This document shows, piece by piece, positions 1 through 64,000 of a stretch of 64,000 bases of DNA. The notes below the pieces were generated by a model. The model was given only the letters and a program-made list of their open reading frames with translations. It was not told where the DNA came from and ran no database searches. The position numbers and the translations under genes are program-made. The stretch's first letter is position 1; every line of letters begins with the position of its first letter. Source of the stretch: Minisyncoccota bacterium (lineage in GTDB: Bacteria > Patescibacteriota > Minisyncoccia > Phycocordibacterales > UBA9973); NCBI GenBank assembly GCA_021734995.1, contig JAIPHX010000004.1, forward strand, positions 18,115-82,114. The letters run 5' to 3'.

Positions 1-733
1 ATATGATATTTTTTGCAGTAACAAGTCTTTTTTGACCTTGTCGTACTTCACTATTAAAATCTTTATCTATTGTATATAAACTTGGAAATTTTCCATTAGG
101 TAATGTAAAAGGATTCGCTGGATCGTAAATATAAGTTTTATCACCATCCTCTAATAGGATAAAGCTATGCGCCTCTGATTCTAGATTTTCTCCATCCTTA
201 TTCCAACACACTTCACCACTGAAATATCGTGATTGGATACTTTCATTCTGCAAATAAACCTGTGCTAATGCTGATATTTCTGCACATTCTGCACTGTTTA
301 ATCTAAATACATCACTTATTTTAATATCTTTTTCTTCGTATATTTTTTGACGAGAGTTTGCTCCTTGTGGATTATAAGGAAACTGTTCGTCATAGCTCCT
401 TGAAAAAGCAATGAGTTTTGCAAAAATTTCTGGGTTAATGTTTACCCCTTGTGCAACTAATTGTTTCTCAATTTTAATAAGATTATACCCTTCTGCAAGC
501 TTGCGAGTTTTAACAAAAAAATCTTTTAAGTTTTCAAAATCTGCAATTGCTGTCACGTTTACTTTTGCAGAAAACATACTTTCTCCTCCTACTGGGATAA
601 TATCATTTTCTGCTATTTCGCTAATTTCAAAACAATGATCAAAAATCATCTCAATATTTTGGTTTGAAGATGATTCTATTTTGGGCTTATTTACTTTAGA
701 TATACCTGATTTAAATTCTCCCATAGTGCTCAT
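1..733 (-). CDS. transglutaminase-like cysteine peptidase domain protein (N-terminal part; runs off window start)
   Basis: Minus-strand ORF starts at ATG 733 (MSTMGEFKSG...) and continues past position 1. Contains a Cys...His...Asp arrangement typical of transglutaminase-like cores (SAECAEISALAQVY ... EAHSFILLEDG ... YIYDPAN). Not in the ORF track because it is truncated by the window edge. Confidence 0.4.
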   Translation of the reverse strand, partial: MSTMGEFKSGISKVNKPKIESSSNQNIEMIFDHCFEISEIAENDIIPVGGESMFSAKVNVTAIADFENLKDFFVKTRKLAEGYNLIKIEKQLVAQGVNINPEIFAKLIAFSRSYDEQFPYNPQGANSRQKIYEEKDIKISDVFRLNSAECAEISALAQVYLQNESIQSRYFSGEVCWNKDGENLESEAHSFILLEDGDKTYIYDPANPFTLPNGKFPSLYTIDKDFNSEVRQGQKRLVTAKNII

Positions 734-771
734 TTTAGCATAAAATATTAATACCAGGTATGGGTCGATTA

Positions 772-1143
772 TTATGTCAGATTTTTTATGTATGACTGAA
801 AATCATGAAAGCTCTTGAATATTTGATTATCCTTTTGGTTCTTGTAGCGTATTATTGAAACAGCTTCTGGAATATTAATAATCTCTAATTCATTTAAAAA
901 TTTTACGAGAAATTCTTTTGAAATATCTTCTAAAATGAAGCCAACAATTGATGGATTCGGATACGCACTTAATACTATTCCTTTACTTCCCTTTTCTAAA
1001 AAATATTTAATTTGAAATCTCCATAACTTATCAATCTTTTCAATATCAATAGTTGAATCAAATATAATTTCGAAAAACTTATTTTCGTAATCGAGATCTA
1101 TTTCTGGGTCAAATGACCAATTGTCTTCGCGATAGGTTGTCAT
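772..1143 (-). CDS. hypothetical protein
   Basis: 123-aa ORF with no recognisable motifs; adjacent to the serine recombinase. Confidence 0.35.
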   Translation of the reverse strand: MTTYREDNWSFDPEIDLDYENKFFEIIFDSTIDIEKIDKLWRFQIKYFLEKGSKGIVLSAYPNPSIVGFILEDISKEFLVKFLNELEIINIPEAVSIIRYKNQKDNQIFKSFHDFQSYIKNLT

Positions 1144-1331
1144 AAAAAAATTATACCATACCGGAAAGCGGAAAGCTTTACTTCACGATGGTAAAACTTG
1201 CCAAATTGGAAACTTGCGGAGATCCTCGTATTAGAACCTTTCAGTAATAAGGCCTGTAAGGCTTTGGGGATATCTTTCATATTATCATAACAACGCTCCT
1301 CGTGCGAACTAAAAAGTGACAAAAGTGACAC
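1140..1331 (-). CDS. hypothetical small protein
   Basis: 63-aa ORF overlapping the previous ORF by 4 nt; weak support. Confidence 0.2.
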   Translation of the reverse strand: MSLLSLFSSHEERCYDNMKDIPKALQALLLKGSNTRISASFQFGKFYHREVKLSAFRYGIIFL

Positions 1332-1445
1332 TACTTGGACATATAAAGTTACATGAACATGTCACTATTTTAGACACGATTATGCGACGAATTTTTAGTC
1401 CTGCATAGACTTAGCAAAACTATTGTTCTCTGACACCATTGGTAT

Positions 1446-2768
1446 ATGGAAACATATACAACAGCTAGGATTAATAAGGAAATCTTTGCACCAGTACAAA
1501 AGATAAGGTATGTACTGTATGCTCGTAAATCTACCGAATCAGAAGAACGACAAGTTCTTTCAATAGATAGCCAAATAAAAGAAATGCTTGAACTAGCAGA
1601 AAGAGAAAACTTAGAAATTGTAGAAATCAGGCGAGAATCTCATTCAGCTAAAGAATCAGGACAACGACCTGTGTATAAGGAAATATTAGAAGACATACGA
1701 CGAGGTAGATTCAACGGAATACTAACTTGGGCACCAGATAGGCTTTCAAGAAACGCAGGTGACTTAGGGAGTATCGTAGATTTAATGGACCAAAAGTTGT
1801 TATTAGAAATTCGTACCTACGGACAACATTTTAAGAACTCTCCAAATGAAAAGTTTCTATTAATGATTCTCTGTTCTCAAGCAAAACTTGAGAATGATAA
1901 CAAAAGTGTAAATGTTAAACGAGGATTAAGAACAAGAGTAGAGATGGGACTATGGCCTGCTCCTGCACCAACAGGATACCTTAAAGAGAAAAGGATGGAT
2001 AGGAAATGCGAGACATTAATTGACAGAGATAGAGCACCTACAATCAAGAAAATGTTTGAGAAAGTAGCCTATGAGCATTGGAGTGGAAGAAAGGTATATA
2101 ACTGGCTTCGATTTGATTTAAACTTCAGGACAGCTTATGGAAAGAAGCATCTTAGCCTAGGTAATATATACAAAATACTAGGAAATCATTTCTACTATGG
2201 AATCTTTGAATATCCAAGAAAAAGTGGCAATTGGTATACTGGTAAACATGAGTCACTTATTACCAAAGAACTATATGACCAGGTTCAAGTGCAAATACGA
2301 AGCCAAGTCCTTCGTGTAGAAAACAAGGAATTTGCTTTCACTAAAATGATGACTTGTGGATTATGTGGTTCTAGTATTACGGCTGATGAAAAGTTTAAAA
2401 AACAGAAAAATGGTAATGTTCACAGATATGTATATTATGGATGTACGAAGTCTCAAAAAGCTGATTGCAAATGTGGCTACACAGAAGAAAAGGATATTCT
2501 CAAACAATTTGAAGAGTTAATTGAAAAGATTAATATTAATGAAATTCAAATTAAAGAAAAAATTAAAGCTGATGTTGAAAAATTCACCAATTTACAAAAT
2601 TTCTTCTTGGGAATTAAAGAAAAACCTAAAATATCAAATATTGATATCCGAGGATATGCTAGATATGTACTAAAAGAAGGGAGTGATATTGAGAAAAGAG
2701 AATTGTTGGGGTGCCTGAGGGGAAAGATTGTTTTGAGTGATAAAAAGATATCTATTTTAATTTTATAA
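1446..2768 (+). CDS. large serine recombinase (resolvase/invertase catalytic domain + recombinase domain + zinc ribbon)
   Basis: N-terminal YVLYARKSTESEERQVLSIDSQ matches the serine-recombinase catalytic motif (nucleophilic Ser in the ARKST context). 440 aa with a C-terminal Cys cluster CGLCGSS...YYGCTKSQKADCKCG, as in large serine recombinases. Confidence 0.85.
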   Translation: METYTTARINKEIFAPVQKIRYVLYARKSTESEERQVLSIDSQIKEMLELAERENLEIVEIRRESHSAKESGQRPVYKEILEDIRRGRFNGILTWAPDRLSRNAGDLGSIVDLMDQKLLLEIRTYGQHFKNSPNEKFLLMILCSQAKLENDNKSVNVKRGLRTRVEMGLWPAPAPTGYLKEKRMDRKCETLIDRDRAPTIKKMFEKVAYEHWSGRKVYNWLRFDLNFRTAYGKKHLSLGNIYKILGNHFYYGIFEYPRKSGNWYTGKHESLITKELYDQVQVQIRSQVLRVENKEFAFTKMMTCGLCGSSITADEKFKKQKNGNVHRYVYYGCTKSQKADCKCGYTEEKDILKQFEELIEKININEIQIKEKIKADVEKFTNLQNFFLGIKEKPKISNIDIRGYARYVLKEGSDIEKRELLGCLRGKIVLSDKKISILIL

Positions 2769-2802
2769 TAGTTTGGTATCTGTTTATAAATAAGAATTCA
2801 AA

Positions 2803-3702
2803 TTATTTTCTTTCTTTTATAGAGGTAATTTTATTTCCATTATGCATACTTGAAATTTTTCCATCAGCACCGTATCTATAATCTACTGTATTTAAACCAA
2901 TTGCGGGTATATTAGTAATATTTCCACCTTCACTTGGAATTAAAGCACCTAATCCTTTATTTTCAGGCTTCATTGTTCGTTCTTGAAAATTTATAAGTTC
3001 ATTAAAATCAAATGATTCTTTTAATTTAAAGGCGTCATCTTTTCTTACTCTTAAAAAAATAAAAGGTCCATCAATCTGAGTATTATTTTTTACCAATTGA
3101 TAAGTTCTTTCGTCAATTTTCTTATACACTCCAATATCTATTGATTGAGCAATTGTTTTTCCAGTTTTTGAGTCTGTTGCACTAAAATCATCGAGCCATC
3201 CTGAACCTTTCTTTGAATCATAAAATACTATTACATCAGAAGGATCTCTTTCTTTCTTCTCTCCCTTGTCATCACCCAAATAATCTGGGTTGTCTAAAAT
3301 ATTTTTAGTTCTTTGAACTTGTCCATTTTCTAAAACCTTGTAAACAGAACCTCTTTCAGTCTCGAATGATTCAAATTTTAAAATGTTATTTAATTCTTTT
3401 TCTGGAGTTTTATTTTGTATTTCATAAACAGAAGTCAATGTTTGTACTACATATTTTCCGTTTTCTACTTTTATACTCTTTATGTTACTTGTATTTCCAC
3501 CATTATCAAACTCAATAGGAAAACCAATCCTAACATTATTTTTCAATTTTCCTTGTAGTATATATCCAACTTCTAAATCTGAATTACCACTACTTGATTG
3601 TTTTAATAGAGACAATTCTTCACCAGTTTTTAATTCAAGTTTCTGGATAATATTTTCACTCTCAATTTTTTCATTATTTTGTGGGGGTATATCAAAAGCC
3701 AT
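2803..3702 (-). CDS. hypothetical protein (possible cargo of the recombinase island)
   Basis: 299-aa ORF with no recognisable domain; sits between the recombinase and tRNA-Trp. Confidence 0.45.
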   Translation of the reverse strand: MAFDIPPQNNEKIESENIIQKLELKTGEELSLLKQSSSGNSDLEVGYILQGKLKNNVRIGFPIEFDNGGNTSNIKSIKVENGKYVVQTLTSVYEIQNKTPEKELNNILKFESFETERGSVYKVLENGQVQRTKNILDNPDYLGDDKGEKKERDPSDVIVFYDSKKGSGWLDDFSATDSKTGKTIAQSIDIGVYKKIDERTYQLVKNNTQIDGPFIFLRVRKDDAFKLKESFDFNELINFQERTMKPENKGLGALIPSEGGNITNIPAIGLNTVDYRYGADGKISSMHNGNKITSIKERK

Positions 3703-3793
3703 ATATTTATAATATCAAATTTTTTACTATTTTAATAGTATTATTTTTAGATATTAAATATTTGCAGACAACACATCTCGTGCTAGCTGTCAA

Positions 3794-3867
3794 TGGCGGG
3801 CGATGAGAGAATCGAACTCCCGATAACGGTTTTGGAGACCGTAGTTATGCCACTTAACTAATCGCCC
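3794..3867 (-). tRNA. tRNA-Trp (anticodon CCA)
   Basis: Reverse complement GGGCGATTAGTTAAGTGGCATAACTACGGTCTCCAAAACCGTTATCGGGAGTTCGATTCTCTCATCGCCCGCCA folds as a clean cloverleaf: acceptor GGGCGAT/ATCGCCC, D stem GTTA/TAAC, anticodon stem ACGGT/ACCGT with loop CTCCAAA (anticodon CCA), T arm GGGAG-TTCGATT-CTCTC, encoded CCA. Confidence 0.85.
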
Positions 3868-3986
3868 ATACAACACATTTATTATTCAACACAACATCAG
3901 TACATTATTTATCTACCTACAACACAATACGCATTTTTTTCTCCCCAAAAAAACAAAAACAATCCTGGATTTCTGCAAAACCCAAT

Positions 3987-4064
3987 AGGGCTCAAACAGG
4001 AATCGAACCTGCTCAGCCGGCATATATTTTCAAGCCGACCATTCTTCCGTTAAACTATAAGCCC
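3987..4064 (-). tRNA. tRNA-like element with an atypical anticodon arm (possible tRNA-Phe(GAA)-derived pseudogene or non-canonical tRNA)
   Basis: Reverse complement GGGCTTATAGTTTAACGGAAGAATGGTCGGCTTGAAAATATATGCCGGCTGAGCAGGTTCGATTCCTGTTTGAGCCC has a perfect 7-bp acceptor (GGGCTTA/TGAGCCC), U8-A9 and a canonical T arm (GCAGG-TTCGATT-CCTGT). The anticodon stem TCGGC/GCCGG encloses a 12-nt loop (TTGAAAATATAT) instead of 7, the D stem pairs poorly, there is one extra nt before the acceptor 3' strand, and no CCA is encoded. Confidence 0.4.
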
Positions 4065-4169
4065 GTGCTCCCCAGCTGGTAACTGAGGAGTCCTCAGACA
4101 GCTTTTTACTAGTAATCAAGCTTCTGATAGTAAAAAAGAACAACACGACGAACTTTCGCCGTATCGTTA

Positions 4170-4198
4170 ATTATAGCATATTTATATTTTTCAAACAA
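4170..4198 (-). promoter_or_regulatory. candidate sigma70-type promoter (TTGTTT-17-TATAAT) reading toward the tRNA-like element
   Basis: On the minus strand: TTGTTTgaaaaatataaatatgcTATAATtaacg, about 100 nt upstream of the tRNA-like 5' end and directly after the rpmG terminator. Confidence 0.35.
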
Positions 4199-4240
4199 AA
4201 AAATACCCTATAAAGCTTAATTTATAAGGGTATTTTTTAT
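4199..4240 (-). terminator. intrinsic terminator hairpin downstream of rpmG (palindromic, usable on either strand)
   Basis: AAATACCCTATAAAgcttaaTTTATAAGGGTATTT inverted repeat flanked by an A-run and a T-run, immediately after the rpmG stop codon. Confidence 0.5.
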
Positions 4241-4404
4241 TATTTCTTAACTTCTTTATGCTTTAAACTTTTTTTGCACCATTTGCAAAACTTTTTTAGT
4301 TCAAGCTTAGTGGTAACAGTTTTTTTGTTTTTACTTGACCAATAGTTAATCCTCTTGCAAGTACCGCAAGCAAGCTTTATTAGTCTATCTTGTGATTTAG
4401 CCAT
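4240..4404 (-). CDS. rpmG: 50S ribosomal protein L33 (Cys4 zinc-ribbon type)
   Basis: Hand translation of the minus strand gives MAKSQDRLIKLACGTCKRINYWSSKNKKTVTTKLELKKFCKWCKKSLKHKEVKK (54 aa). This has the L33 signature (KLELKKF, paired CxxC). Absent from the ORF track because it is under 60 aa. Confidence 0.8.
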   Translation of the reverse strand: MAKSQDRLIKLACGTCKRINYWSSKNKKTVTTKLELKKFCKWCKKSLKHKEVKK

Positions 4405-4458
4405 ATAGATAAAGAATAATACAATTTTAAAGAAAAAGCAAGAATTTTAAGTTTTACA

Positions 4459-4881
4459 TCATAAAACAGAACTAGCCAATTCTTCTGTATCTTTTTTTAT
4501 TTTTTCAAAATTATCTTCTGTCAAATTTTCGTCATTCAACCTATCCACAATAGAATTATATTTTTCCCAAAACCCACTAAAAGTATCGTTAATATCCACT
4601 TCATTTGTGTCAAATTGGGTAACCTCTCTTTGTTCTTTTGAAACATTTTTATACTTATCTATTTCTATATCAATATATTCTTTTAAATGAAGTAATGGAT
4701 TTGTCTTTATGTATTTTTTTAATTCCTCAAATGTTTTTTGATTGAACATAGTAAAAGCATAAAGTTGATTAAAAGAATCAGCTAATCTTTTTTTTAAATC
4801 CATTAGATAATCAACCTGTACAAATTGACCATCATCTTGTGAGGCATCCCCCAAACCTATACCATCACCAATATTTTTCAT
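4459..4881 (-). CDS. hypothetical protein
   Basis: 140-aa ORF with no recognisable motif. Confidence 0.4.
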   Translation of the reverse strand: MKNIGDGIGLGDASQDDGQFVQVDYLMDLKKRLADSFNQLYAFTMFNQKTFEELKKYIKTNPLLHLKEYIDIEIDKYKNVSKEQREVTQFDTNEVDINDTFSGFWEKYNSIVDRLNDENLTEDNFEKIKKDTEELASSVL

Positions 4882-4910
4882 AAATATATCTTTAAAATTA
4901 TTATTAATTG

Positions 4911-5894
4911 TTAGACCGAAACCTTTAAATCATTAATCTTGTTGAAGTTATCTATAGCTAGAGTTATCAAAATATCCAAAAGTTCAGCTATTGGTAATCC
5001 ACCATACTCCCAAAGCTTTGGATACATACTAATGTCTGTGAATCCAGGTAAAGTGTTTATTTCATTTACCAAAACTTTTCCATTTTTTTGCAAAAAGAAG
5101 TCTACCCTAGCAAGACCGCTACAATCCAAAGTTTCAAATACTTTTATTGCTAAATCTTGTATTTCTTTTGCCTTACTTTCTGAGAGCTTCGCAGGAATTT
5201 CCAATCTTGCTCCATTTTGATCTGTGTATTTTGCTTCGTAAGAATAGAAATCTTTTAGTGGGATAATTTCCCCCAAAATAGAAGCGGTAGGGTTTTCATT
5301 GCCCAAGACTGCACATTCTATTTCTCTTCCTTTTGTTTCTTCTTCTATTATGATTTTTTTATCATACAAAAAAGACTCTTTGATTGCGCTGATAAATTCT
5401 TTTTCATTTTTTACTTTTGAAATACCAACAGAAGAACCCATATTTGCTGGCTTTACAAACATCGGCAAACCCAAACTCTTTTTTATTTCTTTAAAATTCA
5501 CGTCTTGCCCTTTTTTTATAATTTCAAATTTTCCTACAGGCAATCCCTTGTCTCGTAAAACTCTTTTTGCTATCTCTTTATCCATTCCAAGGGCAGATCC
5601 TAAAACAGAAGCACCCACGAAAGGCAACCCCAATATCTTTAGAAATCCCTGCATGCTTCCATCTTCTCCGTAAGGGCCATGCAACACAGGAAATACTACA
5701 TCTGCTTTAGATACAAAATCAAGAGAAAATTCTCCCTTTTTTGAAATTTTTACAGGCAAAACATTATATTTTTCTTTATCAAAAGATCCTATAATATTTT
5801 TAGCAGAATTTAAAGATACTTCATGTTCTGCGGATCTTCCTCCATACAAGACAGCTACTGTAATCTTTGGTATTTTTTTTGTATTTTTTTTCAT
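4911..5894 (-). CDS. ddl: D-alanine--D-alanine ligase
   Basis: ATP-grasp Ddl motifs: ITVAVLYGGRSAEHEVSL, VLHGPYGEDGSMQGFLKILGLPFVG, and a C-terminal ATP-grasp region. Confidence 0.85.
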   Translation of the reverse strand: MKKNTKKIPKITVAVLYGGRSAEHEVSLNSAKNIIGSFDKEKYNVLPVKISKKGEFSLDFVSKADVVFPVLHGPYGEDGSMQGFLKILGLPFVGASVLGSALGMDKEIAKRVLRDKGLPVGKFEIIKKGQDVNFKEIKKSLGLPMFVKPANMGSSVGISKVKNEKEFISAIKESFLYDKKIIIEEETKGREIECAVLGNENPTASILGEIIPLKDFYSYEAKYTDQNGARLEIPAKLSESKAKEIQDLAIKVFETLDCSGLARVDFFLQKNGKVLVNEINTLPGFTDISMYPKLWEYGGLPIAELLDILITLAIDNFNKINDLKVSV

Positions 5895-5960
5895 TTTTTA
5901 ATAAATAAATTAGGCCGATAAATTATACAGAACTTTACTGAACACCTTTATTATATCATC

Positions 5961-6698
5961 TCAAAAAAGAATCGCATCTTTCAACGATTTTGATACATTT
6001 GTCAGGTTTATACAGCTTTTTTCTGTAATCAATACCATATCTTCAATCCTTACCCCGCCAAAGTTTTTTAAATAAATTCCAGGTTCTATTGTCATCACAC
6101 ATCCCTCTGGTAAAATGTCTCCACTTGCAGGTTTTAAATTTGGCCATTCGTGTATGACCGTACCTACTCCATGACCAAGCCCATGCGGAAACTTTTTTGC
6201 CCCAAATTTTTTATTCAAAAAATCTCTAGCTACTTTGTCTAAAACAGAAGCTCGCCTTTCCCCTTTTTTAATTTTTTCTATTACTTTCTCTTCTGCTTCA
6301 AGTACTGCTAAATATATTTTTTCTTGTTTTTTGTTTGGTTTACCCCAAAAATATGTCCTTGTCATATCAGAACAATAGCTGTTTATTGTGCATCCAAAAT
6401 CAAACATCACTGTATCCCCTATTTTTAATTTTGTCTTATTTGGCTCATGATGAATATTTGCAGTATTTTTTCCAAAAGCGACAATTGGAGGAAAAGCCAA
6501 TACAGGTGCTCCGTATTTGATAAAAGAGTTTTCAATAAACTGAGCGGTAGATATCTCAGTAACCCCCGTTTTTAAATATTTTAAAACATCCTTCAATACT
6601 TTTTCACTTATTCTTTGAGCTTTAATAATATTTTTTAATTCTTTTTGAGTCTTCACTGCTCGCACTTCATGAATCAATTTTGTGTTCATATTAACCAT
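5961..6698 (-). CDS. M24-family metallopeptidase (aminopeptidase catalytic pita-bread domain)
   Basis: Metal-ligand pattern D..D...H...E...E: GDTVMFDFGCTINSYCSDMT, HGLGHGVGTVIHEWP, VMTIEPGIY, VRIEDMV. 245 aa, a single catalytic domain. Confidence 0.7.
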   Translation of the reverse strand: MVNMNTKLIHEVRAVKTQKELKNIIKAQRISEKVLKDVLKYLKTGVTEISTAQFIENSFIKYGAPVLAFPPIVAFGKNTANIHHEPNKTKLKIGDTVMFDFGCTINSYCSDMTRTYFWGKPNKKQEKIYLAVLEAEEKVIEKIKKGERRASVLDKVARDFLNKKFGAKKFPHGLGHGVGTVIHEWPNLKPASGDILPEGCVMTIEPGIYLKNFGGVRIEDMVLITEKSCINLTNVSKSLKDAILF

Positions 6699-6761
6699 TA
6701 TGCAATATATTTAAGATATTTTCTAGTTTCAATATATTTTTAAAAAAGATATAATGATGTT

Positions 6762-7004
6762 ATGTTTAATATTTTAAACTATAAAATCAAAATATATAAA
6801 GATAAAAATGGAATTTACGCAGGATACGTACCCTCTCTAAAAAGTTGTTATACTCAAGCAAAAAATCTAAAGGAGCTAAAATCAAGACTCCAAGAAGTTG
6901 TCATGTTGTCTTTAGAAACCAAAAACGAGGTCGGAAGAACCAGTGAGTTCATGGGTAAGAATGTCAAATCCTATGCCAAAACTGGTGCCAATTTCACCTC
7001 ATAA
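6762..7004 (+). CDS. hicB: HicB-family antitoxin-like protein
   Basis: 80 aa with the HicB/UPF0150 pattern (YKIKIYKDKNGIYAGYVPSLKSCYTQAKNLKELKSRLQEVV); directly followed by and overlapping a HicA-like gene. Confidence 0.55.
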   Translation: MFNILNYKIKIYKDKNGIYAGYVPSLKSCYTQAKNLKELKSRLQEVVMLSLETKNEVGRTSEFMGKNVKSYAKTGANFTS

Positions 7005-7209
7005 ATTAATAAAAATACTTAAAAAGCTAGGCTTCCGTGAAGAAAGAATAAGAGGTAGTCACCATTTTTTTGTAAATCCAATTTCAAAAAAAACAACAAC
7101 GATACCCATACACAATAATGAATCTTTAGGCATAGGTATCTTAAAATTAATCTTAAAAGATATTAATTTATCAACAGAAGAGTATGAAAAGCTAAGGAAG
7201 ACAATCTAG
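6973..7209 (+). CDS. hicA: HicA-family mRNA interferase toxin-like protein
   Basis: KLIKILKKLGFREERIRGSHHFFVNP matches the HicA/YcfA signature (…L.K.GF…GSHH.F). Likely start is ATG 6973 (MPKLVP…); the track ORF begins at 6943. Overlaps the hicB 3' end. Confidence 0.6.
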   Translation: MPKLVPISPHKLIKILKKLGFREERIRGSHHFFVNPISKKTTTIPIHNNESLGIGILKLILKDINLSTEEYEKLRKTI

Positions 7210-8117
7210 TAATCAATCAGCACGTCTACAATCTTTTCCATATCAGCAAAGCGACCACTAGTAGTAGAACCTAGAATACTAATAGCAAAAATGTTTTCAT
7301 TTTTAGTCTTTAAAATAACAGCTAAATTTCCACCAGCTAGAGTAGTATTACCTGTCTTAGAAAACAAAAACTCTTTTTGTGGTATTAAAACATTTGTATT
7401 TTTAGCAAAATGCTCAAATCCAGAGATAGATTTAAAATTTTTCTCTGCTAAAACACTACTTTCAAAAATATCTGGAGAAACTTTATAAGCATGCACAGAC
7501 ATCAGGTTGACATCTAAGGCGGAAGCGAGAGCTCCAGCTTTCAGCTCTCCATCTTTTTCAAAATCTAATCCTGTAAAATTAAAAAAGGAAGCATTTTTCA
7601 TTCCAATTCTTTGAGCTTTCTCGTTCATTTTTTCTATCAAATCTTTTTGTTCTTTTTCTTCCCAATACTCTGCCAAAGCATAAATACCGTCATTTGCCGA
7701 AACCATAAAAGCATATTCTGCTAAATCTTTTATTTTCCATTTCTCCATTTTGTATAGACCAAAATCACCATTTTGACTTATGGCTAAAGAAGAGAGAGAA
7801 GTAACATCTTCTGGATTTATATTAGGTAAGATGGTAATCAGTGTCATTGTCTTAGAAAGTGAAGCGATAGGTATGGGAGAGCCATCGTTTTTTCCATACA
7901 CAACCTTGTTTTTATTTACATCATATACAGATATTGCTTTTGCTTTTAAGTCTAGCGACTCAATTTCTTTTTTAATATTCCCAAGAAATTCCTTTTCCGC
8001 AATTTCTATATTTTTTAATCTAGATTCTTCTTTAAAATTAAAAAATAGAAAACACCCAGCCAAAATAGCTGTAATGACTAAAACAGTGATCAGGCTTCTA
8101 TTGTGTATCTCCTCCAT
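7206..8117 (-). CDS. D-alanyl-D-alanine carboxypeptidase (S11 family PBP)
   Basis: SxxK (ASLSKTMT), SxN (SAND) and KTG (KTGNT) motifs; N-terminal membrane anchor. Confidence 0.75.
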   Translation of the reverse strand: MEEIHNRSLITVLVITAILAGCFLFFNFKEESRLKNIEIAEKEFLGNIKKEIESLDLKAKAISVYDVNKNKVVYGKNDGSPIPIASLSKTMTLITILPNINPEDVTSLSSLAISQNGDFGLYKMEKWKIKDLAEYAFMVSANDGIYALAEYWEEKEQKDLIEKMNEKAQRIGMKNASFFNFTGLDFEKDGELKAGALASALDVNLMSVHAYKVSPDIFESSVLAEKNFKSISGFEHFAKNTNVLIPQKEFLFSKTGNTTLAGGNLAVILKTKNENIFAISILGSTTSGRFADMEKIVDVLIDY

Positions 8118-8712
8118 CAGTTTGGTTGGTGTTTTGATTTAAAATACTTTCTTCTTCTTTCTCTTTTGTCTGTATATTTTCTTCTTGCATTTTTTGAGTA
8201 GTATTGTTTAAAACTTTTATTGTCTCCATATAATCTGGTAATTCTTCTACACTTTTTACCCCTAGATAAGACAGTAAGTCAAAAGTAGGTTTATATATAA
8301 GTTTTCTACTATCATTTGGATCAATTTCTTTTTGGATCAAACCACGAATAGCCAAAGCTCTTAAGATAAAGCTAGAATTCACTCCTCTTACATAATCAAT
8401 CTCTGCTCTAGTTGCTCCATTTTTATACAAAATAACAGAAAGAGTCTCCAAAGAAGCTTTTGATAAATCTTTGTTTACTTCTTCTTTTTGTAATTCTTCA
8501 AACAAAACAGAGAGTTCAGGGGAAGTTCCAAAAGCAATTTCATCTCCATTTTCTTGTAAAACAACTCCCCTGTTTTCTAAAGATGTTTTTAGTTTTAATA
8601 AAGCTTCATCTAAAACAGAAAGATGTACCTTAAAAATGTCGCAAAGCTTTGCTCTGCTCATAGGTTCTCCTTTCCAGAAAAGTACTGCTTCTATTTTTTT
8701 ATCTAATTCCAT
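8098..8712 (-). CDS. scpB: segregation and condensation protein B
   Basis: The ScpB N-terminus has a winged-helix pattern (IEAVLFWKGEPMSRAKLCDI…). Gene order is scpA-scpB. Confidence 0.8.
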   Translation of the reverse strand: MELDKKIEAVLFWKGEPMSRAKLCDIFKVHLSVLDEALLKLKTSLENRGVVLQENGDEIAFGTSPELSVLFEELQKEEVNKDLSKASLETLSVILYKNGATRAEIDYVRGVNSSFILRALAIRGLIQKEIDPNDSRKLIYKPTFDLLSYLGVKSVEELPDYMETIKVLNNTTQKMQEENIQTKEKEEESILNQNTNQTDGGDTQ

Positions 8713-8741
8713 ATATTTTTATATTAAAATAATAATTACAA

Positions 8742-9500
8742 TTACACAACATCTTCCAAGCTTGTATTTTCTGCTTGTTTTTCTATCACAATATCTTCAA
8801 AAGTATTTTCTTGTACCGCATCTAGCAACCCCTGCCTTACTAGCTCAAGCATAGCAAGAAAAGAAACAATAACTGTAACTTTTTCTTCTTTTGTAACTGC
8901 TTTACCACTCCATTCTCTAAAACTCATCTTTACTGCTTCTTGGATTCTGTCTGTAAGACTTTCAATCATTTCTTCAAGACTGATAACTTTTTTTACCTCC
9001 ACTTCTGGCAAAGATTCTTTCTTGGGCATTCGGTTTAGAGTTTCCTGCACCAAAATCATCATATTTTCTTTTGTAATCTTTTCGTCTGGTAAAAATACTA
9101 CTTGTATTTGTTTTCGTTCAGCTAAAGGAAAAATTAATTTTTCCCCAAAAATAGATTTTAACTTCAAAGAAAGACCTGTATACATCTCGTATAATTTTAA
9201 CCGATCAGCAAGATTATGAATTTCACTTTCTTCTTCATTGGATAATGATAGGTTAGGCAACAAAGATTTAGATTTAATCAATATTAAAGTAGCCGCTACC
9301 ACCATAAACCCAGACATCTCTCTGTAGTGAACATCTCTTTTTTGTTCAAGATATTTTAAATAACTATCAGTCACCTCAGCCAAAGACACTTCGTTTATAA
9401 AAAGCTTACGTTCTTCTACCAATGAAAGCAATACACTAAAAGGCCCTTCAAAGATAGGAGTTTTCACTTTGTATAGATTGTCCAGTGTATCTGTATCCAT
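8742..9500 (-). CDS. scpA: segregation and condensation protein A
   Basis: ScpA motif FEGPFSVLLSLVEERKLFINEVSLAEVTDSYLKYL; immediately upstream of scpB. Confidence 0.8.
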   Translation of the reverse strand: MDTDTLDNLYKVKTPIFEGPFSVLLSLVEERKLFINEVSLAEVTDSYLKYLEQKRDVHYREMSGFMVVAATLILIKSKSLLPNLSLSNEEESEIHNLADRLKLYEMYTGLSLKLKSIFGEKLIFPLAERKQIQVVFLPDEKITKENMMILVQETLNRMPKKESLPEVEVKKVISLEEMIESLTDRIQEAVKMSFREWSGKAVTKEEKVTVIVSFLAMLELVRQGLLDAVQENTFEDIVIEKQAENTSLEDVV

Positions 9501-9560
9501 TTTTTTAAAATTTACCCTTATATATTAGCATTTTTATGTGAAAAAATATATACTAAATAA

Positions 9561-12101
9561 ATGAACAAAAATAAAACAAAAATACGATTATCCAAAAATA
9601 TCATACCCCTTAGATACAATATTGAAGTAAAACCAGATTTAGAAAATTTCACTTTTAGTGGTAAAGAGGTTATTTTTGTAAATATTTTAGAAAACACAGA
9701 TACTATTACTCTTCATACCAAAGATATTCAAATAGATGTAGCAAATGTATCTGTTTCATCAAAAAAAGACGATCAGAAAATATTTGCTAAGAAAATTACT
9801 TACAATCAAAAACAAGAAACAGCTACATTCTTTTTTTCAAAAAAAATACCTGCAGGAAAAATTTTCCTTACTTTGATATTCAAAGGAATCCTTAATGATA
9901 AAATGCGAGGATTCTATAGAAGCAAATATCACATAGAAGGAGCCACAGAACACATGGCTACTACTCAATTTGAAGCGACAGATGCAAGACGAGCTTTTCC
10001 TTGTTTTGATGAACCTGCCCAAAAATCAATTTTTGAAGTTTCTTTGATCGTACCAAAAGGACACACAGCTATCTCCAATACATTACCAGTATCAGTACTA
10101 GAGCACGAAGCAGGCTATGAAATAGTCAGATTTTCCCCTACTCCCAAAATGTCTACTTATCTTTTAGCTTTCATTGTAGGAAAATTTGAATTTTTAGAAA
10201 AAAAATCAAAAAATGGAGTATTGGTCAGAGTATACACTACTCCCGGTAAGACTTACCAAGCAAAATTTGCTCTTGAATGCACCGTCAAAACTCTAGATTT
10301 TTATGAAGAATATTTTGACATACCATATCCATTACCAACTCTTAATATGATAGCTATTCCTGATTTTTCTTCTCTTGCTATGGAAAACTGGGGAGCTATT
10401 ACTTTTCGAGAAATTGGTCTTTTAGTAGATGAAAAAAATACTTCTATCCAATCAAAAGAAAAAGTTGCTGAGGTTATCGCTCATGAAATCGCTCACCAGT
10501 GGTTTGGCAATCTTGTCACAATGGAATGGTGGACACACTTATGGCTCAATGAAGGTTTTGCTTCATATATTCCATATCTTGCTATTCATAAAATATTTCC
10601 AAAATGGAATATTTGGGAAAGATTTGTTACAGATACTTCTGGTATTGCGTTACGTTTAGATTCTCTAAAAAATACTCATCCAATAGAGATAGAAGTACAT
10701 CATCCCGACGAGATTGGAGAAATATTTGACGCAGTCTCATATTCTAAAGGAGCTTCTGTGATTGCTATGCTTGCTGATTATTTAGGTAAAGAACATTTTA
10801 GAAATGGTCTCAGATATTATCTAAAAAAGCATAGTTACAAAAATACTGAAACAATTCACCTATGGCAAGCCTTTGAAAAAATATCCAAAAAGCCCGTAGC
10901 TAAAGTAATGCAAAATTGGACAAGTAAAGGTGGATACCCTGTAATTGAAGCACGCATTGAAGGAGAAAATATTATTTTAAAACAAGACAGATTTTTCTCC
11001 AGCCCTATTTCAAAACAAAAAAACAAAGAGAAAGTTCTCTGGCAAATACCTGTATCTTTTGGAGACAACAAGCAAAAACAAAAATTATCCCTTTCAGACA
11101 AGGAGACGAGTTTCAAATATACCAAGGAGTGGGTCAAGATAAATCTAGGGGAAAATGGATTTTTTAGAGTTGTATATTCAAATGAATTATTGCAAAAATT
11201 AAAAAACCCTATCATCAAAAAGGAACTTCCCTCTTATGATCGTCTAGGTATCATTCGAGATTTGTTTGCTTCAGCTGAAGCAGGGATAATCCCCACTTCT
11301 TTAGTGTTAGATTTTCTTGATGCCTACAAAAATGAAGATAGCTATATAGTATGGGTAGAGATAGGGAGAGGCTTGTCTCAACTCGAACAAATTTTTGCTA
11401 AGACTAAAGAAATATCTAAAATAGAAAAGATTACTATAGGTCTTTTCTATCCTTTAATTAAAAAATTAGGTTGGGATCCGAAATCAAAAGAACCCAACAC
11501 TGATTCTTTATTACGCTCTATGGTATTACATCGTCTAGCTCGTTCTAAAGAGCCCAATACTCTAAAAAAAGCAAAGAGTTTATGGAAAGCTATACTTAAA
11601 GGAGAACAAATACATCCAGATATCAGGAGTGCTATATATAGCGCAGTAGCTGTTGAAGGAGATTTGTCAGATTTTAACAAAATGATTGAAATGTATAAAA
11701 AAGAAAGTATGCACGAGGAAAAAAATCGCCTTGGTAGCTCTTTGGGAGATTTCAATCAAAAAGATATTTTACAAAAAGTATGCCAATTTGCTCTTTCAGA
11801 AGATGTCAGGACGCAAGATTCTCCAAGTATTATTGGAAGTGTTGGAATGAACCCAGTAGGTAGAGACATATGGTGGAATTTCACTCAAAAAAATTGGGAT
11901 CTTTTGATCAATAGATATGGTGAAGGATCACACCAATTGAGTAGGATTATAAAATCATCATCTGGAAGCGCAGAAGAAAAGCATCTTAGCTCATTAAAAA
12001 AGTTTTTTGAAACACATAAAGCTCCTGGAGCAGAAAGAGCTGTGGAACAAGTTTTTGAAAAAATAGAAAGCAATATCGCTTGGAAAAAAAGAGGGTTATA
12101 G
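9561..12101 (+). CDS. pepN: aminopeptidase N (M1 family)
   Basis: HEIAHQWFGNLVTMEWW (HExxH) plus LWLNEGFASY (the second Glu ligand) and a GAMEN-like AMENWG motif; 846 aa. Confidence 0.85.
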   Translation: MNKNKTKIRLSKNIIPLRYNIEVKPDLENFTFSGKEVIFVNILENTDTITLHTKDIQIDVANVSVSSKKDDQKIFAKKITYNQKQETATFFFSKKIPAGKIFLTLIFKGILNDKMRGFYRSKYHIEGATEHMATTQFEATDARRAFPCFDEPAQKSIFEVSLIVPKGHTAISNTLPVSVLEHEAGYEIVRFSPTPKMSTYLLAFIVGKFEFLEKKSKNGVLVRVYTTPGKTYQAKFALECTVKTLDFYEEYFDIPYPLPTLNMIAIPDFSSLAMENWGAITFREIGLLVDEKNTSIQSKEKVAEVIAHEIAHQWFGNLVTMEWWTHLWLNEGFASYIPYLAIHKIFPKWNIWERFVTDTSGIALRLDSLKNTHPIEIEVHHPDEIGEIFDAVSYSKGASVIAMLADYLGKEHFRNGLRYYLKKHSYKNTETIHLWQAFEKISKKPVAKVMQNWTSKGGYPVIEARIEGENIILKQDRFFSSPISKQKNKEKVLWQIPVSFGDNKQKQKLSLSDKETSFKYTKEWVKINLGENGFFRVVYSNELLQKLKNPIIKKELPSYDRLGIIRDLFASAEAGIIPTSLVLDFLDAYKNEDSYIVWVEIGRGLSQLEQIFAKTKEISKIEKITIGLFYPLIKKLGWDPKSKEPNTDSLLRSMVLHRLARSKEPNTLKKAKSLWKAILKGEQIHPDIRSAIYSAVAVEGDLSDFNKMIEMYKKESMHEEKNRLGSSLGDFNQKDILQKVCQFALSEDVRTQDSPSIIGSVGMNPVGRDIWWNFTQKNWDLLINRYGEGSHQLSRIIKSSSGSAEEKHLSSLKKFFETHKAPGAERAVEQVFEKIESNIAWKKRGL

Positions 12102-12132
12102 TTTTTTTTAATAATGTAATATAATTTATGGC

Positions 12133-12393
12133 ATGGAGAATATAGAAGGACAAACTAGAAAACCAGCAGATTCTAAAAAAAGACAAAGAATCACATTGAA
12201 CGAACAAGACATCAGTGAAATAAAAGCGTTAGCTGGAACTAATTTAGATGAAAGCGATATTATTGCTACACTAGAAAATAATAACCCTTTAAACAGATTG
12301 GTTAGAGATGTAAATAACAAAATAACCACCTATTTAGGATGTGTAGATCAGATTGATTCTTCTAAAGAAAGAAAAAAAAAGTGTTTACATTAA
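12133..12393 (+). CDS. hypothetical small protein
   Basis: 86-aa ORF with no motif. Confidence 0.3.
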   Translation: MENIEGQTRKPADSKKRQRITLNEQDISEIKALAGTNLDESDIIATLENNNPLNRLVRDVNNKITTYLGCVDQIDSSKERKKKCLH

Positions 12394-12568
12394 ATATTTT
12401 ATTTCTAATCAATATTATATTTTTTTAGAAAAAGAATTAGAAAAAATATTCCAAAAAGCTGAAAAAGAAGGATACCAAGAAATATATATACATAGTATAA
12501 ACAAGGAAGAAGATGAGCTCCTATAAAAATCTGGATTTTTTGAAGTAGAGCAAACTTTTAAAGATGAA

Positions 12569-14641
12569 TTGAACAAAAAAACTAAATTATATGCTAAGAA
12601 ATTAGAAACTCTAGGTGAAAAAGTAGATCAATTAATAAAAGAATTAGAAAAAAATGCTAAGGAAGTAATTGAAAAATTAGACAAAAGGAAACTCAGGGAA
12701 TCATTAAAACATGCTCTCCAAATTAAATTTGATCCTAAAATAAATGAACTCTATGGTGCATTTGATACTCTTTTAACTGCTCAAGACCCTATTTTAGCAG
12801 AAAATTATAAAATTTCAGATATTTATAAAAAGGCAAAAAAAATTACTATTGAGAATAGAAAGCAAAACACGATATTAAATTACACAAATGCTTTAGTAAA
12901 AAAACTTAATCTAGAAATACATCAAGAAGAAATATTCCAGATATTGAAAAATAATCTATCTAAAGATTTTGATGATCAGTTAAAAAAATTCTTTAAAGAA
13001 AAACAGATTAAATATAACGAAGATATAAATTATAATAAAAATTATTTACACTCTTTATACCACAAGGAACCAATAAATCTAGGTATTTTTAAAATAGACG
13101 GTAAAAATATGTCTTTTTTTTCTTTGACATCACAAGAACATCTACAAGAAGAATCAAAAAAAATGGGACATTGCATAGGGGAAAGTGAATTCTATTTAAA
13201 AAAAATAATGAGTGGGCAAATAATGGCCATTTCTTTAAGAGATGAAGAAGGGCCACATTATACAATAGAATATGATATTAAAACAAAAACTATCATACAA
13301 TTTAAGGGTGGAAACGACACTCCTGTCAATTCGTTACCAAACAATAGAGCAATAGTCACAGACACACTTAATGCTTTATATAAAATGGGTTTTGATATTA
13401 AAAAGATGACTGAAAATTTTAGTTATTCTTTGTATAAAGATATAAAAGAAAATAAATTTTATACTTTAGACGAAGAAAATATCACCAATCTTATTTTGAA
13501 CGAAAATAAAAAATTTATTAAAGGTATTGTAGATCTGAACCAAAATACTACAGAAGAACAGTTAGAGTATCTTTGTTCTTCTGGATTAGATCTGAATATA
13601 GACAACTTACCAAAAGAAAAATATTATTTACTACAAAAAATAGAAGGGAGTATTGTTTATACTAAAATAGACCATCTACTTTTGCCAAATCTTGCTTCTG
13701 TGGGAGGTTACATTAATGCAGAAAAAGCTCAAAGTTTTAAAGCACCAAATCTTGCTTCTGTGGGAGGTGACATTAATGCAAGAAATACTCAAAGTTTTGA
13801 AGCACCAAATCTTGCTTCTGTGGGAGGTTACCTTTTTGCAGGAAGTACTCAAAGTTTTAAAGCACCAAATCTTGCTTCTGTGGGAGGTGACCTTTTTGCA
13901 AGAAAAGCTCAAAGTTTTGAAGCACCAAATCTTGCTTCTGTGGGAGGTGACCTTTTTGCAGAAAAAGCTCAAAGTTTTGAAGCACCAAATCTTGCTTCTG
14001 TGGGAGGTAGCCTTTATGCAAGAAATACTCAAAGTTTTGAAGCACCGAATCTTGCTTCTGTGGGAGGTGACCTTTTTGCAGAAAAAGCTCAAAGTTTTAA
14101 GGCACCAAATCTTGCTTCTGTGGGAGGTAGCCTTTATGCAGGAAGTACTCAAAGTTTTGAAGCACCAAATCTTGCTTCTGTGGGAGGTAGCCTTTATGCA
14201 GGAAGTACTCAAAGTTTTGAAGCACCGAATCTTGCTTCTGTGGGAGGTGACCTTTTTGCAGAAAAAGCTCAAAGTTTTGAAGCACCGAATCTTGCTTCTG
14301 TGGGAGGTAGCCTTTATGCAAGAAATACTCAAAGTTTTGAAGCACCGAATCTTGCTTCTGTGGGAGGTAGCCTTTTTGCAGGAAAAGCTCAAAGTTTTGA
14401 AGCACCGAATCTTGCTTCTGTGGGAGGTGACCTTTATGCAGGAAAAGCTCAAAGTTTTGAGGCACCAAATCTTACAAAAATAAAAATTTTAATCGTAAAT
14501 TTATCTATATTAAATAATTTTAATATTCCTGATAATTGTTCTATTGAGCACATTAACAACCAAGGAGAAGAAATTTATTATCCTTCTATCAAAGAAATTA
14601 AACAAATAATAGCTCAAAATAATTCAAAAACTAAAAAATAA
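12569..14641 (+). CDS. repeat protein: N-terminal domain (~370 aa) followed by 13 tandem 20-aa LRR-like repeats (PNLASVGGxLxAxxxQSFxA)
   Basis: 690-aa ORF. The C-terminal 260 aa are 13 nearly identical repeats with the aliphatic/Asn spacing of BspA/LRR_5-type repeats (F.APNL.SVGG.L.A…QSF). Confidence 0.7.
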   Translation: MNKKTKLYAKKLETLGEKVDQLIKELEKNAKEVIEKLDKRKLRESLKHALQIKFDPKINELYGAFDTLLTAQDPILAENYKISDIYKKAKKITIENRKQNTILNYTNALVKKLNLEIHQEEIFQILKNNLSKDFDDQLKKFFKEKQIKYNEDINYNKNYLHSLYHKEPINLGIFKIDGKNMSFFSLTSQEHLQEESKKMGHCIGESEFYLKKIMSGQIMAISLRDEEGPHYTIEYDIKTKTIIQFKGGNDTPVNSLPNNRAIVTDTLNALYKMGFDIKKMTENFSYSLYKDIKENKFYTLDEENITNLILNENKKFIKGIVDLNQNTTEEQLEYLCSSGLDLNIDNLPKEKYYLLQKIEGSIVYTKIDHLLLPNLASVGGYINAEKAQSFKAPNLASVGGDINARNTQSFEAPNLASVGGYLFAGSTQSFKAPNLASVGGDLFARKAQSFEAPNLASVGGDLFAEKAQSFEAPNLASVGGSLYARNTQSFEAPNLASVGGDLFAEKAQSFKAPNLASVGGSLYAGSTQSFEAPNLASVGGSLYAGSTQSFEAPNLASVGGDLFAEKAQSFEAPNLASVGGSLYARNTQSFEAPNLASVGGSLFAGKAQSFEAPNLASVGGDLYAGKAQSFEAPNLTKIKILIVNLSILNNFNIPDNCSIEHINNQGEEIYYPSIKEIKQIIAQNNSKTKK
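13685..14464 (+). repeat. 13 x 60-bp near-perfect tandem direct repeats (coding)
   Basis: The unit ccaaatcttgcttctgtgggaggt…caaagttttgaagca recurs at exact 60-nt spacing (13685, 13745, … 14405). Variation is confined to about six codon positions. Confidence 0.9.
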
Positions 14642-14820
14642 CCTTATATTGTTTTCAGTATTTTTCCACATTTGCCAATACTTGTATCTATGTTATCATT
14701 ACCTTTAATGTGTAAGACAAGAAGAAGAATGAATACAGAAAAAAGAAAAGCCAAAAATGCTTTTACCTTCGTGGCTTCACATTACGTAATTTATAAATCT
14801 AATATCACATTTTCAAAAAA

Positions 14821-14847
14821 GAACCCCGCATAGTGGGTTCTTTTTTT
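14821..14847 (+). promoter_or_regulatory. terminator-like hairpin + U-run in the pyrC leader (possible attenuator)
   Basis: GAACCCcgcatagtGGGTTC followed by TTTTTTT, ending 14 nt before the likely pyrC ATG (14861). A candidate promoter TTGCCA-16-TATCAT lies about 120 nt upstream (~14676-14705). Confidence 0.4.
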
Positions 14848-14860
14848 GTGTAAAAAAAAT

Positions 14861-16111
14861 ATGCTTTCAATAGAAGGAAATATCGTAAAAGAAAATAATG
14901 TGGAGAGAGGAAGAATTGAGATAGACATAGCTAGTGGTCTCATTTCAAAAATAACAGAAACTACAGGGGTAGCAGATATTATATTGAAAGAAGAGCTTAT
15001 CTTCCCTGGGTTCATTGATCTGCATGTGCACGCTAGAGAATGCTCTGACCACACTCAAGATTATAAAGAAGATTTTAAAACAGTCAGTGAAGCAAGTATC
15101 AATGGTGGAGTAACAGCTATTGCTGAAATGCCAAATAATCCTACTCCCCCAATAGACGAAGAAAGCTATGAAGCAAAAAAGAAATTAACAGAAAAATCTC
15201 TTGTTGAAGTTGTACTATACGCTGGTATCGGTCCACACACCTCCAAACTTTCTCGTAAAGTACCCTACAAAGCTTTTATGGGCCCTTCTGTTGGAGATCT
15301 ATTTTTTCATTCAAATGAAGAGTTGGAAGAAGTGATCAAAAATTACGAAGGAGAAAATATAAGTTTTCATTGTGAGGATCCAATCCTTTTAGAAGAAAAT
15401 AAAAATGCTGATACTCATGAGACAAAAAGACCCAAAGAAGCAGAAATCAAAGCTGTGGATTTCGCTATCTATTTAATTCAAAAATATAACTTAAAAGGAA
15501 AAGTCTGTCATGCTTCTACTTTAGAAAGCATCCAAAAGATTATCAAAGCTCGCGAAGCTGGTGTAAATATTTCAGCAGAAATCACTCCCCACCATTTATT
15601 TTTTGATGTATCAATGATAAATGACACAAACAGAAAATGGCTTCAAATAAATCCTCCGATTAGACAAGGAGCAGAAAATCGTTTAGCTTTAATCCAATTA
15701 CTAAAAGAAGGGAAAATAGATTATCTTGCTACAGACCACGCTCCACATACAATAGAAGAAAAAGAAAAAGGCACTTCTGGTATGCCCCATCTAGACACTT
15801 ATGGATATTTTGTAGTTTGGCTTATGAAAGAACATAATTTTACCCCTATGGAGATAGCTCGCGTATGTAGCACCAACCCAGCAAATTTTCTAAATGAATT
15901 TAGCACATCAAAATATGGAAAAATGGAAGTTGATTTTATGGGATCATTTACAATTATTGATCTTCAAAAAAAATACACTGTAAAAAAAGAAGACTTAAAG
16001 ACAAAGTGTCTTTGGTCACCTTTTGAAGATATGACTTTTGATGGAGATGTGGTAATGACTATTATTAGAGGTAAAATTTTGAAAGATAAAATTCAAAAAA
16101 ATGCAAAATAA
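14861..16111 (+). CDS. pyrC: dihydroorotase (cyclic amidohydrolase)
   Basis: DLHVHARE and ATDHAPH metal-binding motifs. The track ORF uses TTG at 14846; ATG at 14861 (MLSIEGN…) is the more likely start. Confidence 0.7.
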   Translation: MLSIEGNIVKENNVERGRIEIDIASGLISKITETTGVADIILKEELIFPGFIDLHVHARECSDHTQDYKEDFKTVSEASINGGVTAIAEMPNNPTPPIDEESYEAKKKLTEKSLVEVVLYAGIGPHTSKLSRKVPYKAFMGPSVGDLFFHSNEELEEVIKNYEGENISFHCEDPILLEENKNADTHETKRPKEAEIKAVDFAIYLIQKYNLKGKVCHASTLESIQKIIKAREAGVNISAEITPHHLFFDVSMINDTNRKWLQINPPIRQGAENRLALIQLLKEGKIDYLATDHAPHTIEEKEKGTSGMPHLDTYGYFVVWLMKEHNFTPMEIARVCSTNPANFLNEFSTSKYGKMEVDFMGSFTIIDLQKKYTVKKEDLKTKCLWSPFEDMTFDGDVVMTIIRGKILKDKIQKNAK

Positions 16112-17159
16112 CAAATTTACAAAAGCAAAATTGTATTTAAAAAATGGAGAGACTTTGGAAGCAAAAAATTTTGGCTCTATAAAATCAGTAGCAGGTGAAG
16201 TAGTCTTTGCTACAGGAATGACAGGATACCCAGAAGCTTTAACCGACCCATCTTTCAAGGGACAAATCCTTGTCTTTACCTACCCTATTATTGGAAGCTA
16301 TGGTGTTCCTAAAAAGGAATTTTGGGAATCTGACAAAATACAAGTCTCAGGACTGATAGTCTCTCAATACATTGATACTCCTTCTCACCACGAAAACGCT
16401 TCTACCTTAGCTCAGTGGTTTAAAAAAGAAAACATCCCATTATTGGAGATAAAAGACACAAGACTACTTACTCAAAAATTAAGAGACAAGGGAGCTATGC
16501 TTGGAAAAATAATATGCAAAAAAGATATTCCATACCAAGATCCAAATAAAGAAAATCTCGTAGCAGAAGTATCCACAAAAAAAATATTTTCCGTAGGCAC
16601 AGGTAAAAAAAATATAGTTTTGATAGATTGTGGAACCAAAAAAAACATAGCGGAATCAGTAGCAAAAAGAGGAGTAAAAGTTACAGTGGTACCTTGGGAC
16701 ACCGACCCAACTTCCCTCTCTTTTACCCCCGATGCTGTGATTATCTCAAATGGTCCAGGAGATCCGACAAAAGCTACAGCTACTATCAAGAATGTAAAGA
16801 AACTTCTCCAGAAACATATCCCGATTCTTGGAATATGTTTGGGTAATCAAATACTCAATCTTGCTTCAGGTGGTAAGACATACAAACTCAAATTTGGACA
16901 TAGAAGCCAAAATCAACCTGTACTAGAAGTGGGCACAGACAAATGCTATCTGACAACCCAAAATCACGGATTTGCTGTCGGCACAATACCAAAAAATTTC
17001 AAAGAATGGTTTCGTAATGCAAATGACGATACTAATGAAGGAATAATCCACCAGTCACTCCCCTTTATGTCTGTTCAATTTCATCCAGAAAGCACTCCAG
17101 GACCAACCGACACAGATTGGATTTTTGATTATTTCTTAAAAAGAGCAAATATTTTATGA
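16101..17159 (+). CDS. carA: carbamoyl-phosphate synthase small (glutaminase) subunit
   Basis: Class I glutamine amidotransferase catalytic Cys (GICLGNQIL), HGFAV, FHPE. Overlaps the pyrC end. Confidence 0.85.
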   Translation: MQNNKFTKAKLYLKNGETLEAKNFGSIKSVAGEVVFATGMTGYPEALTDPSFKGQILVFTYPIIGSYGVPKKEFWESDKIQVSGLIVSQYIDTPSHHENASTLAQWFKKENIPLLEIKDTRLLTQKLRDKGAMLGKIICKKDIPYQDPNKENLVAEVSTKKIFSVGTGKKNIVLIDCGTKKNIAESVAKRGVKVTVVPWDTDPTSLSFTPDAVIISNGPGDPTKATATIKNVKKLLQKHIPILGICLGNQILNLASGGKTYKLKFGHRSQNQPVLEVGTDKCYLTTQNHGFAVGTIPKNFKEWFRNANDDTNEGIIHQSLPFMSVQFHPESTPGPTDTDWIFDYFLKRANIL

Positions 17160-17297
17160 TTACTTATACTCTAGAAACAACAGAAATCACTCTCTTCGTA
17201 ACCGCACTCTGTTCTGGAAGGGCAAGATTGAAAACTTTGGTAGCGAAGGTTTCTCCGAGAGTGTCTTCTGTTGCTTTTAAAAAATAAAAATATTCAA

Positions 17298-20200
17298 ATG
17301 AACACAAATAAAAAATACAAAAAAATAATAGTGCTTGGTTCAGGGGCTTTAAAGATAGGCGAAGCGGGAGAATTTGACTATAGTGGAAGCCAAGCAATCA
17401 AAGCTTTAAAAGAAGAAAAAATAAAAGTTGTTCTTGTAAATCCAAATATTGCCACTTTTCAAACTTCTAAAAACTTAGCGGATGAAGTATATTTTTTACC
17501 AGTCAATCCATACTTTGTAGAGAAGATAATCAAAAAAGAAAAACCAGATGGCATTATGCTTTCTTTTGGCGGACAGACAGCCTTAAATTGCGGACTTGCT
17601 TTAGAAAAAAAAGGAATTCTAAAAAAATACAAGGTAGAAGTGCTTGGGAGTCCTGTGCTTTCCATAGAACTCACTGAAGATAGAGAAAAATTTGCCAGAC
17701 ATTTAGATAAAATAGGTATTCCTGTTCCTCCATCTAAAAGTGCTGTTACTCTAAAAGAAGCAAAAATATCTGCTGAAACGATCGGCTTTCCTGTAATGAT
17801 TCGTGCAGCTTTTGCTCTAGGGGGTCAAAAATCAGGAGTAGCACATAACCAAAAAGAATTAGAGGAAATTGTTCAAGGAGCTCTAGCAATATCTCCTCAA
17901 GTATTGATTGAAAAATATTTACATCACTTTAAAGAAATAGAATATGAAGTAGTCAGAGACAAGCATGGTAATGTTGTTACTGTGTGTAATATGGAAAATC
18001 TAGATCCACTTGGTATTCATACAGGAGACTCCATTGTAGTAGCCCCGAGCCAAACATTAAACAATGAAGAATACCATGGTCTTCGTGAAGCTAGTAGAAA
18101 AATAGTAGATAGTCTAAAAATAGTTGGTGAGTGCAATGTCCAATATGCTCTCAATCCAAATCCAACAAAAAATCCAGATGGGAGTATTAGACGACTTGAA
18201 TACTATGTCATTGAAGTAAATGCTCGCTTGTCTCGTTCTAGTGCTCTTGCTTCAAAAGCTACTGGCTACCCTCTTGCTTATGTAGCAGCTAAACTTGCAT
18301 TAGGTAAAGGCATGGTAGAAATAGAAAACAAAATCACTAAAAAAACAAAAAGCTTTTTTGAACCAGCCCTAGACTATATCGTAGTCAAAATGCCTCGTTG
18401 GGATTTAGATAAATTTAAAAATGCAGAAGAAAAAATAGGTAGTGCTATGAAATCCGTCGGTGAAGTGATGTCTATTGGACGAACCTTTGAAGAAGCTTTC
18501 CAGAAAGCTATTCGAATGCAGACAGGTCAAAAAGAAAGTGTCACAGATAATGGCTTTAAAAATGAGATGGAAATGAAAAAATTTCTTTCTTTCCCCTCTC
18601 CTCGTAGAATTTTTGCGGTAGCTTCTGCTTTACAAAAAGGAATGTCTGCAGAAAAAATCCATTCCATTACAGGAATAGATATGTGGTTCTTGGAAAGAAT
18701 TGCAAATATTACAAATACCGAAAATAAATTAATAAAAAATAAAAAATTAACAAAAGAAAATCTTTTGCTTTTGAAAGAAAACGGATTTTCAGATAAAAAA
18801 ATAGGACAAGTTGTAGGTAAAACAGAATTTGAAATCCGTAAAACAAGAAAAAAGCTTGGTATCTTCCCAAGCATCTTTGCCATCGATACTCTAGCAGGAG
18901 AATTTCCAGCCCAGACAAATTATCTTTATCTTACTTATCACGGGAATCACAACGATGTAGAATCTATCGGCAAAGAAGGCATTGTAGTGCTTGGTTCTGG
19001 TCCATACCATATTGGCTCTTCGGTAGAGTTTGATTGGTCTTGTGTTCATGCTACTTTAGCTCTCAAAAAATACAACAAGAAATCTATTGTAATCAATTGT
19101 AATCCTGAGACTGTCTCTACTGATTATGATATGTCTGATAGGTTGTATTTTGAAAATCTTTCTTTTGAGACTGTGGCTGATATTTTTGAATTTGAAAAAG
19201 CTGAAGGACTTATCATTTCTGTAGGTGGACAAAGACCCAACAATCTAGCCAAAAAATTATCCAAAGAAAAATTTAAACTTTTTGGTACTGAAGCAGAAAA
19301 TATTGATAGAGCTGAAGACCGCAATCTATTTTCCGCTCTTCTAGATAAATTAAAAATAGATCAGCCGGAATGGCAAAGTTTTAATAGTATGAAAGAAGCA
19401 ATGACTTTTGTAGATAAAGTAGGTTTCCCTGTCCTAGTCCGCCCTTCTTATGTATTATCAGGATCTGCGATGCGTGTATGCTATGGAACAAAAGAATTAA
19501 AAGATTTTGTGGGTAAAGCATCCGTCCTATCTCCTGAATACCCTGTTACTATTTCTAAATATATTGAAAATGCAAAAGAACTAGAATTTGATGCTGTAGC
19601 ACAAAATGGAGAATTGGTGGTATATGGTATATCTGAGCATATAGAAAACGCAGGGGTGCATTCAGGAGACGCCACTATCGTATATCCTACTCAGCGAGTC
19701 TATGCCTCTACAGAATATCAACTCAGAGAAACTGCAAAAAAAATAGCTTCAGAATTAAAGATTGCTGGACCATTTAATATCCAATTTTTGTTCAAAGACA
19801 ACAAACCATATGTAATAGAAGTAAATGTTCGAGCAAGTAGAACATTTCCATTTCTTTCAAAAGCAATGAATGTAGATTTCCCTGAAATGGCAATTGACAG
19901 CTTTTTTGGTAAAGCCAAAAAACATAAATTTATTTACCCAAAAAGTGTATTAGTAAAGTCATCTCAATTTTCATTCTCTCGCTTACTTGGAGCAGACCCT
20001 ATTCTTAGAGTAGAAATGTCTTCTACAGGAGAAGTGGCTTGTTTTGGGAAAGATTATGATGAAGCATTGCTAAAATCCATAATGAGTGCCAACTTTTTAG
20101 ATTTTAACAAAAAAAGTGTTTTACTTTCTCTAGGTGGAGATTTAAATAAAGTAAAATTTTTAGAATCAGCTCAAACACTATTAGATTTAGGATATACAAT

Positions 20201-20519
20201 TTTTGCTACTGATGGTACGGCAGATTTTTTAAAGAAAGAAAACATAGAATGTAAAACAATCAAAAAAGCAAAGGAAACTACTCCAAACACTATTAGCCTC
20301 ATAGAATCCAAAGAAGTAGCTTTTGTGATAAACTTAAGCCTAGAAGGTAGCCCTAAAAATTTAAATAACACGGATGGTTTTAGAATCAGGCGAGCGACAG
20401 TGGACAACCAAATTCCATTATTCACTGATTTACATTTAGCCCGAGCATTTATCAAAGCTCTTGCCAAATATGACATAGATGACTTAGAAATTAAAAGCTA
20501 TAAAGAATATTTAGATTAA
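17298..20519 (+). CDS. carB: carbamoyl-phosphate synthase large subunit
   Basis: KKIIVLGSGALKIGEAGEFDYSGSQA N-terminus, duplicated ATP-grasp halves and a C-terminal MGS-like domain; ~1070 aa. Start is probably ATG 17298 (MNTNKKYKKIIVLGSG) rather than the track ORF start at 17271. Confidence 0.9.
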   Translation: MNTNKKYKKIIVLGSGALKIGEAGEFDYSGSQAIKALKEEKIKVVLVNPNIATFQTSKNLADEVYFLPVNPYFVEKIIKKEKPDGIMLSFGGQTALNCGLALEKKGILKKYKVEVLGSPVLSIELTEDREKFARHLDKIGIPVPPSKSAVTLKEAKISAETIGFPVMIRAAFALGGQKSGVAHNQKELEEIVQGALAISPQVLIEKYLHHFKEIEYEVVRDKHGNVVTVCNMENLDPLGIHTGDSIVVAPSQTLNNEEYHGLREASRKIVDSLKIVGECNVQYALNPNPTKNPDGSIRRLEYYVIEVNARLSRSSALASKATGYPLAYVAAKLALGKGMVEIENKITKKTKSFFEPALDYIVVKMPRWDLDKFKNAEEKIGSAMKSVGEVMSIGRTFEEAFQKAIRMQTGQKESVTDNGFKNEMEMKKFLSFPSPRRIFAVASALQKGMSAEKIHSITGIDMWFLERIANITNTENKLIKNKKLTKENLLLLKENGFSDKKIGQVVGKTEFEIRKTRKKLGIFPSIFAIDTLAGEFPAQTNYLYLTYHGNHNDVESIGKEGIVVLGSGPYHIGSSVEFDWSCVHATLALKKYNKKSIVINCNPETVSTDYDMSDRLYFENLSFETVADIFEFEKAEGLIISVGGQRPNNLAKKLSKEKFKLFGTEAENIDRAEDRNLFSALLDKLKIDQPEWQSFNSMKEAMTFVDKVGFPVLVRPSYVLSGSAMRVCYGTKELKDFVGKASVLSPEYPVTISKYIENAKELEFDAVAQNGELVVYGISEHIENAGVHSGDATIVYPTQRVYASTEYQLRETAKKIASELKIAGPFNIQFLFKDNKPYVIEVNVRASRTFPFLSKAMNVDFPEMAIDSFFGKAKKHKFIYPKSVLVKSSQFSFSRLLGADPILRVEMSSTGEVACFGKDYDEALLKSIMSANFLDFNKKSVLLSLGGDLNKVKFLESAQTLLDLGYTIFATDGTADFLKKENIECKTIKKAKETTPNTISLIESKEVAFVINLSLEGSPKNLNNTDGFRIRRATVDNQIPLFTDLHLARAFIKALAKYDIDDLEIKSYKEYLD

Positions 20520-20550
20520 ATATTATTAAATTAAAATCAAAAAAAACAAA

Positions 20551-21468
20551 ATGCAACATATTATTTCTTCAAAAGAATTATCCAAAGATAAAATAGAATC
20601 CATTCTCAATAGATCTAAAGAAATGGAAGAAGCCTGCAAAAAAGGTACTGTAGAGCCAATATTGAAAGACAAAATAGTGGCTTGTATTTTTTTTGAACCT
20701 TCTACTCGCACAAGATTATCTTTTGAAACCGCCTCTCTCAAACTTGGAGCACAGGTAATTTCTGCAGAAAATGCTGAGACAAATTCTTCTGCTTACAAAG
20801 GAGAAACTATTGAAGATACTACTAAGATTTTAAGCTCTTATGCCGATATAATCGTAATAAGACATCATACAGCAGGCATGCTTCTTCGTGCCTCTAAAGT
20901 ATCCAATAAACCTGTTATAAACGCAGGAGACGGGGCAAACGAACACCCTTCTCAAGCATTACTTGATCTATATACCATTCAAAAAGAACATGGTCGTCTA
21001 GACAATCTTACTATCGCTTTTGGGGGAGATCTCACTCATAGTCGCACTCTACATTCTCTTGTGCCATTGCTAACTCTTTACCCCAATAATACTTTTTATT
21101 TTATTTCCCCAAAAGAATTGGCTCTTCCAAAAGAATACACAGATAGCTTACAAAAAAACGGAGTAAACTTTAAAGAGATGAATACTTTAAAAGATGGACT
21201 CAAAGATGCTGATATTTTATATATGACCAGAGTGCAAAAAGAAAGATTTGAAAATGCTGAAGACTATGAAAAAGTAAAAGATTTATTTATTCTAAAAAAA
21301 GAACATTTAGCTGAAATGAAAAAAAATGCAATTATTATGCATCCTTTACCTAAGATAAATGAAATAGAACTAGAAGTGGATAGTGACCCTCGTGCTTCAT
21401 ACTTTCGCCAAGCAGAAAATGGTCTTTATGTCAGGATGGCAATGCTTGAATATGTGTTGAAGGGGTAG
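20551..21468 (+). CDS. pyrB: aspartate carbamoyltransferase catalytic subunit
   Basis: STRTR motif (FFEPSTRTRLSFE), HPLP-type motif (MHPLP) and a carbamoyl-phosphate binding region. Confidence 0.85.
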   Translation: MQHIISSKELSKDKIESILNRSKEMEEACKKGTVEPILKDKIVACIFFEPSTRTRLSFETASLKLGAQVISAENAETNSSAYKGETIEDTTKILSSYADIIVIRHHTAGMLLRASKVSNKPVINAGDGANEHPSQALLDLYTIQKEHGRLDNLTIAFGGDLTHSRTLHSLVPLLTLYPNNTFYFISPKELALPKEYTDSLQKNGVNFKEMNTLKDGLKDADILYMTRVQKERFENAEDYEKVKDLFILKKEHLAEMKKNAIIMHPLPKINEIELEVDSDPRASYFRQAENGLYVRMAMLEYVLKG

Positions 21469-21488
21469 AAATAAAAACAGCAAAAACA

Positions 21489-21800
21489 TTATCTAAATGC
21501 CCCTTCTTTTTGCAAAATAGCTTTTTTATTTTCTGCTCCCCTATTATACCCTCCGATTTTACCATCAGATCTTATCACTCTATGGCAAGGGATTTTAGAA
21601 TCATAATTTTTATTTAAAATATTGCCGACTGCTCTAAAGGCTTTTGCCTTACCTGCCATCTTTGCTACTTCTTTATATGTAAGCACTTTACCTTTAGGAA
21701 TTTTTGAGACAACCATCCTCACCTTTTCACCAAATGTCTTTACTTGTGTCTTTTTATTTTTATAGGTATCAATTTTAGTTTGTCTTTTTTTATCTTTCAT
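21489..21800 (-). CDS. MGMT-family protein (methylated-DNA-protein-cysteine methyltransferase DNA-binding domain)
   Basis: PCHRVIRSDGKIGGY carries the PCHRV active-site motif; 103 aa (C-terminal domain only). Confidence 0.7.
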   Translation of the reverse strand: MKDKKRQTKIDTYKNKKTQVKTFGEKVRMVVSKIPKGKVLTYKEVAKMAGKAKAFRAVGNILNKNYDSKIPCHRVIRSDGKIGGYNRGAENKKAILQKEGAFR

Positions 21801-21860
21801 TTTATATATTATACAAAAAAATAAAGGCCTCTGTAACAGAAGCTTTTAGCCTATCTACTC

Positions 21861-22217
21861 CTATCTATAAGCATCAATCTTCACAGCCAAGATAAAATCA
21901 TTCTCGGTAAGCCCTCCCACAGAATGAGTCCAAAGCTCTATCACTACTTTATTGTAATATACATGTATATCAGGATGATGTCCTTCTTCTTCGGCGAGGT
22001 CTGCTACTCTTTCTACAAAATTTATTGCTCCGATAAAATCTTTAAAAACAAACTCCTTAGAAATTTTTTTTAAATCTACATCAATACCCCATCCAAAAGC
22101 TTCTTCCATATAATCTTCTAAATCCTTTCCAGACAAAGCTTTGATACTTTTATCTTTACAAGGGACACATTTCTTTTTTATTAAATCAGATTTTGACATA
22201 TTGAAATTATAACACAA
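21861..22217 (-). CDS. 4a-hydroxytetrahydrobiopterin dehydratase (PCD/DCoH-like)
   Basis: EEGHHPDIHVYYNKVVIELWTHSVGGLTENDF matches the PCD signature ([EG]-[DE]-x-x-H-H-P); N-terminal extension with CxxC. Confidence 0.7.
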   Translation of the reverse strand: MCYNFNMSKSDLIKKKCVPCKDKSIKALSGKDLEDYMEEAFGWGIDVDLKKISKEFVFKDFIGAINFVERVADLAEEEGHHPDIHVYYNKVVIELWTHSVGGLTENDFILAVKIDAYR

Positions 22218-22289
22218 AAAAACTTTTTAAAAACAAAGAAATATGTACCATTTATTTGCTTTTTTATTTATATTATATATAATGAAATT

Positions 22290-22336
22290 ACAGTGGCTTC
22301 GGCCTCCGAGATTGATCCGCCCAAAAGCGGATCTTT
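22290..22336. other. GC-rich double-hairpin island (candidate small RNA or terminator pair)
   Basis: cagtGGCttcgGCCtccgag (a C(UUCG)G-type hairpin) followed by GATCCGCccaaaaGCGGATC (a perfect 7-bp stem) and a U-rich tail, in an otherwise AT-rich intergenic region. Confidence 0.3.
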
Positions 22337-22345
22337 CGTTTTGTA

Positions 22346-22729
22346 CTAAATTAAATTCTTTACTCTTTTCTTTATATTTAGAAATTCATCTAAATTAATT
22401 GTATTAATTTTTCTTAATAATCTTTTTGCATCTAAAACCCGTATTTGATCTAACAAAACGTAATGTTTACTTATTCCATCACTTAATTCATGTTGATATT
22501 TAGGTAATCTTTGTTTAGTAGTTATTGGTAAACAAATAAATGTTTCAAAACTTAATTTTTTCAAAATAACAACAGGACGTTCAAAACTTTTACCTTTGCC
22601 ATTTTGTTCTCTGCCTATATTAATCCCAAGAGAAGACCACCATACTTCTCTTTCTAAGAAGAGAAGTATAACATTTTTATTGTCTATTTTTTTCTTTATT
22701 GTGTTCCACTCACCAAAATTTTTTTGCAT
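22346..22729 (-). CDS. MazF/PemK-like endoribonuclease toxin-like protein (no adjacent antitoxin ORF)
   Basis: The pattern resembles the MazF/PemK fold: GE.WWSSLG…GREQ.GKGKSFERPVVILKK…FICLPITT…VLLDQIRVLDAKRL. Confidence 0.5.
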   Translation of the reverse strand: MQKNFGEWNTIKKKIDNKNVILLFLEREVWWSSLGINIGREQNGKGKSFERPVVILKKLSFETFICLPITTKQRLPKYQHELSDGISKHYVLLDQIRVLDAKRLLRKINTINLDEFLNIKKRVKNLI

Positions 22730-22800
22730 TTTAAAATGCTATAAAATAAAGATAAATTTTAAATAAACTTTATTTAAAAAAATCTTAGCAAAAAAATTCA

Positions 22801-24216
22801 CTATTTCCCCATTTTAATATTTAATTCTTTTAGTTGTTTTTCTGATATATCAGAAGGAGAATCCATCATCAAGTCTTTCCCTTCTCCTGTCTTTGGAAAA
22901 GCAATCACTTCTCTGATATTTGGCTCATTTTGAAGCAACATTATAAATCTATCAAAACCCCAAGCAATTCCACCATGAGGAGGACATCCAGATCCGAGTG
23001 CTTTGATCATATGACCAAAATTCTTTTCTACTACTTCTTGTTCATAACCCATTATTTCAAATACTTTTTCCAGTGCTTCCGGTTCGTGATTTCTAATACT
23101 TCCACCTCCTATCTCGCTTCCATTTAAGACAATGTCATATTGAGTAGTCAAAATATCACCAATGTCTTTTTTATCCATAAGCATAGCCATGTGTTCATCT
23201 TGTGGGCGAGAAAAAGGATTGTGTGTAAAAGTCCATTCTCCACTAGTATCTACGTTGTCTGATTTGTCTGTTCTTTCAAAAAATGGAAAATCCACCACCC
23301 AACAAAAAGCCAAGAGATTTGGATTGTTTTTATCTTTTCTAATATCTGGTCTATCTGTGCCGTATTTTTCCATTGATTCTTTGTAAGTAATACGAGGAAA
23401 AGGAATTTCTTGTATTTCTTTTTCTGAATAAATATTTTTTACTACATTGATCAACAGCTCTTCGTTTAGGTTCATCACATCTTCTCTATCTACAAAACTC
23501 ATTTCCATGTCTATTTGTGTAAATTCTGGCTGTCTGTCCCCTCTAGTGTCTTCATCTCGCATACATTTTGCAACTTGAAAATACCTCTCAGCCCCCGAAG
23601 CCATAAGGAGTTGTTTGTATTGCTGTGGGGACTGTGGTAGAGCATAAAACTTCCCTTGCCAAATCCTAGAAGGCACTACATAGTCTCTTGCTCCCTCAGG
23701 AGTGGATTTTGTAAGTATTGGAGTTTCTACTTCAATAAAAGACTTCTTGTCCAAAAAATCACGAATAAATTTTACTACCTTGTGTCTATTGCGAATATTC
23801 TTTTGCATTCTATCTCTTCGTAAATCAAGAAAGCGGTATTTCAATCTATTTTCTTCTCCAATTTCATATCCTTCAGACACTACATCAAAGGCAGGAGTTT
23901 CTGCTTTGTTTAATACTTCTATCTCCAATACTTCCAGTTCTATATCTCCATTTACTACTCCTTCTTTTATATTCTTTTCAGGTCTTTTATTCACCAACCC
24001 TTTTATATTTAAAACCCACTCTGGACGAATATCTTTTGCTTTTTCAATAGCTTGCTCTCTAGAAGGTAGGGCCACACATTGCACATACCCAGTCATATCT
24101 CTCATATCAAAAAAGACCATTTTACCCTGATCTCTACGCACATTTACCCAGCCAGCAATATGCACTTCTTGACCAGCATATTGGCTTAAATCTTTTATAT
24201 ATATTCTTTCTTTCAT
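22801..24216 (-). CDS. aspS: aspartyl-tRNA synthetase (short form lacking the bacterial GAD insertion)
   Basis: Class IIb N-terminal OB fold; motif 2 RDEDTRGDRQPEFTQIDMEMSF is AspRS-specific; motif 3 GGGSIRNHE…GCPPHGGIAWGFDRF; 471 aa. Confidence 0.8.
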   Translation of the reverse strand: MKERIYIKDLSQYAGQEVHIAGWVNVRRDQGKMVFFDMRDMTGYVQCVALPSREQAIEKAKDIRPEWVLNIKGLVNKRPEKNIKEGVVNGDIELEVLEIEVLNKAETPAFDVVSEGYEIGEENRLKYRFLDLRRDRMQKNIRNRHKVVKFIRDFLDKKSFIEVETPILTKSTPEGARDYVVPSRIWQGKFYALPQSPQQYKQLLMASGAERYFQVAKCMRDEDTRGDRQPEFTQIDMEMSFVDREDVMNLNEELLINVVKNIYSEKEIQEIPFPRITYKESMEKYGTDRPDIRKDKNNPNLLAFCWVVDFPFFERTDKSDNVDTSGEWTFTHNPFSRPQDEHMAMLMDKKDIGDILTTQYDIVLNGSEIGGGSIRNHEPEALEKVFEIMGYEQEVVEKNFGHMIKALGSGCPPHGGIAWGFDRFIMLLQNEPNIREVIAFPKTGEGKDLMMDSPSDISEKQLKELNIKMGK

Positions 24217-24239
24217 ATCAATATATTAGCATAAATCCT

Positions 24240-25259
24240 CTACTTTTCGCTATGCCACAAAGCTGTGACGGAATTCCCATTATGTAAATTGTCAATTACT
24301 TGAGCAATCAGTTTTGAAGTAGAGATAACTTCTAAGTTTTTTAATTTTTTTATTTTTTCTTGATCAAGACAAGAATCCGTCAGCCAAACACCTGAGAATT
24401 CAGCATTGTTTAGATTATCTAATGCATCTCCTGATAAGATGGCGTGTGTAGCTGTAAAATATACTTCCTTTGCTCCATTTTCTTTAAGAGCTTTTAAGCA
24501 ATTTACTGCTGTGCCACAAGTATCAGCAATGTCGTCAGGCATAATACATATATATCCCTTAGGGTCACCAATCACTTCCATTATTTGATTGTGATTAGAT
24601 TTTTTATAATCTCGTAATTTATTCAAAATGACAATATTACCAGGAATGCCAAGTGCCCCCGCAATCTTTCTAGTAGATGGAGCAGCTCCAAGGTCGGGAG
24701 AAACAATCATTACTTTATCTAAATCAAATTTCTTTTTTCTTATCTGTGTTAAAAGTAAATCTGTGGTATCAACATCAACAATTGGAATAGACATAGAGTG
24801 GGCATTGTAGCTACTTGGGTTATGAAGCTTCAGCACTACGATCCTATTGGCTCCAGCCATTTGTAACTGCATTGGTACTTTTTGTGATAATACTGGCTCA
24901 CGATGATTGGTAGATCTATCTTGTCGCGCATAAGGAAGGCAGGGCATTATCACGGTGATCCTTGATGGCTCTCCTTGTTTTAATCCAAAGATTAAAGAAA
25001 CACATTCATCCAAGTCATAAGCGAGTTCTTCTTTGCTACCATACCTTGGTTGACATATTACATAGACATCTCTATCACGCACAGACTCAGTATGATGTAT
25101 CAAGAATTCTCCATTTTTAAAAGACTTATACAAAACAGGTGAAATTGGCGTCTTTAAAAGCTTTGATATCTTTTCTGCTAAATTTGTATGCGTGCCGTTA
25201 GAAAGTGAATATATTCTTAAAGGATACGGGTTTACATTGATGTGGTTGTTGTTTTTCAT
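24240..25259 (-). CDS. prs: ribose-phosphate pyrophosphokinase
   Basis: PRPP synthetase motifs (VVSPDLGA…, DDIADTCGT, pyrophosphate-binding loop). Confidence 0.9.
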   Translation of the reverse strand: MKNNNHINVNPYPLRIYSLSNGTHTNLAEKISKLLKTPISPVLYKSFKNGEFLIHHTESVRDRDVYVICQPRYGSKEELAYDLDECVSLIFGLKQGEPSRITVIMPCLPYARQDRSTNHREPVLSQKVPMQLQMAGANRIVVLKLHNPSSYNAHSMSIPIVDVDTTDLLLTQIRKKKFDLDKVMIVSPDLGAAPSTRKIAGALGIPGNIVILNKLRDYKKSNHNQIMEVIGDPKGYICIMPDDIADTCGTAVNCLKALKENGAKEVYFTATHAILSGDALDNLNNAEFSGVWLTDSCLDQEKIKKLKNLEVISTSKLIAQVIDNLHNGNSVTALWHSEK

Positions 25260-25293
25260 GATGAGTAGATTTTAACATAAAAAAGATTAAATT

Positions 25294-25327
25294 AAAAAAA
25301 AGGGCGGGTGCTATAAAGCACCCGCCC
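25294..25327 (-). promoter_or_regulatory. strong GC hairpin + U-run in the prs 5' leader (terminator/attenuator-like)
   Basis: GGGCGGGTGCTataaAGCACCCGCCC, followed on the minus strand by TTTTTTTT, 35-68 nt upstream of the prs ATG. Confidence 0.35.
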
Positions 25328-25490
25328 ACGAATGGAGGCCATTTTGTAAACATGGCAAACTCCTTTCTTGTTTATTAAAAAACCTTCTCTCCTTTCTTCC
25401 CTTTCGGGCAGGAGACCAATCTCATTCATTTATTTAAGAGACTGGTATATATATTTAACTATTTAAATATATATACCAAACTCCAACCCT

Positions 25491-25524
25491 CCCTACAAAA
25501 CAAAAATCCCCATTCTTTTTGGGG
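25491..25524 (-). terminator. intrinsic terminator (minus strand)
   Basis: On the minus strand CCCCaaaaagaaTGGGG is followed by ATTTTTGTTTTG; downstream of the AbiEii-like gene. Confidence 0.4.
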
Positions 25525-25709
25525 CTTTAGTCTTAATTCTATATATTTTTTATCTTACATTTTGATTGATCTATATATACAATTAAAACTGCCCCTTCTT
25601 AATAAAGGGAAAAATAATGTTCTTAATTGTTATATTGAAAGCAACCATATCAATATGGTATCTAATATTTTCCAAAAAGCAACCTAGAATTGTGGAAAAC
25701 TAAAAAGTA

Positions 25710-26339
25710 TTAATTAATATTATCTTTTATGTATAGATCAGTTATTTTCTGTATTTCTTTTTTTATATCTTTCCAATCTGTTTTTATAATATAAATCGGC
25801 TCCACATCATCTTCTGCATCATTAAAATATACAAGACTTTTTAAAATGTACATAAGATTATATCCATAGCTAGCATATTTTTCTTTAAAAAAATTCAATA
25901 TATCTTGAATAGAATATCTTTTTAAAAGAAAATATAAATCTACAAAGTCTTTCTTGCTTCCTCTGTTTGATATAGCTAGTATTTTCATGGCAGAGATATC
26001 GCGTTCGTCAGCTATTTTTAGTCCTTCAAAATCTTTTTTCTCAAACAATAAATTTACAGGTGTTTTAAAAAAACTAATTTTCACACCATCTAGACTTCCA
26101 TTAAAAGTATCTTCTTTTGTTTCCTCAATTTCAAGCTTACCAAGTAATTTCAAACTTTGAATTAATCTTTCGGTTTCAAATTCTTTATTTGTGAAAAAAT
26201 CTAAATCAATGGATATCCTATGACCTAATTGCAAAGAAAGTCCTGTCCCACCAGCAAGACAAAAATCAAATACTGTTACTGTATTCTTTAACAAATGAAA
26301 AACCTTATTTGTTTTTTCATCTAAAGTTTCAATATACAT
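25710..26339 (-). CDS. nucleotidyltransferase, AbiEii/AbiGii toxin family-like
   Basis: N-terminal FCLAGGTGLSLQLGHRISIDLDFF matches the AbiEii/DUF1814 GGTAL…HR.S.DLD signature. Confidence 0.6.
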   Translation of the reverse strand: MYIETLDEKTNKVFHLLKNTVTVFDFCLAGGTGLSLQLGHRISIDLDFFTNKEFETERLIQSLKLLGKLEIEETKEDTFNGSLDGVKISFFKTPVNLLFEKKDFEGLKIADERDISAMKILAISNRGSKKDFVDLYFLLKRYSIQDILNFFKEKYASYGYNLMYILKSLVYFNDAEDDVEPIYIIKTDWKDIKKEIQKITDLYIKDNIN

Positions 26340-26345
26340 TTTAAT

Positions 26346-26573
26346 TTAGTTAATATTATAATAATGCTCCCAGAAATTTTTTGAGCGAGACCCTAAAACC
26401 CTTGAATTAATTAAAGTATCTTTGACATCATCTTGGGAATATTCTTTGTGCATCCATTGAATTTCTTCTTGATTACCAAAATCAAGAATACGTTCTATAA
26501 CATACTTCTTATTTTTTTTAAAATCTATTTTTGATATATCTGTATCCCAAAACAAAGTAGCTCTAAGTTCCAT
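26346..26573 (-). CDS. small protein upstream of AbiEii-like gene (possible cognate antitoxin partner)
   Basis: 75-aa ORF ending 6 nt before the nucleotidyltransferase gene. Supported by operon position only. Confidence 0.3.
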   Translation of the reverse strand: MELRATLFWDTDISKIDFKKNKKYVIERILDFGNQEEIQWMHKEYSQDDVKDTLINSRVLGSRSKNFWEHYYNIN

Positions 26574-26635
26574 ATAGTATATATTATAACATATTTTTGA
26601 TTAAAAATAAAGCAAAATAAGGCCAATAAATCCAA

Positions 26636-27580
26636 CTATTTTACCCCTAAATTGCTTTTTATCTCATTTAGTTTTTTATCAGCCACTTCTTTTGCTTTTT
26701 TGCTTCCTTCTTCTAATATTTTTAAAACTTCAGCTTCATTTTTGGCCAATTCTTTTCTTCTTTCTCTCATTGGGGCAATAAACTTTTCCAAATCTTCCAC
26801 CAGTAATTCTTTTAATTCTTTATACTTCCCTGCTTTACTTTCATACAAAGGCAAGAGTTCAGAAGCTGAGCGGAAAAGTTTGTGTATAGCATACACATTT
26901 TCTGGAATACCCGAGCTAGAATCCGTCACAATACTCATCACACATTTTTTTATCTCTTCATATTCAGCAAAAAGTGGAATAGTATTTCCATAACTTTTAG
27001 ACATCTTTTTTCCATCAGTCCCTAATACTGTATCCATATCTTTTATCATCATCGGCTCTGGTAATTTAAAAGTATCACCAAAAATGTTATTAAACTTCAA
27101 AGCTGTATCTCTAGCTATCTCTACGTGTTGCTTTTGGTCTTTTCCTACAGGCACAATATCGGGCTCATAAAGCAATATATCTGCGGACATTAACATTGGG
27201 TAATTGAAAGTCCCCACACAGATCTCTTTGTTTTTTGCTTCTGCATCTTTAAAAGCATGCGCTCGCATTAGGTATGGCATTGTAGTAATCGTATCAAAAA
27301 TCCAAGCAAGCTCAGTGTGTGCTGACACATCTGACTGTTTAAAAATGACAGTCTTTTTTGGATCCAATCCTATTGCCAAATAGTCCAGCAATAAATTGTA
27401 GGTATTTTTTTTCATCTCTTTCTTGTCTTGGATAAAATTCAAAGCATGATAATCCGCTATCATTGCATAAAAATGATAATTATCTTGCATTTCTACAAAT
27501 TGCTTCATTGCTCCAAAATAATTGCCAATATGTGGAACCCCTGTAGGTTTTACCCCTGATAATGCTATTTTCTTAGACAT
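26636..27580 (-). CDS. trpS: tryptophanyl-tRNA synthetase
   Basis: Class I motifs HIGN (GVKPTGVPHIGNYFGA) and KMSKS (KMSKSYGN). Confidence 0.9.
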   Translation of the reverse strand: MSKKIALSGVKPTGVPHIGNYFGAMKQFVEMQDNYHFYAMIADYHALNFIQDKKEMKKNTYNLLLDYLAIGLDPKKTVIFKQSDVSAHTELAWIFDTITTMPYLMRAHAFKDAEAKNKEICVGTFNYPMLMSADILLYEPDIVPVGKDQKQHVEIARDTALKFNNIFGDTFKLPEPMMIKDMDTVLGTDGKKMSKSYGNTIPLFAEYEEIKKCVMSIVTDSSSGIPENVYAIHKLFRSASELLPLYESKAGKYKELKELLVEDLEKFIAPMRERRKELAKNEAEVLKILEEGSKKAKEVADKKLNEIKSNLGVK

Positions 27581-27681
27581 ATCAAAATTATATCATAAAT
27601 CAATATTTTGTATCTACCCCCTATCTTGCAGAAAATATCAAAAATCTTTATCCACATCTTAGTCACAGCTTAAACCACTTT

Positions 27682-30402
27682 TTGTTTTTATGTCTTTTTG
27701 CATATCATGTTAGAATGTTTCTAATGAACAAGATGTACAAAAATTCAAATGATTTAAGAATGCCCCCTCAGAGTATTGCTTCTGAGCAAGCAGTCCTTGG
27801 ATCAATAATGCTTCGCAAAGATGCGCTACTTGATATTGAAGATGTAGTTAATGCAGATTCTTTCTATGCTCCAAAACACAAAATAATATTCCAATCAATG
27901 CTTGATCTTTCTTTAAAAAATGAACCAATTGATCTTTTGTCTGTTGCAAACAAATTAGCTGAACAAAAAAACATAGAGAGTGTCGGGGGAAACCAATACC
28001 TTGCGGAGTTGGCTAATAGTGTTCCATCTTCTGCCAACATTAGACACTATGCCGAAATCGTTCAAAAAAAATATATTTTAAGATCTTTAATAGAAGCATC
28101 CAACCATATCTCTGAAATTGCTTTTGAGGAAAATGATAGCAACCTAGATGAAGTATTGGACGAAGCAGAGAAAAAAATTTTTGGCATAGTGAACTCTCCT
28201 AAAAATCAAAAATATGTCAATCTAAAAGATGCTCTGCCTGAAGCTTTTGAAAGAATAGAAAAACTTAGTGAACACAAGGGAGGTCTTAGAGGAATACCTA
28301 CTGGATTTAAAGATTTAGACAATACTCTTTCTGGATTACAAAATTCAGATTTAATCATTCTAGCAGCTCGTCCTTCTGTTGGTAAAACTACCCTTGCCCT
28401 AGACATGGCTCGTATGTCTGCTATTGGACACAAAAAAGCAGTGGGTATATTTTCTTTGGAAATGTCTGCTCAACAACTCATAGACAGAATGCTCTCTGCT
28501 GAATCCAAAGTAGATGCTTGGAAAATTCGCACCGGTAAAGGTCTACATATAGAGCATGATTTTGGTAGAATCCGAGATGCTATGCAAAGACTTTCTGAAG
28601 CAAAAATATTCATAGATGATCAAGCAGGTAATTCTATCACCAAAATGAAAGCTGTAGCTAGACGTTGGAAAGCAGAAAAAGGATTAGATTTTATAATAGT
28701 GGACTATTTACAACTTATGACTACTTCTAAAAACTACGACTCTATGGTCAATCAAGTCACTGAAATTTCTCGTTCTTTGAAAGCTTTAGCCAAAGAATTA
28801 GACGTACCTGTACTTGCTCTTTCTCAGCTAAACAGAGCAGTAGAATCTCGTGGAGGGAAACCTAGACTTTCAGACTTGAGAGATTCGGGCTGTGTCACAG
28901 GTGATACTTTGATTCAAAGAGCCGATACAGGAGAAAGAATTCCGATTAAAGAATTGGTGGGACAACAAAATATACCTGTTATCTCTCTAAGTGGAGAATA
29001 TGAGTTACGACCAATGCTTGCTTCAAAATTTTTCTCTAATGGAAAAAAAGAAATTTTTGAATTAAAAATGCGTAGCGGTAAAACAATCAAAGCATCTGCA
29101 AACCATAAATTTTATACAATGGACGGGTGGCAAAGACTTGATGCACTAGACGAAAGTGACAGGATTGCGACCCCTCGTTTTATCCAAGCGACTTCTCCAA
29201 TATCCAACCTTTGTAAAGAAGAATTAATCTTACTTGCTCATCTGCTTGGAGATGGATGTGTACTACCTAGACAACCAATTCATTACACAAGCGCAGATGA
29301 AAAAAACATAAAAGCAGTAGAAGATGCTTCTGAAAAATTATTTGGCATCAAAGCCAGAAGAATTCGTCAAAAAAATTGGTGGCATACATATTTACCTTCT
29401 CCTTATCGTCTAACCAAAAACAAACATCACCCCATAACAGATTGGTACACAGAACTAGGAATTCAAGCAGTGCGTTCTTATGAGAAAAAAATTCCTAAAG
29501 CAGTCTTCGCTTCAGACAGTATGTCTATCCAGCTTTTCTTGCATCATCTTTGGGCTACTGATGGCAATATTTCTAGAAAAATTTTGGCAGGTAGGAAAAC
29601 ATCTGCTTCTATATACTATGCTACTTCTAGTAAAGAATTAGCAAAGGGTGTACAACATTTACTTTTACGCCTAGGAATTTGGAGCAATATCAGAGAAGTG
29701 ACACAAGGCAAATATCGTCCCATGTTTAATGTCTATGTGCAAAGTACTCCAATGCAAAAAAAGTTTTTAGATTTAGTAGGATCTTATGGTTCCAGAGGAA
29801 AAATTGTTTCCCAATTAAAAAAAGCATTAGAAGCTATTGCTCCTATCCCAAATACAGACACAATTCCAAAAGAAGTTTGGCAACTTTTTGTTGCTCCTGA
29901 AAAAGAAAAAGCAAACATGAGCTGGAGAGATGTTTCAGAAAATTTAAATATCTCTTACAATGGTAGTGCTTTAGTCACTAGAGGAGTCTCCAGAGAACGA
30001 TTAGCTAAAGTTGCTACCGTGTTGCAAAGCAAAAGCCTAGTTCACTTAGCTGAATCAGATATATATTGGGATGAAATCACATCTATCACTCCTCTTGGCA
30101 AAGAAGAAGTCTTTGATGCTACTGTTCCAGGAGCCCATAATTTTGTAGCTGAAGATATTATTATTCATAACAGTATAGAACAAGATGCTGATGTGGTGAT
30201 GTTTATCCACCGTGAAGATAAAGGTAAAGATGAATCTGAAAAGACTAATATCGCAGAAATTCTAATAGAAAAACACCGAAATGGTCCTACAGGAAAAGTA
30301 GAATTGTATTTTGATGAAAAAACTACTACTTTCCTAAACTTAGATAAAAGTAGTATCAATGAATTTTCAGCAACACAAATAAGTAATTTAGATGAATTTT
30401 AA
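27682..30402 (+). CDS. dnaB: replicative DNA helicase DnaB, interrupted by an intein
   Basis: The N-terminal DnaB domain, Walker A (ARPSVGKTT), Walker B (IIVDYLQLM) and the C-terminal FIHRED…EILIEKHRNGPTG are separated by a 427-aa insert. The true start is probably an internal Met (MNKMYK… at ~27724). Confidence 0.9.
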   Translation: MFLCLFAYHVRMFLMNKMYKNSNDLRMPPQSIASEQAVLGSIMLRKDALLDIEDVVNADSFYAPKHKIIFQSMLDLSLKNEPIDLLSVANKLAEQKNIESVGGNQYLAELANSVPSSANIRHYAEIVQKKYILRSLIEASNHISEIAFEENDSNLDEVLDEAEKKIFGIVNSPKNQKYVNLKDALPEAFERIEKLSEHKGGLRGIPTGFKDLDNTLSGLQNSDLIILAARPSVGKTTLALDMARMSAIGHKKAVGIFSLEMSAQQLIDRMLSAESKVDAWKIRTGKGLHIEHDFGRIRDAMQRLSEAKIFIDDQAGNSITKMKAVARRWKAEKGLDFIIVDYLQLMTTSKNYDSMVNQVTEISRSLKALAKELDVPVLALSQLNRAVESRGGKPRLSDLRDSGCVTGDTLIQRADTGERIPIKELVGQQNIPVISLSGEYELRPMLASKFFSNGKKEIFELKMRSGKTIKASANHKFYTMDGWQRLDALDESDRIATPRFIQATSPISNLCKEELILLAHLLGDGCVLPRQPIHYTSADEKNIKAVEDASEKLFGIKARRIRQKNWWHTYLPSPYRLTKNKHHPITDWYTELGIQAVRSYEKKIPKAVFASDSMSIQLFLHHLWATDGNISRKILAGRKTSASIYYATSSKELAKGVQHLLLRLGIWSNIREVTQGKYRPMFNVYVQSTPMQKKFLDLVGSYGSRGKIVSQLKKALEAIAPIPNTDTIPKEVWQLFVAPEKEKANMSWRDVSENLNISYNGSALVTRGVSRERLAKVATVLQSKSLVHLAESDIYWDEITSITPLGKEEVFDATVPGAHNFVAEDIIIHNSIEQDADVVMFIHREDKGKDESEKTNIAEILIEKHRNGPTGKVELYFDEKTTTFLNLDKSSINEFSATQISNLDEF
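28891..30171 (+). mobile_element. intein with LAGLIDADG homing-endonuclease domain inside dnaB
   Basis: Begins with Cys (RDSG|CVTGDTL), contains LAGLIDADG-like LLAHLLGDGC and a second block, and ends …IIHN|S (His-Asn followed by an extein Ser). It is in-frame, 1281 nt, located after Walker B at the common DnaB insertion site. Confidence 0.8.
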
Positions 30403-30423
30403 AATATTTAGAATCAAATATTT

Positions 30424-31035
30424 ATGAACACAGTAGAGAAACTTACCGAGATTTTTAAAATGTTTCCAGGAATAGGAGAAAGACAAGCGAAACGCTTTGT
30501 GTATTTTTTGATGTCTCGCAACCAAGGAAGTCTAGAAGAACTTTCAAATCTTCTACTCCAATTAAAAAAAGAAACCCGGCAATGCAATGAGTGTTTTAGA
30601 TTTTTTTCTTTAAAAAATGAAACTGCTTCTACTTTATGTAATATATGCAAAGATCCAAATATAGATTCAAGTACTCTTTTGATAATAGAACGAGATTCAG
30701 ACTTAGAAAGCATTCAAAAAAGTGGAATATATAATGGTAAGTACTTTGTACTTGGTGGACTTGTACCCATCGTAGAAAAAAATACCACAAAGGCAATTCG
30801 TCTTAATGACTTAAAAAATAAAACAAAAAATGAAAACCTAAAAGAAATTATCCTGGCTTTTTCTTTAAGTCCTCAAGGGGACCATACTGATTTTTATTTA
30901 AGAAATGAGTTAAAAAATATAACTGAAGAAAAAAATATAAAGATATCTTCACTTGGTAGAGGTTTGTCCACAGGTACAGAGCTAGAATATTCTGATAATG
31001 ATACAATTAAACATGCATTACAAAACAGACAATAA
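30424..31035 (+). CDS. recR: recombination protein RecR
   Basis: HhH N-terminus, C4 zinc finger (CNECFRF…CNICKD) and a Toprim domain (LIIERDSDLESIQKSG). Confidence 0.85.
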   Translation: MNTVEKLTEIFKMFPGIGERQAKRFVYFLMSRNQGSLEELSNLLLQLKKETRQCNECFRFFSLKNETASTLCNICKDPNIDSSTLLIIERDSDLESIQKSGIYNGKYFVLGGLVPIVEKNTTKAIRLNDLKNKTKNENLKEIILAFSLSPQGDHTDFYLRNELKNITEEKNIKISSLGRGLSTGTELEYSDNDTIKHALQNRQ

Positions 31036-31037
31036 AA

Positions 31038-32282
31038 ATGTTTAGAAGATTTCTACAAAATTTTAATACTGACGACATATCTATTGGTTCTAAAATTTTA
31101 ACAAAAGCAACTGCCATCAGATGGTTTGGCTGGGGTTTTGCTGAAAATTTAATTCCAATTTTTCTTTTTTCTTTTGCTAGTGGATATGCAGAGGCAGGAT
31201 TATTAAAATCTTCTTACGAACTAGCTTTAATTTTAACTTTACCCATTTTTGGAATGTTTGCTGATAGATTTAAAGCCACTACTCTTATCATTATCGGACT
31301 TTCTATGTATATAGTTGTAGGGACTAGCTACTTACTGGCAGGACTTACAGGAATGGCAATTTTTATAGTTATTGCAAGAGTCTTCAATGGTATTGGCTTT
31401 GGATTAGATGCAGTAGGTAGAGAAGCATATTTTAGAAGACACAATACATCATCCAAACTCGCAACAGTGTTTGGTTATTTTGATTCTATTACAATTTTTT
31501 GGTGGATTTTTGCTTCTTTCCTTGGGATCTTTTTGATAAAACATTTTGAAATTCATTGGCTTTTATCTCTAATAGTTCCTACTGTGTTGATTGCTATTTT
31601 AATAGTAAAGAAATGGCAAAAAAAAGAAGAAGCTCTAAATAAAGAAAATGGGGTCACTGCTACAATCATAGAAAATAAATCAAAATACACAGATTTATTT
31701 AGAGAATTTGGCTCATGGAATTATCAATTGAAAATAATTTTATTACTAAATCTTATCTTATCTGCAAGCTGGTCCATTATTATATTTTTCTTACCAATAA
31801 ATATGTATAATTCTGGAGCAAGTTATACTACTATTATTTTATTTGGAATATCAGCTTCCCTGCCTATGCTTTTTGGTATTTTTCTCGGAAAAATTTTTGA
31901 CAAAAAAGGTCCTCGCATATTTATCTATGGATTATTGATTTATGGATTTTTAATGGTGATGCTGAGTTTTGGAGAATCCTACAATATAATCATTGCCACC
32001 GCCTTTCTTATTGGTGTTATCCAAGAATTTGTCTCTGTAGGAAAAGAAGAGATAATCACCCTCTATGCAAAACCAGAACATTATGGAAGAGTTGGGGGGT
32101 TTATGCGGAGTATAATGAACCTAGGAGCAATGATAGGACCACTTATCGCTGGTATCCTTATAGATTCTACAGGAAGCATTACTGTCATCTATATGGGGCT
32201 TGCTTTTTGTATGTTCGTTCTAGCTTTTAGTTTTGCTGTACATAGTAGAATCACTCATGTACGCAAAATGAAAACTATATAA
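31038..32282 (+). CDS. MFS transporter
   Basis: About 12 predicted TM helices; MFS-like loop motif between TM2 and TM3 (GMFADRFK). Confidence 0.65.
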   Translation: MFRRFLQNFNTDDISIGSKILTKATAIRWFGWGFAENLIPIFLFSFASGYAEAGLLKSSYELALILTLPIFGMFADRFKATTLIIIGLSMYIVVGTSYLLAGLTGMAIFIVIARVFNGIGFGLDAVGREAYFRRHNTSSKLATVFGYFDSITIFWWIFASFLGIFLIKHFEIHWLLSLIVPTVLIAILIVKKWQKKEEALNKENGVTATIIENKSKYTDLFREFGSWNYQLKIILLLNLILSASWSIIIFFLPINMYNSGASYTTIILFGISASLPMLFGIFLGKIFDKKGPRIFIYGLLIYGFLMVMLSFGESYNIIIATAFLIGVIQEFVSVGKEEIITLYAKPEHYGRVGGFMRSIMNLGAMIGPLIAGILIDSTGSITVIYMGLAFCMFVLAFSFAVHSRITHVRKMKTI

Positions 32283-32291
32283 AATAACCAT

Positions 32292-32323
32292 AAAAAAAAT
32301 CGGCCATCAGGTCGATTTTTTTT
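32292..32323. terminator. bidirectional intrinsic terminator between convergent MFS and rplU genes
   Basis: AAAAAAAATCGGCCatcaGGTCGATTTTTTTT: an 8-bp stem with a tetraloop, flanked by an A-run and a T-run. Confidence 0.5.
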
Positions 32324-32325
32324 AT

Positions 32326-32643
32326 TTATTTGATAGCTAGAATTTTTACTCTAAAGAACGGCTGTCTGTGACCATTTCTTTTCAAATATCTAGATTTTTG
32401 TTTGTATTTCATTACAAGGACTTTTTTAGCTCTGCCAATTTCTTTGATTTCTGCTTCTACTTTTGCTCCATCTATATAGGGTGTGCCGATAGAGGTATTT
32501 TTGCCATCATCAACTAAAAGCACCTTATCAAAAGATACCTTGTCACCTGCCTTAAAATCCCCTTTTATTTTCTCGATAGAAACAAGCTGTCCCTCAGAGA
32601 CCTTGTATTGCTTGCCACCTGTTTTTATTACTGCAAATTCCAT
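32326..32643 (-). CDS. rplU: 50S ribosomal protein L21
   Basis: MEFAVIKTGGKQYKVSEGQLVSIEKI… is a canonical L21 N-terminus. Confidence 0.85.
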   Translation of the reverse strand: MEFAVIKTGGKQYKVSEGQLVSIEKIKGDFKAGDKVSFDKVLLVDDGKNTSIGTPYIDGAKVEAEIKEIGRAKKVLVMKYKQKSRYLKRNGHRQPFFRVKILAIK

Positions 32644-32700
32644 AAGTTATATATTAACTTAAACTTTGCAAAAAAGCAAGATTAGCTTTATAATTCAGTT

Positions 32701-33735
32701 ATGCAAGAAAAAAACTATACAAGTAATGCAGAAAAGTATTTCTTTTTTGCCCTTTTATTAGGAACCTTAATTTTTACTTTTTTTATATTTCAGCCATTCT
32801 GGATGGTTCTTGTTTTGGGAGCTTGTTTTTCTATTGTTCTAAGACCAATCTATGAAAAATTTAAAAAGCTAAAATTCCCTTCTTGGTTGGCTTCCATGAT
32901 CACCGTTTTTCTTTTTGCAGTGCTTGTGTGTGGCCCTTTATTTGGTATGGGGATTATTATTTTCAATCAAACACAAGATTTATACAGAACTCTTATTGAA
33001 GGCGGTGGTATCCCTACCCTTGCATCCATAAATGATAAAATCCAACATATTTTACCAAACGGAATAGACTTTGACATTCATCAAAAAACAAATGATTTAA
33101 TATATATGATTTCCAACAATCTAGGCAAAATATTTAGTGCCACTCTCACTACTATTTTTTCATTTGGTTTGACTTTACTTGCAATTTTCTATTTCCTAAA
33201 AGATGGCTCAGAATGGAAGAAGTCACTTATTACTCTTAGTCCCTTGGCTGATACAGATGATTTAAAAATCATCAATCGTATGACAATTGCGATCAATGGC
33301 ATTATCAAAGGATACTTGCTTATAGGAGTTATTCAAGGAATTATTATGGGAATAGGTCTTGCCATTTTTGGAGTACCTAGTCCTGCCCTCTGGGGAGTTG
33401 TCGCAGCGATTAGTTCTCTCATTCCTACTGTGGGTACTGCTCTAATTTCTATCCCCGCTGTAATATTTTTGTTCGCGACTGGCAATGCTGGCAGTGCGAT
33501 TGGTCTGGCTATTTGGTCTGTGGCTATCGTAAGCACTATAGACAATCTATTAAATCCATACATTGTGGGGAGCAAAATAAAAATCCCTCCTTTTTTGATA
33601 CTATTTTCTGTCCTTGGTGGAATGGCATTATTAGGATGGATGGGTATTTTACTTGGACCCCTTATTGTAAGCTTGCTGTATACTCTTGTATATTTGTATA
33701 GAGGAGAATTTCAAAACACTCCTACTACCAACTAA
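32701..33735 (+). CDS. AI-2E family (UPF0118/PerM-like) transporter
   Basis: About 8 TM helices, with the characteristic long loop and C-terminal GxxGxxxGP-rich helices of the AI-2E family. Confidence 0.55.
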   Translation: MQEKNYTSNAEKYFFFALLLGTLIFTFFIFQPFWMVLVLGACFSIVLRPIYEKFKKLKFPSWLASMITVFLFAVLVCGPLFGMGIIIFNQTQDLYRTLIEGGGIPTLASINDKIQHILPNGIDFDIHQKTNDLIYMISNNLGKIFSATLTTIFSFGLTLLAIFYFLKDGSEWKKSLITLSPLADTDDLKIINRMTIAINGIIKGYLLIGVIQGIIMGIGLAIFGVPSPALWGVVAAISSLIPTVGTALISIPAVIFLFATGNAGSAIGLAIWSVAIVSTIDNLLNPYIVGSKIKIPPFLILFSVLGGMALLGWMGILLGPLIVSLLYTLVYLYRGEFQNTPTTN

Positions 33736-33744
33736 TCCAAAGAA

Positions 33745-35100
33745 ATGCCGATCAAATTTTACAACACCCTGACAAGAGAAAAAGAAATTTTTGAACCACT
33801 AGATCCAAAAGAAGTTCGTTTTTATTCTTGCGGTCCTACTGTCTACAATTACCCACATATCGGCAATTACCGAGCATATCTTTTTGCTGATACTCTAAAA
33901 AGAGTTTTGGAATACAATAATTATAATGTAAAACATATAATGAATATTACCGATATTGATGATAAGACAATCAGAGATTCTCAAAAAAATAATCAGTCAC
34001 TAAAAGAATTTACAGAATTTTACACTGAGGAATTTTTTAAAGATATCAAACTTTTAAATATTATCCCACCATTTAAATTCACCAAAGCTACTGATTATAT
34101 AAATGAAATGGTAAAAATTACTGAAACACTTTTGGAAAAAGAAATTGCATATAAAAGCGGTGACGGAAGTATATATTTTAATATAAAAAAATTCAAAGAA
34201 TATGGCAAACTTTCACATATCGTACTAGAGGACCAAAAAGAAAATGCTTCAGGGAGAATCAAAGCTGATGAATATGATAAAGATAATGCTCAAGATTTTG
34301 CTCTTTGGAAAGCTTGGGACGAAAGTGATGGAGAAGTTTTTTGGGAGACTACCATAGGAAAAGGACGCCCAGGGTGGCATATAGAGTGCTCTGCAATGTC
34401 TATGGCTAATCTTGGTGAACAACTAGATATTCATACGGGAGGAGTAGACAATATGTTTCCCCATCATGAAAATGAAATTGCTCAATCAGAATGTGCGACA
34501 GGTAAATCTTTTTCAAAATACTGGATGCACAATGAATGGCTTTTGGTGGACAACAAAAAAATGGCAAAATCTGCTGGTAATTTTTACACACTAAGAGATT
34601 TAATAGATAAAGGGATAGATCCTGTTGCCTATCGTTTTTGGCTCTTAATGGCTCACTACAGAAGCAAAGCCAACTTTGTGTGGGAAGCATTAGAAGGAGC
34701 AGAAACAGCCCTAAAAAGGCTTTACAGGCTCTATGAAGAGCTTGGAGCTGATATAGGTCAGGTAGACAAAGAATCCAAAGATAAATTTAATGAATACATA
34801 TCAGATGACTTGGATACCCCGAAAGCTTTGACCGTCCTATGGGATGTGGTCAAAAATGAAAATATTTCAAAAGCAGACAAAAAAGCTACTCTCTTAGATT
34901 TTGATAGAGCATTAGGACTGGGTTTTGAAAATATTAAAAAAGAAGAAATCCCAGAAAATATTCTTGGGTTAGCTAAAGAAAGAGAACAAGCTAGAGAAGA
35001 AAAAGACTTCAAAAAATCTGATGAACTAAGAGCATCAATCAAAGAACTTGGTTATGAAATAAAAGATGAAGGAGATAGTTATCGTATTAGTAAAATATAA
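33745..35100 (+). CDS. cysS: cysteinyl-tRNA synthetase
   Basis: HIGN (YPHIGNYRAY), zinc-binding GWHIECSAM, KMSKS variant KMAKSAGN. Confidence 0.9.
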   Translation: MPIKFYNTLTREKEIFEPLDPKEVRFYSCGPTVYNYPHIGNYRAYLFADTLKRVLEYNNYNVKHIMNITDIDDKTIRDSQKNNQSLKEFTEFYTEEFFKDIKLLNIIPPFKFTKATDYINEMVKITETLLEKEIAYKSGDGSIYFNIKKFKEYGKLSHIVLEDQKENASGRIKADEYDKDNAQDFALWKAWDESDGEVFWETTIGKGRPGWHIECSAMSMANLGEQLDIHTGGVDNMFPHHENEIAQSECATGKSFSKYWMHNEWLLVDNKKMAKSAGNFYTLRDLIDKGIDPVAYRFWLLMAHYRSKANFVWEALEGAETALKRLYRLYEELGADIGQVDKESKDKFNEYISDDLDTPKALTVLWDVVKNENISKADKKATLLDFDRALGLGFENIKKEEIPENILGLAKEREQAREEKDFKKSDELRASIKELGYEIKDEGDSYRISKI

Positions 35101-35154
35101 TACTATAGAAAATACCCTTTCTGAATACTGAAAAGTTTTTAGTGAAAATAAATT

Positions 35155-36246
35155 TTAAATCCCCTCTTCTTGTAATTTTTCTACAAGATCCCGAGTCTTA
35201 CGATTTAGTTTTTTGGGCATATTGATATTAACTTTTATCAGCAAATCACCTCTTCTACTACCACTCACAGGTACCCCTCTTCCTTTTACTCTAAGTATTT
35301 CATTGATGGATACACCGTCAGGTATTTTTACTTTTATTTCTCCATCTAAAGTCTCAATATTTTTATCAGCTCCCAAAAGCGCTTCACTCAATTTTATATC
35401 CAAATTCATTACGAGATTTGGTCCTTCTCTTTTGAAAACAGGATGTGGCTTAACGTGAATTTTAATATACAGATCTCCTGTAGTCCCTTTAGCAATAGCT
35501 TCTCCCATACCACTCATTCTTATCATTTCTCCATCTCTAATACCTGAGGGAACAGCCACTACCACTTCTTCCTCTTTTCTAATGACCCCATTACCCCTAC
35601 ATTCAGAACATTTTTCTGCATACACTTTTCCAGAACCAAGACAATCTTCACAAGCTTTTGTGGTAGAGATAGTTCCTAGAATAGAACGCTTAGTCTCATG
35701 TATTTTGCCCTGTCCATTACATCTCTTACAAGTATCCATTTTGGAATTTGGCTTACCTCCTGCACCATTACACTGCAGACAAAGAGAATTTTTTGTCATC
35801 AAGAATCTTCTAGTAACCCCAAAAATTGACTCACTGAAGCTAATCTGCATTTCCGTAGAAATATCTCTCCCTCTTCTAGCCTGAGGTCTTCCACCTCCAA
35901 AGAAATCACTGAAAATGTCGTTTAAATTTCCAAAATCAAAATCTGCTCCTGCTCCTCCATTTTGAAATCCGTTTGCAAAACCAGAAAAATCAAAACCACC
36001 AAATCCTTGGCCATATCCTTGACCACCACCCATATTTTCAAAACCAGCACCAAATTGGTCGTATTTCTGTCTTTTTGAGTCATCAGAAAGAGTTTGATAA
36101 GCTTCATTTACTTCTTTAAATTTTTTTTCGTCTCCTTCTTTTTTATCAGGATGATATTTATGAGCCAGCTTGTAAAAAGCTTTTTTTATCTCATCTTTAG
36201 ATGCACTTTTATTTACTCCCAATATTTCATAGTAATCTTTAGCCAT
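35155..36246 (-). CDS. dnaJ: chaperone DnaJ
   Basis: J domain (DYYEILGV…HPD), G/F-rich linker, and CxxCxGxG zinc-finger repeats. Confidence 0.9.
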
Positions 36247-36286
36247 AATAAAAGATTATACTCACACACACGAAGAGGTCAAGAGG

Positions 36287-37732
36287 CTATATCATCGGCT
36301 CAACCTCTTGTGTAGCACTTACAGATTTAGAATTCCCTTCTATCATTGACTTTTCTTCAGCGCTACGAATAATAGTAGCTTCTTCTTCAGCGATAAGATT
36401 TGCAGCACTTTCTTTTGAAATAGTATATTTTCTACGAGAAGCTTCTTCTATTTCTTTTCTATATGAAGGATGAGTTGGCGGTAAAATTCGTAAAGTCTCA
36501 GCAGAAAATGGGTCATAAGATTCACCATCTATGGTCATCTTAATATAAAATTCAGTTACTGCTAGATTAATCATATCTTTCACATCAAAGATAGGAGAGA
36601 ACTCAGGTTTCATTTTTACAGCATCTTCACCACCAATACGAAAAGAAATAATACTTCCACAATTACCCAATACTGCTTGATGCACTTTTGGAATAATTTG
36701 ACCGACATATTGATGCGCCATTGTAAGATTCAATCCGTATTTGCGAGCCTCTGAAAGAATGTTTTCAAATGTTTGAGTGACCACATTTTGAAACTCATCC
36801 ACATATATATAAAAATCTTTACGATCTTTTTCAAGCATACTTGCTCTTTCCATACCTGCTTGCTTAATCTTTGTCAAAAAAATAGATCCTAAGAAAGAGG
36901 AATTTTCTTCTCCGAGTCTTCCTTTAGAAAGATTGATCAATATAATCTTTTCTTTATTCATAAGCTCACTAATATCCACCTTATTTTCTTTCTGTCCAAA
37001 GATATTACGCAACAATGGATCTGAAAGGAATTGCCCAAGTTTATTGACCAAAGGAATAATAGCGTCAGTATCAAACTTTTCAGACCAATCGGCAAATTCA
37101 ATAGCGAAGAATCTTTTGACCATATCATCTTTGATATATTCAATTACTTTCTGTCTATAATTTCTATCAGTCAACATTGAGATCATTCCACGCATTGTCG
37201 CATAAGGGTAATCCAATAAAGCTAGACAAGTAAAACGAAAAACGTGTTCTAGGCGAGGAGTCCAATTGGCACCGAATTGTTTTTGAAAAACTTCAATCAA
37301 TCCTTGCGTAAGTTGGAACTTAAACATAGGATCTACATTTTGCAAAGGATTAAACGAGATTGGAAAATTAATATCTGTAGGATCAATAATACATACATCT
37401 TCAATACGTTCTTTTGGAATAAAATCAAGCATTGCATCTATCACATCTCCATGTGGATCTATAAGACAAAGCCCATGGTTATAAGAGATATCTTGCCTTA
37501 AAAATAATTCCATGAGTTTTGTTTTTCCTACTCCAGATTTACCAATAATATACAGATGCCTACGGCGATCTATTCTCTTTATACCAAAAATAAATTTCTT
37601 TTCTTCTAAAGAAGCAACGTAATTTGTGCGTCCAATGAAAGACACCTCCTCAGGTTCTACTTTCCCAAAAATAGGAAGTTCTGGTGGTGGTGGTGCGTAT
37701 TTTATTATCTGTACTCTATTTCCTTTTGGCAT
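36287..37732 (-). CDS. FtsK/HerA-superfamily P-loop ATPase (DUF87/HerA-like; T4SS-coupling-protein-like)
   Basis: Walker A IIGKSGVGKT followed by the HerA-type CLIDPHGD motif; Walker B YIYVDEFQ. Paralogue of the next gene. Confidence 0.55.
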   Translation of the reverse strand: MPKGNRVQIIKYAPPPPELPIFGKVEPEEVSFIGRTNYVASLEEKKFIFGIKRIDRRRHLYIIGKSGVGKTKLMELFLRQDISYNHGLCLIDPHGDVIDAMLDFIPKERIEDVCIIDPTDINFPISFNPLQNVDPMFKFQLTQGLIEVFQKQFGANWTPRLEHVFRFTCLALLDYPYATMRGMISMLTDRNYRQKVIEYIKDDMVKRFFAIEFADWSEKFDTDAIIPLVNKLGQFLSDPLLRNIFGQKENKVDISELMNKEKIILINLSKGRLGEENSSFLGSIFLTKIKQAGMERASMLEKDRKDFYIYVDEFQNVVTQTFENILSEARKYGLNLTMAHQYVGQIIPKVHQAVLGNCGSIISFRIGGEDAVKMKPEFSPIFDVKDMINLAVTEFYIKMTIDGESYDPFSAETLRILPPTHPSYRKEIEEASRRKYTISKESAANLIAEEEATIIRSAEEKSMIEGNSKSVSATQEVEPMI

Positions 37733-37763
37733 ATATTAATATTCTAACATTTAAGTGATACAT

Positions 37764-40061
37764 TTATCCTAAAATTTTTCGCAAGACATCTTCAGGTACT
37801 TCTTTTGTTTTATTTTTCAGATCTTCTTGTTTCTTTTTACTGTCATATTCTTCGTTTTCGTCTTCTTGTTTCTTTTGATCATCATTTACCTGTTTTTCAT
37901 CTTCTTCTGTATTTTGATTATCAATTATCTCATCTTTTTTATTTTCTTGTTTAACTTCAGAATCTTCTAGAGGTCTTTCCCTTTCTGGAACTTTTGATAT
38001 TTCAGGCATTTCTATTTCGCGCACTATTCCAGAAAATACTGGAGTTTGTTCTTTTACATCTTCTTCTTTTTTTATCTCATTGACTTCTTTTGTTACAATT
38101 TTTTCAGTTATTTCTTTTGTTTCATCTATATCACTTATTTCCTCAAACTTTCCAATAAAATCTTTAAGCTTATTCATTTCTTCTAATGAAGCAGATTTAT
38201 CATTTTTAGGTGGTTTATTTTCTGTTTTTGATTTCAATATGTCTAAAGAAGCAGGAGGTTCTACCGGCTCACTTACCACTTCTTTTATTTCTTCTTTAGC
38301 TTTTATTTCTTCTGTTTTATTATTTAAAGTCTTATTTAAAATATCTTTTAAAGCACTTGTATCTCTTTCTTTTTCATTTTTATTTTTATTTTTTGAAAAA
38401 ACATTTTTGATTCCAGAAAATATTTTTGGTCTACCTGAACTTTTGTTATTATTACTTTCCCTCGAATCCTTAGAAGGTTCTTTGCTTTGTTCATTACTCT
38501 CTTCTTGTGCAAACTCTATTCCTAGATCCATTAATGGTTTATAAAACTTAGTAGGCTTGTAGTTTGACACAGACTCACCTTTCACTGGCTTCATTTCTCC
38601 TGCTTTTATTTTAGTAATACAATCTTTACAATACACAGGTCTTCCTTTTTCTGGTTTAAAAGGAACTTTTGTCGCATTTCCACAAGAAGAACACTCTACA
38701 TCAAATTTTTCAAAATTATTATTACCAGGATTTCCGTTTTCATCCAGAATAGACATTCCACTCCAATTATTTATTTCTTTTTCTACCTCTTCCTTTGTTT
38801 TACAATATAATTCACGAGACATTTTTATCACTTCCGTTTCTATTTCCTGATTACCAGATTTTACCAATTGAGGCATTGTTTTTGCAGAAAATGGACGCGA
38901 TGTAACTCCGTCAATCATAAGCTTCATATATACTTTATAATTCGGTAAATTAACAATATCCTCTGGAGTAAATTCTGGTTCAAATTCTTTTTCCAAAAAA
39001 TCAGCATCATCTGCTCCTACTCTAAACACAATCATTGTTCCAATGTTTCCAAAGATAGCATCACGAACAGAAGAGCTTTCTTTGGTAACAAGCTGAGCAG
39101 TGTATTGGTGAGCAACTGTAAGATTTAGGCGGTATTTTCTAGCTTCAGAAAGAATACCTGCAAAAGCATCTGTAACGAAATTTTGAAATTCGTCCACGTA
39201 AAGATAGAAATCTTTACGTTCATCTTCTGGGATACGTACTCTTTCCATCGCAGCAAGCTGAATTTTAGTAATAATCATACCTCCAAGAAGAGCTGAGTTG
39301 TCTTCTCCAATTCTTCCTTTTGAAACGTTTACCAAAAATATTTTTCCTTCATTCATCATATCAAAAATATTGATAGTACTTTTAGACTGACCCACAATAT
39401 TTCTAATAATAGAAGTAGATAAAAATTGCCCTACTTTGTTTTGAATAGGAGCGATAGCTTCGTTTCTAAATTTATCTTGCCATTCTTCGTATTCATGTAT
39501 CCAAAAAGCTTTAATGACAGGATCTTTCAAATTGGTGATTATTTTTTGTCTATAATCTTTGTCTACCAACATTCTAGGGATACCAAGAAGAGTAGTTCCA
39601 GGAGTATCTAGTAAAGCCAAAATAGCATTATTTAAAATATATTCCATTCTGGCACTCCAAGCATTTGCCCATATTTTTGTAAATATTCCCATCAAACCAG
39701 AAGCTACTAAATGCTTATACTTAGGATCTATTAATTCCAGCACATTAAAACCTATATGATATTCTGTATCAGCAGGATTAAAATATATTACATCTTTTAA
39801 TCTATGAGGTGGTATAGCAGAAAGGACACCTTCCACATTCTCTCCATGAGGATCCACAAGACATACACCATCTCCATTCTGGATGTTTTGAATAATCATA
39901 TTGAACATTAGAGCAGATTTACCAGTACCAGATTTTCCAAGAATATATACATGCTGACGTCTGTCTCTACGCTTTATACCAAAGAGTTTATTTTGGTCAC
40001 GAAAACTGGCTAAGCCAAGATATGTAAGGTCTCTATTACGTGGTAAGTCTGATAAATCCAT
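37764..40061 (-). CDS. FtsK/HerA-superfamily P-loop ATPase with C-terminal CxxC…CxxC zinc ribbon and ~330-aa K/E-rich low-complexity tail
   Basis: Walker A ILGKSGTGKS, CLVDPHGE, Walker B LYVDEFQ. Then CSSCGNATKVPFKPEKGRPVYCKDC, then a long lysine/glutamate-rich tail (…KEEIKEVVSEPVEPP…EDENEEYDSKKKQEDLKNK…). Confidence 0.55.
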   Translation of the reverse strand: MDLSDLPRNRDLTYLGLASFRDQNKLFGIKRRDRRQHVYILGKSGTGKSALMFNMIIQNIQNGDGVCLVDPHGENVEGVLSAIPPHRLKDVIYFNPADTEYHIGFNVLELIDPKYKHLVASGLMGIFTKIWANAWSARMEYILNNAILALLDTPGTTLLGIPRMLVDKDYRQKIITNLKDPVIKAFWIHEYEEWQDKFRNEAIAPIQNKVGQFLSTSIIRNIVGQSKSTINIFDMMNEGKIFLVNVSKGRIGEDNSALLGGMIITKIQLAAMERVRIPEDERKDFYLYVDEFQNFVTDAFAGILSEARKYRLNLTVAHQYTAQLVTKESSSVRDAIFGNIGTMIVFRVGADDADFLEKEFEPEFTPEDIVNLPNYKVYMKLMIDGVTSRPFSAKTMPQLVKSGNQEIETEVIKMSRELYCKTKEEVEKEINNWSGMSILDENGNPGNNNFEKFDVECSSCGNATKVPFKPEKGRPVYCKDCITKIKAGEMKPVKGESVSNYKPTKFYKPLMDLGIEFAQEESNEQSKEPSKDSRESNNNKSSGRPKIFSGIKNVFSKNKNKNEKERDTSALKDILNKTLNNKTEEIKAKEEIKEVVSEPVEPPASLDILKSKTENKPPKNDKSASLEEMNKLKDFIGKFEEISDIDETKEITEKIVTKEVNEIKKEEDVKEQTPVFSGIVREIEMPEISKVPERERPLEDSEVKQENKKDEIIDNQNTEEDEKQVNDDQKKQEDENEEYDSKKKQEDLKNKTKEVPEDVLRKILG

Positions 40062-40099
40062 ATATATAAATTATACCTTGCACAGAATGTTTTATCAAT

Positions 40100-40131
40100 A
40101 AAAAAACTGGCTTTGCGAAGCCAGTTTTTTT
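40100..40131. terminator. intrinsic terminator downstream of dnaK (palindromic)
   Basis: AAAAAAACTGGCTTtgcgAAGCCAGTTTTTTT directly after the dnaK stop codon. Confidence 0.5.
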
Positions 40132-40135
40132 ATCT

Positions 40136-42055
40136 TTAATTTTTAGTACCCTCTGTATCTCCCTTGTTTTCCGCTTCATTGAATTCTGCATCTCGCACTT
40201 CTGCGGGTTGCTCTTCAGGAGTAGCATTACTTTCAGGATTTGGCTCATTCGTACCAGCTTTAGCCATAGCTTCCCCTATCTTTGACATTTCAGAAGAAAG
40301 CTCTTCGGTGGCTTTTTTGATAGCTTCCATGTCATTCCCATCTTTTACTGATTTCAAATTTGAAATCTTTGTTTCTACTTCTTTTTTCAAATCTTCAGGG
40401 ATACTTGCTTCATTATCTTTCAAAGCCTTTTCAGCTGTGTAGATTATCATCTCTCCTGTATTTTTTACATCTACTATTTCTTTTTTCTTTTTATCTTCTT
40501 CAGCGTGGACTTCAGCATCTTGTTGCATTTTTTTAATATCTTCTTCTTTCAATCCAGAGCTAGCTTCTATTTTTATAGACTGTACTTTCCCAGATGCTTT
40601 TTCTTTTGCTGTAACATTTAAAATACCATTTGCATCTACATCAAAAGTAACTTCCACTTGAGGAATTCCTCTTGGAGCAGGTGGTACCCCATCTAAGATA
40701 AATTTACCGAGAGATTTATTGTCATTTGCCATTGGTCTTTCTCCTTGTACTATATGTATCTCCACTGAAGTTTGGTTGTCCGCAGCAGTAGAGAAAACCT
40801 GTGATTTAGAAGCTGGAATGGTAGTGTTTCTCTCAATCAATTTTGTGGCTACTCCACCAAGTGTTTCTATCCCCAAGGAAAGAGGTATCACATCAAGAAG
40901 TAGTACATCTCTAACTTCTCCTTTTAAAACTCCAGCTTGAACCGCAGCTCCTAGTGCCACTACTTCGTCTGGGTTAATAGACATGTTTGGAGTTTTTCCA
41001 AAAAAGTTTTTTACTGCTTCTGTTATGGCAGGCATTCTTGTCTGACCTCCCACCATGATTATTTCATTAATATCACCCATTTTAAATGGAGAAGCTTCTA
41101 ATGCTCTCTTTGTAATTTCAATAGATCTGTCTATATATTCACGAGCCAAAGATTCCAAAGTAGCTCTAGTCATTTTCAAAAGTAAATGTTTAGGGCCATC
41201 AGCTCCAGAAGTGATGAATGGTATATTTATTTCAGTTTCAGTAGTAGTAGAAAGTTCATGTTTCGCTTTTTCTGCCCCTTCTTTTAATCTTTGATGTGCA
41301 AGAGGGTCTTTAGATACATCAATACCTGACTCTTTTTTAAATTCCTCAGCAATCCAAGTAATAATCTTTCTATCAATATCACCACCTCCCATATGACTAT
41401 CTCCGTCTGTAGATTTTACTTCTATTACATCATCCCCAATTTCTAAAATAGATACATCAAATGTTCCTCCTCCAAAGTCATACACTACGATTTTTTCATT
41501 TTTCTTTTTATCAAAACCATAAGCTAATGCTGCAGCGGTAGGCTCGTTGATTATTCTCTTTACATCAAGCCCCGCAATCGCTCCAGCATCTTTTGTGGCC
41601 TTTCTTTGAGAATCATTAAAATATGCAGGGACAGTAATCACCGCTTCAGTTACTTTTTCTCCTGTTTTTGCCTCCACATCTGCTTTTATTTTTTGCAAAA
41701 GCATTGCAGAAATTTCTTCTGGACGATAAAACTTATCAGTCATTTTTACTTTTACTCCACCATCTTCACCGTTTTCAATTTTAAATGAAGCTGTTTGTTT
41801 ATCTTTTTGTACTTCTGGATCATCAAAACGATGCCCCATATATCGCTTTACTTCAGCTATTGTATTTTCAGGATTAGTCACAGCTTGTCTTTTAGCCAAA
41901 AGCCCAACCAAACGATCCCCGTTTTTTGCCATAGCAATCACAGAAGGAGTAGTTCTATTTCCTTCTACGTTTTCCACAATTTTAGGAGCACCTCCTTCAA
42001 TAATGGCTACGGCAGAATTTGTTGTCCCCAAATCAATTCCTATTATTTTACTCAT
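40136..42055 (-). CDS. dnaK: chaperone DnaK (Hsp70)
   Basis: [18 protein letters not shown]…, DLGGGTFD, and full Hsp70 ATPase and substrate-binding domains. Confidence 0.95.
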
Positions 42056-42090
42056 AATTTTATTTTAAATTAAACTTATAATATATATAA

Positions 42091-42170
42091 AAATAAAGGT
42101 TTTATTATATTTATACCTTTATTTTGCGACCGCAAAATACTTGTCAAAAGTAGTATATATGATATACTAC
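42091..42170. promoter_or_regulatory. cluster of perfect palindromes in the dnaK / PaaX-like divergent region (candidate operators)
   Basis: AAATAAAGGT…ACCTTTATTT (10-bp arms, 42091-42124); TTTTGCG-ac-CGCAAAA (42123-42138); GTAGTATAT-atg-ATATACTAC (42150-42170), the last ending 5 nt before the 42175 ORF start. Confidence 0.35.
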
Positions 42171-42174
42171 CCCT

Positions 42175-42693
42175 ATGTCAAGTAAATCAGACTATTCCAA
42201 AAAAATATTAGGTATTTTAGGCCAAAAAACAGCCATCTCTTTAGAGAATATCAAAAAAGGAGAAGACTCTAAAGCGAAATATGCTCTGACTAGATCTGTA
42301 AAAAATATGATTGAAGGAGGATTGGCTGAAATACACAAATCTACCAACCAAACTTTTTTAAAAATCACCCCAAAAGGTAAAGCAAAATTAAATTGTCTAA
42401 AATTAGAAGGTAAGGATGCTTTGGTTTCCAATTCTTGGGATGGTATGTGGAGGATTATTATTTTAGACATGCCAGAAACTAGAAAAAATGAGCGTGATAG
42501 TTTAAGATATATATTAAAGAAGGCAAATTTTGTTTGTATTAAAAATACTGTATGGGTATCCCCTTTCCCTTATGAACATTTGTTCTATAATTTAAAGAAG
42601 GACTTAGGATTATCCACAGAACTTATCATTATCGTCACAAACAAAGTAGACGATGATACTGCCAAAAATTTTTTGGAATCAATAAAATCATGA
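42175..42693 (+). CDS. winged-helix regulator, PaaX-family-like C-terminal domain
   Basis: N-terminal wHTH-like segment; C-terminal W.GMWRIIILDMPETRKNERDSLRYILKKANF…NTVWVSP matches the PaaX_C-type pattern (W.G.W…D.PE..R..RD.LR…GF…SVW.SP). Confidence 0.4.
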   Translation: MSSKSDYSKKILGILGQKTAISLENIKKGEDSKAKYALTRSVKNMIEGGLAEIHKSTNQTFLKITPKGKAKLNCLKLEGKDALVSNSWDGMWRIIILDMPETRKNERDSLRYILKKANFVCIKNTVWVSPFPYEHLFYNLKKDLGLSTELIIIVTNKVDDDTAKNFLESIKS

Positions 42694-43379
42694 AGATACA
42701 TAGATTTATCGGGGATTACAATTTGAATAAAGATTTCATTACTATTACTGATCTATCTCAAGTAAAGCAAATTAAAAATGTTTTAAAGTTAAATATTAAT
42801 GAACACATTTTTTTATCGGATGGGATGGGAAAAGAAATTGAAGCAGAAATTCAAAATATTCAAAAAGAACAAATTATGGTAAAAAAAGTAGTGGAAATTA
42901 TTACAGAAAAAGAAAATAAAAAAGTGAACTTGTATCTTGCTATCTTAAAGAAAGAAAACTTTGAATTAGCCGTCCAAAAAGCAGTAGAATGTGGCGTGTC
43001 AGAAATCACACCAATTTTAACAAAAAGAACAATAAAGACAGGTATCAAGAAAGATAGGCTTGAAAAAATAATCAAAGAGGCATGTGAACAATCTGGAAGA
43101 AATATTATTCCAAAAATAAATGAAATTACAACTTTTGAAAATGCATTACAAGAAGGACAAAAAAACGATCGTAAGGTGATTTTTCATTTTTCCAAAGAAG
43201 AATACTCAAATATCCCTGATATCAAAAGCATCGCTATATTTATAGGGCCAGAAGGTGGTTTTACTGATACTGAAATATCATTTGCAAGAGAACAAAAATA
43301 TGAAATTTGCTCTTTAGGTGACCATACACTACGAGCTGAGACTGCTTGTATTGTAGGGAGTTATCTTGCTTGCCACTAA
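42690..43379 (+). CDS. rsmE: 16S rRNA (uracil1498-N3)-methyltransferase RsmE
   Basis: PUA-like N-terminus and SPOUT C-terminus with IFIGPEGGFT; 229 aa; HRF at the N-terminus. Confidence 0.7.
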   Translation: MKIHRFIGDYNLNKDFITITDLSQVKQIKNVLKLNINEHIFLSDGMGKEIEAEIQNIQKEQIMVKKVVEIITEKENKKVNLYLAILKKENFELAVQKAVECGVSEITPILTKRTIKTGIKKDRLEKIIKEACEQSGRNIIPKINEITTFENALQEGQKNDRKVIFHFSKEEYSNIPDIKSIAIFIGPEGGFTDTEISFAREQKYEICSLGDHTLRAETACIVGSYLACH

Positions 43380-45115
43380 TACACCTCTTTATTATAACAC
43401 CCCTCACAATACACTATCTCTGGTCTATCTGGAGCATATGAGGTTTCGAATTCATTTGAGCACTCTTTTGTTCCGTTTGTATGCATATGTGCTTCTTTAT
43501 CACACATACAAGAGCGGTGCCAGAGTTTCATTGGGTTTCTTTTTGATAGTCTTTCGTAGTGTCTACAATTGGGACAGGTGTTTGGAACAGGAATTTTATT
43601 TTTTTTATAAAAAGACAACTCACTCTCTGTAAGTTTAAAAGCTTCAGTACATTTATGTTCACACTTACCTAAGTGTGAACAACCTATAATATTATTTAAT
43701 ATAGTATCATCAACATCTTTAATATTATCTGGTATACCTTGTGAAGGCAAATCTATCCTATAGTTCCTCTCTTCATCATCTTTCCATTTAAAACAAAGAT
43801 CTAGGGCAATATTTTTATTCAAAGGAAAAAATTCTTGAGCAGTTGATTCATTGTACGAAAAAGGAGACAGATCATATGGAAAGAATTCTCCATATTTATA
43901 TATTCTATTTTTTTTATCAATATATGGATTAGAATTCATTTCTTCTTTAATCTTTTCAATTAAAATTTGGTATTCCTCTTTTGTGTATTGTTTATTTAAA
44001 ATACAATATGACTTTTTTTGCAGAGAAATACAACCAAAAAGAAAAGAAGACCCTTTACACATTTCTGAATATTCTACATTGTTTGAGGTATCTACCACAT
44101 GCACAAACTTTGTATTTGATACTTCTTCAGGGCTCATCGCTTCATATACATATTGACTATTACCCATACCATAACAATCGTATATTTCTTTTGAGGAAAA
44201 AACCCATGCAGAGTATCTACTATTCTCTAGATCAAAACCATCAAATACCATTTTCGAATTTTTAGTATTTACTAGATTATCTCCTGTAGAATTTTGACAA
44301 CTTACTAAGTTTCCGTATTTATGTATAGATTGTTTTTTAATATTATCAAAAAGTTTTTTATACTCATCAATAATCTTTTTTGAACCTAAATCAATTTCCT
44401 TTAATCTTTCGAGATAAGCATCTTTTGAAAGATTTTCTCCCATAAACGTATATGAACTATTTCTTTTATTTATAATTCCAAAACAATTAGAGATATTTCT
44501 AGAGTTTGAAACAAAATAAGAATCAATCAATGCTTCAGATTTTTCTGAATAAAATGTATTATATGATTTTTCAACATTAAAAGCTTCGTATAAATTCTCT
44601 GAATAATGAGAATAAACTACGTCCATACATTTTTTTAAATTAACTGCTCTAGCTACATACATACAATCTTCTGAATCTCTAAACCCGTAAGAAAGATAGC
44701 AATTTTTGTTATTGTATGATTGGTTGGTATATGGCGAATTTGTACATTGTACAGTCCAAATACCCAATCTGGGTACTTTTAGTTGTAATTCTCTAAATAA
44801 TTCGAAAAAAGATTTTAAATTATCATATTCAATTCCAAAATCTATTGGATCCCAATTATCGCTATACCAACAATCTCTACAATATATCGTATAACATGAA
44901 TCTTTGGGGTACAAAGAAATGAAAGATTTTTTACATAAATCACAATCTCTTTTATACAAAGACCTTTCATTTCTCCACATAAATCTCCTCTGCATCCTAC
45001 ACTCCGGACAAAAAGTAGGTGGTGGTACCTTGATTTTTTGATAGAAAAGAAAGTCTTCTGACTCTATCATAAAGTCATTTTTGCAATTTTGACAGTTTTT
45101 AGTTTCTGGTGGCAT
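43376..45115 (-). CDS. Cys-rich paralogue family protein 1 (N- and C-terminal zinc-ribbon motifs, duplicated Cys-repeat core)
   Basis: N-terminal CQNCKNDFMIESEDFLFYQKIKVPPPTFCPECR and C-terminal LCPNCRHYERLSKRNPMKLWHRSCMCD…EIVYCEGCYNKEVY; about 30 Cys. Member of a six-gene family in this window. Confidence 0.6.
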   Translation of the reverse strand: MPPETKNCQNCKNDFMIESEDFLFYQKIKVPPPTFCPECRMQRRFMWRNERSLYKRDCDLCKKSFISLYPKDSCYTIYCRDCWYSDNWDPIDFGIEYDNLKSFFELFRELQLKVPRLGIWTVQCTNSPYTNQSYNNKNCYLSYGFRDSEDCMYVARAVNLKKCMDVVYSHYSENLYEAFNVEKSYNTFYSEKSEALIDSYFVSNSRNISNCFGIINKRNSSYTFMGENLSKDAYLERLKEIDLGSKKIIDEYKKLFDNIKKQSIHKYGNLVSCQNSTGDNLVNTKNSKMVFDGFDLENSRYSAWVFSSKEIYDCYGMGNSQYVYEAMSPEEVSNTKFVHVVDTSNNVEYSEMCKGSSFLFGCISLQKKSYCILNKQYTKEEYQILIEKIKEEMNSNPYIDKKNRIYKYGEFFPYDLSPFSYNESTAQEFFPLNKNIALDLCFKWKDDEERNYRIDLPSQGIPDNIKDVDDTILNNIIGCSHLGKCEHKCTEAFKLTESELSFYKKNKIPVPNTCPNCRHYERLSKRNPMKLWHRSCMCDKEAHMHTNGTKECSNEFETSYAPDRPEIVYCEGCYNKEVY

Positions 45116-45149
45116 ATATTAAAAGTATATATAATAAAGGGTAATTAGT

Positions 45150-46892
45150 CTAATACACCTCTTTATTATAACACCCTTCACAGTACACTATCTCTGGTCT
45201 ATCTGGAGCATATGAGGTTTCGAATTCTTCTGTGCACTTCCCTACATGTCCATGTTTGTCTTTATCACACATACAAGAGCGGTGCCAGAGTTTCATTGGG
45301 TTTCTTTTTGATAGTCTTTCATAGTGTCTACAATTGGGACAGAGCCTAGGGAGTGGTAGATTCATACGTTTGTAGAATTGTAATTCTTCAGGAATTATCT
45401 TGAAAGCTTCAGTACACTGATGGTTACAATCTTTGTGTTGACACTCAATGACTTTGTTAATAATGAAATCATCTAAATCTTTAATATTATCAGGGATATC
45501 TTCTGTTTTAATATCTATTGTATAGTTTCTTTCTTCTTTATCTTTCCATTCATATCCTTGTTCTTTTGCTTGTTCTTTAATTAAAGGAAAGAATTCTTGA
45601 GCGATTGTTTCATTGTAGGCAAATGGACTTAATTCACTTGGAAAGAATTCTCCATACTTATATACTCTCCCCTTACTATCTATGTATGGCATATCATTCA
45701 TGTGTTTTATTATTTTAGGAACTAGATCTTCATATTCTTCTTTGGTGTATTGTTTGTTTAGAATGCAGTATTGTTTGTTACGGAGGCCGATGCAGGCAAA
45801 GAGATTAGAACAAGATTTACACATCATGGAGTACGTTAAATTATGACTTACATCGATAGAGAAAGTGAACAAATTTGTATTTGGAGAAAAACCACAACCC
45901 ACACTTTCGTAAACAAGTTCTCCGTTGGCAACGCCATGTACATCATAAACATCTTTACATCCTTTTAAAACTCGCATACTGTAAGCTACATTTTCTGAAG
46001 AAGTTACATCAAAAGATTTTTTAACATTTTTTGAATTCACAATATTATTACCTTTAGAATTTAATGAATTTCTTATTTCAGCATATTTATGAGGTACAGA
46101 ATTCTTCATGCTATAAAAATCTTTTTTAAGCTTCTCGTTAACTACATATGACCCAAAGTCCATTTTATTTATTAAACTATTATATTCTTTAACACTTAAT
46201 TGTTTATTGTAAAAAAAGTTACTGGCATTAATTAAATTAGATGACATGAAACATTGGTTGATATTTGAACTTTTAAAAATAAATTTTGAGTGTATGCCTT
46301 CTTTAACTTGTTGTAAATAACTACATTCATTATTGTGGTAACTATCTAGTGAATTAGAGCATAATTCTGAGTCTTGCAACCAGTCAGAATCAAAACAATT
46401 ATGTAATCCAGAAGAGTTTGAACAATATAACGAGTCTTGACTTTCAATAACAGAAAAACACATATAACAATCTTTAACATTACCATTATAATTTCCATAT
46501 TCACTATTTAACTGTTTACCTTTTGTGTCTGCTGGTATTAACGGCACTTTTTTAAATAATTCATAAAATTGTTCAAAGAACGGATTTGAAAAATTATATT
46601 CTTTTGCATAAAATAGAGGATCCCATCTATCTCCCCACCAACAATCATGACAATAAACCTTAAATAAAGTTTCTTGATAATAATTTGTAACAAACTTTTT
46701 ATTACATAAATCACATCTTTTATGATACAAGTTTCTCTCATTTCTGAAATTCATCCTGCGTACCATCCTACACTCCGGACAAAAAGTAGGTGGTGGTACC
46801 TTGATTTTTTGATAGAAAAGAAAGTCTTCTGACTCTATCATAAAGTCATTTTTGCAATTTTGACAGTTTTTAGTTTCTGATGTCATATACAA
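45150..46892 (-). CDS. Cys-rich paralogue family protein 2
   Basis: Same terminal motifs; core diverged from paralogue 1. The termini (~110 bp at the 5' end, ~170 bp at the 3' end) are near-identical at the DNA level. Confidence 0.6.
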   Translation of the reverse strand: MYMTSETKNCQNCKNDFMIESEDFLFYQKIKVPPPTFCPECRMVRRMNFRNERNLYHKRCDLCNKKFVTNYYQETLFKVYCHDCWWGDRWDPLFYAKEYNFSNPFFEQFYELFKKVPLIPADTKGKQLNSEYGNYNGNVKDCYMCFSVIESQDSLYCSNSSGLHNCFDSDWLQDSELCSNSLDSYHNNECSYLQQVKEGIHSKFIFKSSNINQCFMSSNLINASNFFYNKQLSVKEYNSLINKMDFGSYVVNEKLKKDFYSMKNSVPHKYAEIRNSLNSKGNNIVNSKNVKKSFDVTSSENVAYSMRVLKGCKDVYDVHGVANGELVYESVGCGFSPNTNLFTFSIDVSHNLTYSMMCKSCSNLFACIGLRNKQYCILNKQYTKEEYEDLVPKIIKHMNDMPYIDSKGRVYKYGEFFPSELSPFAYNETIAQEFFPLIKEQAKEQGYEWKDKEERNYTIDIKTEDIPDNIKDLDDFIINKVIECQHKDCNHQCTEAFKIIPEELQFYKRMNLPLPRLCPNCRHYERLSKRNPMKLWHRSCMCDKDKHGHVGKCTEEFETSYAPDRPEIVYCEGCYNKEVY

Positions 46893-46913
46893 GTTATATT
46901 AAAACAATCCCAG

Positions 46914-47831
46914 CTAGAAATCAATCAGCAATATATTCTTTCCTTTTGAGTGACCTTTTTTTTGATATTTTAAAGCTTTTTTAAAGTGTTTAATATTAAA
47001 ATACTTATCCACAACAACCTTTATTGTTCCTTTTCCAATAAGTTTAACGATCTGCCCCAAGTCTTTTGAATCTGAATGAAACAAAAAATGCTTAGCTAAA
47101 ATATCATATCCTTCCAAATCTTCACTAGTTGGTTTTCCATTTATTGATAAATATTTTCCACCTTTCTTTAATACCTTAAAAAGAGTACTCTTCATTGAAA
47201 CACTATCAAGAACACAATCAAGATCTTTTATCTTATTAAAACTTGAAGTGTTGGTATAGTCTAAAATCTCATCAGCCCCAATATTATATAAAAACTTATG
47301 GTTTTTCTTTGAAGCAGAAGTATACACATACGCCCCTTTCCATTTAGCAAACTGTATTGCAAACAAACCCACTCCTCCAGCCCCAGCAGTTATAAATATC
47401 TTTTGTCCTTTTTTTAAATTAAGTTCTTTAAATAGAGATTGCCAAGCTGTCAGACTAGCCAAAGGAATTGATGCTGATTTTAAAAGAGATATATTTAATG
47501 GTTTTTTATATATATACATCTCTTTCGTCACTATGTATTCAGCACAAGCCCCCTGTTTCAACCATTCAAGAGATCCAATTACTTTATCTCCTTTTTTATA
47601 TTTTTTTATTTTTTTACCAACCTTAACAGCAACACCAGAAAAATCACTACCTAAAATATATGGCTTTTTAAATATATTATATTCTATTCCTTTCCAATCT
47701 ACAGGGTTTAATCCAACAGCTTTTACTTTAATTAAAATTTCATTATTTAAAATATCAGGGATAGGAATTCTTTTTATTCTTATATAGTTTCCTGATATAT
47801 TTTTATCTACAAAAATAGCTTTCATAATCAA
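46914..47831 (-). CDS. zinc-type/MDR-superfamily NAD(P)H-dependent oxidoreductase (quinone oxidoreductase-like)
   Basis: GroES-like N-terminus; Rossmann motif ITAGAGGVGLFAIQFAKWKGAYVY. Confidence 0.7.
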   Translation of the reverse strand: MIMKAIFVDKNISGNYIRIKRIPIPDILNNEILIKVKAVGLNPVDWKGIEYNIFKKPYILGSDFSGVAVKVGKKIKKYKKGDKVIGSLEWLKQGACAEYIVTKEMYIYKKPLNISLLKSASIPLASLTAWQSLFKELNLKKGQKIFITAGAGGVGLFAIQFAKWKGAYVYTSASKKNHKFLYNIGADEILDYTNTSSFNKIKDLDCVLDSVSMKSTLFKVLKKGGKYLSINGKPTSEDLEGYDILAKHFLFHSDSKDLGQIVKLIGKGTIKVVVDKYFNIKHFKKALKYQKKGHSKGKNILLIDF

Positions 47832-47833
47832 TT

Positions 47834-48556
47834 TTACAAAAAGCTTTTAAACCAAACCAATGTATTCTTAAACAATGAATTTTGTACAACATCTGAGTCA
47901 TTAAAAAGGTGTGTAGCCTTCGGGATAATTTTGAATTTTTTCTGATTTAAATTAAACTTATAATAATTAAAAGCTTTTTTAACCAATGTTCCATTACCAG
48001 CAACAGCAACTAAGATGGGACATTTGAAATTTTTGGCTAAAAAATCCCATTTTAAGTTATTTGTTTCATCAATTAATTTTTTACTAAAAACAGTTGTAAG
48101 CCCCCAAGGCATGATATAACCATCTAATTCTTTAATATATTTACCTATCTTTTTATTAAACATAAATTTATAAGACGGGTCCCATAGAGCAACAGCATCA
48201 AAATTTTGATCTTTGGAAGAAAAGATAACAGGACCTCCAAAACTATGCCCAACAATAAACACCTTTTGAAAACCAAGTTTACGAAAATATCTAACTGTTT
48301 GATCAACATCAAAACCGGAAGTTTTTAAATCACAGTCTATGAATTGACGCGCTTTCGGTCTCCAATCATAAAGATTCAAACGAAAAGTGGCAAATCCATT
48401 ATCCGCAAAAAAGTTAACAGCATCATGAATTAATTTTTCTTCCATATCTCCTGTAAGACCATGAACTATCACAAATAAAGGCTTAGCAAAATCCCCTTTT
48501 AATTTTCCATATAAATATACATCTTTAGCGACTTTAATTTTTACTAATTTTTCCAT
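47834..48556 (-). CDS. alpha/beta-fold hydrolase
   Basis: Nucleophile elbow GHSFGG (IVGHSFGGPV); 240 aa; start is 2 nt after the oxidoreductase stop. Confidence 0.6.
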   Translation of the reverse strand: MEKLVKIKVAKDVYLYGKLKGDFAKPLFVIVHGLTGDMEEKLIHDAVNFFADNGFATFRLNLYDWRPKARQFIDCDLKTSGFDVDQTVRYFRKLGFQKVFIVGHSFGGPVIFSSKDQNFDAVALWDPSYKFMFNKKIGKYIKELDGYIMPWGLTTVFSKKLIDETNNLKWDFLAKNFKCPILVAVAGNGTLVKKAFNYYKFNLNQKKFKIIPKATHLFNDSDVVQNSLFKNTLVWFKSFL

Positions 48557-48577
48557 TTTAAAATATATACTTTTTAA

Positions 48578-50305
48578 TTAATACACCTCTTTATTATAAC
48601 ACCCCTCACAATATACTATCTCTGGTCTATCTGGAGCATATGAGGTTTCGAATTCTTCTGTGCACTTCCCTGCATGCCCATGTTTGTCTTTGTCACACAT
48701 ACAAGAACGGTGCCAGAGTTTCATTGGGTTTAATCTCTCTAATCTTTTTTTATACCTTTCATCTTGATGCAATCTAGGTAAAGGTAAATCCATTCTCTTA
48801 TAAAATTCAAATTCTGATTGTAAAATGCGATAAGATTTCCCTGAAACAGAACATTGAATAATATGTTCAGTAATATCTTCTTTTGTATCCTTTATATCAA
48901 TTGGTAATTCCTCAGCTTTAATTGTCGGCATGTATCTTTTTACCTCTACTTCTCCATAATCTATACCAAACTTTGTTAAAAATTCTTTATCTTTTGGCAT
49001 TAAATCAAATAATACTGATTCAGTATAACTAAAAGGAGAAAATTCTGGAGGGAAAAATTCTCCATATTTATAAATATGTCCAACTTTACCAACATAAGGC
49101 ATATCATTCATATGCTTTTTAATTTTCTCTATCATTTCAAAATATTTTTCCTTAGAATACTGTTTATTTAAAATACAATATTGCTTATTTTTTAAACCTA
49201 CACAACCAAAAAGATCAGCCGAGGAACCACAATAATCAGTATATTCTGAGTTTATTAATGCTGGCATACCATAAATAGTAAAAAACAAATTATTACCGAG
49301 ATCTGAACCCCCTGTAGCATGTTCATAAATTAATTCACCTCTACCTTTATGTGTTACATCCATAGCATCTTTTAATCCTCCTGGACATCTAAAACCATAT
49401 TTTACATTTTCAACACCGGCACAAGAAAAACAATATTTTGCATTTTTAGAAGAGAAAATATTATCTCCCGTAGAGTTAATAGAATTTAAAATATGACCAT
49501 ATTGTCTTGGCAATTTTAAATTAAATTTATAAAATTCTTTTTGGAAATTAACCAAAGTTTCATAATTACCTAAATTTAAATCTTTCAACTTTTTTTCATA
49601 TTCCTCTTTAGAATACTGTTCATTTAAAATACAAAATCTTTTGTTTCGTAAATTAACACAACCTATACAATCTTGACAATTTCTACAATTAATTAAAAAC
49701 CGAGAAGAAACACAGTTACTAGAAAAATCACAAAAAGCACAATCATAATTTTTAGTAGAATCGATACACTCATAAATAATATTACTATCTTGAGCTAAAT
49801 ATGTATCGTAAATATCTTTTGATTTTGATATATTATTTGAATAAAAAATATTTTCAGAATCCCAAATAACAGAATATGAAAGATAAACATTTTTTACATC
49901 TTGAATCATATTGGCATACTCAGAATTTATATTCTTGCCGTTTTGCCCTACTGCTGGACGAGGAACATTTTTAAATAATTCATTAAATTGAGTAAAAAAA
50001 TCTTTATTAAAATCAACGTCTAAAGCATAGGTTTGTGGATCCCATTCATCTTTTTTCCAACAGTCTACACAATATACATTAAAAATAGATTCTGGACTAT
50101 AAACAGAAATAGTCTTTTTGCTACACAATGCACAATTTCTATGATACAACCTTCTTTCGTTTCTCCAAATCAATCTTCTAAAGAACCTACACTCCGGACA
50201 AAAAGTAGGTGGTGGTACTTTGATCTTTTGATAGAAAAGAAAGTCTTCTGACTCTATTATAAAGTCATTTTTGCAGTTTTGGCAGTTTTTAGTTTCTGGT
50301 GACAT
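48578..50305 (-). CDS. Cys-rich paralogue family protein 3
   Basis: Same terminal zinc-ribbon motifs; internal CxxCxxCxxC (CRNCQDCIGC); duplicated …C.LN.QYSKEEY… modules. Confidence 0.6.
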   Translation of the reverse strand: MSPETKNCQNCKNDFIIESEDFLFYQKIKVPPPTFCPECRFFRRLIWRNERRLYHRNCALCSKKTISVYSPESIFNVYCVDCWKKDEWDPQTYALDVDFNKDFFTQFNELFKNVPRPAVGQNGKNINSEYANMIQDVKNVYLSYSVIWDSENIFYSNNISKSKDIYDTYLAQDSNIIYECIDSTKNYDCAFCDFSSNCVSSRFLINCRNCQDCIGCVNLRNKRFCILNEQYSKEEYEKKLKDLNLGNYETLVNFQKEFYKFNLKLPRQYGHILNSINSTGDNIFSSKNAKYCFSCAGVENVKYGFRCPGGLKDAMDVTHKGRGELIYEHATGGSDLGNNLFFTIYGMPALINSEYTDYCGSSADLFGCVGLKNKQYCILNKQYSKEKYFEMIEKIKKHMNDMPYVGKVGHIYKYGEFFPPEFSPFSYTESVLFDLMPKDKEFLTKFGIDYGEVEVKRYMPTIKAEELPIDIKDTKEDITEHIIQCSVSGKSYRILQSEFEFYKRMDLPLPRLHQDERYKKRLERLNPMKLWHRSCMCDKDKHGHAGKCTEEFETSYAPDRPEIVYCEGCYNKEVY

Positions 50306-50337
50306 AAATAAAGTATATATAATAAAGGATAATTAAT

Positions 50338-51252
50338 CTAATATTTATCTTCAGGGTACAGATACCTCCTGATCTTAATAGAATAGTCTCCCATATCTCC
50401 TATTTTTTCTGAGATATCTGAAATAAAATATTTTTCTCGAGCTTCTTTGATAGGAAGATCTGTGTCCAATAAACCAACTCTCAGAGCAAGGTCATCAGCT
50501 GAAGCTGTAAGCCATAAACGCCAAGAAAACATTGATATTCTATTTGAAGTTATCTTATTTATATGTCTTACTATACTTGAAGTACAGTTTGCATAAAAAG
50601 TGTTGTACCATGATCTGTCAGTAGAGTTTAGCTCATTCATTCTTTCCAACATATCAACAAGTAACAACCGAGCATTTTTGTTTTCAGTTAATTTCACAGG
50701 ATACACATATACCTTATCTTTTCTAACATTTGCTCTTAAAAGCATTACATCTCTTTCGTCTGCTGGAATATACATCAATGGATACGTATGCAACATCCCC
50801 TTCCAAATACTAAAATTTTGTTCTTTAGTTTTCCGTGCTTCTATGCTAATAGCTAAAAAATCTCCGTTAGTAAACTCAAAAGAAAGAAAAGTATGTGCCG
50901 CAAAAGTAGCTTCATTAAAAGGCTCTGATACATACCACACTTTTTTGATCTCTCTTAAATCATAAGTTTTATCATAATAAGCAGGAATCATATCTTTTTC
51001 TGTAGGAAAATATCTAAAATTTCTGACATTTTTAATAGTCACAAAATCATCATTAAATTCTGCTTTAGCTAAGATAGCTAAATGCTCTTGCCAATCACCT
51101 TCTGTTGGAACTTCTTTGGAAATTTGCCAAAACACAAAAAGACAAAAAATACATATTAAAATATACAAAATTCTAAAAAATAAAGTATTCTTAATAAAAT
51201 TAAATTTTAAATTCATTATCTTACAAATTAATAGACTTCTTTGGTATAACAC
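50338..51252 (-). CDS. membrane-anchored DUF4105/Lnb-like protein
   Basis: N-terminal TM helix; the …WYNTFYANCTSSIV… segment resembles the conserved NCT motif of DUF4105 (Lnb N-acyltransferase-like) proteins. Assignment is tentative. Confidence 0.35.
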   Translation of the reverse strand: MLYQRSLLICKIMNLKFNFIKNTLFFRILYILICIFCLFVFWQISKEVPTEGDWQEHLAILAKAEFNDDFVTIKNVRNFRYFPTEKDMIPAYYDKTYDLREIKKVWYVSEPFNEATFAAHTFLSFEFTNGDFLAISIEARKTKEQNFSIWKGMLHTYPLMYIPADERDVMLLRANVRKDKVYVYPVKLTENKNARLLLVDMLERMNELNSTDRSWYNTFYANCTSSIVRHINKITSNRISMFSWRLWLTASADDLALRVGLLDTDLPIKEAREKYFISDISEKIGDMGDYSIKIRRYLYPEDKY

Positions 51253-52925
51253 CCTTCACAGTACACTATTTCCTTGCTTTCTGGAGCATAAGCTGAATCC
51301 ATTGTCTCTCCGCATTTTGAACAATTAGCTTTATAAAGTCTTTGGGATAAAGTATTTTGGAAACGAACCAGCCTACGACATTCAGGGCATTTTCTAGGAA
51401 TTGCAATATTTAATCTTTTTAATAACTCAAACTCACCTTTTACTATTCTAAAACATTTTCCACATTCACATTTTATAACCTCATTTAAAATATCATTAGA
51501 ATTATTAATATCATTCGGTAGATCAGAATATTTAACAGTAGGAGTATATTCATTTGGAATGGGTTCAAACCATTTTAAGTGATTTTCTTCACATTTTTCT
51601 TTCGTCATAGGAAAATATTGATTTGCCATTGTTTCATTATAAGCAAAAATAGAAAATTCTTCTGGGAAAAATTCTCCGTATTTATATACTAAACCCTTTT
51701 TACTAATATAAGGATTACTGTTCATATTTTTAATAATTTCTTCTTTCAGTTTTAAAAACTCATCTTTTGTATATTGCTTATTTAAAATACAATATTCTTT
51801 TTTCTTTAAATTAACACACCCGAAAGTATTTTTACAAGAAGTAGTGTAATAACAATATTCATTGTTTAATGAATCGGGATAATTCCCAAAAGAAAATTTT
51901 ATATTAGATGCTCCATGCCCTGCTACTGCCACTTCATACATTCTTTCAACATTACCTCCCCAACAAGTATAATCATAAGAATCTTTTGTACGAGGGACTG
52001 AGATCAATTGAACATAACGAGAATCTTCTACGCTAGTTATCATATAAGCATCCTGAGTATTTTTTGATTCATACGCATAATTACCGACTACATTTACATT
52101 CAAACTATTGGTATATAGACACCTATTGGGTAATGTAAGCCAAAAAGCTTTCGCTTCTTCAAGATATTTTAAAATGTTTGAGTATAAATTCAAATTTACT
52201 TTTTTCATAAATTCAAAATATTCTTCTTTGGAGTATTGTTGGTTAAAAATACAATATGATTTTTTCTTTAAATTCATACATCCAAAACAATTAATACAAG
52301 AGGAGCAATTTTTGGAAAATAAAACCTCTACACAGTTATCACATTCTTGAGAAAAAAGAGTTTGGTAACATTTATGCAGGCCCGCAGATTCATAACATAA
52401 TTCTGATTCTTTAATACGAAAACAATCCGCTGAATCTTTTAAACCATCTACAAAATCAGAATAAAAACAATTTTCGGCATAATCCACAAAAAAGCAAAGA
52501 TAACAATTTTTTAAATCAGAAGTATAGTTAGTATATTCACTATTAATTAGCTTGGAATAAGTAGAATCCAAAGACATGAAAGGAGTTTTGTTTATTAATT
52601 CTTCAACTTGCTCTAAAAAAGGACGAGAAGAATCATAATCCATACTATACTCAGTACCATCCCATTTATCAGCCCACCAGCACTTTGAACAAAAAACTTT
52701 TTGTTTCTTGTCTTTGTGAACCATTGAAATAATATTCAAGCCACAGCTATCACAAATTCTTTTATACAAAGAATATATATTCATGAAAGACAGTCTGCGT
52801 TTCAACCTACACTCCGGACAAAAAGTAGGTGGTGGTACCTTAATCTTCTCATAGAAAAGAAAATCTTCCGGCTCTATTATGAAGTCTTTTTTACAGTTTT
52901 GGCAGTTTTTAGTTTCTGGTGGCAT
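51228..52925 (-). CDS. Cys-rich paralogue family protein 4 (divergent C-terminal region)
   Basis: Canonical N-terminus; C-terminus …CSKCGETMDSAYAPESKEIVYCEGCYTKEVY; internal CxxCxxCxxC (CSSCINCFGC). Overlaps the DUF4105-like gene by 25 nt. Confidence 0.6.
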   Translation of the reverse strand: MPPETKNCQNCKKDFIIEPEDFLFYEKIKVPPPTFCPECRLKRRLSFMNIYSLYKRICDSCGLNIISMVHKDKKQKVFCSKCWWADKWDGTEYSMDYDSSRPFLEQVEELINKTPFMSLDSTYSKLINSEYTNYTSDLKNCYLCFFVDYAENCFYSDFVDGLKDSADCFRIKESELCYESAGLHKCYQTLFSQECDNCVEVLFSKNCSSCINCFGCMNLKKKSYCIFNQQYSKEEYFEFMKKVNLNLYSNILKYLEEAKAFWLTLPNRCLYTNSLNVNVVGNYAYESKNTQDAYMITSVEDSRYVQLISVPRTKDSYDYTCWGGNVERMYEVAVAGHGASNIKFSFGNYPDSLNNEYCYYTTSCKNTFGCVNLKKKEYCILNKQYTKDEFLKLKEEIIKNMNSNPYISKKGLVYKYGEFFPEEFSIFAYNETMANQYFPMTKEKCEENHLKWFEPIPNEYTPTVKYSDLPNDINNSNDILNEVIKCECGKCFRIVKGEFELLKRLNIAIPRKCPECRRLVRFQNTLSQRLYKANCSKCGETMDSAYAPESKEIVYCEGCYTKEVY

Positions 52926-52945
52926 AAATATATATAATTTTTTAA

Positions 52946-54688
52946 TTAATACACCTCTTTATTATAACACCCCTCACAATATACTATCTCTGGTCTATCT
53001 GGAGCATATGAGGTTTCGAATTCTTCTGTGCACTTCCCTACATGCCCATGTTTGTCTTTATCACACATACAAGAGCGGTGCCAGAGTTTCATTGGGTTAC
53101 GTTTAGCAAGTCTTTCTTCATGACGGCAAAAAAAACATAACCTAGGTAACGGTACTTTTAATCTTTTGTATAAATTAAATTCTCCTGAAGTAATTTTAAA
53201 AGAACCACGACAATATAAATTATTTTTATCAAAATTTAAACATTGGATTACTTCTTTTAGAATAGAATCATCAACATCAGATAATTTATCTTTTAAATCT
53301 TGAGACTTCATTGTGGGGATATAATCAAGTTTATTTAATTCTTTCCATTTATAACCCAATTCTTGTGCCTTTTCTTTTGTTGATGGAAAATAATCCTGTG
53401 CCTGAGTTTGATTATATGCAAATGGGCTTAATTCCGATGGAAAGAATTCTCCATACTTATATACTCTGCCTTTACTATCTATATATGGCATATCATTCAT
53501 ATGCTTTATTATTTTTGGGACTAATTCTTCGTATTCTTCTTTAGTGTATTGTTTGTTTAAAATACAATATTTTTTGTTACGGAGACCAATGCAAGCGAAT
53601 AGATTATTTGAATTATAACAATTGAAAGAATACTGCACTTCAGAAGAGTAATATACCACACTGCAAAAATACAAAGAAACCCCTCCTGCATCAAAAAACT
53701 CATAATTATTTTCAGACAAAAATACTCCTGGTCCACCATCATAACAATCTTTTGAATTAAAACCTCCCCAATGAACATATTTTGAATTTTCTAAAATATC
53801 CGTACAATCAAAACAATATTGAGAATTTTTTACATCTATTAGATTGTCACCTGAAGAATTTAAAGTATTTACTTTAAAATTAGCCCGATGCAAAGATTGC
53901 AAATACAAGCTTAAAAATTTTTCTTTTAATGCTTGGACATTTTTATAACTATCCAAATCAATCTCCGAAATTCTTTTTTTATATTCTTCAGCGCTCAACT
54001 GTTCATTCCACATACAATACGACTTACTTCTTAGGTTTGTACAACCCAGACAATCTGTACAATTAACACAATCATATAAGAAATAAGAATCAACACAGTT
54101 TTTTGATTGTATTGAGTACAAAAGATGATATGAATCAGAAATTGCTACAGAATCAAAACACAATTCAGAATTATTTATGATATAACAATCAATACAATCT
54201 TTAATCTTCCTAACTCTATTTAAATAAAAACTATTTTCTATTCCCCAAGAACCAGAACACATATAGCTATCTTTGGACTCATGTGCAATATTACAATAAT
54301 CTGAATTAACAGCGCTAGAGTTAGATAATGCCTGAAATGGTACATTGTTTCTAAATTCATTCCATTGTTCAAAAAAAGATTTTGAAAAATCATAATCTAC
54401 CCCAAAACTCATAGAGTCCCATTCATCCCCCCACCAATATTGATTATCGTAAATTTTAATTTCAGATTCTGGTGGATATAAACTAATTAATTTTTCATTA
54501 TGCCCAGGAATATTACAATCTTTTTTAAAAAGATTCATTTCATTTCGCCAGCATAAACGTCTGACCATTCTACACTCCGGACAAAAAGTAGGTGGTGGCA
54601 CCTTAATCTTCTCATAGAAAAGAAAATCTTCCGGCTCTATTATGAAGTCGTTTTTGCAATTTTGACAGTTTTTAGTTTCTTGTAGCAT
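52946..54688 (-). CDS. Cys-rich paralogue family protein 5
   Basis: Same termini as paralogues 2 and 3; internal CVNCTDCLGC. Confidence 0.6.
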   Translation of the reverse strand: MLQETKNCQNCKNDFIIEPEDFLFYEKIKVPPPTFCPECRMVRRLCWRNEMNLFKKDCNIPGHNEKLISLYPPESEIKIYDNQYWWGDEWDSMSFGVDYDFSKSFFEQWNEFRNNVPFQALSNSSAVNSDYCNIAHESKDSYMCSGSWGIENSFYLNRVRKIKDCIDCYIINNSELCFDSVAISDSYHLLYSIQSKNCVDSYFLYDCVNCTDCLGCTNLRSKSYCMWNEQLSAEEYKKRISEIDLDSYKNVQALKEKFLSLYLQSLHRANFKVNTLNSSGDNLIDVKNSQYCFDCTDILENSKYVHWGGFNSKDCYDGGPGVFLSENNYEFFDAGGVSLYFCSVVYYSSEVQYSFNCYNSNNLFACIGLRNKKYCILNKQYTKEEYEELVPKIIKHMNDMPYIDSKGRVYKYGEFFPSELSPFAYNQTQAQDYFPSTKEKAQELGYKWKELNKLDYIPTMKSQDLKDKLSDVDDSILKEVIQCLNFDKNNLYCRGSFKITSGEFNLYKRLKVPLPRLCFFCRHEERLAKRNPMKLWHRSCMCDKDKHGHVGKCTEEFETSYAPDRPEIVYCEGCYNKEVY

Positions 54689-54702
54689 TTTATAAATATT
54701 TT

Positions 54703-56370
54703 TTAACTTATATTTTGTTTATAACAATCTTCACAAGCAATTTTTTGATAATTCCATTTTACATCATAAAAAGCAGTAATTTCTTTTTTACAAAATGTAC
54801 AGTAGTATAAATATGGATTCAAAACAGAAAAAAGCTTAAACTGATTTTTAATTCTAAGATCAAAATGATATCTCGGTAATGGAATATTATTTTCTTTATA
54901 AAATGCAAGCTCATTTCTAGCAACATTAAATCTCCAACCAGTTTCTTTGCATATGAGTGCTTTTGTAATAATATCATCCTCCACATCTTTTATATGGTCT
55001 GGTAAATCATCAGTAGATAGTCCTTCAATATGAGCCTCATTTATAGTAAGCCAGTACCCTCCCAAAGATTTTATTTCTTTTTCTTCTGTCTCTTGAAAAT
55101 AAAAATAAGCAGTTGATAAATTAAACGGACATAAGCTCATGTTATATGGCAGAAATTTGCCATATTCTCCTCTTGCCTTCATATCATTAATAATCTTATT
55201 TTTTAAATGATAAAATTCTTCTTCAGAATATTGCTTGTTTAAAATACAATATTTTTGTTTTTTGAGACCGACACATCCAAAACAAGAATCACATTCAACA
55301 CACAAATCAAGATATTCAGAATTTCTGGAAGAAGACCATATTGAATATTTTAAAGAGTAAGCTTGCACACAACAACTACAATTTCCCAGAAGCTCTGAAT
55401 GCCAGCATCCATCTGCATCAATATTTGACTTATTTTTAAGACCTCGAGTACAATTAAAACATTCTTCAGAATCAGATACTGTATTGCAATTATGACAATC
55501 CTTGGTAGACATAAGATAATTTCCAAAAGAATTTTGCACTTTTAAATTAAAGTTTTCTCTATGTACCACTTCTTTTTGAATTATTTCGTGAAATCTTTTT
55601 TTTAATTCTTGAACATTATCATAAGAACCTAAATCATATTCTTTTAGTTTATTTTCATACTCTTCTTTTGAATATTGCACATTTTCTATACAAAATCGTT
55701 TATTTCTTAAATTCCAAGACATAAAACAATCTTGACAATTTCTACAATCATATAAAAAATATGAATCTATACAATCTTTTGAATGATATGAATAAAAAAC
55801 CTTAAAACAATTGGAACAATCAGAAATTTCATAACATTTTTCAGAAGTATAAGAGACAATAGAATCAATACTATTTTTAACCTTAATATTTCTATAAGAA
55901 TAATATAAATTCTCACATTCTTCCATTGCCCTAGATAAATAACAATTTTTTGAACTCCATACATCATCACACCATTCACAATTAGTATTACTAGAACCCA
56001 TTTGGTGAGGTCTCGGAATTTTTTCTTGAAGTTCTTTTAGTTGTTCAAAAAAAGAACGAGATGGATTATAATCGCATCCATAATCTTTCGCATCCCATTT
56101 ATCTCCATACCATTCAGAGATAGAATAAATCGGGTATCTTGCATTTTCAGGCAAAATAGTGATTAATCCATCTCCAGATAAATCAGAAGTTCCTTTTCTA
56201 AATTTTCCAAAAACCCAAAAAGACAAATGTTGCTTTAATCTACACTGATGACACGTAGTTGGAATTTCAGTTTGAGTTTTAGCATACAAGTTTAATTCCC
56301 CTATTTCTATAGTAAAATTTTTTTGACAATACTGACAAATCTTATTCTCCTTTTGTGCCTTTATATTCAT
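54703..56370 (-). CDS. Cys-rich paralogue family protein 6 (most divergent member)
   Basis: N-terminal CQYCQKNFTIEIGELNLYAK…TCHQCR; internal CRNCQDC; C-terminal …YYCTFCKK…IACEDCY. The start overlaps the grpE 3' end by 29 nt. Confidence 0.55.
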   Translation of the reverse strand: MNIKAQKENKICQYCQKNFTIEIGELNLYAKTQTEIPTTCHQCRLKQHLSFWVFGKFRKGTSDLSGDGLITILPENARYPIYSISEWYGDKWDAKDYGCDYNPSRSFFEQLKELQEKIPRPHQMGSSNTNCEWCDDVWSSKNCYLSRAMEECENLYYSYRNIKVKNSIDSIVSYTSEKCYEISDCSNCFKVFYSYHSKDCIDSYFLYDCRNCQDCFMSWNLRNKRFCIENVQYSKEEYENKLKEYDLGSYDNVQELKKRFHEIIQKEVVHRENFNLKVQNSFGNYLMSTKDCHNCNTVSDSEECFNCTRGLKNKSNIDADGCWHSELLGNCSCCVQAYSLKYSIWSSSRNSEYLDLCVECDSCFGCVGLKKQKYCILNKQYSEEEFYHLKNKIINDMKARGEYGKFLPYNMSLCPFNLSTAYFYFQETEEKEIKSLGGYWLTINEAHIEGLSTDDLPDHIKDVEDDIITKALICKETGWRFNVARNELAFYKENNIPLPRYHFDLRIKNQFKLFSVLNPYLYYCTFCKKEITAFYDVKWNYQKIACEDCYKQNIS

Positions 56371-56983
56371 ATATATTTACTCTCGCTGGTCGCAAAACTC
56401 TTTCACCAAGCTTGTATCCTTTTTGAATTACTTGAGCTATTTTATGATCATATTCTTTTTTATCAGTTTCTACTACTTCTACAGAATGATGGAGATTTGG
56501 ATCAAATGATTCATTCTCTTTACCTATCTCTCGGACTCCATACTCTTCAAAAACAGCATTCATTTGAGAATATATATATTCTACTCCTTTACGCCAATTT
56601 TCATCTACTTTCTCCCATGATTCTTTGTTGGCAAAAGCCATATTAAAACTATCAGCTACTGTCAAAAATCTTCCCAAGATTCTTTCTCGGACAGCTTCAG
56701 AAAAATTACTCTTTCTTAGCTCTTCGTCTTTTTTATAATTAGCAAAATCAGCTCTTTCTTTTTGCCAACCTGCTAGATATTCAGATTTTTCTTTTTGAGC
56801 ATCTTTCAATTGCGCACGGAGTTTTTTGAGTGTTTTTTTTAAATCTTCTTCTCCATCTTCGTTGTATTCAAACTCTACAATATCTTCATCGGAATCCTCG
56901 CTGGAGTCTTGTATTTCAGGCATTTTTTCCAATTCCTCTTCTATGTTTGCATTATTTTTTTGTGTTTCATCTTTTTTAGTCAT
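56342..56983 (-). CDS. grpE: nucleotide exchange factor GrpE
   Basis: Acidic N-terminal tail, coiled-coil, and C-terminal …GYKLGERVLRPARVNIYE typical of GrpE. Confidence 0.8.
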   Translation of the reverse strand: MTKKDETQKNNANIEEELEKMPEIQDSSEDSDEDIVEFEYNEDGEEDLKKTLKKLRAQLKDAQKEKSEYLAGWQKERADFANYKKDEELRKSNFSEAVRERILGRFLTVADSFNMAFANKESWEKVDENWRKGVEYIYSQMNAVFEEYGVREIGKENESFDPNLHHSVEVVETDKKEYDHKIAQVIQKGYKLGERVLRPARVNIYEYKGTKGE

Positions 56984-57007
56984 ATTTTTATATTAGCATA
57001 CTTTTAA

Positions 57008-57038
57008 AAAACAAAAAGCCCCTTGTGAGGGCTTTTTT
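57008..57038 (-). terminator. intrinsic terminator downstream of rpsI
   Basis: AGCCCcttgtgaGGGCT hairpin with a U-run on the minus strand, between the rpsI stop and the grpE start. Confidence 0.45.
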
Positions 57039-57044
57039 GATATC

Positions 57045-57473
57045 TTATCTTTTACTCCATTTTGGTGCTTTTCTAGCTTTTTTCAATCCGAATTTTCTTC
57101 GTTCTTTAGAACGAGGATCTCTTTTAAGAAACCCTAAATCTTTCATTTGAGGACGAAATTCTATATCAGAAATACAAATAGCACGAGCAAGACCATGTCT
57201 TACAGCTTCAGCTTGAGAATGATGTCCACCTCCAAGTACTTTTGCCTCTACTTTCCATTTTAGATTGGATTTTCCTTCTACTTCAGCTACACCCTTTAGT
57301 ATTGGATCTTGAACCAATCTGCGAGTTTCTTCTGTTTTAAAATATTCTTTTGCATCCATTCCATTTACGGAAATAGAATTCTTTGAAGCAGAAAAAATTC
57401 TCACTCTTGCTGTAGAAGTTTTTCTTCTTCCTACTGCCTCAATGTATTCATCTTTTGATTTTTCTTTTGTCAT
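57045..57473 (-). CDS. rpsI: 30S ribosomal protein S9
   Basis: …GGGHHSQAEAVRHGLARAI… and a C-terminal …KKARKAPKWSKR. Confidence 0.85.
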   Translation of the reverse strand: MTKEKSKDEYIEAVGRRKTSTARVRIFSASKNSISVNGMDAKEYFKTEETRRLVQDPILKGVAEVEGKSNLKWKVEAKVLGGGHHSQAEAVRHGLARAICISDIEFRPQMKDLGFLKRDPRSKERRKFGLKKARKAPKWSKR

Positions 57474-57478
57474 CTTTT

Positions 57479-57850
57479 TTATTCTTCAATTGTTAAATTT
57501 TTTATCATTGTCTTTTTTAATTTGTTTGCAGGCAACATTTTGGAAATAGCATGGTGAAGTAATTCTTTGTATCCCTTTTTTTCTATTACTTCTGATCCAG
57601 ACATTATAGTCAATCCTCCTGGATAGCCAGAATATCTCTTGTGCTCCAAAGTGTTTAACTTTTCAGTAGTAATGCTCATTTTGGATGCATTTATTACTTT
57701 TACAGGAGATCCAGAAAAAGCATTTCTTTTAAATGTTGACTTATTCTTACCTAGCAAAACAACAGCGACAGAGCTTGCCAATCTACCTAAAGTCTTTGCT
57801 GTAGCATCTACGATCTGTGGTTCTATTTTTTTATCTTCTTTCTTTTTCAT
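57479..57850 (-). CDS. rplM: 50S ribosomal protein L13
   Basis: IVDATAKTLGRLASSVAVVLLGKNK… follows the L13 N-terminal pattern; position upstream of rpsI. Confidence 0.8.
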   Translation of the reverse strand: MKKKEDKKIEPQIVDATAKTLGRLASSVAVVLLGKNKSTFKRNAFSGSPVKVINASKMSITTEKLNTLEHKRYSGYPGGLTIMSGSEVIEKKGYKELLHHAISKMLPANKLKKTMIKNLTIEE

Positions 57851-57863
57851 ATAAATTATTTAT

Positions 57864-58223
57864 TTATTCTTGCAAAAGCTCTATCTGAGCCATTTCTGCT
57901 CCATCTGATTTTCTAACTCCTAATTTTAATATTCTAGTATATCCGCCATTTCTATCTTTAAATCTTGGTCCAATCTTTGTAAAAAGTTTTTTTGTTTCAG
58001 GAGCTCTGTTGAATAAAGAGGACAACACAATTCTTCTAGAAGCCAATGTATCTTTTTTAGCCTTAGTTATTATTTTTTCAATAAAAGGTCTCAATTCTTT
58101 TGCTTTTGGTAAAGTTGTCTTAATCTTTTCTCTAATAACCAAGTTTAAAACAAGAGATTTTAAAAGAGCTTCTCTTACGTTTTTCTTTCTGCCAAATTTT
58201 CTGTTTGAATTATGATGTCTCAT
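57864..58223 (-). CDS. rplQ: 50S ribosomal protein L17
   Basis: MRHHNSNRKFGRKKNVREALLKSL…; position after rpoA. Confidence 0.85.
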   Translation of the reverse strand: MRHHNSNRKFGRKKNVREALLKSLVLNLVIREKIKTTLPKAKELRPFIEKIITKAKKDTLASRRIVLSSLFNRAPETKKLFTKIGPRFKDRNGGYTRILKLGVRKSDGAEMAQIELLQE

Positions 58224-58229
58224 ATACTT

Positions 58230-59216
58230 TTATTCTTTTAAATTAAGTCCGAAAGTACTTAATACTTTTTTAATTTCAGAAATACCTTTTTCTCCAATAC
58301 CTTCTATTTCAAGTAAATCTTCTCTTTTCTTTCTTGCTAAACCACCTAAAGTACGGATATTAGCAGAAGTAAGAGCATTCAATGTACGAGTAGAGAGGTC
58401 TAGGCTGTCTGTGCGAGTTTTTAAAACATCTGTAAAATCATCTCCCCTTTTTTCTTCTACTTTTTCAGCCTTTTTTGGTACTTCTTTAACTTCTTCAAAA
58501 ACTTCCATCTCTTCCTCTTCTTCTTTAAAATCAACTATACCTTTAAGTTGATTTATCATAATTTTTACAGATTGCAATAATGCTTCTCTTGGTGACATTG
58601 TACCATCTGTCTCAATTGCAATTCTCAATCTATTGTAGTTGATTTTATCTCCAACACGCATATTTTCTACTTCATAGGAAACTCTACGTATAGGAGTAAA
58701 GATAGCATCTACTGCCATAGTTCCTATATCTACTTTCTCTTTTTGAATTGTTTCTTTTGGAACAAAACCCAATCCCTTTTCTATACTAAGTTCAATATTT
58801 AAATTAGTTTTTCCTGTTATCTCAGCAATATGTACATCTGGAGTAAGTATTTCTACTTGTCCACCTGTTGTTATATCAGAAGCAACAACGCTTTTTGGGC
58901 CTTTTATAGACAAAGTAACCACTTGTGCTTCATCAGATATAATTTTAAAACGAATTTTCTTTAAATTTAAAAGAATTGTAATTACATCTTCTTTTATACC
59001 TTCAATTGTCTCAAATTCATGAGAAATACCCTCTATTTTAACATGAGTCAAACCTGCACCCAAAAGAGAAGATAAGATAATTCTTCTCAAACTATTACCT
59101 AGAGTATGACCGTAGCCGGGATAAAGACCGTCTATTTCAAAAACCCCTTTATTGCCCTCCTCTGATACCGCTCGTGGTTGGGAAGGAATAATTATGTTGT
59201 ATTTATTATCGGACAT
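58230..59216 (-). CDS. rpoA: DNA-directed RNA polymerase subunit alpha
   Basis: N-terminal dimerisation domain, C-terminal alphaCTD (…DLSTRTLNALTSANIRTLGGLA…); located between rpsD and rplQ. Confidence 0.9.
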   Translation of the reverse strand: MSDNKYNIIIPSQPRAVSEEGNKGVFEIDGLYPGYGHTLGNSLRRIILSSLLGAGLTHVKIEGISHEFETIEGIKEDVITILLNLKKIRFKIISDEAQVVTLSIKGPKSVVASDITTGGQVEILTPDVHIAEITGKTNLNIELSIEKGLGFVPKETIQKEKVDIGTMAVDAIFTPIRRVSYEVENMRVGDKINYNRLRIAIETDGTMSPREALLQSVKIMINQLKGIVDFKEEEEEMEVFEEVKEVPKKAEKVEEKRGDDFTDVLKTRTDSLDLSTRTLNALTSANIRTLGGLARKKREDLLEIEGIGEKGISEIKKVLSTFGLNLKE

Positions 59217-59295
59217 ATTTTTTTATTTTTTTGTCCGCCTTTGGCGGGAAAAATTATTTGTAAAATTATTTTTTAAAATTTATAATCAAAAAAAA

Positions 59296-59898
59296 TTAAC
59301 GGCTATAAAACTCAAGGACTGCGTTCAGATCAAAAAATGTATCGTTGTTTTTTGGTTTTGCTAAAATACTTCCTTGCATAATATTAATATCAAAAGAAAC
59401 CCAATCTGGAAATTTATATTCTTTTATTTTTTCAGCCAAACCAAGCCATACATTCTTGCTTTTAGAACCTTCACGAATTTTTATAATATCTCCTACTTTT
59501 ACTGAATATGATGGAATAGTCACTTTGTGCTCATTTACAATAAAATGACCATGAGACACAAGCTGTCTTGCAAATCTTCTACTAGAAGCTAATCCCATAC
59601 GATATACTACATTATCAAGACGAGATTCTATATCTTCGTAAAATTTTTCTGATGCACCTGCTCCTTTTACATTTAAAGCCTTATTAACATAGTTGGAAAG
59701 TTGTTTTTCGCTTACACCATAAGCAAAACGAATTTTTTGTTTTTCTACAAGCTGTGTTCCGTACTCAGAAAGAGCTTTTGGTCTTTTACTTCCAGGACCG
59801 AATGTTTTTGGGGCGAAAGAAAACTTTGGAGTTTGACATTTGTCATATACTCCTGCTCCTAATCTTTTACAAATTTTAAATTTTGGTTTTGAAATCAT
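59296..59898 (-). CDS. rpsD: 30S ribosomal protein S4
   Basis: PKFKICKRLGAGVYDKC… and an S4 RNA-binding domain. Confidence 0.85.
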   Translation of the reverse strand: MISKPKFKICKRLGAGVYDKCQTPKFSFAPKTFGPGSKRPKALSEYGTQLVEKQKIRFAYGVSEKQLSNYVNKALNVKGAGASEKFYEDIESRLDNVVYRMGLASSRRFARQLVSHGHFIVNEHKVTIPSYSVKVGDIIKIREGSKSKNVWLGLAEKIKEYKFPDWVSFDINIMQGSILAKPKNNDTFFDLNAVLEFYSR

Positions 59899-59910
59899 AT
59901 TAATTAAAAA

Positions 59911-60354
59911 TTAAACTCTTCTTGGTTTCTTTGGCTTTGGACCATTATGTGGAACAGGTGTCTTGTCTTTGATAGACGATATCTCCATTCCATAAGCCAT
60001 AATTGCACGAATTGCTGGCTCTCTGCCAGAACCTACTCCTTTTACAACAACATCAATATCTTTAACTCCGATACTTGCCATTTTGCTACCAATCACATCT
60101 CCTACTTTTGAAGCTGCGAAAGGTGTTCCTTTTTTAGCTCCTCTAAAACCTAAAGCTCCAGAACTACTTGCAAAAACTGCATTCCCGAGTTTGTCAGCAA
60201 AAAGCACTTTTGTATTATTGAATGTTGCTTCAACATTTACAATACCAGAAGTAACTTTTTTCTTAGAAGCTTTTGGGCCACCTTTTTTTACTTCACCTTC
60301 TTGTGGCTTTTTTTCAGTATCGTTTTCTTTTGTTGTAATTTTTGTCTTTCCCAT
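59911..60354 (-). CDS. rpsK: 30S ribosomal protein S11
   Basis: …GIVNVEATFNNTKV…SSSGALGFRGAKKGTPFAA…GREPAIRA…. Confidence 0.85.
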   Translation of the reverse strand: MGKTKITTKENDTEKKPQEGEVKKGGPKASKKKVTSGIVNVEATFNNTKVLFADKLGNAVFASSSGALGFRGAKKGTPFAASKVGDVIGSKMASIGVKDIDVVVKGVGSGREPAIRAIMAYGMEISSIKDKTPVPHNGPKPKKPRRV

Positions 60355-60365
60355 ATTTTTAATTT

Positions 60366-60746
60366 TTATGTTTTACTTTCTTTTCTCTTTCCAGATGCCA
60401 TTGTTCTTCTTACATTTCCCCTAATGGTTCTAGAGTTTGTTTTAGTTCTTTGACCTCTAGCTGGTAATTTTTTTGTATGTCTTGATCCTCTGTAGGATTT
60501 TATATCTTTCAGTCTTTTTATGTTTGCAGAAACTTCTCTTTTTAGATTACCTTCTATCTTCATCCCTTCTATAATGCTACGAATTTGGTTTTCTTCTGCT
60601 TCTGTAAGCTCTTCAGCTTTTTTACCAAAATCAAGACTCACTTGTTTTAAAATTTTTCTAGCAGTAGAAATACCTACTCCGTACACACAAGTCAGTGCAA
60701 ATTCAAGTCTTTTTTCGTTTGGTACATTGATTCCTAGTATTCTCAT
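60366..60746 (-). CDS. rpsM: 30S ribosomal protein S13
   Basis: MRILGINVPNEKRLEFALTCVYGVG…; the start is set at the internal Met (60746) because the 5' part of the track ORF overlaps rpmJ. Confidence 0.85.
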   Translation of the reverse strand: MRILGINVPNEKRLEFALTCVYGVGISTARKILKQVSLDFGKKAEELTEAEENQIRSIIEGMKIEGNLKREVSANIKRLKDIKSYRGSRHTKKLPARGQRTKTNSRTIRGNVRRTMASGKRKESKT

Positions 60747-60747
60747 A

Positions 60748-60858
60748 TTATTGTTTTTGTTTATGTTTTGGGGTAGAGCAAATAACACGCAAGTGCTTAC
60801 CTCGTTTTACTATCTTACAATTTGAACAAATTTTTTTTACTGCAGATTTTATTTTCAT
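60748..60858 (-). CDS. rpmJ: 50S ribosomal protein L36
   Basis: Hand translation gives [36 protein letters not shown] (36 aa), the L36 zinc-ribbon signature; missing from the ORF track (under 60 aa). Confidence 0.8.
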
Positions 60859-60981
60859 AAATTTATACCCTTATCAAAACAAGAGAAAAATAAGGGAAAA
60901 AACCCTTATTTTTTCGTAAATTTAATACCTTTAAAACACTAAAAATCATTATACACTATTATAAAAATAATACAAGTATTT

Positions 60982-61212
60982 TTATAGCCTTTTTAAAATT
61001 CTAGCTTTCCCCCCATACTCATCCAACAAAACCTCGACTGTATCACCTATCAAAACCTTAATACGGTGCAATCTCATTTTGCCTGAAAGGTAAGCCAAAA
61101 TTTCTTTTTCTTCTCCATTTACTTCATTTATTTTTACCCTAAACAAAGTAGAAGGTAGTGCTTCAGTCACTACTCCTCTTGCCATAAGTTTATCTTTTTT
61201 GTCGTCTTTCAT
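60982..61212 (-). CDS. infA: translation initiation factor IF-1
   Basis: S1-like OB fold: ARGVVTEALPSTLFRVKINEVNGEEKEILAYLSGKMRLHRIKVLIGDTVEV. Confidence 0.85.
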   Translation of the reverse strand: MKDDKKDKLMARGVVTEALPSTLFRVKINEVNGEEKEILAYLSGKMRLHRIKVLIGDTVEVLLDEYGGKARILKRL

Positions 61213-61238
61213 TTATTAATATTTATATAATAGCATAT

Positions 61239-62648
61239 TTATGGGTAATTTACAATTATATGAATCTTTTTCATATCTTCTGGGAAAGATTTTTTCCAGA
61301 CTGGTTTGATACTAGATTCAGCAGAAATAACATGAGAGTATTTATTCATAATTTTTTCAAAATCTTTCTTATTTTTACCAGCTATATCTGAAGCAAAAGA
61401 AACATCATCAAATTTGTATACCAATAGAGGGTTTCCAGATAAAGCAAAATTTATATCCCGAATACTGTTTATATTTTTAGAAGTTACATTCTCTGCATTT
61501 TGTAATGTAAACTTTATATCTTTAATGTTTGATATATATACATTTTGTTCATTTTCATTTGGGGCAATATTTTTTAATATCTCTTTAGCAACAACCTCTT
61601 CATTAAAGATAAATCCATACAGAACGGCATCCATAGATATTGTGGTAGCTTCTTCTTCTGTTCCTTCTTTGTAATCCAAGGCATCTTTTGGATCTCCTAT
61701 AGTAAATTTTTCATTTGTTTTTTCGAAAAATATAGCAGTAGTCCATAAAATAAAACCTGCAGGAATTTGATTTTTAGCTTTTTCCATCAATTTATCCCTT
61801 AAAGAACTTTCAAGTTTTTTTAAAGACTCTTCTTTTTTTTCTACAGAAACCTCTCTTGTAATACCCAATTTCCCTCCAGAAATATCCCCTACAGATCTAG
61901 CAAAAAACTTTTCATATTTAGGAGAACCTTTAAATCCAAGAATTTTAAAATCAAGAGGAGGACTATTATATTCTTCTCCTGCTTCACTAGCAAAAATATC
62001 TACTTGTATTTGACCTGGCACATCTTCTTTTTGCATACCTGGTACTATTACTTTTTCTACTGTTTTATATATTTTTCCATCTATGGTTTCCAGACGAGTA
62101 TTTATATCTAGGGCCTGTGGTGCCAAACTAAAATTATTGTAAATGATTACAGTTCCTTTGGCTGATTCTTTCACTTCTTTTTCTTCCCCTCCAAGCACTG
62201 TTACTTTTTCTTCTCCAGTCAATACCATTAGATCGAAAGAGAAACTTTTTGATGAATTTCCCTTGCTTGCTATAAAATCTTCTGACATTGATAATACTTT
62301 TGTTTCTGGATTTACAGTTACTGTTGCTTTTACAAACAACAAAGAAACTGCAAAAAACAGGAAAAGTATCGCAATGAAAGCAATTACCCATATACCGTAC
62401 TTTGAATCCCCCCCATTAAAATCCCCACTGTATGTATATGCTGAAGATTGAAACTGATACTCATTTTCTCTTCTAGTCTTTTCTATTCTATCCAAACGAT
62501 CATCCTTTGGTACGGAGTCTTCTTGCTCTATTTTTTTTGAATTTACAAATTGTTTTTTATTAACTGCATCAATAGATTTTTTACCTGAAGCAGTACTTCT
62601 TTGTTGATTTTTTGTTTTCACCATATCTTCAAAAATATTTTTGGGCAT
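61239..62648 (-). CDS. hypothetical membrane-anchored protein
   Basis: Single N-terminal TM helix (IWVIAFIAILFLFFAVSLLFV) after a basic N-terminal region; 469 aa. Confidence 0.4.
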   Translation of the reverse strand: MPKNIFEDMVKTKNQQRSTASGKKSIDAVNKKQFVNSKKIEQEDSVPKDDRLDRIEKTRRENEYQFQSSAYTYSGDFNGGDSKYGIWVIAFIAILFLFFAVSLLFVKATVTVNPETKVLSMSEDFIASKGNSSKSFSFDLMVLTGEEKVTVLGGEEKEVKESAKGTVIIYNNFSLAPQALDINTRLETIDGKIYKTVEKVIVPGMQKEDVPGQIQVDIFASEAGEEYNSPPLDFKILGFKGSPKYEKFFARSVGDISGGKLGITREVSVEKKEESLKKLESSLRDKLMEKAKNQIPAGFILWTTAIFFEKTNEKFTIGDPKDALDYKEGTEEEATTISMDAVLYGFIFNEEVVAKEILKNIAPNENEQNVYISNIKDIKFTLQNAENVTSKNINSIRDINFALSGNPLLVYKFDDVSFASDIAGKNKKDFEKIMNKYSHVISAESSIKPVWKKSFPEDMKKIHIIVNYP

Positions 62649-62663
62649 CTTTTTTTTATTTTA

Positions 62664-63773
62664 TTAAGCAAATCTATTAATAGAAAGATTCTTCAACATT
62701 TCCATTGGTAAATGAGAAACTTTAAATTTGTTTTCAGTCCAAGCATATTGGTTTACTCTTTCATTTGACACCATATTTGTAAACAAATTGGACAAGCCAC
62801 TTTCTGCACTTACAAATACTATATATGGTAAAGCAATATCTTCGGTATGTTCATATAAATTTTTTTCAAAAGAAGAAAGCCATGAATTTTCAAAAATATT
62901 AATATCTTGTACCAAATTGGCTATCACATTATTACTAGCATGACCTTCGTTGTATCTATTTATTAAAGAAGTTGCTTCTGTAAAAGAAATATTGTTTGTA
63001 TTGGATACCTGTCTTATAAAATGGTTGGATCCTACAGGGAAAGAACTAAGAGCATTCATACTGCCGTTTTTTACTAAAAGAATATCAGATATCTCTCCAC
63101 CTACTGCAAGCAAGATAAAATTTTCTTTTGGAAACATATCTCTAGCTGATGTAAAGGAATGGAAAGCAAACGAAGAGAATTTTATCTCTCTTTCTGGTAA
63201 TTGTTCTTCCACTGTATCTTTAATTTTTTGAATAAACATCTTTGAACCCAAAGAAATAAATATTTCCATTTTTAATTCTCTAGCCTTTTGATTGTATGGA
63301 GTGTCTGTGCTATATCCATTGAGGGTAGTTTTGAGTGTTTTCATTTCTATTGGTAAAACCTCCCCATTTTCTAAATCACCATAAAGTTCATATTTTTCTT
63401 TTTTGAAGACTTCTACTTCTTTTTTCAAGATATCACTAGCCATTTTATTACTAAAGATAAAAGGGGTATTTTTTTTAAAAATAATTTTTCTAAATTCGGA
63501 AATATACCAAGGAGAAGCAAGAATGCATTGAATCTTAGATGGACTTTCCATTTTTTTTGCTCGCACTTTGTTCAATAAAATACTTAATGATTTTAACGTG
63601 TGTCCAGAAAGTATATCCATATCTGGATTTTCAAATATTTTTATAGGTTCTCTAATAGAAAAAATAATCCTTGGGATTTTATTTTCTGTCTTTACTAAAG
63701 TTGCCCCGACAGAAGAAGAACCTATATCTAAAAATAGTGATACATCCTTATTCATAATATTATTATAACACAA
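62664..63773 (-). CDS. actin-fold (ASKHA) ATPase-like protein, PilM/FtsA-like
   Basis: N-terminal phosphate-1 motif FLDIGSSSVGATLV; 369 aa; the following gene is membrane anchored. Confidence 0.35.
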   Translation of the reverse strand: MCYNNIMNKDVSLFLDIGSSSVGATLVKTENKIPRIIFSIREPIKIFENPDMDILSGHTLKSLSILLNKVRAKKMESPSKIQCILASPWYISEFRKIIFKKNTPFIFSNKMASDILKKEVEVFKKEKYELYGDLENGEVLPIEMKTLKTTLNGYSTDTPYNQKARELKMEIFISLGSKMFIQKIKDTVEEQLPEREIKFSSFAFHSFTSARDMFPKENFILLAVGGEISDILLVKNGSMNALSSFPVGSNHFIRQVSNTNNISFTEATSLINRYNEGHASNNVIANLVQDINIFENSWLSSFEKNLYEHTEDIALPYIVFVSAESGLSNLFTNMVSNERVNQYAWTENKFKVSHLPMEMLKNLSINRFA

Positions 63774-63840
63774 GAATAAAAAATAAATGCTATAGGGAAA
63801 GCTATAAATTTTATCTACTTACAAATTTTTGGCACATTTA

Positions 63841-64000
63841 TTATTGAAGTACTGCTTTTATCCTACGTACCCCTTGAGAAGAAGCTTCTTCTTTTTGTAT
63901 TTTGAATACTCCGAGATCTTTAGTGTTTTGTACATGAGGACCTCCACAAAATTCTTTAGAGATAGGGTTGCCTTCATTATCTTCTATAAAATAGACTGAC
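63841..64000 (-). CDS. alanyl-tRNA synthetase editing-domain / AlaX-like protein, C-terminal fragment (runs off window end)
   Basis: Minus-strand translation …[36 protein letters not shown] matches the conserved HxCGGTHV…IG.FKI…GVRRIEAV block of AlaRS/AlaX editing domains; stop at 63841. Confidence 0.45.

Follow-up and report, generated by a model that had tools for sequence, protein, structure and literature searches.

The coupling proteins (T4CPs) TrwB (R388), VirD4, TraD, DotL and Cag-beta share a RecA-like motor with Walker A and Walker B motifs, between which an all-alpha domain is inserted. A C-terminal extension can serve as a partner-docking site in such proteins, as in the interaction of TraD with TraM and in the binding of adaptors by DotL. 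In Patescibacteria, according to the available part of the survey by Quinonero-Coronel et al. 2025 (PMC12102498), 5713 T4CP homologues, only 148 of them near virB4, are spread over 2918 of 3035 genomes (about 1.96 per genome), and a possible exaptation was raised by these authors, with the Southlakia homologue being not essential whereas the T4SS genes are. The small number of homologues near virB4 and the dispensable Southlakia homologue argue against an obligatory T4SS role. The surveyed homologues are almost certainly the same genes as the two ATPases described here.

In our window (the whole stretch of DNA analyzed, 64 kb in length), two minus-strand ORFs, P2 and P1, are flanked by dnaK (upstream) and dnaJ (downstream), where the first-pass annotation had placed tandem ATPase paralogues, with intergenic gaps of 74, 31 and 40 nt along the order dnaK, P2, P1 and dnaJ (Table 1). 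The two proteins are 44% identical across 418 aa (E 1e-128), and both carry the Walker A, DPHGD/DPHGE and Walker B motifs already read in them at that stage. As in the T4CPs above, a helical domain separates the Walker motifs, modeled by AF2 in P1 as an all-helical block at aa 135–245 (pLDDT 84–93). P1 and P2 differ from these T4CPs, however, in lacking an N-terminal TM domain (no transmembrane segment is present in either protein, the maximum 19-residue hydropathy being 1.0 for P1 and 1.1 for P2), in forming a pair of diverged paralogues where the others have a single gene, in the treble-clef zinc finger of P2, and in having no VirB4, VirB6 or relaxase gene alongside. We note also that a serine recombinase and a PcfJ-like gene are found elsewhere in the window, 22–35 kb from the ATPases.

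Table 1. Positions of the features discussed in the text, in window coordinates.
Feature	Position (nt)	Strand	Description	Basis
P1	36287..37732	-	481 aa, T4CP-type ATPase	ORF, Pfam, AF2 model, homologues
P1 Walker A	37520-37543	-	GKSGVGKT
P1 Walker B	36788-36799	-	DEFQ
P1 conserved C-terminal peptide	36290..36310	-	QEVEPMI-COOH, preceded by short variable acidic linker
P2	37764..40061	-	765 aa, T4CP-type ATPase, zinc finger, disordered tail	ORF, Pfam, homologues
P2 ATPase core, aa 1-435	38757..40061	-		Alignment to P1, conservation in 120 homologues
P2 Walker A	39915-39938	-	GKSGTGKS
P2 Walker B	39183-39194	-	DEFQ
P2 zinc finger, aa 457-481	38619..38693	-	CxxC-x17-CxxC, treble-clef	PF23477, TIGR04272
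P2 tail, aa 486-765	37767..38606	-	Disordered linker with conserved islands	Composition, charge-hydropathy, per-block conservation
P2 conserved C-terminal peptide	37767..37805	-	KEVPEDVLRKILG	Homologue comparison
dnaK	40136..42055	-	Context; no part in the machine as far as shown	ORF, synteny
dnaJ	35155..36246	-	Context
grpE	56342..56983	-	Context
Cys570 paralogues 1 and 2	43376-45115, 45150-46892	-	~580 aa, 30-31 Cys, several zinc ribbons
Cys570 paralogue 3	48578..50305	-
Cys570 paralogues 4-6	51228-52925, 52946-54688, 54703-56370	-
Palindromic hairpin	40098..40133		16-bp stem, flanking A and T runs, just past dnaK stop; terminator-like on both strands
Sigma-70-like promoter match	40070..40098	-	TTGATA-17-TATAAT, 11/12, upstream of P2	Consensus match only
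Second promoter match	36255-36282	-	Upstream of dnaJ	Consensus match only

The assignment of P1 and P2 as a duplicated pair of cytoplasmic ATPases of the VirD4/TrwB/TraD coupling-protein class is well supported, because it draws on Pfam, on a TrwB-like predicted fold, and on homologues that fill the place of the coupling protein in conjugation loci of Bacillus and Embleya. Both proteins match PF10412 (27.5 bits for P1 and 40.2 bits for P2, cut-off 20.5), PF12696 and PF01935 over cut-off, with PF02534 over cut-off in P1 and PF23477 matched in P2. In a Foldseek search with the P1 model, TrwB was the best match (E 4e-9), followed by DotL and Cag-beta, with HerA (3e-7) and VirB4 behind, and TrwB is the sole PDB sequence match of the pair. 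We note that the sequence similarity to solved T4CPs covers the P-loop only, that NCBIfam models of characterized T4CP subfamilies score far under their cut-offs, and that the defence ATPase model mad8 scores about level with the T4CP models on P1 and P2. The proteins had been described in the first pass as HerA/FtsK-like, of which the ASCE ring-translocase type, the FtsK/HerA/VirD4 superfamily and the paralogy hold, while HerA or FtsK proper is ruled out by the T4CP Pfam matches, TrwB as best fold, and the conjugation-locus homologues.

The conjugation-locus homologues, obtained by tblastn with P1, are encoded on an Embleya plasmid (NZ_CP108778, WP_331738717.1, 812 aa; E 1e-52), in the order PrgI, VirB4-like, ATPase homologue, relaxase-like and NlpC-P60, and on a B. 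subtilis plasmid (NZ_CP032854, WP_121549396.1, 886 aa; E 1e-26), in the order ATPase homologue, relaxase-like, TcpE and VirB4-like. Their motors are homologous to P1 (27–29% identity over 84–90% of its length), and the Bacillus protein, like P1 and P2, ends in an acidic disordered tail that is hydrophobic at its tip (...FDDLLV). In contrast to our pair, both are products of single full-length, membrane-anchored genes in conjugation clusters, beside a relaxase-like gene, are plasmid-borne rather than core chromosomal, and have neither a zinc finger nor Cys570 neighbours (see below). Their N-terminal parts are matched by an HMM built in this analysis (5e-14 for Embleya and 5e-8 for Bacillus) for the PF26449 membrane N-domain, which patescibacterial relatives encode either as a gene of its own or in fused form. 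The ATPases of other lineages are linked to two membrane proteins, this N-domain and a small TM protein, S. No VirB4, VirB6, pilin, relaxase, PF26449 or S gene is found within the 64-kb window, and the membrane end of our model thus rests on relatives; the N-domain and S were never seen within 8 kb of the ATPases in the closest clade (25 loci), and may therefore have been lost there.

The core of P2 is strongly conserved, with 71–100% column identity per 20-residue block over aa 21–400 in 120 homologues, and is followed by the finger CSSCGNATKVPFKPEKGRPVYCKDC, the scores of which against PF23477 (52.6–59.7 bits, cut-off 27) and TIGR04272 (56.2 bits, cut-off 36) bear out the zinc ribbon proposed in the first-pass annotation. 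The finger family seen at P2 aa 452–484 and at the Cys570 C-terminus is that of small, free-standing CxxC-x17-CxxC proteins of Methanosarcina, whereas the present finger is a fused part of larger proteins, namely a motor ATPase and ~570-aa multi-finger proteins; zinc binding by two archaeal members has been demonstrated experimentally (PMC12704099). The tail (17.5% K, 17.5% E, net charge −13) is predicted from charge and hydropathy to be disordered, and contains four amphipathic L-x-x-(I/V)-L-x-K-type motifs. An earlier description of a ~330-aa K/E tail was correct as to its K/E-richness, but not as to a uniform low complexity: the region so named includes the zinc finger, carries three conserved islands and closes on a conserved peptide at the C-terminus, and aa 641–740 alone (nt 37842–38141) form a K/E/D-rich insertion, unique to this genome. 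The tail is real and not an assembly artefact, since a zinc ribbon followed by a tail of 129–312 aa is present in all 120 of the closest homologues (the best 120 of more than 8000, 640–790 aa in length).

P2 ends in ...EVPEDVLRKIL, and the consensus (K/R)E(V/I)PE(D/E)VL(R/K)K(I/V)LE is found at the end, or at most about three residues from it, in almost every close homologue and in the majority of related loci. In P1, homologues of which are found at 82–91% identity in many MAGs, the terminus [E/A]-P-[MLI]-[IVL]-COOH is kept in relatives from 100% down to about 48% identity, and also in N-domain-fused forms. Each tail, as read from these alignments, is a variable, disordered linker capped by a conserved terminal peptide.

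Six cysteine-rich paralogues of ~570 aa (Cys570; 43376–56370) lie 3.3 kb upstream of P2-P1. Within the window, the exact CxxC-x17-CxxC pattern is restricted to P2 and four of these six paralogues, and the C-terminus of the 51228–52925 paralogue scores 29.7 bits against PF23477 (cut-off 27). Among 80 ATPase-selected loci, 45 contain Cys570 ORFs (94 in total, always on the strand of the ATPase), which adjoin the ATPase (<300 nt) in 30 loci. In the reverse test, on metagenome loci of at least 12 kb, an ATPase lies at most 10 kb away in 19 of 31 Cys570-selected loci, with 34 of 37 ATPase ORFs sharing the strand of Cys570. The first-pass statement that no partner genes are seen is thus overturned, as Cys570 is linked to the ATPases in searches from either family and has the same finger type. 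Because of this synteny and the shared domains, we infer that Cys570 proteins are the best candidates for clients or adaptors of P1 and P2.

Judged by sequence, the P1/P2 pair is conserved across Patescibacteria on a par with DnaK: in the 10 loci with a complete set of P1, P2, dnaK and dnaJ, identity to the window averages 86.7% for P1, 86.6% for the P2 core, 82.9% for DnaK and 65.6% for DnaJ. P1-type and P2-type genes are at most 8 kb apart in 52 of 80 species-level loci, with types assigned by best ATPase hit and only nominal in the most distant lineages. In several more distant lineages the two are directly tandem, and independent two-domain fusions are found (P0293 and P0324).

A T4CP-derived DNA motor, acting for example in the uptake of foreign DNA, in chromosome handling or in residual conjugation, with the zinc fingers of P2 and Cys570 binding nucleic acid, is possible but unlikely. 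It would accord with TrwB and TraD, the nearest characterized relatives, being DNA-dependent ATPases of conjugation, with the relaxase-like genes adjoining the plasmid homologues (a slot often taken by Cys570 in Patescibacteria), with the frequent binding of nucleic acid by treble-clef and TFIIB-like fingers (PMC12704099), and with the natural competence of Patescibacteria (PMC12857230). However, no relaxase, oriT-type feature or competence gene is nearby in the window, just 109 relaxases are given for the 3035 genomes in the available part of the survey (PMC12102498), no DNA-binding domain is recognized aside from generic zinc fingers, and Cys570 arrays of up to seven diverged paralogues resemble diversified clients more than one DNA-processing enzyme. 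We consider it improbable, in turn, that P1 and P2 work with DnaK, DnaJ and GrpE as a cytoplasmic machine that unfolds, assembles or quality-controls Cys570 proteins without membrane translocation. The Cys570 array and P2-P1 are enclosed in a stretched grpE...dnaK...dnaJ order, dnaJ follows P1, directly or past Cys570 genes, in 25/25 loci of the clade, the same order recurs in more than 10 independent metagenome loci, the distant lineages L059 and L060 have Hsp70 genes 3–5 kb from the ATPases, and the P2 tail motifs, with a hydrophobic core and K/R flanks, may resemble DnaK-binding peptides. Yet the dnaK/dnaJ placement is confined to one clade, Hsp70 linkage is missing in most others, and elsewhere the ATPases, derived from a membrane coupling protein, are linked to the two membrane proteins. 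Moreover, the strong hairpin after dnaK and the promoter-like sites before P2 and dnaJ suggest separate transcription units, with what appears to be a dedicated promoter for P2-P1.

Defence islands are patchy and fast-evolving. An anti-phage or conflict system with a HerA/mad8-like ATPase at its core, close to the defence option of the first pass, is for its part highly improbable: these are core, slow-evolving and vertically inherited genes, present in 96% of genomes in the available part of the survey (PMC12102498), a poor fit to the defence and mobile-element options alike. P1 and P2 do share with repair and defence ATPases the ASCE superfamily, PF01935 over cut-off and weak PADLOC matches to mad8 (44 and 56 bits), HerA and DndH, and have diversified paralogue arrays as neighbours, while S has a putative HEPN-like R-x4-H motif. 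The 41 to 63 residues ahead of Walker A are, however, too few for a HAS barrel, no nuclease, Sir2, methyltransferase or other effector partner is found in the window, PADLOC gives no matches for Cys570, S or the N-domain, and the fold resembles TrwB more than it does HerA. Finally, a decaying integrated conjugative element inserted in the dnaK operon, for which the ancestry in plasmid/ICE coupling proteins and the recombinase and PcfJ-like gene of the window could be adduced, is close to refuted by intact ORFs on which purifying selection acts very strongly across thousands of genomes, a GC content equal to that of the surroundings, the 22–35 kb distance to those two genes, and a stable gene order across the whole clade.

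P1 and P2 are most likely a soluble coupling-protein motor that recruits zinc-finger proteins, with a putative cargo and a putative membrane partner. Their descent from a T4CP subfamily of monoderm bacteria is well supported, a subfamily with a full-length layout of TM helix, ~300-aa PF26449-type N-domain, motor with all-alpha insertion and acidic tail. The membrane portion at the N-terminus became a gene of its own in Patescibacteria, and duplication of the motor gave a short form (P1) and a zinc-finger, long-tail form (P2). Since neither subunit has lost its catalytic motifs and the two have remained a pair across large evolutionary distances, they probably form one, likely mixed, hexameric ring, a proposal drawn from synteny and shared domains. 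By analogy with TraD-TraM and DotL with its adaptors, the flexible tail of each subunit, ending in its invariant docking peptide, could recruit partners, with the P2 tail contributing several copies of the amphipathic motif. Cys570 proteins, bearing the same finger as P2, would be recruited as clients or adaptors, and ATP hydrolysis would remodel them or pass them to a membrane machine, candidates for which are a T4SS of Patescibacteria whose genes lie elsewhere, and the PF26449 protein together with the small TM protein S. The place of the pair between dnaK and dnaJ is inherited within one clade and would be dispensable for function.

The available part of the survey (PMC12102498) does not mention the P1/P2 split, the anchor loss, the zinc finger or the tail peptides, nor the PF26449 and S genes, the Cys570 family or the Hsp70 synteny. 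Taken as a whole, the best explanation, to which we give about an even chance, is that these genes encode a T4CP-derived, duplicated motor that would engage Cys570 proteins as clients or adaptors and hand over to a membrane machine.

The two ATPase open reading frames that the first-pass annotation had placed between dnaK and dnaJ do lie there, on the minus strand, separated by gaps of 74 nt (dnaK/P2), 31 nt (P2/P1) and 40 nt (P1/dnaJ), and all of the motifs quoted for them are present, with Walker A at aa 64–71 and Walker B at aa 312–315 in P1. Their paralogy is likewise borne out (44% identity across 418 residues, E 1e-128), and the locus shows no break in composition against the window GC content of ~31%.

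Genes of the coupling-protein-type ATPases P1 and P2, their heat-shock neighbors and the cysteine-rich Cys570 family in the window
Feature	Position	Strand	Remark
dnaJ	35155-36246	minus	last in the order dnaK, P2, P1, dnaJ
P1	36287-37732	minus	ORF, 481 aa
P2	37764-40061	minus	ORF, 765 aa
dnaK	40136-42055	minus	order dnaK, P2, P1, dnaJ
Cys570 copy	43376-45115	minus	upstream of P2-P1
Cys570 copy	45150-46892	minus	upstream of P2-P1
Cys570 copy	48578-50305	minus	upstream of P2-P1
Cys570 copy	51228-52925	minus	C-terminal finger 29.7 bits on PF23477 (cut-off 27)
Cys570 copy	52946-54688	minus	upstream of P2-P1
Cys570 copy	54703-56370	minus	upstream of P2-P1
grpE	56342-56983	minus	heat-shock gene beyond the Cys570 array

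P1 and P2 are coupling proteins of the VirD4/TrwB/TraD class, and not HerA or FtsK proteins, because of the Pfam families that they match, the TrwB-like model of P1 and the homologues found in conjugation loci. In Pfam, both exceed the cut-offs of TrwB_AAD_bind (PF10412; 27.5 bits for P1 and 40.2 for P2, cut-off 20.5) and PF12696 (24.7 and 26.4 bits, cut-off 22), and P1 also that of PF02534 (22.4 bits, cut-off 20.1), while NCBI names the proteins identical to them [quoted passage not shown]. The NCBIfam equivalog and subfamily models of type IV coupling proteins (T4CPs; TraD, CD1115, TraG) score far under their cut-offs (CD1115, 51 bits vs 250), as does the VirB4/CagE model TIGR00929 (16 bits vs 643). 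TrwB is the sole solved structure found by sequence, through a match restricted to the P-loop region. An AlphaFold2 model of P1, built from 28 sequences and of moderate overall quality (pLDDT 68, pTM 0.73), has a core at aa 70–300 with pLDDT of 84–93, within which an all-helical block (aa 135–245) separates Walker A from Walker B. A Foldseek search of the PDB with this model returned TrwB first (E 4e-9), followed by DotL, Cag-beta, HerA (3e-7) and VirB4, the VirB4 matches (E 8e-6 to 5e-5) being weaker than that to TrwB.

The HerA/FtsK-like label of the first-pass annotation does find some echo in these searches, as the HerA central domain (PF01935, DUF87) scores 28.5 and 29.3 bits in the two proteins against a cut-off of 23.2, and PADLOC returns weak mad8, HerA and DndH matches and nothing stronger. 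However, the HerA models of PADLOC and NCBIfam match only short stretches of P1 and P2, the FtsK_SpoIIIE motor (PF01580) is matched by neither protein at E up to 1, and the 63 (P1) and 41 (P2) residues ahead of Walker A leave no room for a HAS barrel, this region being modeled in P1 as short, low-confidence strands only. Nor did the window or any of 80 related loci contain a HerA partner nuclease or effector (NurA, Sir2, DUF4297); the neighbors there are Cys570, PF26449, S or Hsp70 genes. Taking the absence of PF01580, the lack of space for a HAS barrel and the better fold match to TrwB than to HerA together, we reject a HerA/FtsK identity in favor of the coupling-protein class, to which the Pfam, fold and conjugation-locus evidence points.

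The conjugation-locus evidence comes from tblastn searches of plasmids, which place homologues of the P1/P2 motor inside real conjugation loci, in the position of the coupling protein. The homologue on an Embleya plasmid (812 aa, E 1e-52) is flanked on one side by a PrgI/VirB3-like gene and a VirB4-like ATPase, and on the other by a replication-relaxation (relaxase-like) gene and an NlpC/P60 hydrolase; that on a Bacillus subtilis plasmid (886 aa, E 1e-26) has a C-terminal acidic tail ending in ...FDDLLV, and its gene precedes those of a relaxase-like protein, TcpE and a VirB4-like ATPase. Among plasmid-borne relatives, the one nearest to P1 (36.7% identity, E 2e-78) is a solitary, anchor-less ATPase of 395 aa on the Sulfitobacter plasmid NZ_CP081110 (99994–101181), in an alphaproteobacterial host, situated amid transposases and recombinases and with no T4SS genes nearby.

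T4CPs normally start with a membrane anchor. P1 and P2 contain no hydrophobic segment, with a maximum KD19 of 1.0 and 1.1, respectively, compared to 2.7 in the anchored relative P0259. Among the 20,839 relatives retrieved by an exhaustive HMMER search (E up to 1e-3), many carry an N-terminal extension of 250–400 aa, at the start of which some have a TM helix. We surveyed the placement of this N-domain in 80 species-level genome loci: in Berkelbacteria and Peribacteria-type loci it is fused to the ATPase, in others it forms a separate membrane protein of 435–476 aa directly upstream of P1 or P2, and in the remainder it is not within reach. Its homologues are tagged PF26449 (which we take to be DUF8128) in a large protein database, and these relatives owe their anchor to a PF26449 protein, whether separate or fused; a literature search on DUF8128 found no paper. 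Because the N-domain HMM also matches the N-terminal regions of the plasmid proteins of Bacillus (E 5e-14) and Embleya (E 5e-8), both E-values referring to single-sequence searches, the patescibacterial P1 and P2 derive, by splitting and duplication, from a conjugative T4CP subfamily of single-membrane (monoderm) bacteria.

In 15 loci (L063 7443–7976 and 14 others), a small protein of ~170–215 aa, here termed S, is encoded between the N-domain gene and P1, and combines a single TM helix with a helical domain bearing an invariant A-H-x2-R-N-x3-H motif. The R-x4-H spacing of this motif appears HEPN-like. The four genes can form compact N-domain/S/P1/P2 operons, as at L063 6042–11153. By our own HMMs, both the N-domain and S are absent from the window, and from within 8 kb of the ATPases in all 25 loci of the closest clade; Pfam, NCBIfam, PADLOC and PDB profile searches gave nothing for either at full length.

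The zinc ribbon and long tail that had been noted in P2 are real, and the tail is present in all of 120 close homologues. The predicted zinc finger at aa 452–484, with four Cys at 17-residue spacing, scores 52.6–59.7 bits on PF23477 (cut-off 27) and 56.2 bits on TIGR04272 (cut-off 36). It recurs in 120/120 of these homologues, followed by 129–312 residues (median 211). The tail is predicted to be disordered, as had been suggested for checking (mean hydropathy 0.346, below the boundary of 0.430), and its conservation is uneven: aa 461–520, comprising the zinc finger plus YKPTKFYKPLMDLGIEF, and the last 13 residues are conserved, aa 541–580 and 601–640 partly so, but aa 641–740 are an insertion peculiar to the genome of the window. 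P2-type proteins end in (K/R)E(V/I)PE(D/E)VL(R/K)K(I/V)LE, and three similar amphipathic motifs (ALKDILNKTL, SLDILKSK and LEEMNKLKDFIGK) occur earlier in the P2 tail. In P1-type proteins the C-terminus reads [E/A]-P-[M/L/I]-[I/V/L]-COOH, preceded by a short, variable acidic linker, and this terminal peptide is kept down to relatives of ~48% identity and in fused forms. The resulting anatomy of motor, flexible linker and invariant tip resembles that of F-plasmid TraD, the C-terminal tip of which binds TraM, of DotL, which holds adaptors by its tail, and of the C-terminal tip of SSB. By analogy, the P1 and P2 tails would be tethers that dock partners.

As to such partners, the first-pass annotation had seen no candidate genes. 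This holds for VirB4, VirB6, pilin and nuclease genes which, like a relaxase, were not found in the 64-kb window (Pfam, ORFs of at least 120 aa), but not for the six Cys570 genes, which are linked to the ATPases. These encode proteins of ~570 aa with 30–37 Cys each, no TM segment and pairwise identities of 31–52%, arranged, from the N-terminus on, as a CxxC...CxxC ribbon, a CxxC-x17-CxxC module, two internal cysteine-rich repeat halves, a conserved PY.D..G..YKYGEFFP..SPF.YNET segment, another ribbon and a C-terminal CxxC-x17-CxxC. The PF23477 finger family is common to P2 and the copy at 51228–52925, and within the whole window the exact CxxC-x17-CxxC pattern is confined to P2 and four of the six Cys570 proteins. 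Full-length Cys570 has no match in Pfam, NCBIfam, PADLOC or PDB profile searches, the Pfam matches being isolated zinc-finger ends, nor in a tblastn search of 50,697 phage records. A structure built from the six paralogues is poor (pLDDT 64, pTM 0.60), with no Foldseek match in the PDB at E < 1, and no relevant paper emerged from a literature search on patescibacterial paralogues rich in cysteine or zinc ribbons.

Cys570 is tightly linked to P1/P2-type ATPases in searches begun from either family. Of the 80 ATPase-selected loci, 45 contain Cys570 ORFs according to an HMM of the six copies, 94 in total and every one on the ATPase strand, and in 30 loci, Berkelbacteria and Peribacteria-type among them, a Cys570 gene lies no more than 300 nt from an ATPase gene. 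In the reverse direction, we chose 79 metagenome loci by Cys570 alone; of the 31 that are at least 12 kb long, 19 have a P1/P2-type ATPase within 10 kb, and 34 of 37 ATPase ORFs share the strand of the Cys570 gene. In the plasmid relatives, it is the relaxase, the client, that adjoins the coupling protein, whereas in Patescibacteria a Cys570 gene often takes that place. Arrays reach seven copies, and the family can expand well past the six of the window. We also observe 5–7 tandem Cys570 genes with no ATPase within reach in four metagenome loci (L099, L129, L089, L123). The array of the window is interrupted by three unrelated genes (46914–48556 and 50338–51252, minus strand), which encode a Zn-dependent alcohol dehydrogenase, an alpha/beta hydrolase and an Lnb_N-domain protein and may or may not belong with it.

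The heat-shock setting of the pair raises the question of a functional link to Hsp70. The minus-strand order is rplM, rpsI, grpE, the Cys570 array, two plus-strand genes, dnaK, P2, P1 and dnaJ, and over 10 metagenome loci show this same Hsp70-neighborhood order. In the closest clade, dnaJ is downstream of P1 in 25/25 loci, usually directly and otherwise beyond intervening Cys570 genes, dnaK is seen in 13/25, and Cys570 genes shift among the grpE-dnaK, P2-P1 and P1-dnaJ gaps. The order is missing from other clades, except that Hsp70 genes lie 3–5 kb off in two loci (L059 and L060). A palindromic hairpin with a 16-bp stem follows dnaK (40098–40133), and sigma-70-like sequences (11/12, by consensus match only) are found just upstream of dnaK, P2 and dnaJ. 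The hairpin, the promoter matches before P2 and dnaJ and the restriction of the synteny to one clade make co-transcription of P2-P1 with dnaK and dnaJ doubtful. The simplest reading is a bicistron of P2 and P1 that was inserted into a neighborhood of heat-shock genes and retained by descent, and a functional Hsp70 link is a minority hypothesis. We note that a gene divergent from dnaK (42175–42693, plus strand) encodes a 172-aa PaaX_M (Cas2-like) protein, has a conserved counterpart in the corresponding place of a related genome (L004 2162–2695), and may specify a heat-shock gene regulator in place of HrcA.

The pair itself is ancient: 52 of the 80 loci have a P1-type gene and a P2-type gene no more than 8 kb apart, the two labels being merely nominal for the single or paired ATPase of the most distant lineages, and in several more distant lineages P1 and P2 are directly tandem, in either order. 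Two-domain fusions (P0293 and P0324) are only partly useful as “Rosetta stones” joining P1 to P2; since the two halves share 44% identity and are each nearer to P2, they represent independent duplications. Over the 10 loci holding all four genes, mean identity to the proteins of the window is 86.7% for P1, 86.6% for the P2 core, 82.9% for DnaK and 65.6% for DnaJ. Such DnaK-level constraint on their sequences is indicative of a core role involving many contacts and not of a defense or mobile gene.

A 2025 survey of Patescibacteria (Quinonero-Coronel et al., PMC12102498) reports 5,713 VirD4-type T4CP homologues in 2,918 of 3,035 genomes (96%, about two each) and VirB4 in 2,417 genomes, with 148 of the 5,713 homologues located near virB4; the homologue of Southlakia is described there as non-essential, and its authors do not exclude exaptation. 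Almost certainly, P1 and P2 belong to this set of homologues; their NCBI protein name, their two copies and the absence of virB4 nearby all fit the survey. The literature notes the existence of these homologues as a count; as far as the survey text shows, their anatomy and partners are not described. Our literature search found no paper joining Patescibacteria, dnaK and VirD4, and the text of a Tn-seq preprint does not mention the coupling protein.

The remainder of the window is mostly housekeeping in character (aminoacyl-tRNA synthetases, DnaB with an intein, RecR, CarAB, PyrB-type, ScpAB, Ddl and ribosomal proteins), and tRNA-Trp is the sole RNA gene found. The replicative helicase DnaB (27682–30402, plus strand) has an intein bearing a LAGLIDADG homing endonuclease (Pfam; identical gene in L001). 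A large serine recombinase (1446–2768, plus strand) beside tRNA-Trp (3794–3867, minus strand) and, 10 kb beyond, a PcfJ-like ORF of 690 aa (12569–14641, plus strand) may be traces of an integrated element, 22–35 kb from the ATPases. MazF/PemK-type (22346–22729) and AbiEii-type (25710–26339) toxin genes, both on the minus strand, lie amid the housekeeping genes. The regions 14846–21468 (plus strand) and 24240–25259 (minus strand) encode an amidohydrolase, both carbamoyl-phosphate synthase subunits, an aspartate/ornithine carbamoyltransferase and PRPP synthetase; nucleotide-synthesis genes are usually described as lacking in this lineage. Finally, a 469-aa ORF with no Pfam match (61239–62648, minus strand) adjoins an FtsA-like gene (62664–63773), and its start codon may differ, since the exact product has no record in the contig index.

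As to function, P1 and P2 would probably form a mixed ring, with Cys570 as its putative client or adaptor, and the receiver of its cargo, which may be DNA or protein, could be either the PF26449 membrane protein or a T4SS. Taken at their broadest, these observations could be read to mean that P1/P2 and Cys570, joined in most lineages by the PF26449 protein and S, constitute an undescribed, T4SS-independent core machine across Patescibacteria that exports or deploys Cys570, a proposal that we regard as rather unlikely to hold in full. Such a machine would have descended from a conjugative coupling protein and no longer be part of a T4SS. Its soluble P1/P2 ring would capture the diversified Cys570 arrays through tethered docking peptides and the shared zinc finger, Hsp70 might hold the Cys570 proteins unfolded, and these proteins would afterwards be exported or deployed by the ring, at the cell envelope or within the host. 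If this reading is true, Cys570 would give these epibionts their first candidate family of cargo or effectors.

A large part of bacterial diversity belongs to the Patescibacteria, which are host-dependent and whose dealings with their hosts are poorly understood. What had been a count of T4CP homologues is now a concrete gene set, comprising a P1/P2 pair that lacks an anchor and matches DnaK in conservation, with conserved terminal peptides that would serve in docking, a split-off membrane N-domain, a small TM protein and the previously unannotated, multi-zinc-finger Cys570 family, which shares the finger of P2. Should the Cys570 proteins be cargo or adaptors, this would identify the target of a near-universal motor and show how a conjugation component became a core cellular function.

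Follow-up and report, generated by a model that had tools for sequence, protein, structure and literature searches.

Organization of the Locus

The window (the whole 64-kb stretch of DNA analyzed here) contains six co-directional ORFs for Cys-rich proteins of 555–580 aa, all on the minus strand, referred to below as p1–p6 and, as a family, as FAM. They are homologous end to end (32–52% identity to the first, with ~70 invariant columns in the alignment), as a first-pass annotation of this DNA had recognized, and lie in a ten-gene co-directional block opened by grpE (56342..56983, minus strand), whose 3′ end overlaps the start of p6 by 29 nt. Reading from grpE, the minus-strand copies are p6 (54703..56370; 555 aa), of the divergent subfamily “D” and without zinc sites 2 and 3; p5 (52946..54688; 580 aa), without zinc site 2; p4 (51228..52925; 565 aa), with all four zinc sites and a shorter C-terminal tail; p3 (48578..50305; 575 aa), in which zinc site 3 is lost; p2 (45150..46892; 580 aa), the copy whose structure was modeled and a 100% match to GenBank MCF7833847.1 ([quoted passage not shown]); and p1 (43376..45115; 579 aa), the final gene of the block, convergent with rsmE. 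Upstream of grpE, between it and rpsI, a terminator-like hairpin (57013..57037, minus strand; a 10-bp stem, then a T run) suggests that grpE-FAM is a separate transcription unit beginning here.

The six genes had been described as an unusual tandem array of tightly packed copies. The array is not purely tandem: three unrelated genes, for an MDR/zinc-ADH-like oxidoreductase (46914-47831), an alpha/beta-hydrolase (47834-48556) and an Lnb_N membrane protein (50338-51252), are interspersed, and the reported gaps of 2–34 nt hold for the ten-gene block from grpE to the last paralog rather than for six adjoining copies. Nor is such clustering unusual for this lineage, since 47 of 83 loci have at least two copies and one has nine. 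As observation the first-pass annotation is partly confirmed, and as interpretation partly supported; it overlooked the most informative feature, a dnaK/dnaJ/ATPase cluster (35155-42055) outside the region it had considered.

Architecture of the FAM Proteins

The AlphaFold model of p2 (pLDDT 89, pTM 0.88) indicates one compact body. It comprises, all on the minus strand, an N-terminal zinc-finger pair (residues 6–86; 46635..46877), zf_Tbcl-like and then zf_Tbcl_2-like with CxxC-x17-CxxC; a predicted beta-solenoid with cap and helix (residues 121–245; 46158..46532), its strands modeled at a 6-residue period; a second predicted solenoid with the invariant cap YCILNKQYTKEEY and helix (residues 267–400; 45693..46094); a strongly conserved acidic middle domain (residues 403–480; 45453..45686) with the near-invariant columns ...YKYGEFFPxELSPFxYNET...; and a C-terminal zinc-finger pair (residues 481–580; 45153..45452). 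Both ends of each FAM protein have the fingers in the same order, zf_Tbcl-like followed by zf_Tbcl_2-like, and the two pairs are homologous (hhalign probability 99.2%, E 1e-19). So are the solenoid halves (probability 99.9%, E 2e-33): the duplicated module noticed earlier is present, with ...YCILNKQY(T/S)KEEY and a degenerate first copy ~145 residues upstream, and the Cys units of ~10–13 residues in the core are, in the model, rungs of the predicted beta-solenoid. The zinc-finger pairs have net charges of +1.9 and +2.0 and a conserved basic helix, CPxCRxxRRxxxRNER; the remainder is acidic (solenoids -2.7 and -0.5, middle domain -5.2). A search for fold relatives of the middle domain found none, and a structure search with FAM found no similar solved structure beyond generic solenoids. 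There are no hydrophobic segments in p1–p6 (maximum Kyte-Doolittle 19-residue mean ≤1.03), in agreement with the earlier view that the proteins lack signal peptides and are probably cytoplasmic.

All six paralogs have the N-terminal CxxC...CxxC and, at the extreme C-terminus, the four-Cys site, and zinc sites 1 and 4 are 97–100% conserved among 180 full-length FAM members. Many members can dispense with sites 2 and 3: p5 and p6 have lost the second N-terminal site, and the second ribbon near the C-terminus (LCPNCR...), attributed to all six, is kept in four and missing from p3 and p6. Likewise, four paralogs end in the “nearly invariant tail”; the tails of p4 and p6 are shorter and divergent. 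Each paralog has 29–37 Cys in total, with up to 16–17 ligands and 11–27 other Cys per protein; the core has these 11–27 in place of the 25–30 that had been counted there, and the CxxCxxCxxC block said to be frequent there is absent from p1 and p2. Core Cys are exchanged for S/L/V/M/G/I in many members, two window paralogs included, a pattern more in keeping with buried ladder positions than with obligate metal ligands, so that the “metal-binding module” is established for the terminal ends only. There, conserved Cys and kinship to zf_Tbcl and zf_Tbcl_2 support it; in the alignments the CxxC pairs of the termini look like zinc sites, and they are probably occupied by zinc. Zinc binding by two small Methanosarcina proteins with a zf_Tbcl_2-type domain was found by ICP-MS (PMC12704099).

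These two domains (zf_Tbcl, PF13451; zf_Tbcl_2, PF23477, NCBIfam TIGR04272, CxxC-x17-CxxC) are small treble-clef zinc fingers to which no function has been assigned. FAM resembles them in its two CxxC knuckles (C..C..F.I...E..FY......P..CP.CR, then C..C-x17-C..C), but stays below the gathering scores: the best matches, both in p4, reach 23.9 bits against 27 for zf_Tbcl_2 and 16.3 against 24 for zf_Tbcl, and for the two models only 14 and 8 of 77 members reach E ≤0.01. The domains span ~80 of 580 residues at each FAM end and are silent on the 400-residue body. For that body, known beta-solenoid proteins (curli CsgA 8c50, ryegrass and budworm ice-binding proteins, left-handed beta-helix acyltransferases) offer little guide, with identities to FAM of 4–8% and Foldseek TM-scores ≤0.10; a Pfam search gave no hexapeptide or pentapeptide matches. 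Unlike these proteins, FAM looks cytoplasmic, with a duplicated and capped solenoid and zinc fingers on either side, and nothing indicates amyloid fiber formation, ice binding or acyl transfer.

Distribution and Age of the Paralogs

Clustered at 50% identity, FAM falls into at least 2,293 groups, nearly all of Patescibacteria/Parcubacteria origin; it runs to thousands of copies, almost confined to tiny-genome Parcubacteria, with at least 11 on one 672-kb contig. In one genome, copies lie beside rpsO, purB, scpB and ftsW/murG. The family is uncharacterized, as proposed earlier: no whole-protein model covers it in Pfam, NCBIfam, PADLOC, PHROG or PDB, and database labels are “hypothetical,” “uncharacterized” or “zinc-binding domain-containing.”

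The core regions of p1–p6 are 45–66% identical to proteins of other genomes and 31–43% identical among themselves; judged by sequence, the paralogs are anciently diverged, each being closer to foreign proteins than to its neighbors. Co-resident paralogs have identities of 0.61 at the N-terminus, 0.56 at the C-terminus and 0.36 in the solenoid core, as compared with a core identity of 0.59 for nearest-core counterparts at other loci (presumed orthologs). The extreme case is subfamily D (p6), whose core shares 66% identity with the closest foreign protein and 31–36% with co-resident paralogs; it occurs as one copy per locus, directly following grpE in six loci.

The Chaperone-ATPase Cluster

The cluster consists of dnaK (40136..42055), genes for a long (765 aa; 37764..40061) and a short (481 aa; 36287..37732) soluble VirD4/TraD/HerA-like ATPase, and dnaJ (35155..36246), all on the minus strand. 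Divergent from dnaK is a small PaaX_M-like protein gene (42175..42693, plus strand), a recurrent cluster member and possible regulator, with strong, divergent promoter-like sites at 42141-42181. The recurrent gene order is grpE-FAM(n)-dnaK-long ATPase-FAM(n)-short ATPase-dnaJ; CutA1 (a divalent-ion tolerance protein) also recurs in the cluster, and cysS, an AI-2E transporter gene, recR and dnaB recur around dnaK. ATPases of this type are the most enriched FAM neighbors, with 44 genes in 30 of 83 loci, 31 of them directly adjoining a FAM gene and all 31 of these pairs co-directional, counts that come from related genomes and hence are not independent evidence. In a second sampling, 80 metagenome loci gathered from the short ATPase independently of the FAM sampling, FAM was present in 61 (33 of 36 among loci of at least 12 kb), the order being dnaK, long ATPase, FAM (0–4 copies), short ATPase and dnaJ, the last following the short ATPase in 69 of the 80. 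The cassette of long ATPase, FAM copies and short ATPase is also found in a second context, after a membrane protein, “c9,” instead of dnaK, and a c9-like domain can be fused to the ATPase (L020, phrog_5156).

The short ATPase is 65–90% identical across loci. In matched genomes it equals DnaK in conservation (0.88, vs. 0.84 for DnaK), and subfamily D reaches 0.61–0.63, vs. 0.72 for GrpE, values that indicate a core role in the cell rather than an arms race.

In the long ATPase, the ATPase domain leads into a zf_Tbcl_2 finger, beyond which a disordered tether rich in K and E runs to a conserved peptide at the C-terminus (TrwB_AAD_bind 40.2 bits, DUF87 29.3, TraG-D_C 26.4, zf_Tbcl_2 52.6). Both ATPases exceed the Pfam gathering scores of TrwB_AAD_bind and TraG-D_C, and the short one alone that of T4SS-DNA_transf; both fall far below all curated NCBIfam coupling-protein models, with weak matches that include the DNA-translocating ATPase CedD. 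The finger (residues 457–481, CSSCGNATKVPFKPEKGRPVYCKDC; 38619..38693, minus strand) is a full-scoring zf_Tbcl_2 of the same type as FAM zinc site 2 (hhalign probability 96.3%, E 2e-9), and a bona fide one is present in 16 of 17 long ATPases. Downstream, there is a low-complexity tether of 140–330 aa, closed by (K/R)EVPEDVLRKILE in 49 of 50 long ATPases; no other ORF has this peptide. In the window the extreme C-terminal peptide is EVPEDVLRKILG (37767..37802, minus strand), a candidate docking motif. In F-plasmid TraD and Legionella DotL, C-terminal tails recruit partners, and the long ATPase resembles both in its disordered C-terminal extension with an invariant end peptide.

Possible Roles

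A conserved cluster of DnaK chaperone genes with two conjugation-type ATPases points to an undescribed cellular machine. The reading that we tentatively favor, as possible rather than probable, is that the paralogs are adaptor or specificity subunits docking on the two ATPases. Each FAM protein is, in the model, a rigid body, with two homologous capped beta-solenoids, an acidic middle domain and a zinc-finger pair per end, and the paralogs would be interchangeable recognition or adaptor subunits of one machine, driven by the two soluble VirD4/TraD-like ATPases of the grpE-dnaK-dnaJ cluster as its motors. The conserved zinc-finger ends may give all paralogs the same handle for docking onto the motor complex, to which the long ATPase would contribute the same finger type and a disordered tether with its invariant terminal peptide. 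Solenoid faces are variable among paralogs and conserved within an orthologous group, which suggests that each paralog may have its own target; that the paralogs dock physically and act as adaptors, and what they recognize, we infer. Several points count against adaptors: the common finger may reflect a common ligand (e.g., nucleic acid) rather than mutual docking; 42 of 79 FAM loci have neither ATPase nor chaperone gene within 10 kb; the six window paralogs sit in the grpE unit, with none between the ATPases; and all FAM matches to zf_Tbcl and zf_Tbcl_2 are under the Pfam gathering scores.

Another possibility is that the paralogs are cargo, which the ATPases would pass to the type IV secretion apparatus of Patescibacteria, or out by some other route, for delivery to the host cell that the bacterium lives on, with DnaK/DnaJ/GrpE possibly keeping them unfolded for export. 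The ATPases do exceed gathering scores of coupling-protein families, a related form is linked or fused to a membrane-anchored protein, the conserved termini could serve as translocation signals, and the copy number on the 672-kb contig represents a heavy investment; CPR genomes also contain thousands of orphan T4CP homologs with no assigned role (10.1101/2025.01.22.634366). This seems quite unlikely, however: the FAM ends are folded zinc fingers rather than charged disordered tails, neither window ATPase has a membrane segment, no VirB4-sized gene lies within the 64-kb window, and the search turned up neither an enzymatic or toxin domain nor a neighbor resembling an immunity gene. Effector repertoires as a rule turn over quickly, whereas the paralogs are old, well-conserved orthologous groups at fixed positions. 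The established type IV coupling systems (VirD4/TrwB/TraD; the TraD tail with TraM; the DotL tail with IcmS-IcmW-LvgA; Xanthomonas XVIPCD effectors) are alike in having a multi-member protein set with conserved ends encoded next to ATPases, but the window ATPases, lacking membrane segments and not near virB4, are inside a dnaK operon and conserved like housekeeping genes, and FAM is unlike the known adaptors, relaxosome proteins and effectors. We consider nucleic-acid binding similarly improbable. In that reading DNA or RNA would be held by the four basic zinc-finger modules, and FAM would serve DNA uptake, segregation or repair, or else RNA handling, together with DNA-translocase-type ATPases. 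In its favor are the net positive charge and basic helix of both finger pairs, the membership of the ATPases in the VirD4/TraD/FtsK-HerA clade, whose characterized members move DNA, along with the weak match to CedD, and the joining of a FAM-type finger to a K/E-rich disordered region in the long ATPase; zf_Tbcl with CxxC-x17-CxxC is found in small RGG-rich proteins and helicase C-termini. It leaves unexplained the need for 6–11 ancient paralogs, and no part in handling nucleic acids is evident for the solenoids and acidic domain, which make up 400 of 580 residues, the solenoids being too weakly acidic for DNA mimics; profile searches detected no known DNA- or RNA-binding domain.

Given the location within the grpE-dnaK-dnaJ cluster, with p6 overlapping grpE, FAM might instead belong to the heat-shock system through zinc or redox state, as a holdase triggered by oxidation or zinc release in the manner of Hsp33 or mycobacterial Ruc, or as a zinc buffer, partnering DnaK/DnaJ/GrpE. 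Abundant Cys and the recurrence of CutA1 would suit this, and zinc-ribbon chaperones co-regulated with DnaK are reported as a precedent (PMC7448276). The Cys4 sites, the chaperone link and the cytoplasmic location are indeed shared with the DnaJ zinc-finger domain, Hsp33 and M. tuberculosis Ruc/Rv0991c, but FAM has no sequence or fold similarity to them, has no J-domain and is far larger, rigid and multi-paralogous. The redox chaperones described to date are small proteins that turn disordered on activation, unlike a large rigid duplicated solenoid in which zinc sites 2 and 3 are often dispensable. With the ATPase-FAM cassette also found away from dnaK, after c9, many FAM copies distant from any chaperone gene, and no CIRCE element present on search, this role is very unlikely. 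The adaptor reading has finally to be set against there being no link to the neighbors at all, FAM having an independent cytoplasmic role (e.g., structural scaffold) and a position inherited through the synteny of related genomes. We regard this as rather unlikely, although about half of the loci lack such neighbors, copies are scattered among unrelated housekeeping genes, and gene order around dnaK is conserved over many genes regardless. The association persists across two genomic contexts and when sampled from the ATPase side, and the long ATPase and FAM have a specific zinc-finger type in common. The number of FAM copies between the ATPases moreover varies from 0 to 4 while the flanks are fixed, which suggests a location that is maintained rather than frozen.

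Six Paralogs in a Ten-Gene Block

Positions 43376-56370 hold six minus-strand ORFs of 555-580 aa (p1, 43376-45115; p2, 45150-46892; p3, 48578-50305; p4, 51228-52925; p5, 52946-54688; p6, 54703-56370), which align end to end with 32-52% identity to the first and about 70 invariant columns. The first-pass annotation had described a tandem array of six tightly packed copies. The ORFs are indeed homologous and co-directional, but the array is not clean, as three unrelated genes lie within it: an MDR/zinc-ADH-like oxidoreductase (46914-47831), an alpha/beta-hydrolase (47834-48556), and a membrane protein with an Lnb_N (DUF4105-type) domain (50338-51252), each 2-32 nt from its neighbors or overlapping them. 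The packing reported earlier (gaps of 2-34 nt) holds with gaps of at most 34 nt, but across a co-directional block of ten genes that comprises the six paralogs, the three interspersed genes, and grpE (56342-56983), whose 3' end overlaps p6, the first paralog, by 29 nt. A terminator-like hairpin (57013-57037) lies between this block and the upstream ribosomal-protein genes; Rfam and tRNA scans of the region gave no match.

The interspersed genes were rejected as partners of the family because they are singletons that do not recur in other loci; they therefore look like lineage-specific insertions. A mobile or selfish element was also considered for the paralogs and rejected: element ends would not fit into gaps of at most 34 nt, the paralogs keep stable orthologous positions, and there is no transposase or nuclease domain.

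Predicted Architecture and Cysteine Conservation

An AlphaFold2 model of p2, built on a 77-sequence alignment (pLDDT 89.0, pTM 0.88), predicts a pair of small zinc-finger modules (residues 6-86), a first beta-solenoid (~121-228) with a cap and helices closing it, a second beta-solenoid closed by an invariant YCILNKQYTKEEY and a helix (~267-378), a conserved acidic domain (403-480), and two further zinc-finger modules (481-580). The solenoid halves are homologous to each other (hhalign probability 99.9%, E 2e-33), as are the N- and C-terminal zinc-finger pairs (99.2%, E 1e-19). Treble-clef fingers and the beta-solenoid are known fold types. None of the six paralogs has a hydrophobic segment. 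The possibility that the solenoids are DNA mimics was rejected because their net charges are merely -2.7 and -0.5.

Each paralog has 29-37 cysteines, 11-27 of them in the core. The metal-binding cysteine pattern proposed earlier stands for the outermost fingers but not for the core. Among 180 full-length members, the cysteines of site 1, the first N-terminal finger, are 97-98% conserved and those of site 4, the last C-terminal one, 99-100%; site 3 is retained in 87%, and only 56% have a complete site 2. Of the window paralogs, p5 and p6 have lost site 2, and p3 and p6 site 3. Core cysteines are 42-97% conserved, with S, L, V, M, G, or I as substitutes (p1 and p2 included), and the CxxCxxCxxC block, complete in only 115 of the 180, is missing from p1 and p2, with replacements by S, L, V, or M. 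An obligate, family-wide iron-sulfur or metal cluster in the core was rejected because hydrophobic or small residues can take the place of these cysteines; we read them as buried ladder residues of the solenoid, and an accessory metal site could still exist in the core of some members.

Comparison with Known Families

No curated model spans the whole protein: searches with Pfam, NCBIfam, PADLOC, and PHROGs profiles gave only sub-threshold matches to the terminal zinc fingers, which bears out the earlier impression that no characterized family is recognizable. A PDB sequence search matched only the tail, weakly, to LIM domains (E 0.007).

The N-terminal ribbon had been likened to the pattern C..C..F.I...E..FY...P.P..CP.CR, and this likeness is borne out. 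The two-CxxC-knuckle motif of zf_Tbcl (PF13451), F.I...E..FY...P..CP.CR, is present in the family; all six paralogs have C8, C11, C36, C39, F15, I17, E18, Y25, and P33 in common, and the four motif cysteines are 97-98% conserved (n=180). The best zf_Tbcl score in the window is 16.3 bits (p4, residues 5-44), below the gathering score of 24 bits; family-wide, 14 of 77 members reach E <= 0.01 (best 2.7e-5). For zf_Tbcl_2 (PF23477; gathering score 27 bits) the top matches are p4 residues 529-563 at 23.9 bits and p3 residues 51-86 at 17.5 bits, and TIGR04272 (CxxC-x17-CxxC; 36 bits) gives 21.8 bits, all under the cut-offs. Zinc binding by the CxxC-x17-CxxC type has been measured by ICP-MS in two small Methanosarcina mazei proteins only (PMC12704099).

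Two known kinds of protein that had been raised as possible identities, a radical-SAM maturase and a repeat adhesin, find no support: Pfam and NCBIfam profile searches gave no Radical_SAM match, and there is no signal peptide, membrane anchor, or adhesin profile match. The lack of a signal peptide or anchor applies equally to a secreted Cys-rich surface protein. Nor does the family resemble iron-sulfur ferredoxins (no Fer4 match, ligand cysteines not strictly conserved), and neither a profile match nor close structural superposition connects it to hexapeptide (left-handed beta-helix) or pentapeptide repeats. An anti-phage role is not indicated by PADLOC, which gave no match to the family and just weak mad8/HerA matches to the neighboring ATPases; the well-conserved family genes, in fixed housekeeping contexts, argue against it. 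Polymorphic toxins or effectors fit poorly as well, since both ends are conserved and the middle falls into old orthologous groups; gaps of at most 34 nt hold no small cognate (immunity-type) gene.

Distribution and Age of the Family

A word-indexed search returned at least 7,430 relatives, the top matches full-length, 50-60% identical, and all named "hypothetical"; an HMM scan of 1.84 billion cluster representatives gave 2,293 clusters at E < 1e-30, and a GTDB scan in which each species was represented by one genome confirmed at least 576 loci. Nearly all of the matches listed in the latter are labeled Patescibacteria (Paceibacterota; Nomura-, Giovannoni-, Staskawicz-, Lipton-, and Sungbacteria), and the many "uncultured Candidatus Saccharibacteria" labels among them may be generic. 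In UniProt, members go by the names "Uncharacterized" or "Zinc-binding domain-containing protein"; a Candidatus Pacebacteria MAG in GenBank encodes a protein identical to p2. A phage family was rejected, as 2.9 million viral contigs yielded no member except one 30-aa fragment at a contig end.

Two contigs carry other labels, Burkholderiales and Gammaproteobacteria. These are L004 (JAMPXW010000002.1, 267 kb), which bears a Parcubacteria-type cluster of ATPase, family genes, dnaJ, and an AI-2E transporter gene, and L078, a 2.2-kb contig with a family gene; both are probably mis-binned or mislabeled MAG contigs.

Multiple copies are common: 47 of 83 loci of ~20 kb have at least two, and one has nine. 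On a 672-kb contig (GCA_028718635.1), at least 11 copies in four regions occupy roughly 19 kb, or ~2.8%. In the core (residues 95-480), the window paralogs are 45-66% identical to their nearest foreign protein vs. 31-43% to their neighbors, and over 144 proteins core identity is 0.36 between co-resident paralogs vs. 0.59 to the nearest foreign counterpart. A recent lineage-specific expansion or arms-race diversification was rejected because every paralog resembles foreign counterparts more than it resembles its neighbors. Subfamily D, the group of p6, is single-copy and directly follows grpE in six loci; in matched genomes its identity is 0.61-0.63, vs. 0.72 for GrpE. Overall conservation is about that of ribosomal protein S4. 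Judging by the core identities, the position of subfamily D, and the GrpE comparison, the family is an old, constrained set of specialized paralogs, not a fast-diversifying one.

At the two termini, identities to co-resident paralogs and to the nearest foreign counterpart are 0.61 vs. 0.68 and 0.56 vs. 0.65; these similar values led us to reject family-wide concerted evolution of the termini. Within this genome, the last 89 nt of p1, p2, p3, and p5 (43376-43464, 45150-45238, 48578-48666, and 52946-53034) are 94-100% identical, and the first ~90 nt are also highly similar, while the protein cores are 34-43% identical; in the shared ends nearly all synonymous codons are identical. This suggests local gene conversion in this genome, and is not a pattern of the family at large.

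Two Soluble ATPases Related to Coupling Proteins

Two VirD4/TraD/HerA-like ATPases are encoded in the window, a long one (37764-40061, 765 aa) and a short one (36287-37732, 481 aa). Both exceed the Pfam cut-offs for coupling-protein domains (short and long ATPase, respectively: TrwB_AAD_bind, 27.5 and 40.2 bits, cut-off 20.5; TraG-D_C, 24.7 and 26.4 bits, cut-off 22), and the short one also that for T4SS-DNA_transf (22.4 bits, cut-off 20.1); a neighbor ATPase is likewise above the DUF87 gathering score. All matches to NCBIfam coupling-protein models are far under their cut-offs (e.g., 50.7 bits vs. 250). Walker A, GKSG(T/V)GK(S/T), and Walker B, YVDEFQN, are intact in both. Neither has an N-terminal transmembrane anchor (maximum 19-residue hydropathy 1.01 and 1.13); their P-loops begin at residues 42-71. 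The short ATPase is 65-90% identical across loci and, in matched genomes, conserved like DnaK (0.88 vs. 0.84).

Directly after its ATPase domain the long protein carries a zinc finger, CSxCGxxTxVPFxPxxGRPVYCKxC, in 16 of 17 cases; the window copy passes the gathering scores of both zf_Tbcl_2 (52.6 bits) and TIGR04272 (56.2 bits). Fifty such fingers align by hhalign with site 2 of the Cys-rich family (probability 96.3%, E 1.9e-9) and more weakly with site 4 (73.5%, E 3e-5). Past the finger, a K/E/P-rich low-complexity tether of 140-330 aa leads to a C-terminal (K/R)EVPEDVLRKILE (37767-37802 in the window), which is found in 49 of 50 sequences, the C-termini being those of loci L012-L161, and in no other ORF. 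Short ATPases end in EAEPMI in 76 of 102 cases, most of the others having close E-P-(M/L)-I variants. Both C-terminal peptides look like candidate docking motifs for a partner.

Gene Neighborhoods

When all neighbors were clustered across 83 family loci, the most enriched was a P-loop ATPase, with 44 genes in 30 loci. Thirty-one of these directly abut a family gene, always co-directionally (31/31), and the median gap over adjacent family-ATPase and family-family pairs is 34 nt. The recurrent order is rpoA-rplQ-rplM-rpsI-grpE, a variable number of family genes, a PaaX_M-like gene on the opposite strand, dnaK, the long ATPase, again a variable number of family genes, the short ATPase, and dnaJ. 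In the window, dnaJ (35155-36246) is followed by the short and long ATPases, dnaK (40136-42055), the PaaX_M-like gene (42175-42693), rsmE, the family block, and grpE. To remove ascertainment bias, metagenome contigs were also searched with the short ATPase: 61 of 80 such loci contain the family (33 of the 36 that are at least 12 kb long), and in 69 of the 80 dnaJ follows the ATPase.

In other genomes the cassette of long ATPase, family copies, and short ATPase follows not dnaK but c9, a protein of ~450 aa that has a single N-terminal membrane helix and matches nothing in Pfam or NCBIfam. Nine loci have c9 ahead of the long ATPase (including L015:807-2156 and L021:6509-7891), and a c9-like domain is fused to an ATPase in L020:9532-12276 (914 aa) and in the phage-derived profile phrog_5156. 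There is no copy in the window. It may be a membrane partner of these ATPases.

The PaaX_M-like protein (172 aa) is encoded divergently from dnaK here (region 42056-42693) and in many other loci, and strong promoter-like sites face both directions at 42141-42181. Because the window contains no CIRCE element, and no hrcA lies beside grpE, this protein may stand in for HrcA as the regulator of the dnaK operon. A gene for CutA1 (divalent-ion tolerance) also recurs in the cluster (L015, L021, L036, L061, L063, and metagenome loci L102-L120), where it stands beside the PaaX_M-like gene or separates family genes from the short ATPase; the window cluster lacks it.

Possible Roles of the Paralogs

The sequences are publicly deposited without annotation, and literature searches turned up no account of either the family or the ATPase-dnaK cluster. 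Architecture, family, and genomic system match no characterized kind; ideas about function come from anatomy and context only. Tentatively, we favor the possibility that the paralogs are adaptor or specificity subunits that dock on an ATPase machine, because they combine a conserved handle with faces that are paralog-specific and conserved among orthologs, because their co-directional linkage to the ATPase pair persists in two genomic contexts, and because the long ATPase, with its tether-and-peptide anatomy, has a finger of the family's type. That the family has no functional link to its neighbors is unlikely; about half of the family loci have none of these neighbors within 10 kb, and the ATPase-centered search recovered the association from the other side. 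Translocated cargo is a still weaker candidate, quite unlikely in our judgment: the motors are of coupling-protein type, and the 64-kb window has no VirB4-sized or other T4SS structural gene. Nucleic-acid-binding partners of DNA-translocase-type motors seem about equally doubtful, the motor type and the terminal fingers standing beside the weakly charged solenoids. A zinc- or redox-linked chaperone function, in keeping with the Hsp70 operon, is improbable; the same ATPase-family cassette also occurs after c9.

A broader possibility, which we consider rather unlikely as a whole, is a previously unknown, Parcubacteria-wide translocation or remodeling machine composed of the Cys-rich paralogs, the two soluble VirD4/TraD-like ATPases (with c9 where present), and DnaK/DnaJ/GrpE. 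Conjugation coupling ATPases would have been exapted, and the zinc-capped solenoid paralogs would be a fixed set of substrate-specific adaptors or delivered proteins for a host-dependent lifestyle. A 2025 preprint counted 5,713 VirD4-type/coupling-protein homologs in 2,918 CPR genomes, only 148 of them near virB4 or a type IV secretion locus, and went no further than saying that they may have been "exapted for other functions" (10.1101/2025.01.22.634366). If such a machine exists, it would account for the thousands of such "orphan" T4CP homologs; conserved linkage to two VirD4-like ATPases inside an Hsp70 operon is a concrete, testable handle on the puzzle. Parcubacteria rank among the most abundant bacteria that remain uncultivated, and a known role is lacking for most of the genes specific to their lineage; this family fills about 2-3% of one 0.67-Mb contig and has an architecture without counterpart among solved structures or curated families. 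If the link to the ATPases is true, conjugation-type motors would have been put to a new use, and zinc-stabilized solenoid adaptors would be a new class; if it is false, structural and biochemical studies still have a large and well-defined target in this family.

Other Genes in the Window

An intein bearing a LAGLIDADG homing-endonuclease domain splits the DnaB replicative helicase (906 aa; 27682-30402). A large serine recombinase lies ~1 kb from the window's only tRNA gene (Trp), and there is also a 690-aa protein resembling PcfJ, whose family is known from a conjugative plasmid, as well as a nucleotidyltransferase toxin of the AbiEii type (coordinates of the set: 1446-2768, 3794-3867, 12569-14641, and 25710-26339); the three protein-coding genes are possible mobile or defense remnants. 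Finally, carA, carB, and an aspartate/ornithine carbamoyltransferase gene (16101-21468), together with a ribose-phosphate pyrophosphokinase gene (24240-25259), represent nucleotide/arginine biosynthesis beyond what is often assumed for such small genomes.

Follow-up and report, generated by a model that had tools for sequence, protein, structure and literature searches.

Near-identical zinc-finger ends on diverged paralogues of a Patescibacteria Hsp70 locus, probably the product of short-tract gene conversion

Main finding

Five neighbouring paralogues (A–E) in the 64-kb stretch of DNA that we analysed (henceforth the window) carry nearly the same DNA at one or both ends, around cores that have diverged extensively. 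The ends were homogenised at the DNA level, and more recently than the cores diverged. Based on the sequence comparisons below, repeated short-tract intragenomic gene conversion, confined to the conserved zinc-finger ends, is very probably what homogenised A–E.

The gene block and its setting

Paralogues A–F are six cysteine-rich minus-strand genes encoding proteins of ~570 aa, flanked by grpE and dnaK. All six are complete, co-directional and tightly spaced open reading frames (ORFs) in a single block, into which unrelated genes are set. The genes of the block and its surroundings are:

43376..45115, minus strand: paralogue A, 579 aa (ORF; family HMM score 933)
45150..46892, minus strand: paralogue B, 580 aa from a TTG (ORF; 100% identical to P0001)
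46886, minus strand: probable ATG start of B, giving 578 aa and matching the NCBI record
46914-47831, minus strand: zinc-type dehydrogenase, unrelated, interrupting the array (Pfam)
47834-48556, minus strand: alpha/beta hydrolase, unrelated, interrupting the array (Pfam)
48578..50305, minus strand: paralogue C, 575 aa (ORF, family HMM)
50338..51252, minus strand: Lnb_N-domain gene, unrelated, between D and C (Pfam)
51228..52925, minus strand: paralogue D, 565 aa, homogenised at its 5' end only
52946..54688, minus strand: paralogue E, 580 aa (ORF, family HMM)
54703..56370, minus strand: paralogue F, 555 aa, a divergent sixth copy overlapping the 3' end of grpE by 29 nt
56342..56983, minus strand: grpE, directly upstream of F (Pfam)
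40136-42055, minus strand: dnaK, downstream context (Pfam)
37764-40061, minus strand: TrwB/HerA-like ATPase with a zf_Tbcl_2 finger, downstream context (Pfam)
36287-37735, minus strand: second TrwB/HerA-like ATPase, downstream context (Pfam)
35155-36255, minus strand: dnaJ, downstream context (Pfam)

The dnaK/ATPase/ATPase/dnaJ neighbourhood (35155..42055) is also conserved at other loci. Paralogue F is set apart from the others. Its ends are ~42-54% identical to those of A–E at the nucleotide level, and its core is 65-68% identical in amino acids to orthologues in other genomes, which also follow grpE. F is a separate conserved subfamily that took no part in conversion.

Homogenised tracts at both ends

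We compared the 5' ends over the first 123 nt, anchored at the ATG. The tracts, which cover codons 1-41 and the first zinc ribbon in A, are:

44993..45115, minus strand: 5' tract of A (mismatch lists, 116-nt exact A-B match, dS, tree)
46764..46886, minus strand: 5' tract of B (mismatch lists, exact matches)
50183..50305, minus strand: 5' tract of C (mismatch lists, shared 29-mer)
52803..52925, minus strand: 5' tract of D (mismatch lists, shared 29-mer)
54566..54688, minus strand: 5' tract of E (mismatch lists, shared 29-mer)

Identity among A–E is 85-98% over this length, which confirms the near-identical 5' ends noticed in the initial annotation. The mismatches number 2 for A-B, 8 for A-C, 9 for D-E, 12 for C-D, 14 for both A-D and A-E, and 18 for C-E. 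The longest exact A-B match is 116 nt, and all five genes share the 29-mer CCACCACCTACTTTTTGTCCGGAGTGTAG without a mismatch, where zero matches are expected by chance. The boundary is sharp rather than a uniform decay: ~10 mismatches fall within the 17 nt that follow position 123, after only 2 in the preceding 123 nt in the A-B pair. The tract is also a mosaic, because sites 24 and 30 join A, B and E against C and D, whereas sites 55-84 join A, B and C against D and E, and the two splits are mutually incompatible.

At the 3' end, A, B, C and E are ~95-98% identical over the last 153-190 nt. The homogenised tracts and a similar intergenic leader are:

43376..43577, minus strand: 3' tract of A, ~200 nt matching B, with its own ~45-nt patch near 43455-43500
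45150..45342, minus strand: 3' tract of B, reaching 45342 against A and ~45302 against C and E
48571..48730, minus strand: 3' tract of C, taking in 7 nt past the stop codon
52939..53098, minus strand: 3' tract of E, taking in 7 nt past the stop codon
45116..45149, minus strand: intergenic leader upstream of A, ~35 nt, ~94% identical to the leader of C at 50306-50340

Over the last 153 nt, C and E differ at 3 sites, B and E at 5 and B and C at 8. A and B match over about 190-200 nt, barring the patch that is unique to A. The longest exact C-E match is 101 nt, starting from 48571/52939, and the start points of the tracts vary by pair. The likeness of the A and C leaders, which share a 19-mer (45122-45140 and 50310-50328), reaches the stop codon of the preceding gene. 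Neither D nor F has a homogenised 3' tract, in agreement with the first list of copies, whose coordinates and lengths were good to ~10-20 nt and from which F was absent.

The source is a metagenome-assembled genome (MAG), and the ~100-116-nt repeats are near typical k-mer sizes. We considered whether the alike ends arose in assembly or polishing. A short-read assembler might in principle mistake the order of copies that share exact repeats as long as 116 nt, but such confusion would not extend to the sequence of the ends themselves, in which the copies keep specific, patterned differences. Two separately accessioned MAG records (n=2), those carrying MCF7833840-48 and MCF7862903-11, agree fully in the sequence and order of the six proteins, which argues against an artefact, and partial homogenisation of the same kind occurs in independent assemblies from other projects. 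We regard an artefact as very improbable.

Synonymous sites in ends, cores and a conserved mid-gene block

The interiors of the genes have diverged as extensively as first described: core identity among copies is 48-54% in nucleotides and 28-37% in amino acids. Where two copies have the same amino acid, the proportion of positions that also share the codon is 0.79-1.00 for the 5' tract of A–E and 0.84-0.94 for the 3' tract of A, B, C and E, against ~0.6 in the cores and 0.34-0.66 in a mid-gene block (Fisher p down to 4e-8). Nei-Gojobori dS follows the same pattern: the 5' tract has values of 0.00-0.63, save for the C-E pair (0.92), and the 3' tract has 0.10-0.32, against 1.05-1.83 for the cores and saturation in the mid block. 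Between {A,B,C} and {D,E}, 5' dS is 0.4-0.9 on only ~25 synonymous sites, and part of the 5' likeness between these two groups could be ordinary constraint.

Purifying selection on the terminal zinc fingers, combined with strongly AT-biased codon usage, could in principle keep ends alike with no recombination. The ends are the most conserved segments across the family (between-genome amino acid identity up to 0.78), and codon bias sets the same-codon baseline high, at ~0.6. However, the likeness of the ends holds at synonymous sites, so protein-level selection cannot explain it. The mid block (alignment columns 380-440) has an amino acid identity of 0.60-0.68 (B-E 0.97), a protein conservation on a par with the ends, yet its dS is saturated and its codon identity is at baseline. 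When genomes are compared, the ends reach a synonymous identity of only ~0.5. Identity also carries on into intergenic DNA, and the ends cluster by genome and not by subfamily. Selection without recombination is accordingly a highly unlikely account.

Within the mid block, columns 380-430 of B and E are 87-93% identical in nucleotides, and we evaluated this segment as a third conversion tract. It was rejected: a dS of 1.1 with a dN of 0.03 points to protein-level conservation, not conversion.

As a separate observation, the GC3 of the converted ends is 0.34-0.39, about twice that of the cores and of housekeeping genes. This is no more than suggestive of GC-biased gene conversion at the ends, however, because a terminal GC3 excess of +0.05-0.08 is also seen in family members of other genomes.

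Phylogenies and comparison between genomes

We built trees from 142 family members at 80 loci; the end trees are short, at 40-56 codons. In the nucleotide tree of the 5' end, A–E form an exclusive clade in 91 of 100 bootstraps, and that of the 3' end unites A, B, C and E in an exclusive clade in 99 of 100. No bootstrap of the core tree (0 of 100) recovered a window-only clade; the smallest split that contains the window cores holds 95-116 taxa. The ends of the window genes thus group by genome, not subfamily. The closest relatives of the cores are foreign, with amino acid identities of 0.54 for A with locus L011, 0.54 for D with L077, 0.58 for E with L060 and 0.68 for F with L012. From these affinities, the cores are old lineages rather than newly diversified middles.

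A reference of 5000 between-genome pairs gave a 99th percentile of 0.81 (5') and 0.78 (3'). The identities of the window ends, 0.85-0.97 (5') and 0.86-0.95 (3'), lie above it, whereas core identity (0.50-0.54) is level with the between-genome mean of 0.48. Among the 106 within-locus pairs elsewhere, 8 exceeded the 99th percentile at the N end, 5 at the C end and 1 in the core, and a weaker form of end homogenisation is present in other genomes (for example at loci L039, L061, L049, L013 and L001).

The tandem or near-tandem arrangement of the genes would suit a history in which whole genes duplicated recently and positive selection then drove their cores apart very fast, leaving the ends unchanged. 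But core dS is saturated (>1), unlike the low dS of the ends, and the cores are closer to those of other genomes and never form a window clade. Such a history is extremely unlikely.

We searched collections for close relatives by exact look-up of the A and B proteins, by the 29-mer and by a degenerate C-terminal motif, and found none. The exact 29-mer had no match in a metagenome scan. The motif scan returned four contigs whose housekeeping genes are only ~70-75% identical, which makes them too distant for population analysis.

A proposed model of segmental gene conversion

Taken together, the data show the features of segmental gene conversion: nucleotide identity that is limited to segments and includes synonymous sites; phylogenetic incongruence, in which ends group by genome and cores with foreign neighbours; and boundaries that are sharp, mosaic, independent of the reading frame and extend into non-coding DNA. 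The gene conversion of the flanks proposed in the initial annotation finds strong support in the synonymous sites homogenised in the ends only (dS above 1 in the cores versus mostly 0-0.6 in the termini), the incongruent trees and the mosaic tracts.

A–F belong to a large Patescibacteria-specific family and diverged from one another long ago. We propose that, in this genome, repeated non-reciprocal short-tract homologous recombination has spread the first 123 nt among A–E and the last 150-200 nt likewise among A, B, C and E, with some tracts running over into neighbouring intergenic DNA. The terminal zinc-finger domains, the most protein-conserved family-wide, would retain enough DNA identity to seed and tolerate heteroduplex, and every conversion would lift end identity further. 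The cores, at ~50% DNA identity, are presumably too diverged to pair, which would end the tracts at the domain boundary. We can only infer by which pathway recombination proceeded and whether homogenisation was selected or is a neutral by-product.

The sequence had also been read as a contingency, antigenic-variation or cassette family, in which conserved flanks serve core shuffling or copy-number change and so vary a host- or phage-facing protein. Formally, the flank-core-flank build and the up to nine tandem copies in relatives fit this reading, and recombination inside the flanks is evident. Against it, every copy is a full-length ORF with a start, no core is common to two copies, the cores are old lineages with foreign nearest neighbours, and the proteins and their order are identical in the two MAG records compared. 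We detected no silent or truncated copies, nor further fragments of either end, within the 64-kb window. There were no phase-variation simple repeats (TRF gave only short chance repeats), and promoter-like and terminator-like sites were not in excess. The A–F proteins are predicted to be cytoplasmic, since no signal peptide or membrane segment was predicted in them and they are built of zinc fingers; their N-termini are hydrophilic and start with the zinc ribbon, the maximum 19-residue Kyte-Doolittle mean is at most 1.03, and Cys makes up 5-6.5% of residues. The PADLOC defence-system models did not match any of the six paralogues. This part of the initial annotation was therefore not borne out, and a contingency or cassette system is improbable. 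The flanks could nonetheless act as substrates for copy-number change, although no such change was observed.

Protein family and possible function

Each protein comprises an N-terminal zinc ribbon, a second CxxC finger, two beta-solenoid modules and a helical/zinc-finger C-terminal region. Pfam and NCBIfam scans of the six proteins returned sub-threshold zinc-finger matches only, in which the ends and the internal finger resemble zf_Tbcl (PF13451), zf_Tbcl_2 (PF23477) and TIGR04272 CxxC-x17-CxxC. The best scores were those of the D C-terminus (23.9 versus a gathering score of 27 bits) and the D N-terminus (16.3 versus 24). The likeness of A–F to the zf_Tbcl/zf_Tbcl_2 treble clefs is thus sub-threshold, with all paralogue matches under the gathering scores. 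In the neighbouring ATPase the zf_Tbcl_2 match is significant and aligns to the second finger of the family. Cys spacing and an AF2 model of the paralogues nevertheless fit a zinc-ribbon or treble-clef fold. We found no model covering the full-length family, no resembling solved structure and, in literature searches, no description of the family.

The family is Patescibacteria-specific and large, with >7,400 clusters at 90% identity and ~2,300 at 50% identity with E ≤ 1e-30. Its arrays reach nine copies, and it is consistently found within the Hsp70 operon, next to two orphan VirD4/HerA-like ATPases. This array expansion and setting make it a candidate for functional study. One speculative and rather doubtful reading is that the zinc-finger ends serve all paralogues as common docking modules for one partner machine of the same conserved locus, GrpE-DnaK-DnaJ and/or the HerA/VirD4-like ATPase pair, of which one member bears the same finger type, that the divergent beta-solenoid cores supply client or target specificities, and that end conversion keeps the docking surfaces co-adapted. 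If true, this would be an undescribed Patescibacteria-specific multi-adaptor system.

The locus is a clean and quantifiable example of how segmental concerted evolution proceeds in a CPR/Patescibacteria genome of reduced size. It indicates that homologous recombination between paralogues is active in such a genome and can give the domains of a single gene separate histories; family trees and orthology calls will mislead if the ends are included.

Comparison with known systems

The conversion process is already well known in bacteria. In Neisseria pilE/pilS, Borrelia vlsE and Anaplasma msp2, conserved flanks surround variable segments and recombination needs flank identity; one expression site is served by promoterless partial donor cassettes, and the products are surface antigens. 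A–F resemble these systems in the conserved flanks that border variable segments. They differ in that neither donor cassettes (in the 64-kb window) nor surface antigens (by prediction) were found.

Helicobacter pylori babA/babB is the nearest known parallel. In H. pylori, gene conversion brings about segmental concerted evolution among the outer-membrane paralogues babA/babB/babC and homA/homB, and mosaics arise where the 5' and 3' regions undergo intragenomic homologous recombination (PMC4552749, citing Pride & Blaser 2002 J Mol Biol 316:629). The bab genes undergo CT-repeat phase variation and their chimeras are documented within hosts, whereas we observed neither phase-variation repeats nor chimeras in A–F. 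The bab products are surface adhesins encoded at dispersed loci, whereas A–F encode predicted cytoplasmic zinc-finger/beta-solenoid proteins in one co-directional block of an Hsp70 locus. The likeness lies in the mosaic 5' and 3' regions, which A–F also have.

The paralogue array

The array comprises six paralogues (A-F) of an uncharacterised cysteine-rich family, which are co-directional and 555-580 codons long each.

Paralogues of the array (positions in the window)
43376-45115, minus strand, paralogue A
45150-46892, minus strand, paralogue B (mechanical ORF)
48578-50305, minus strand, paralogue C
51228-52925, minus strand, paralogue D
52946-54688, minus strand, paralogue E
54703-56370, minus strand, paralogue F

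The mechanical ORF of B opens at TTG 46892, and we take ATG 46886 as its real start, on the basis of the 578-aa NCBI protein and of how B aligns to the other copies. Three unrelated genes, encoding a zinc-type dehydrogenase, an alpha/beta hydrolase and an Lnb_N-domain protein, break up the array. Adjoining genes are separated by 14-34 nt, F overlaps the 3' end of grpE by 29 nt (56342-56370), and no convincing minus-strand terminator was found within the paralogue block. A strong terminator-like hairpin (AAAAAGCCCTCACAAGGGGCTTTTT then a T run; 57013-57037, minus strand) lies between rpsI and grpE, which suggests that grpE and the paralogue block form a transcription unit apart from the ribosomal protein genes.

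The paralogue proteins contain 5-6.5% cysteine, and no hydrophobic segment or signal-like N-terminus was found in them. The AlphaFold2 model of B (pLDDT 85.9, pTM 0.86) comprises, from N to C terminus, a zinc ribbon, a second CxxC finger, two beta-solenoid modules with a helix after each, and a helical zinc-finger C-terminus. The fingers are marked by nearly invariant cysteines. Each paralogue has an internal duplication, in that both solenoid modules end in a motif like ...NLRNKxYCIxNxQYSKEEY; in the DNA it appears as repeat family D5, found twice in each gene at a spacing of ~450 nt (e.g., 49107-49211 and 49563-49667; 51721-51825 and 52183-52287).

Gene ends are more similar than protein conservation requires

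We compared the copies along their length. In the codon alignment, the 5' ends of A-E are 83-100% identical in 20-codon windows, falling to 40-60% by codon 50, and A, B, C and E share 82-100% identity over their last ~50-60 codons. D shares the homogenised 5' end only, and F shares neither end. Anchored comparisons gave 2-18 mismatches between copies over the first 123 nt (A-E) and 3-8 over the last 153 nt (among B, C and E); beyond both ends the mismatch rate jumps to ~1 per 2 positions. Exact matches reach 116 nt between A and B and 101 nt between C and E. A diagnostic 29-mer occurs exactly five times and a diagnostic 23-mer exactly four times, with 0 matches to either in shuffled sequence. 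The initial annotation had described near-identical termini and divergent middles; sliding-window identity shows the sharp fall after the ends, and the coordinates it gave for them are essentially right by codon alignment, anchored comparisons and exact matches.

The similarity of the ends exceeds what protein conservation gives. As an internal control for constraint we used the mid block, a mid-gene segment conserved at the protein level. Where two copies encode the same amino acid, their codons also agree at 79-100% of positions in the homogenised ends, versus ~60% in the diverged cores, the codon-bias baseline, and 34-66% in the mid block. The initial annotation had proposed comparing substitution rates of cores and termini, and synonymous divergence (Nei-Gojobori dS) proved low in the ends and >1 in the cores. 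At the 5' end, dS is 0.00 for A-B, 0.21 for A/B-C and 0.27 for D-E, rising to 0.4-0.9 in comparisons across these groups; 3'-end values are 0.10-0.32. Values for the cores are 1.05-1.83, and the mid block is saturated. The likeness of B and E in the mid block was considered as conversion and rejected in favour of selection, since dS is 1.1 and dN 0.03.

Trees of ends and cores disagree

The closest relatives of the core of every paralogue lie in other genomes (amino acid identity 0.54 for A with a member of locus L011, 0.54 for D with L077, 0.58 for E with L060 and 0.68 for F with L012), whereas those of the ends are paralogues in the same genome. In neighbour-joining trees of 142 family members (100 bootstraps), A-E form an exclusive clade in 91/100 bootstraps for the 5' tract, as do A, B, C and E in 99/100 for the 3' tract. 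The core trees never contain a window-exclusive clade, the smallest split with the window copies having 95-116 taxa. Because end and core trees and nearest relatives disagree, the phylogenies indicate that the paralogues are old and that their ends coalesced recently inside this genome.

The homogenised tracts coincide with the first and the last finger. For all pairs, the 5' tract ends at the last cysteine codons of the first zinc ribbon (CPECR). The start of the 3' tract differs by pair, lying ~200 nt from the stop for A-B, with a ~45-nt patch unique to A, and ~153 nt from it for B, C and E. Sites in the 5' tract partition the copies in two incompatible ways, ABE versus CD at sites 24 and 30 and ABC versus DE at sites 55-84; several overlapping events would be expected to leave such a pattern. 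The ~35 nt preceding A and C are ~94% identical, reaching the stop codon of the preceding gene, and the C-E exact match extends 7 nt beyond the stop.

GC3 of the converted ends (A-E 5'/3' tracts, e.g., 44993-45115 and 45150-45302) is 0.34-0.39, compared with 0.27 in the unconverted 3' end of D, 0.15-0.22 in cores, 0.19-0.24 in housekeeping genes and 0.11-0.25 in the ends of F. The excess resembles GC-biased gene conversion; the resemblance is not conclusive because family members elsewhere also have a terminal GC3 excess, albeit smaller (+0.05-0.08).

The family in other genomes

The source of the window is a Candidatus Pacebacteria/Paceibacterota MAG. B has >7,400 homologues, nearly all of them from Patescibacteria and every one annotated as hypothetical; a profile search returned 2,292 50%-identity clusters at E ≤ 1e-30. 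Our comparison set of 79 loci of other genomes contains 204 family ORFs, and the largest tandem arrays have nine copies. No protein segment of the family is more conserved than the ends (between-genome amino acid identity up to 0.78), but their between-genome synonymous identity is only ~0.5. End identities in the window (0.85-0.97 and 0.86-0.95) exceed the 99th percentile of 5000 between-genome pairs (0.81 and 0.78), and core identities (0.50-0.54) are at the between-genome mean. Family-wide, the average within-locus excess at the ends is small (+0.03-0.05 nt). Weaker homogenisation of this kind occurs sporadically in other genomes (L039, L061, L049, L013 and L001).

F, the only copy without any conversion, represents a separate and well conserved subfamily (65-68% amino acid identity to foreign members), whose members directly follow grpE in at least seven other loci. 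Arrays of 7-9 back-to-back copies (L011 3231-18798, L031, L055), where stop and start codons often overlap, occur in other Patescibacteria, a Brennerbacteria MAG among them. In L001, one copy sits between ftsW and murG.

The array lies inside an Hsp70 locus, rplM-rpsI-grpE-[F E D .. C .. B A]-(rsmE and a PaaX-like gene, opposite strand)-dnaK-ATPase with zf_Tbcl_2-second ATPase-dnaJ. This arrangement recurs in many Paceibacteria loci, where family copies follow grpE and/or lie between the two ATPases. ATPases and family occur together (within 10 kb) in 27 of the 79 loci, and the ATPase finger aligns weakly with the second finger of the family. The family is repeatedly embedded in an Hsp70 locus with two orphan ATPases, in a conserved Paceibacteria "super-operon": rplM-rpsI-grpE-family copies-(PaaX-like gene, opposite strand)-dnaK-HerA/VirD4-like ATPase with zf_Tbcl_2 finger-family copies-second ATPase-dnaJ-(cysS, AI-2E transporter)-rplU (window 35155-58000; L002, L012, L017, L022, L024, L032, L046, L050, L060, L061 and L074). 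According to one survey, most VirD4-like proteins of Patescibacteria are encoded away from any T4SS (PMC12102498). The divergent gene upstream of dnaK (42175-42693, plus strand), whose position is conserved in 11 other loci, encodes a small protein that has a PaaX central (Cas2-like) domain, matches a CARF model weakly and may regulate the chaperone locus. Elsewhere in the window, a DnaB helicase gene (27577-30402, plus strand) contains an intein that includes a LAGLIDADG homing-endonuclease domain.

Gene conversion without signs of antigenic variation

Synonymous identity of the ends, tree incongruence and mosaic tracts together establish, at the level of sequence comparison, that intragenomic gene conversion shaped the ends of the paralogues, as the initial annotation had proposed. 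We infer that similarity dependence is the best explanation for its limitation to the ends: only the finger-coding segments, under selective conservation, would stay identical enough for pairing, and conversion would then reinforce their identity. Nothing supports the contingency or antigenic-variation function also suggested there, because the copies are intact, their proteins are predicted to be cytoplasmic, neither silent cassettes within the 64-kb window nor phase-variation repeats were found, and two MAG records have identical proteins for the paralogues in unchanged order. The closest described analogue is the bab/hom paralogues of H. pylori, whose nearly identical ends and divergent middle are kept by gene conversion (PMC4552749).
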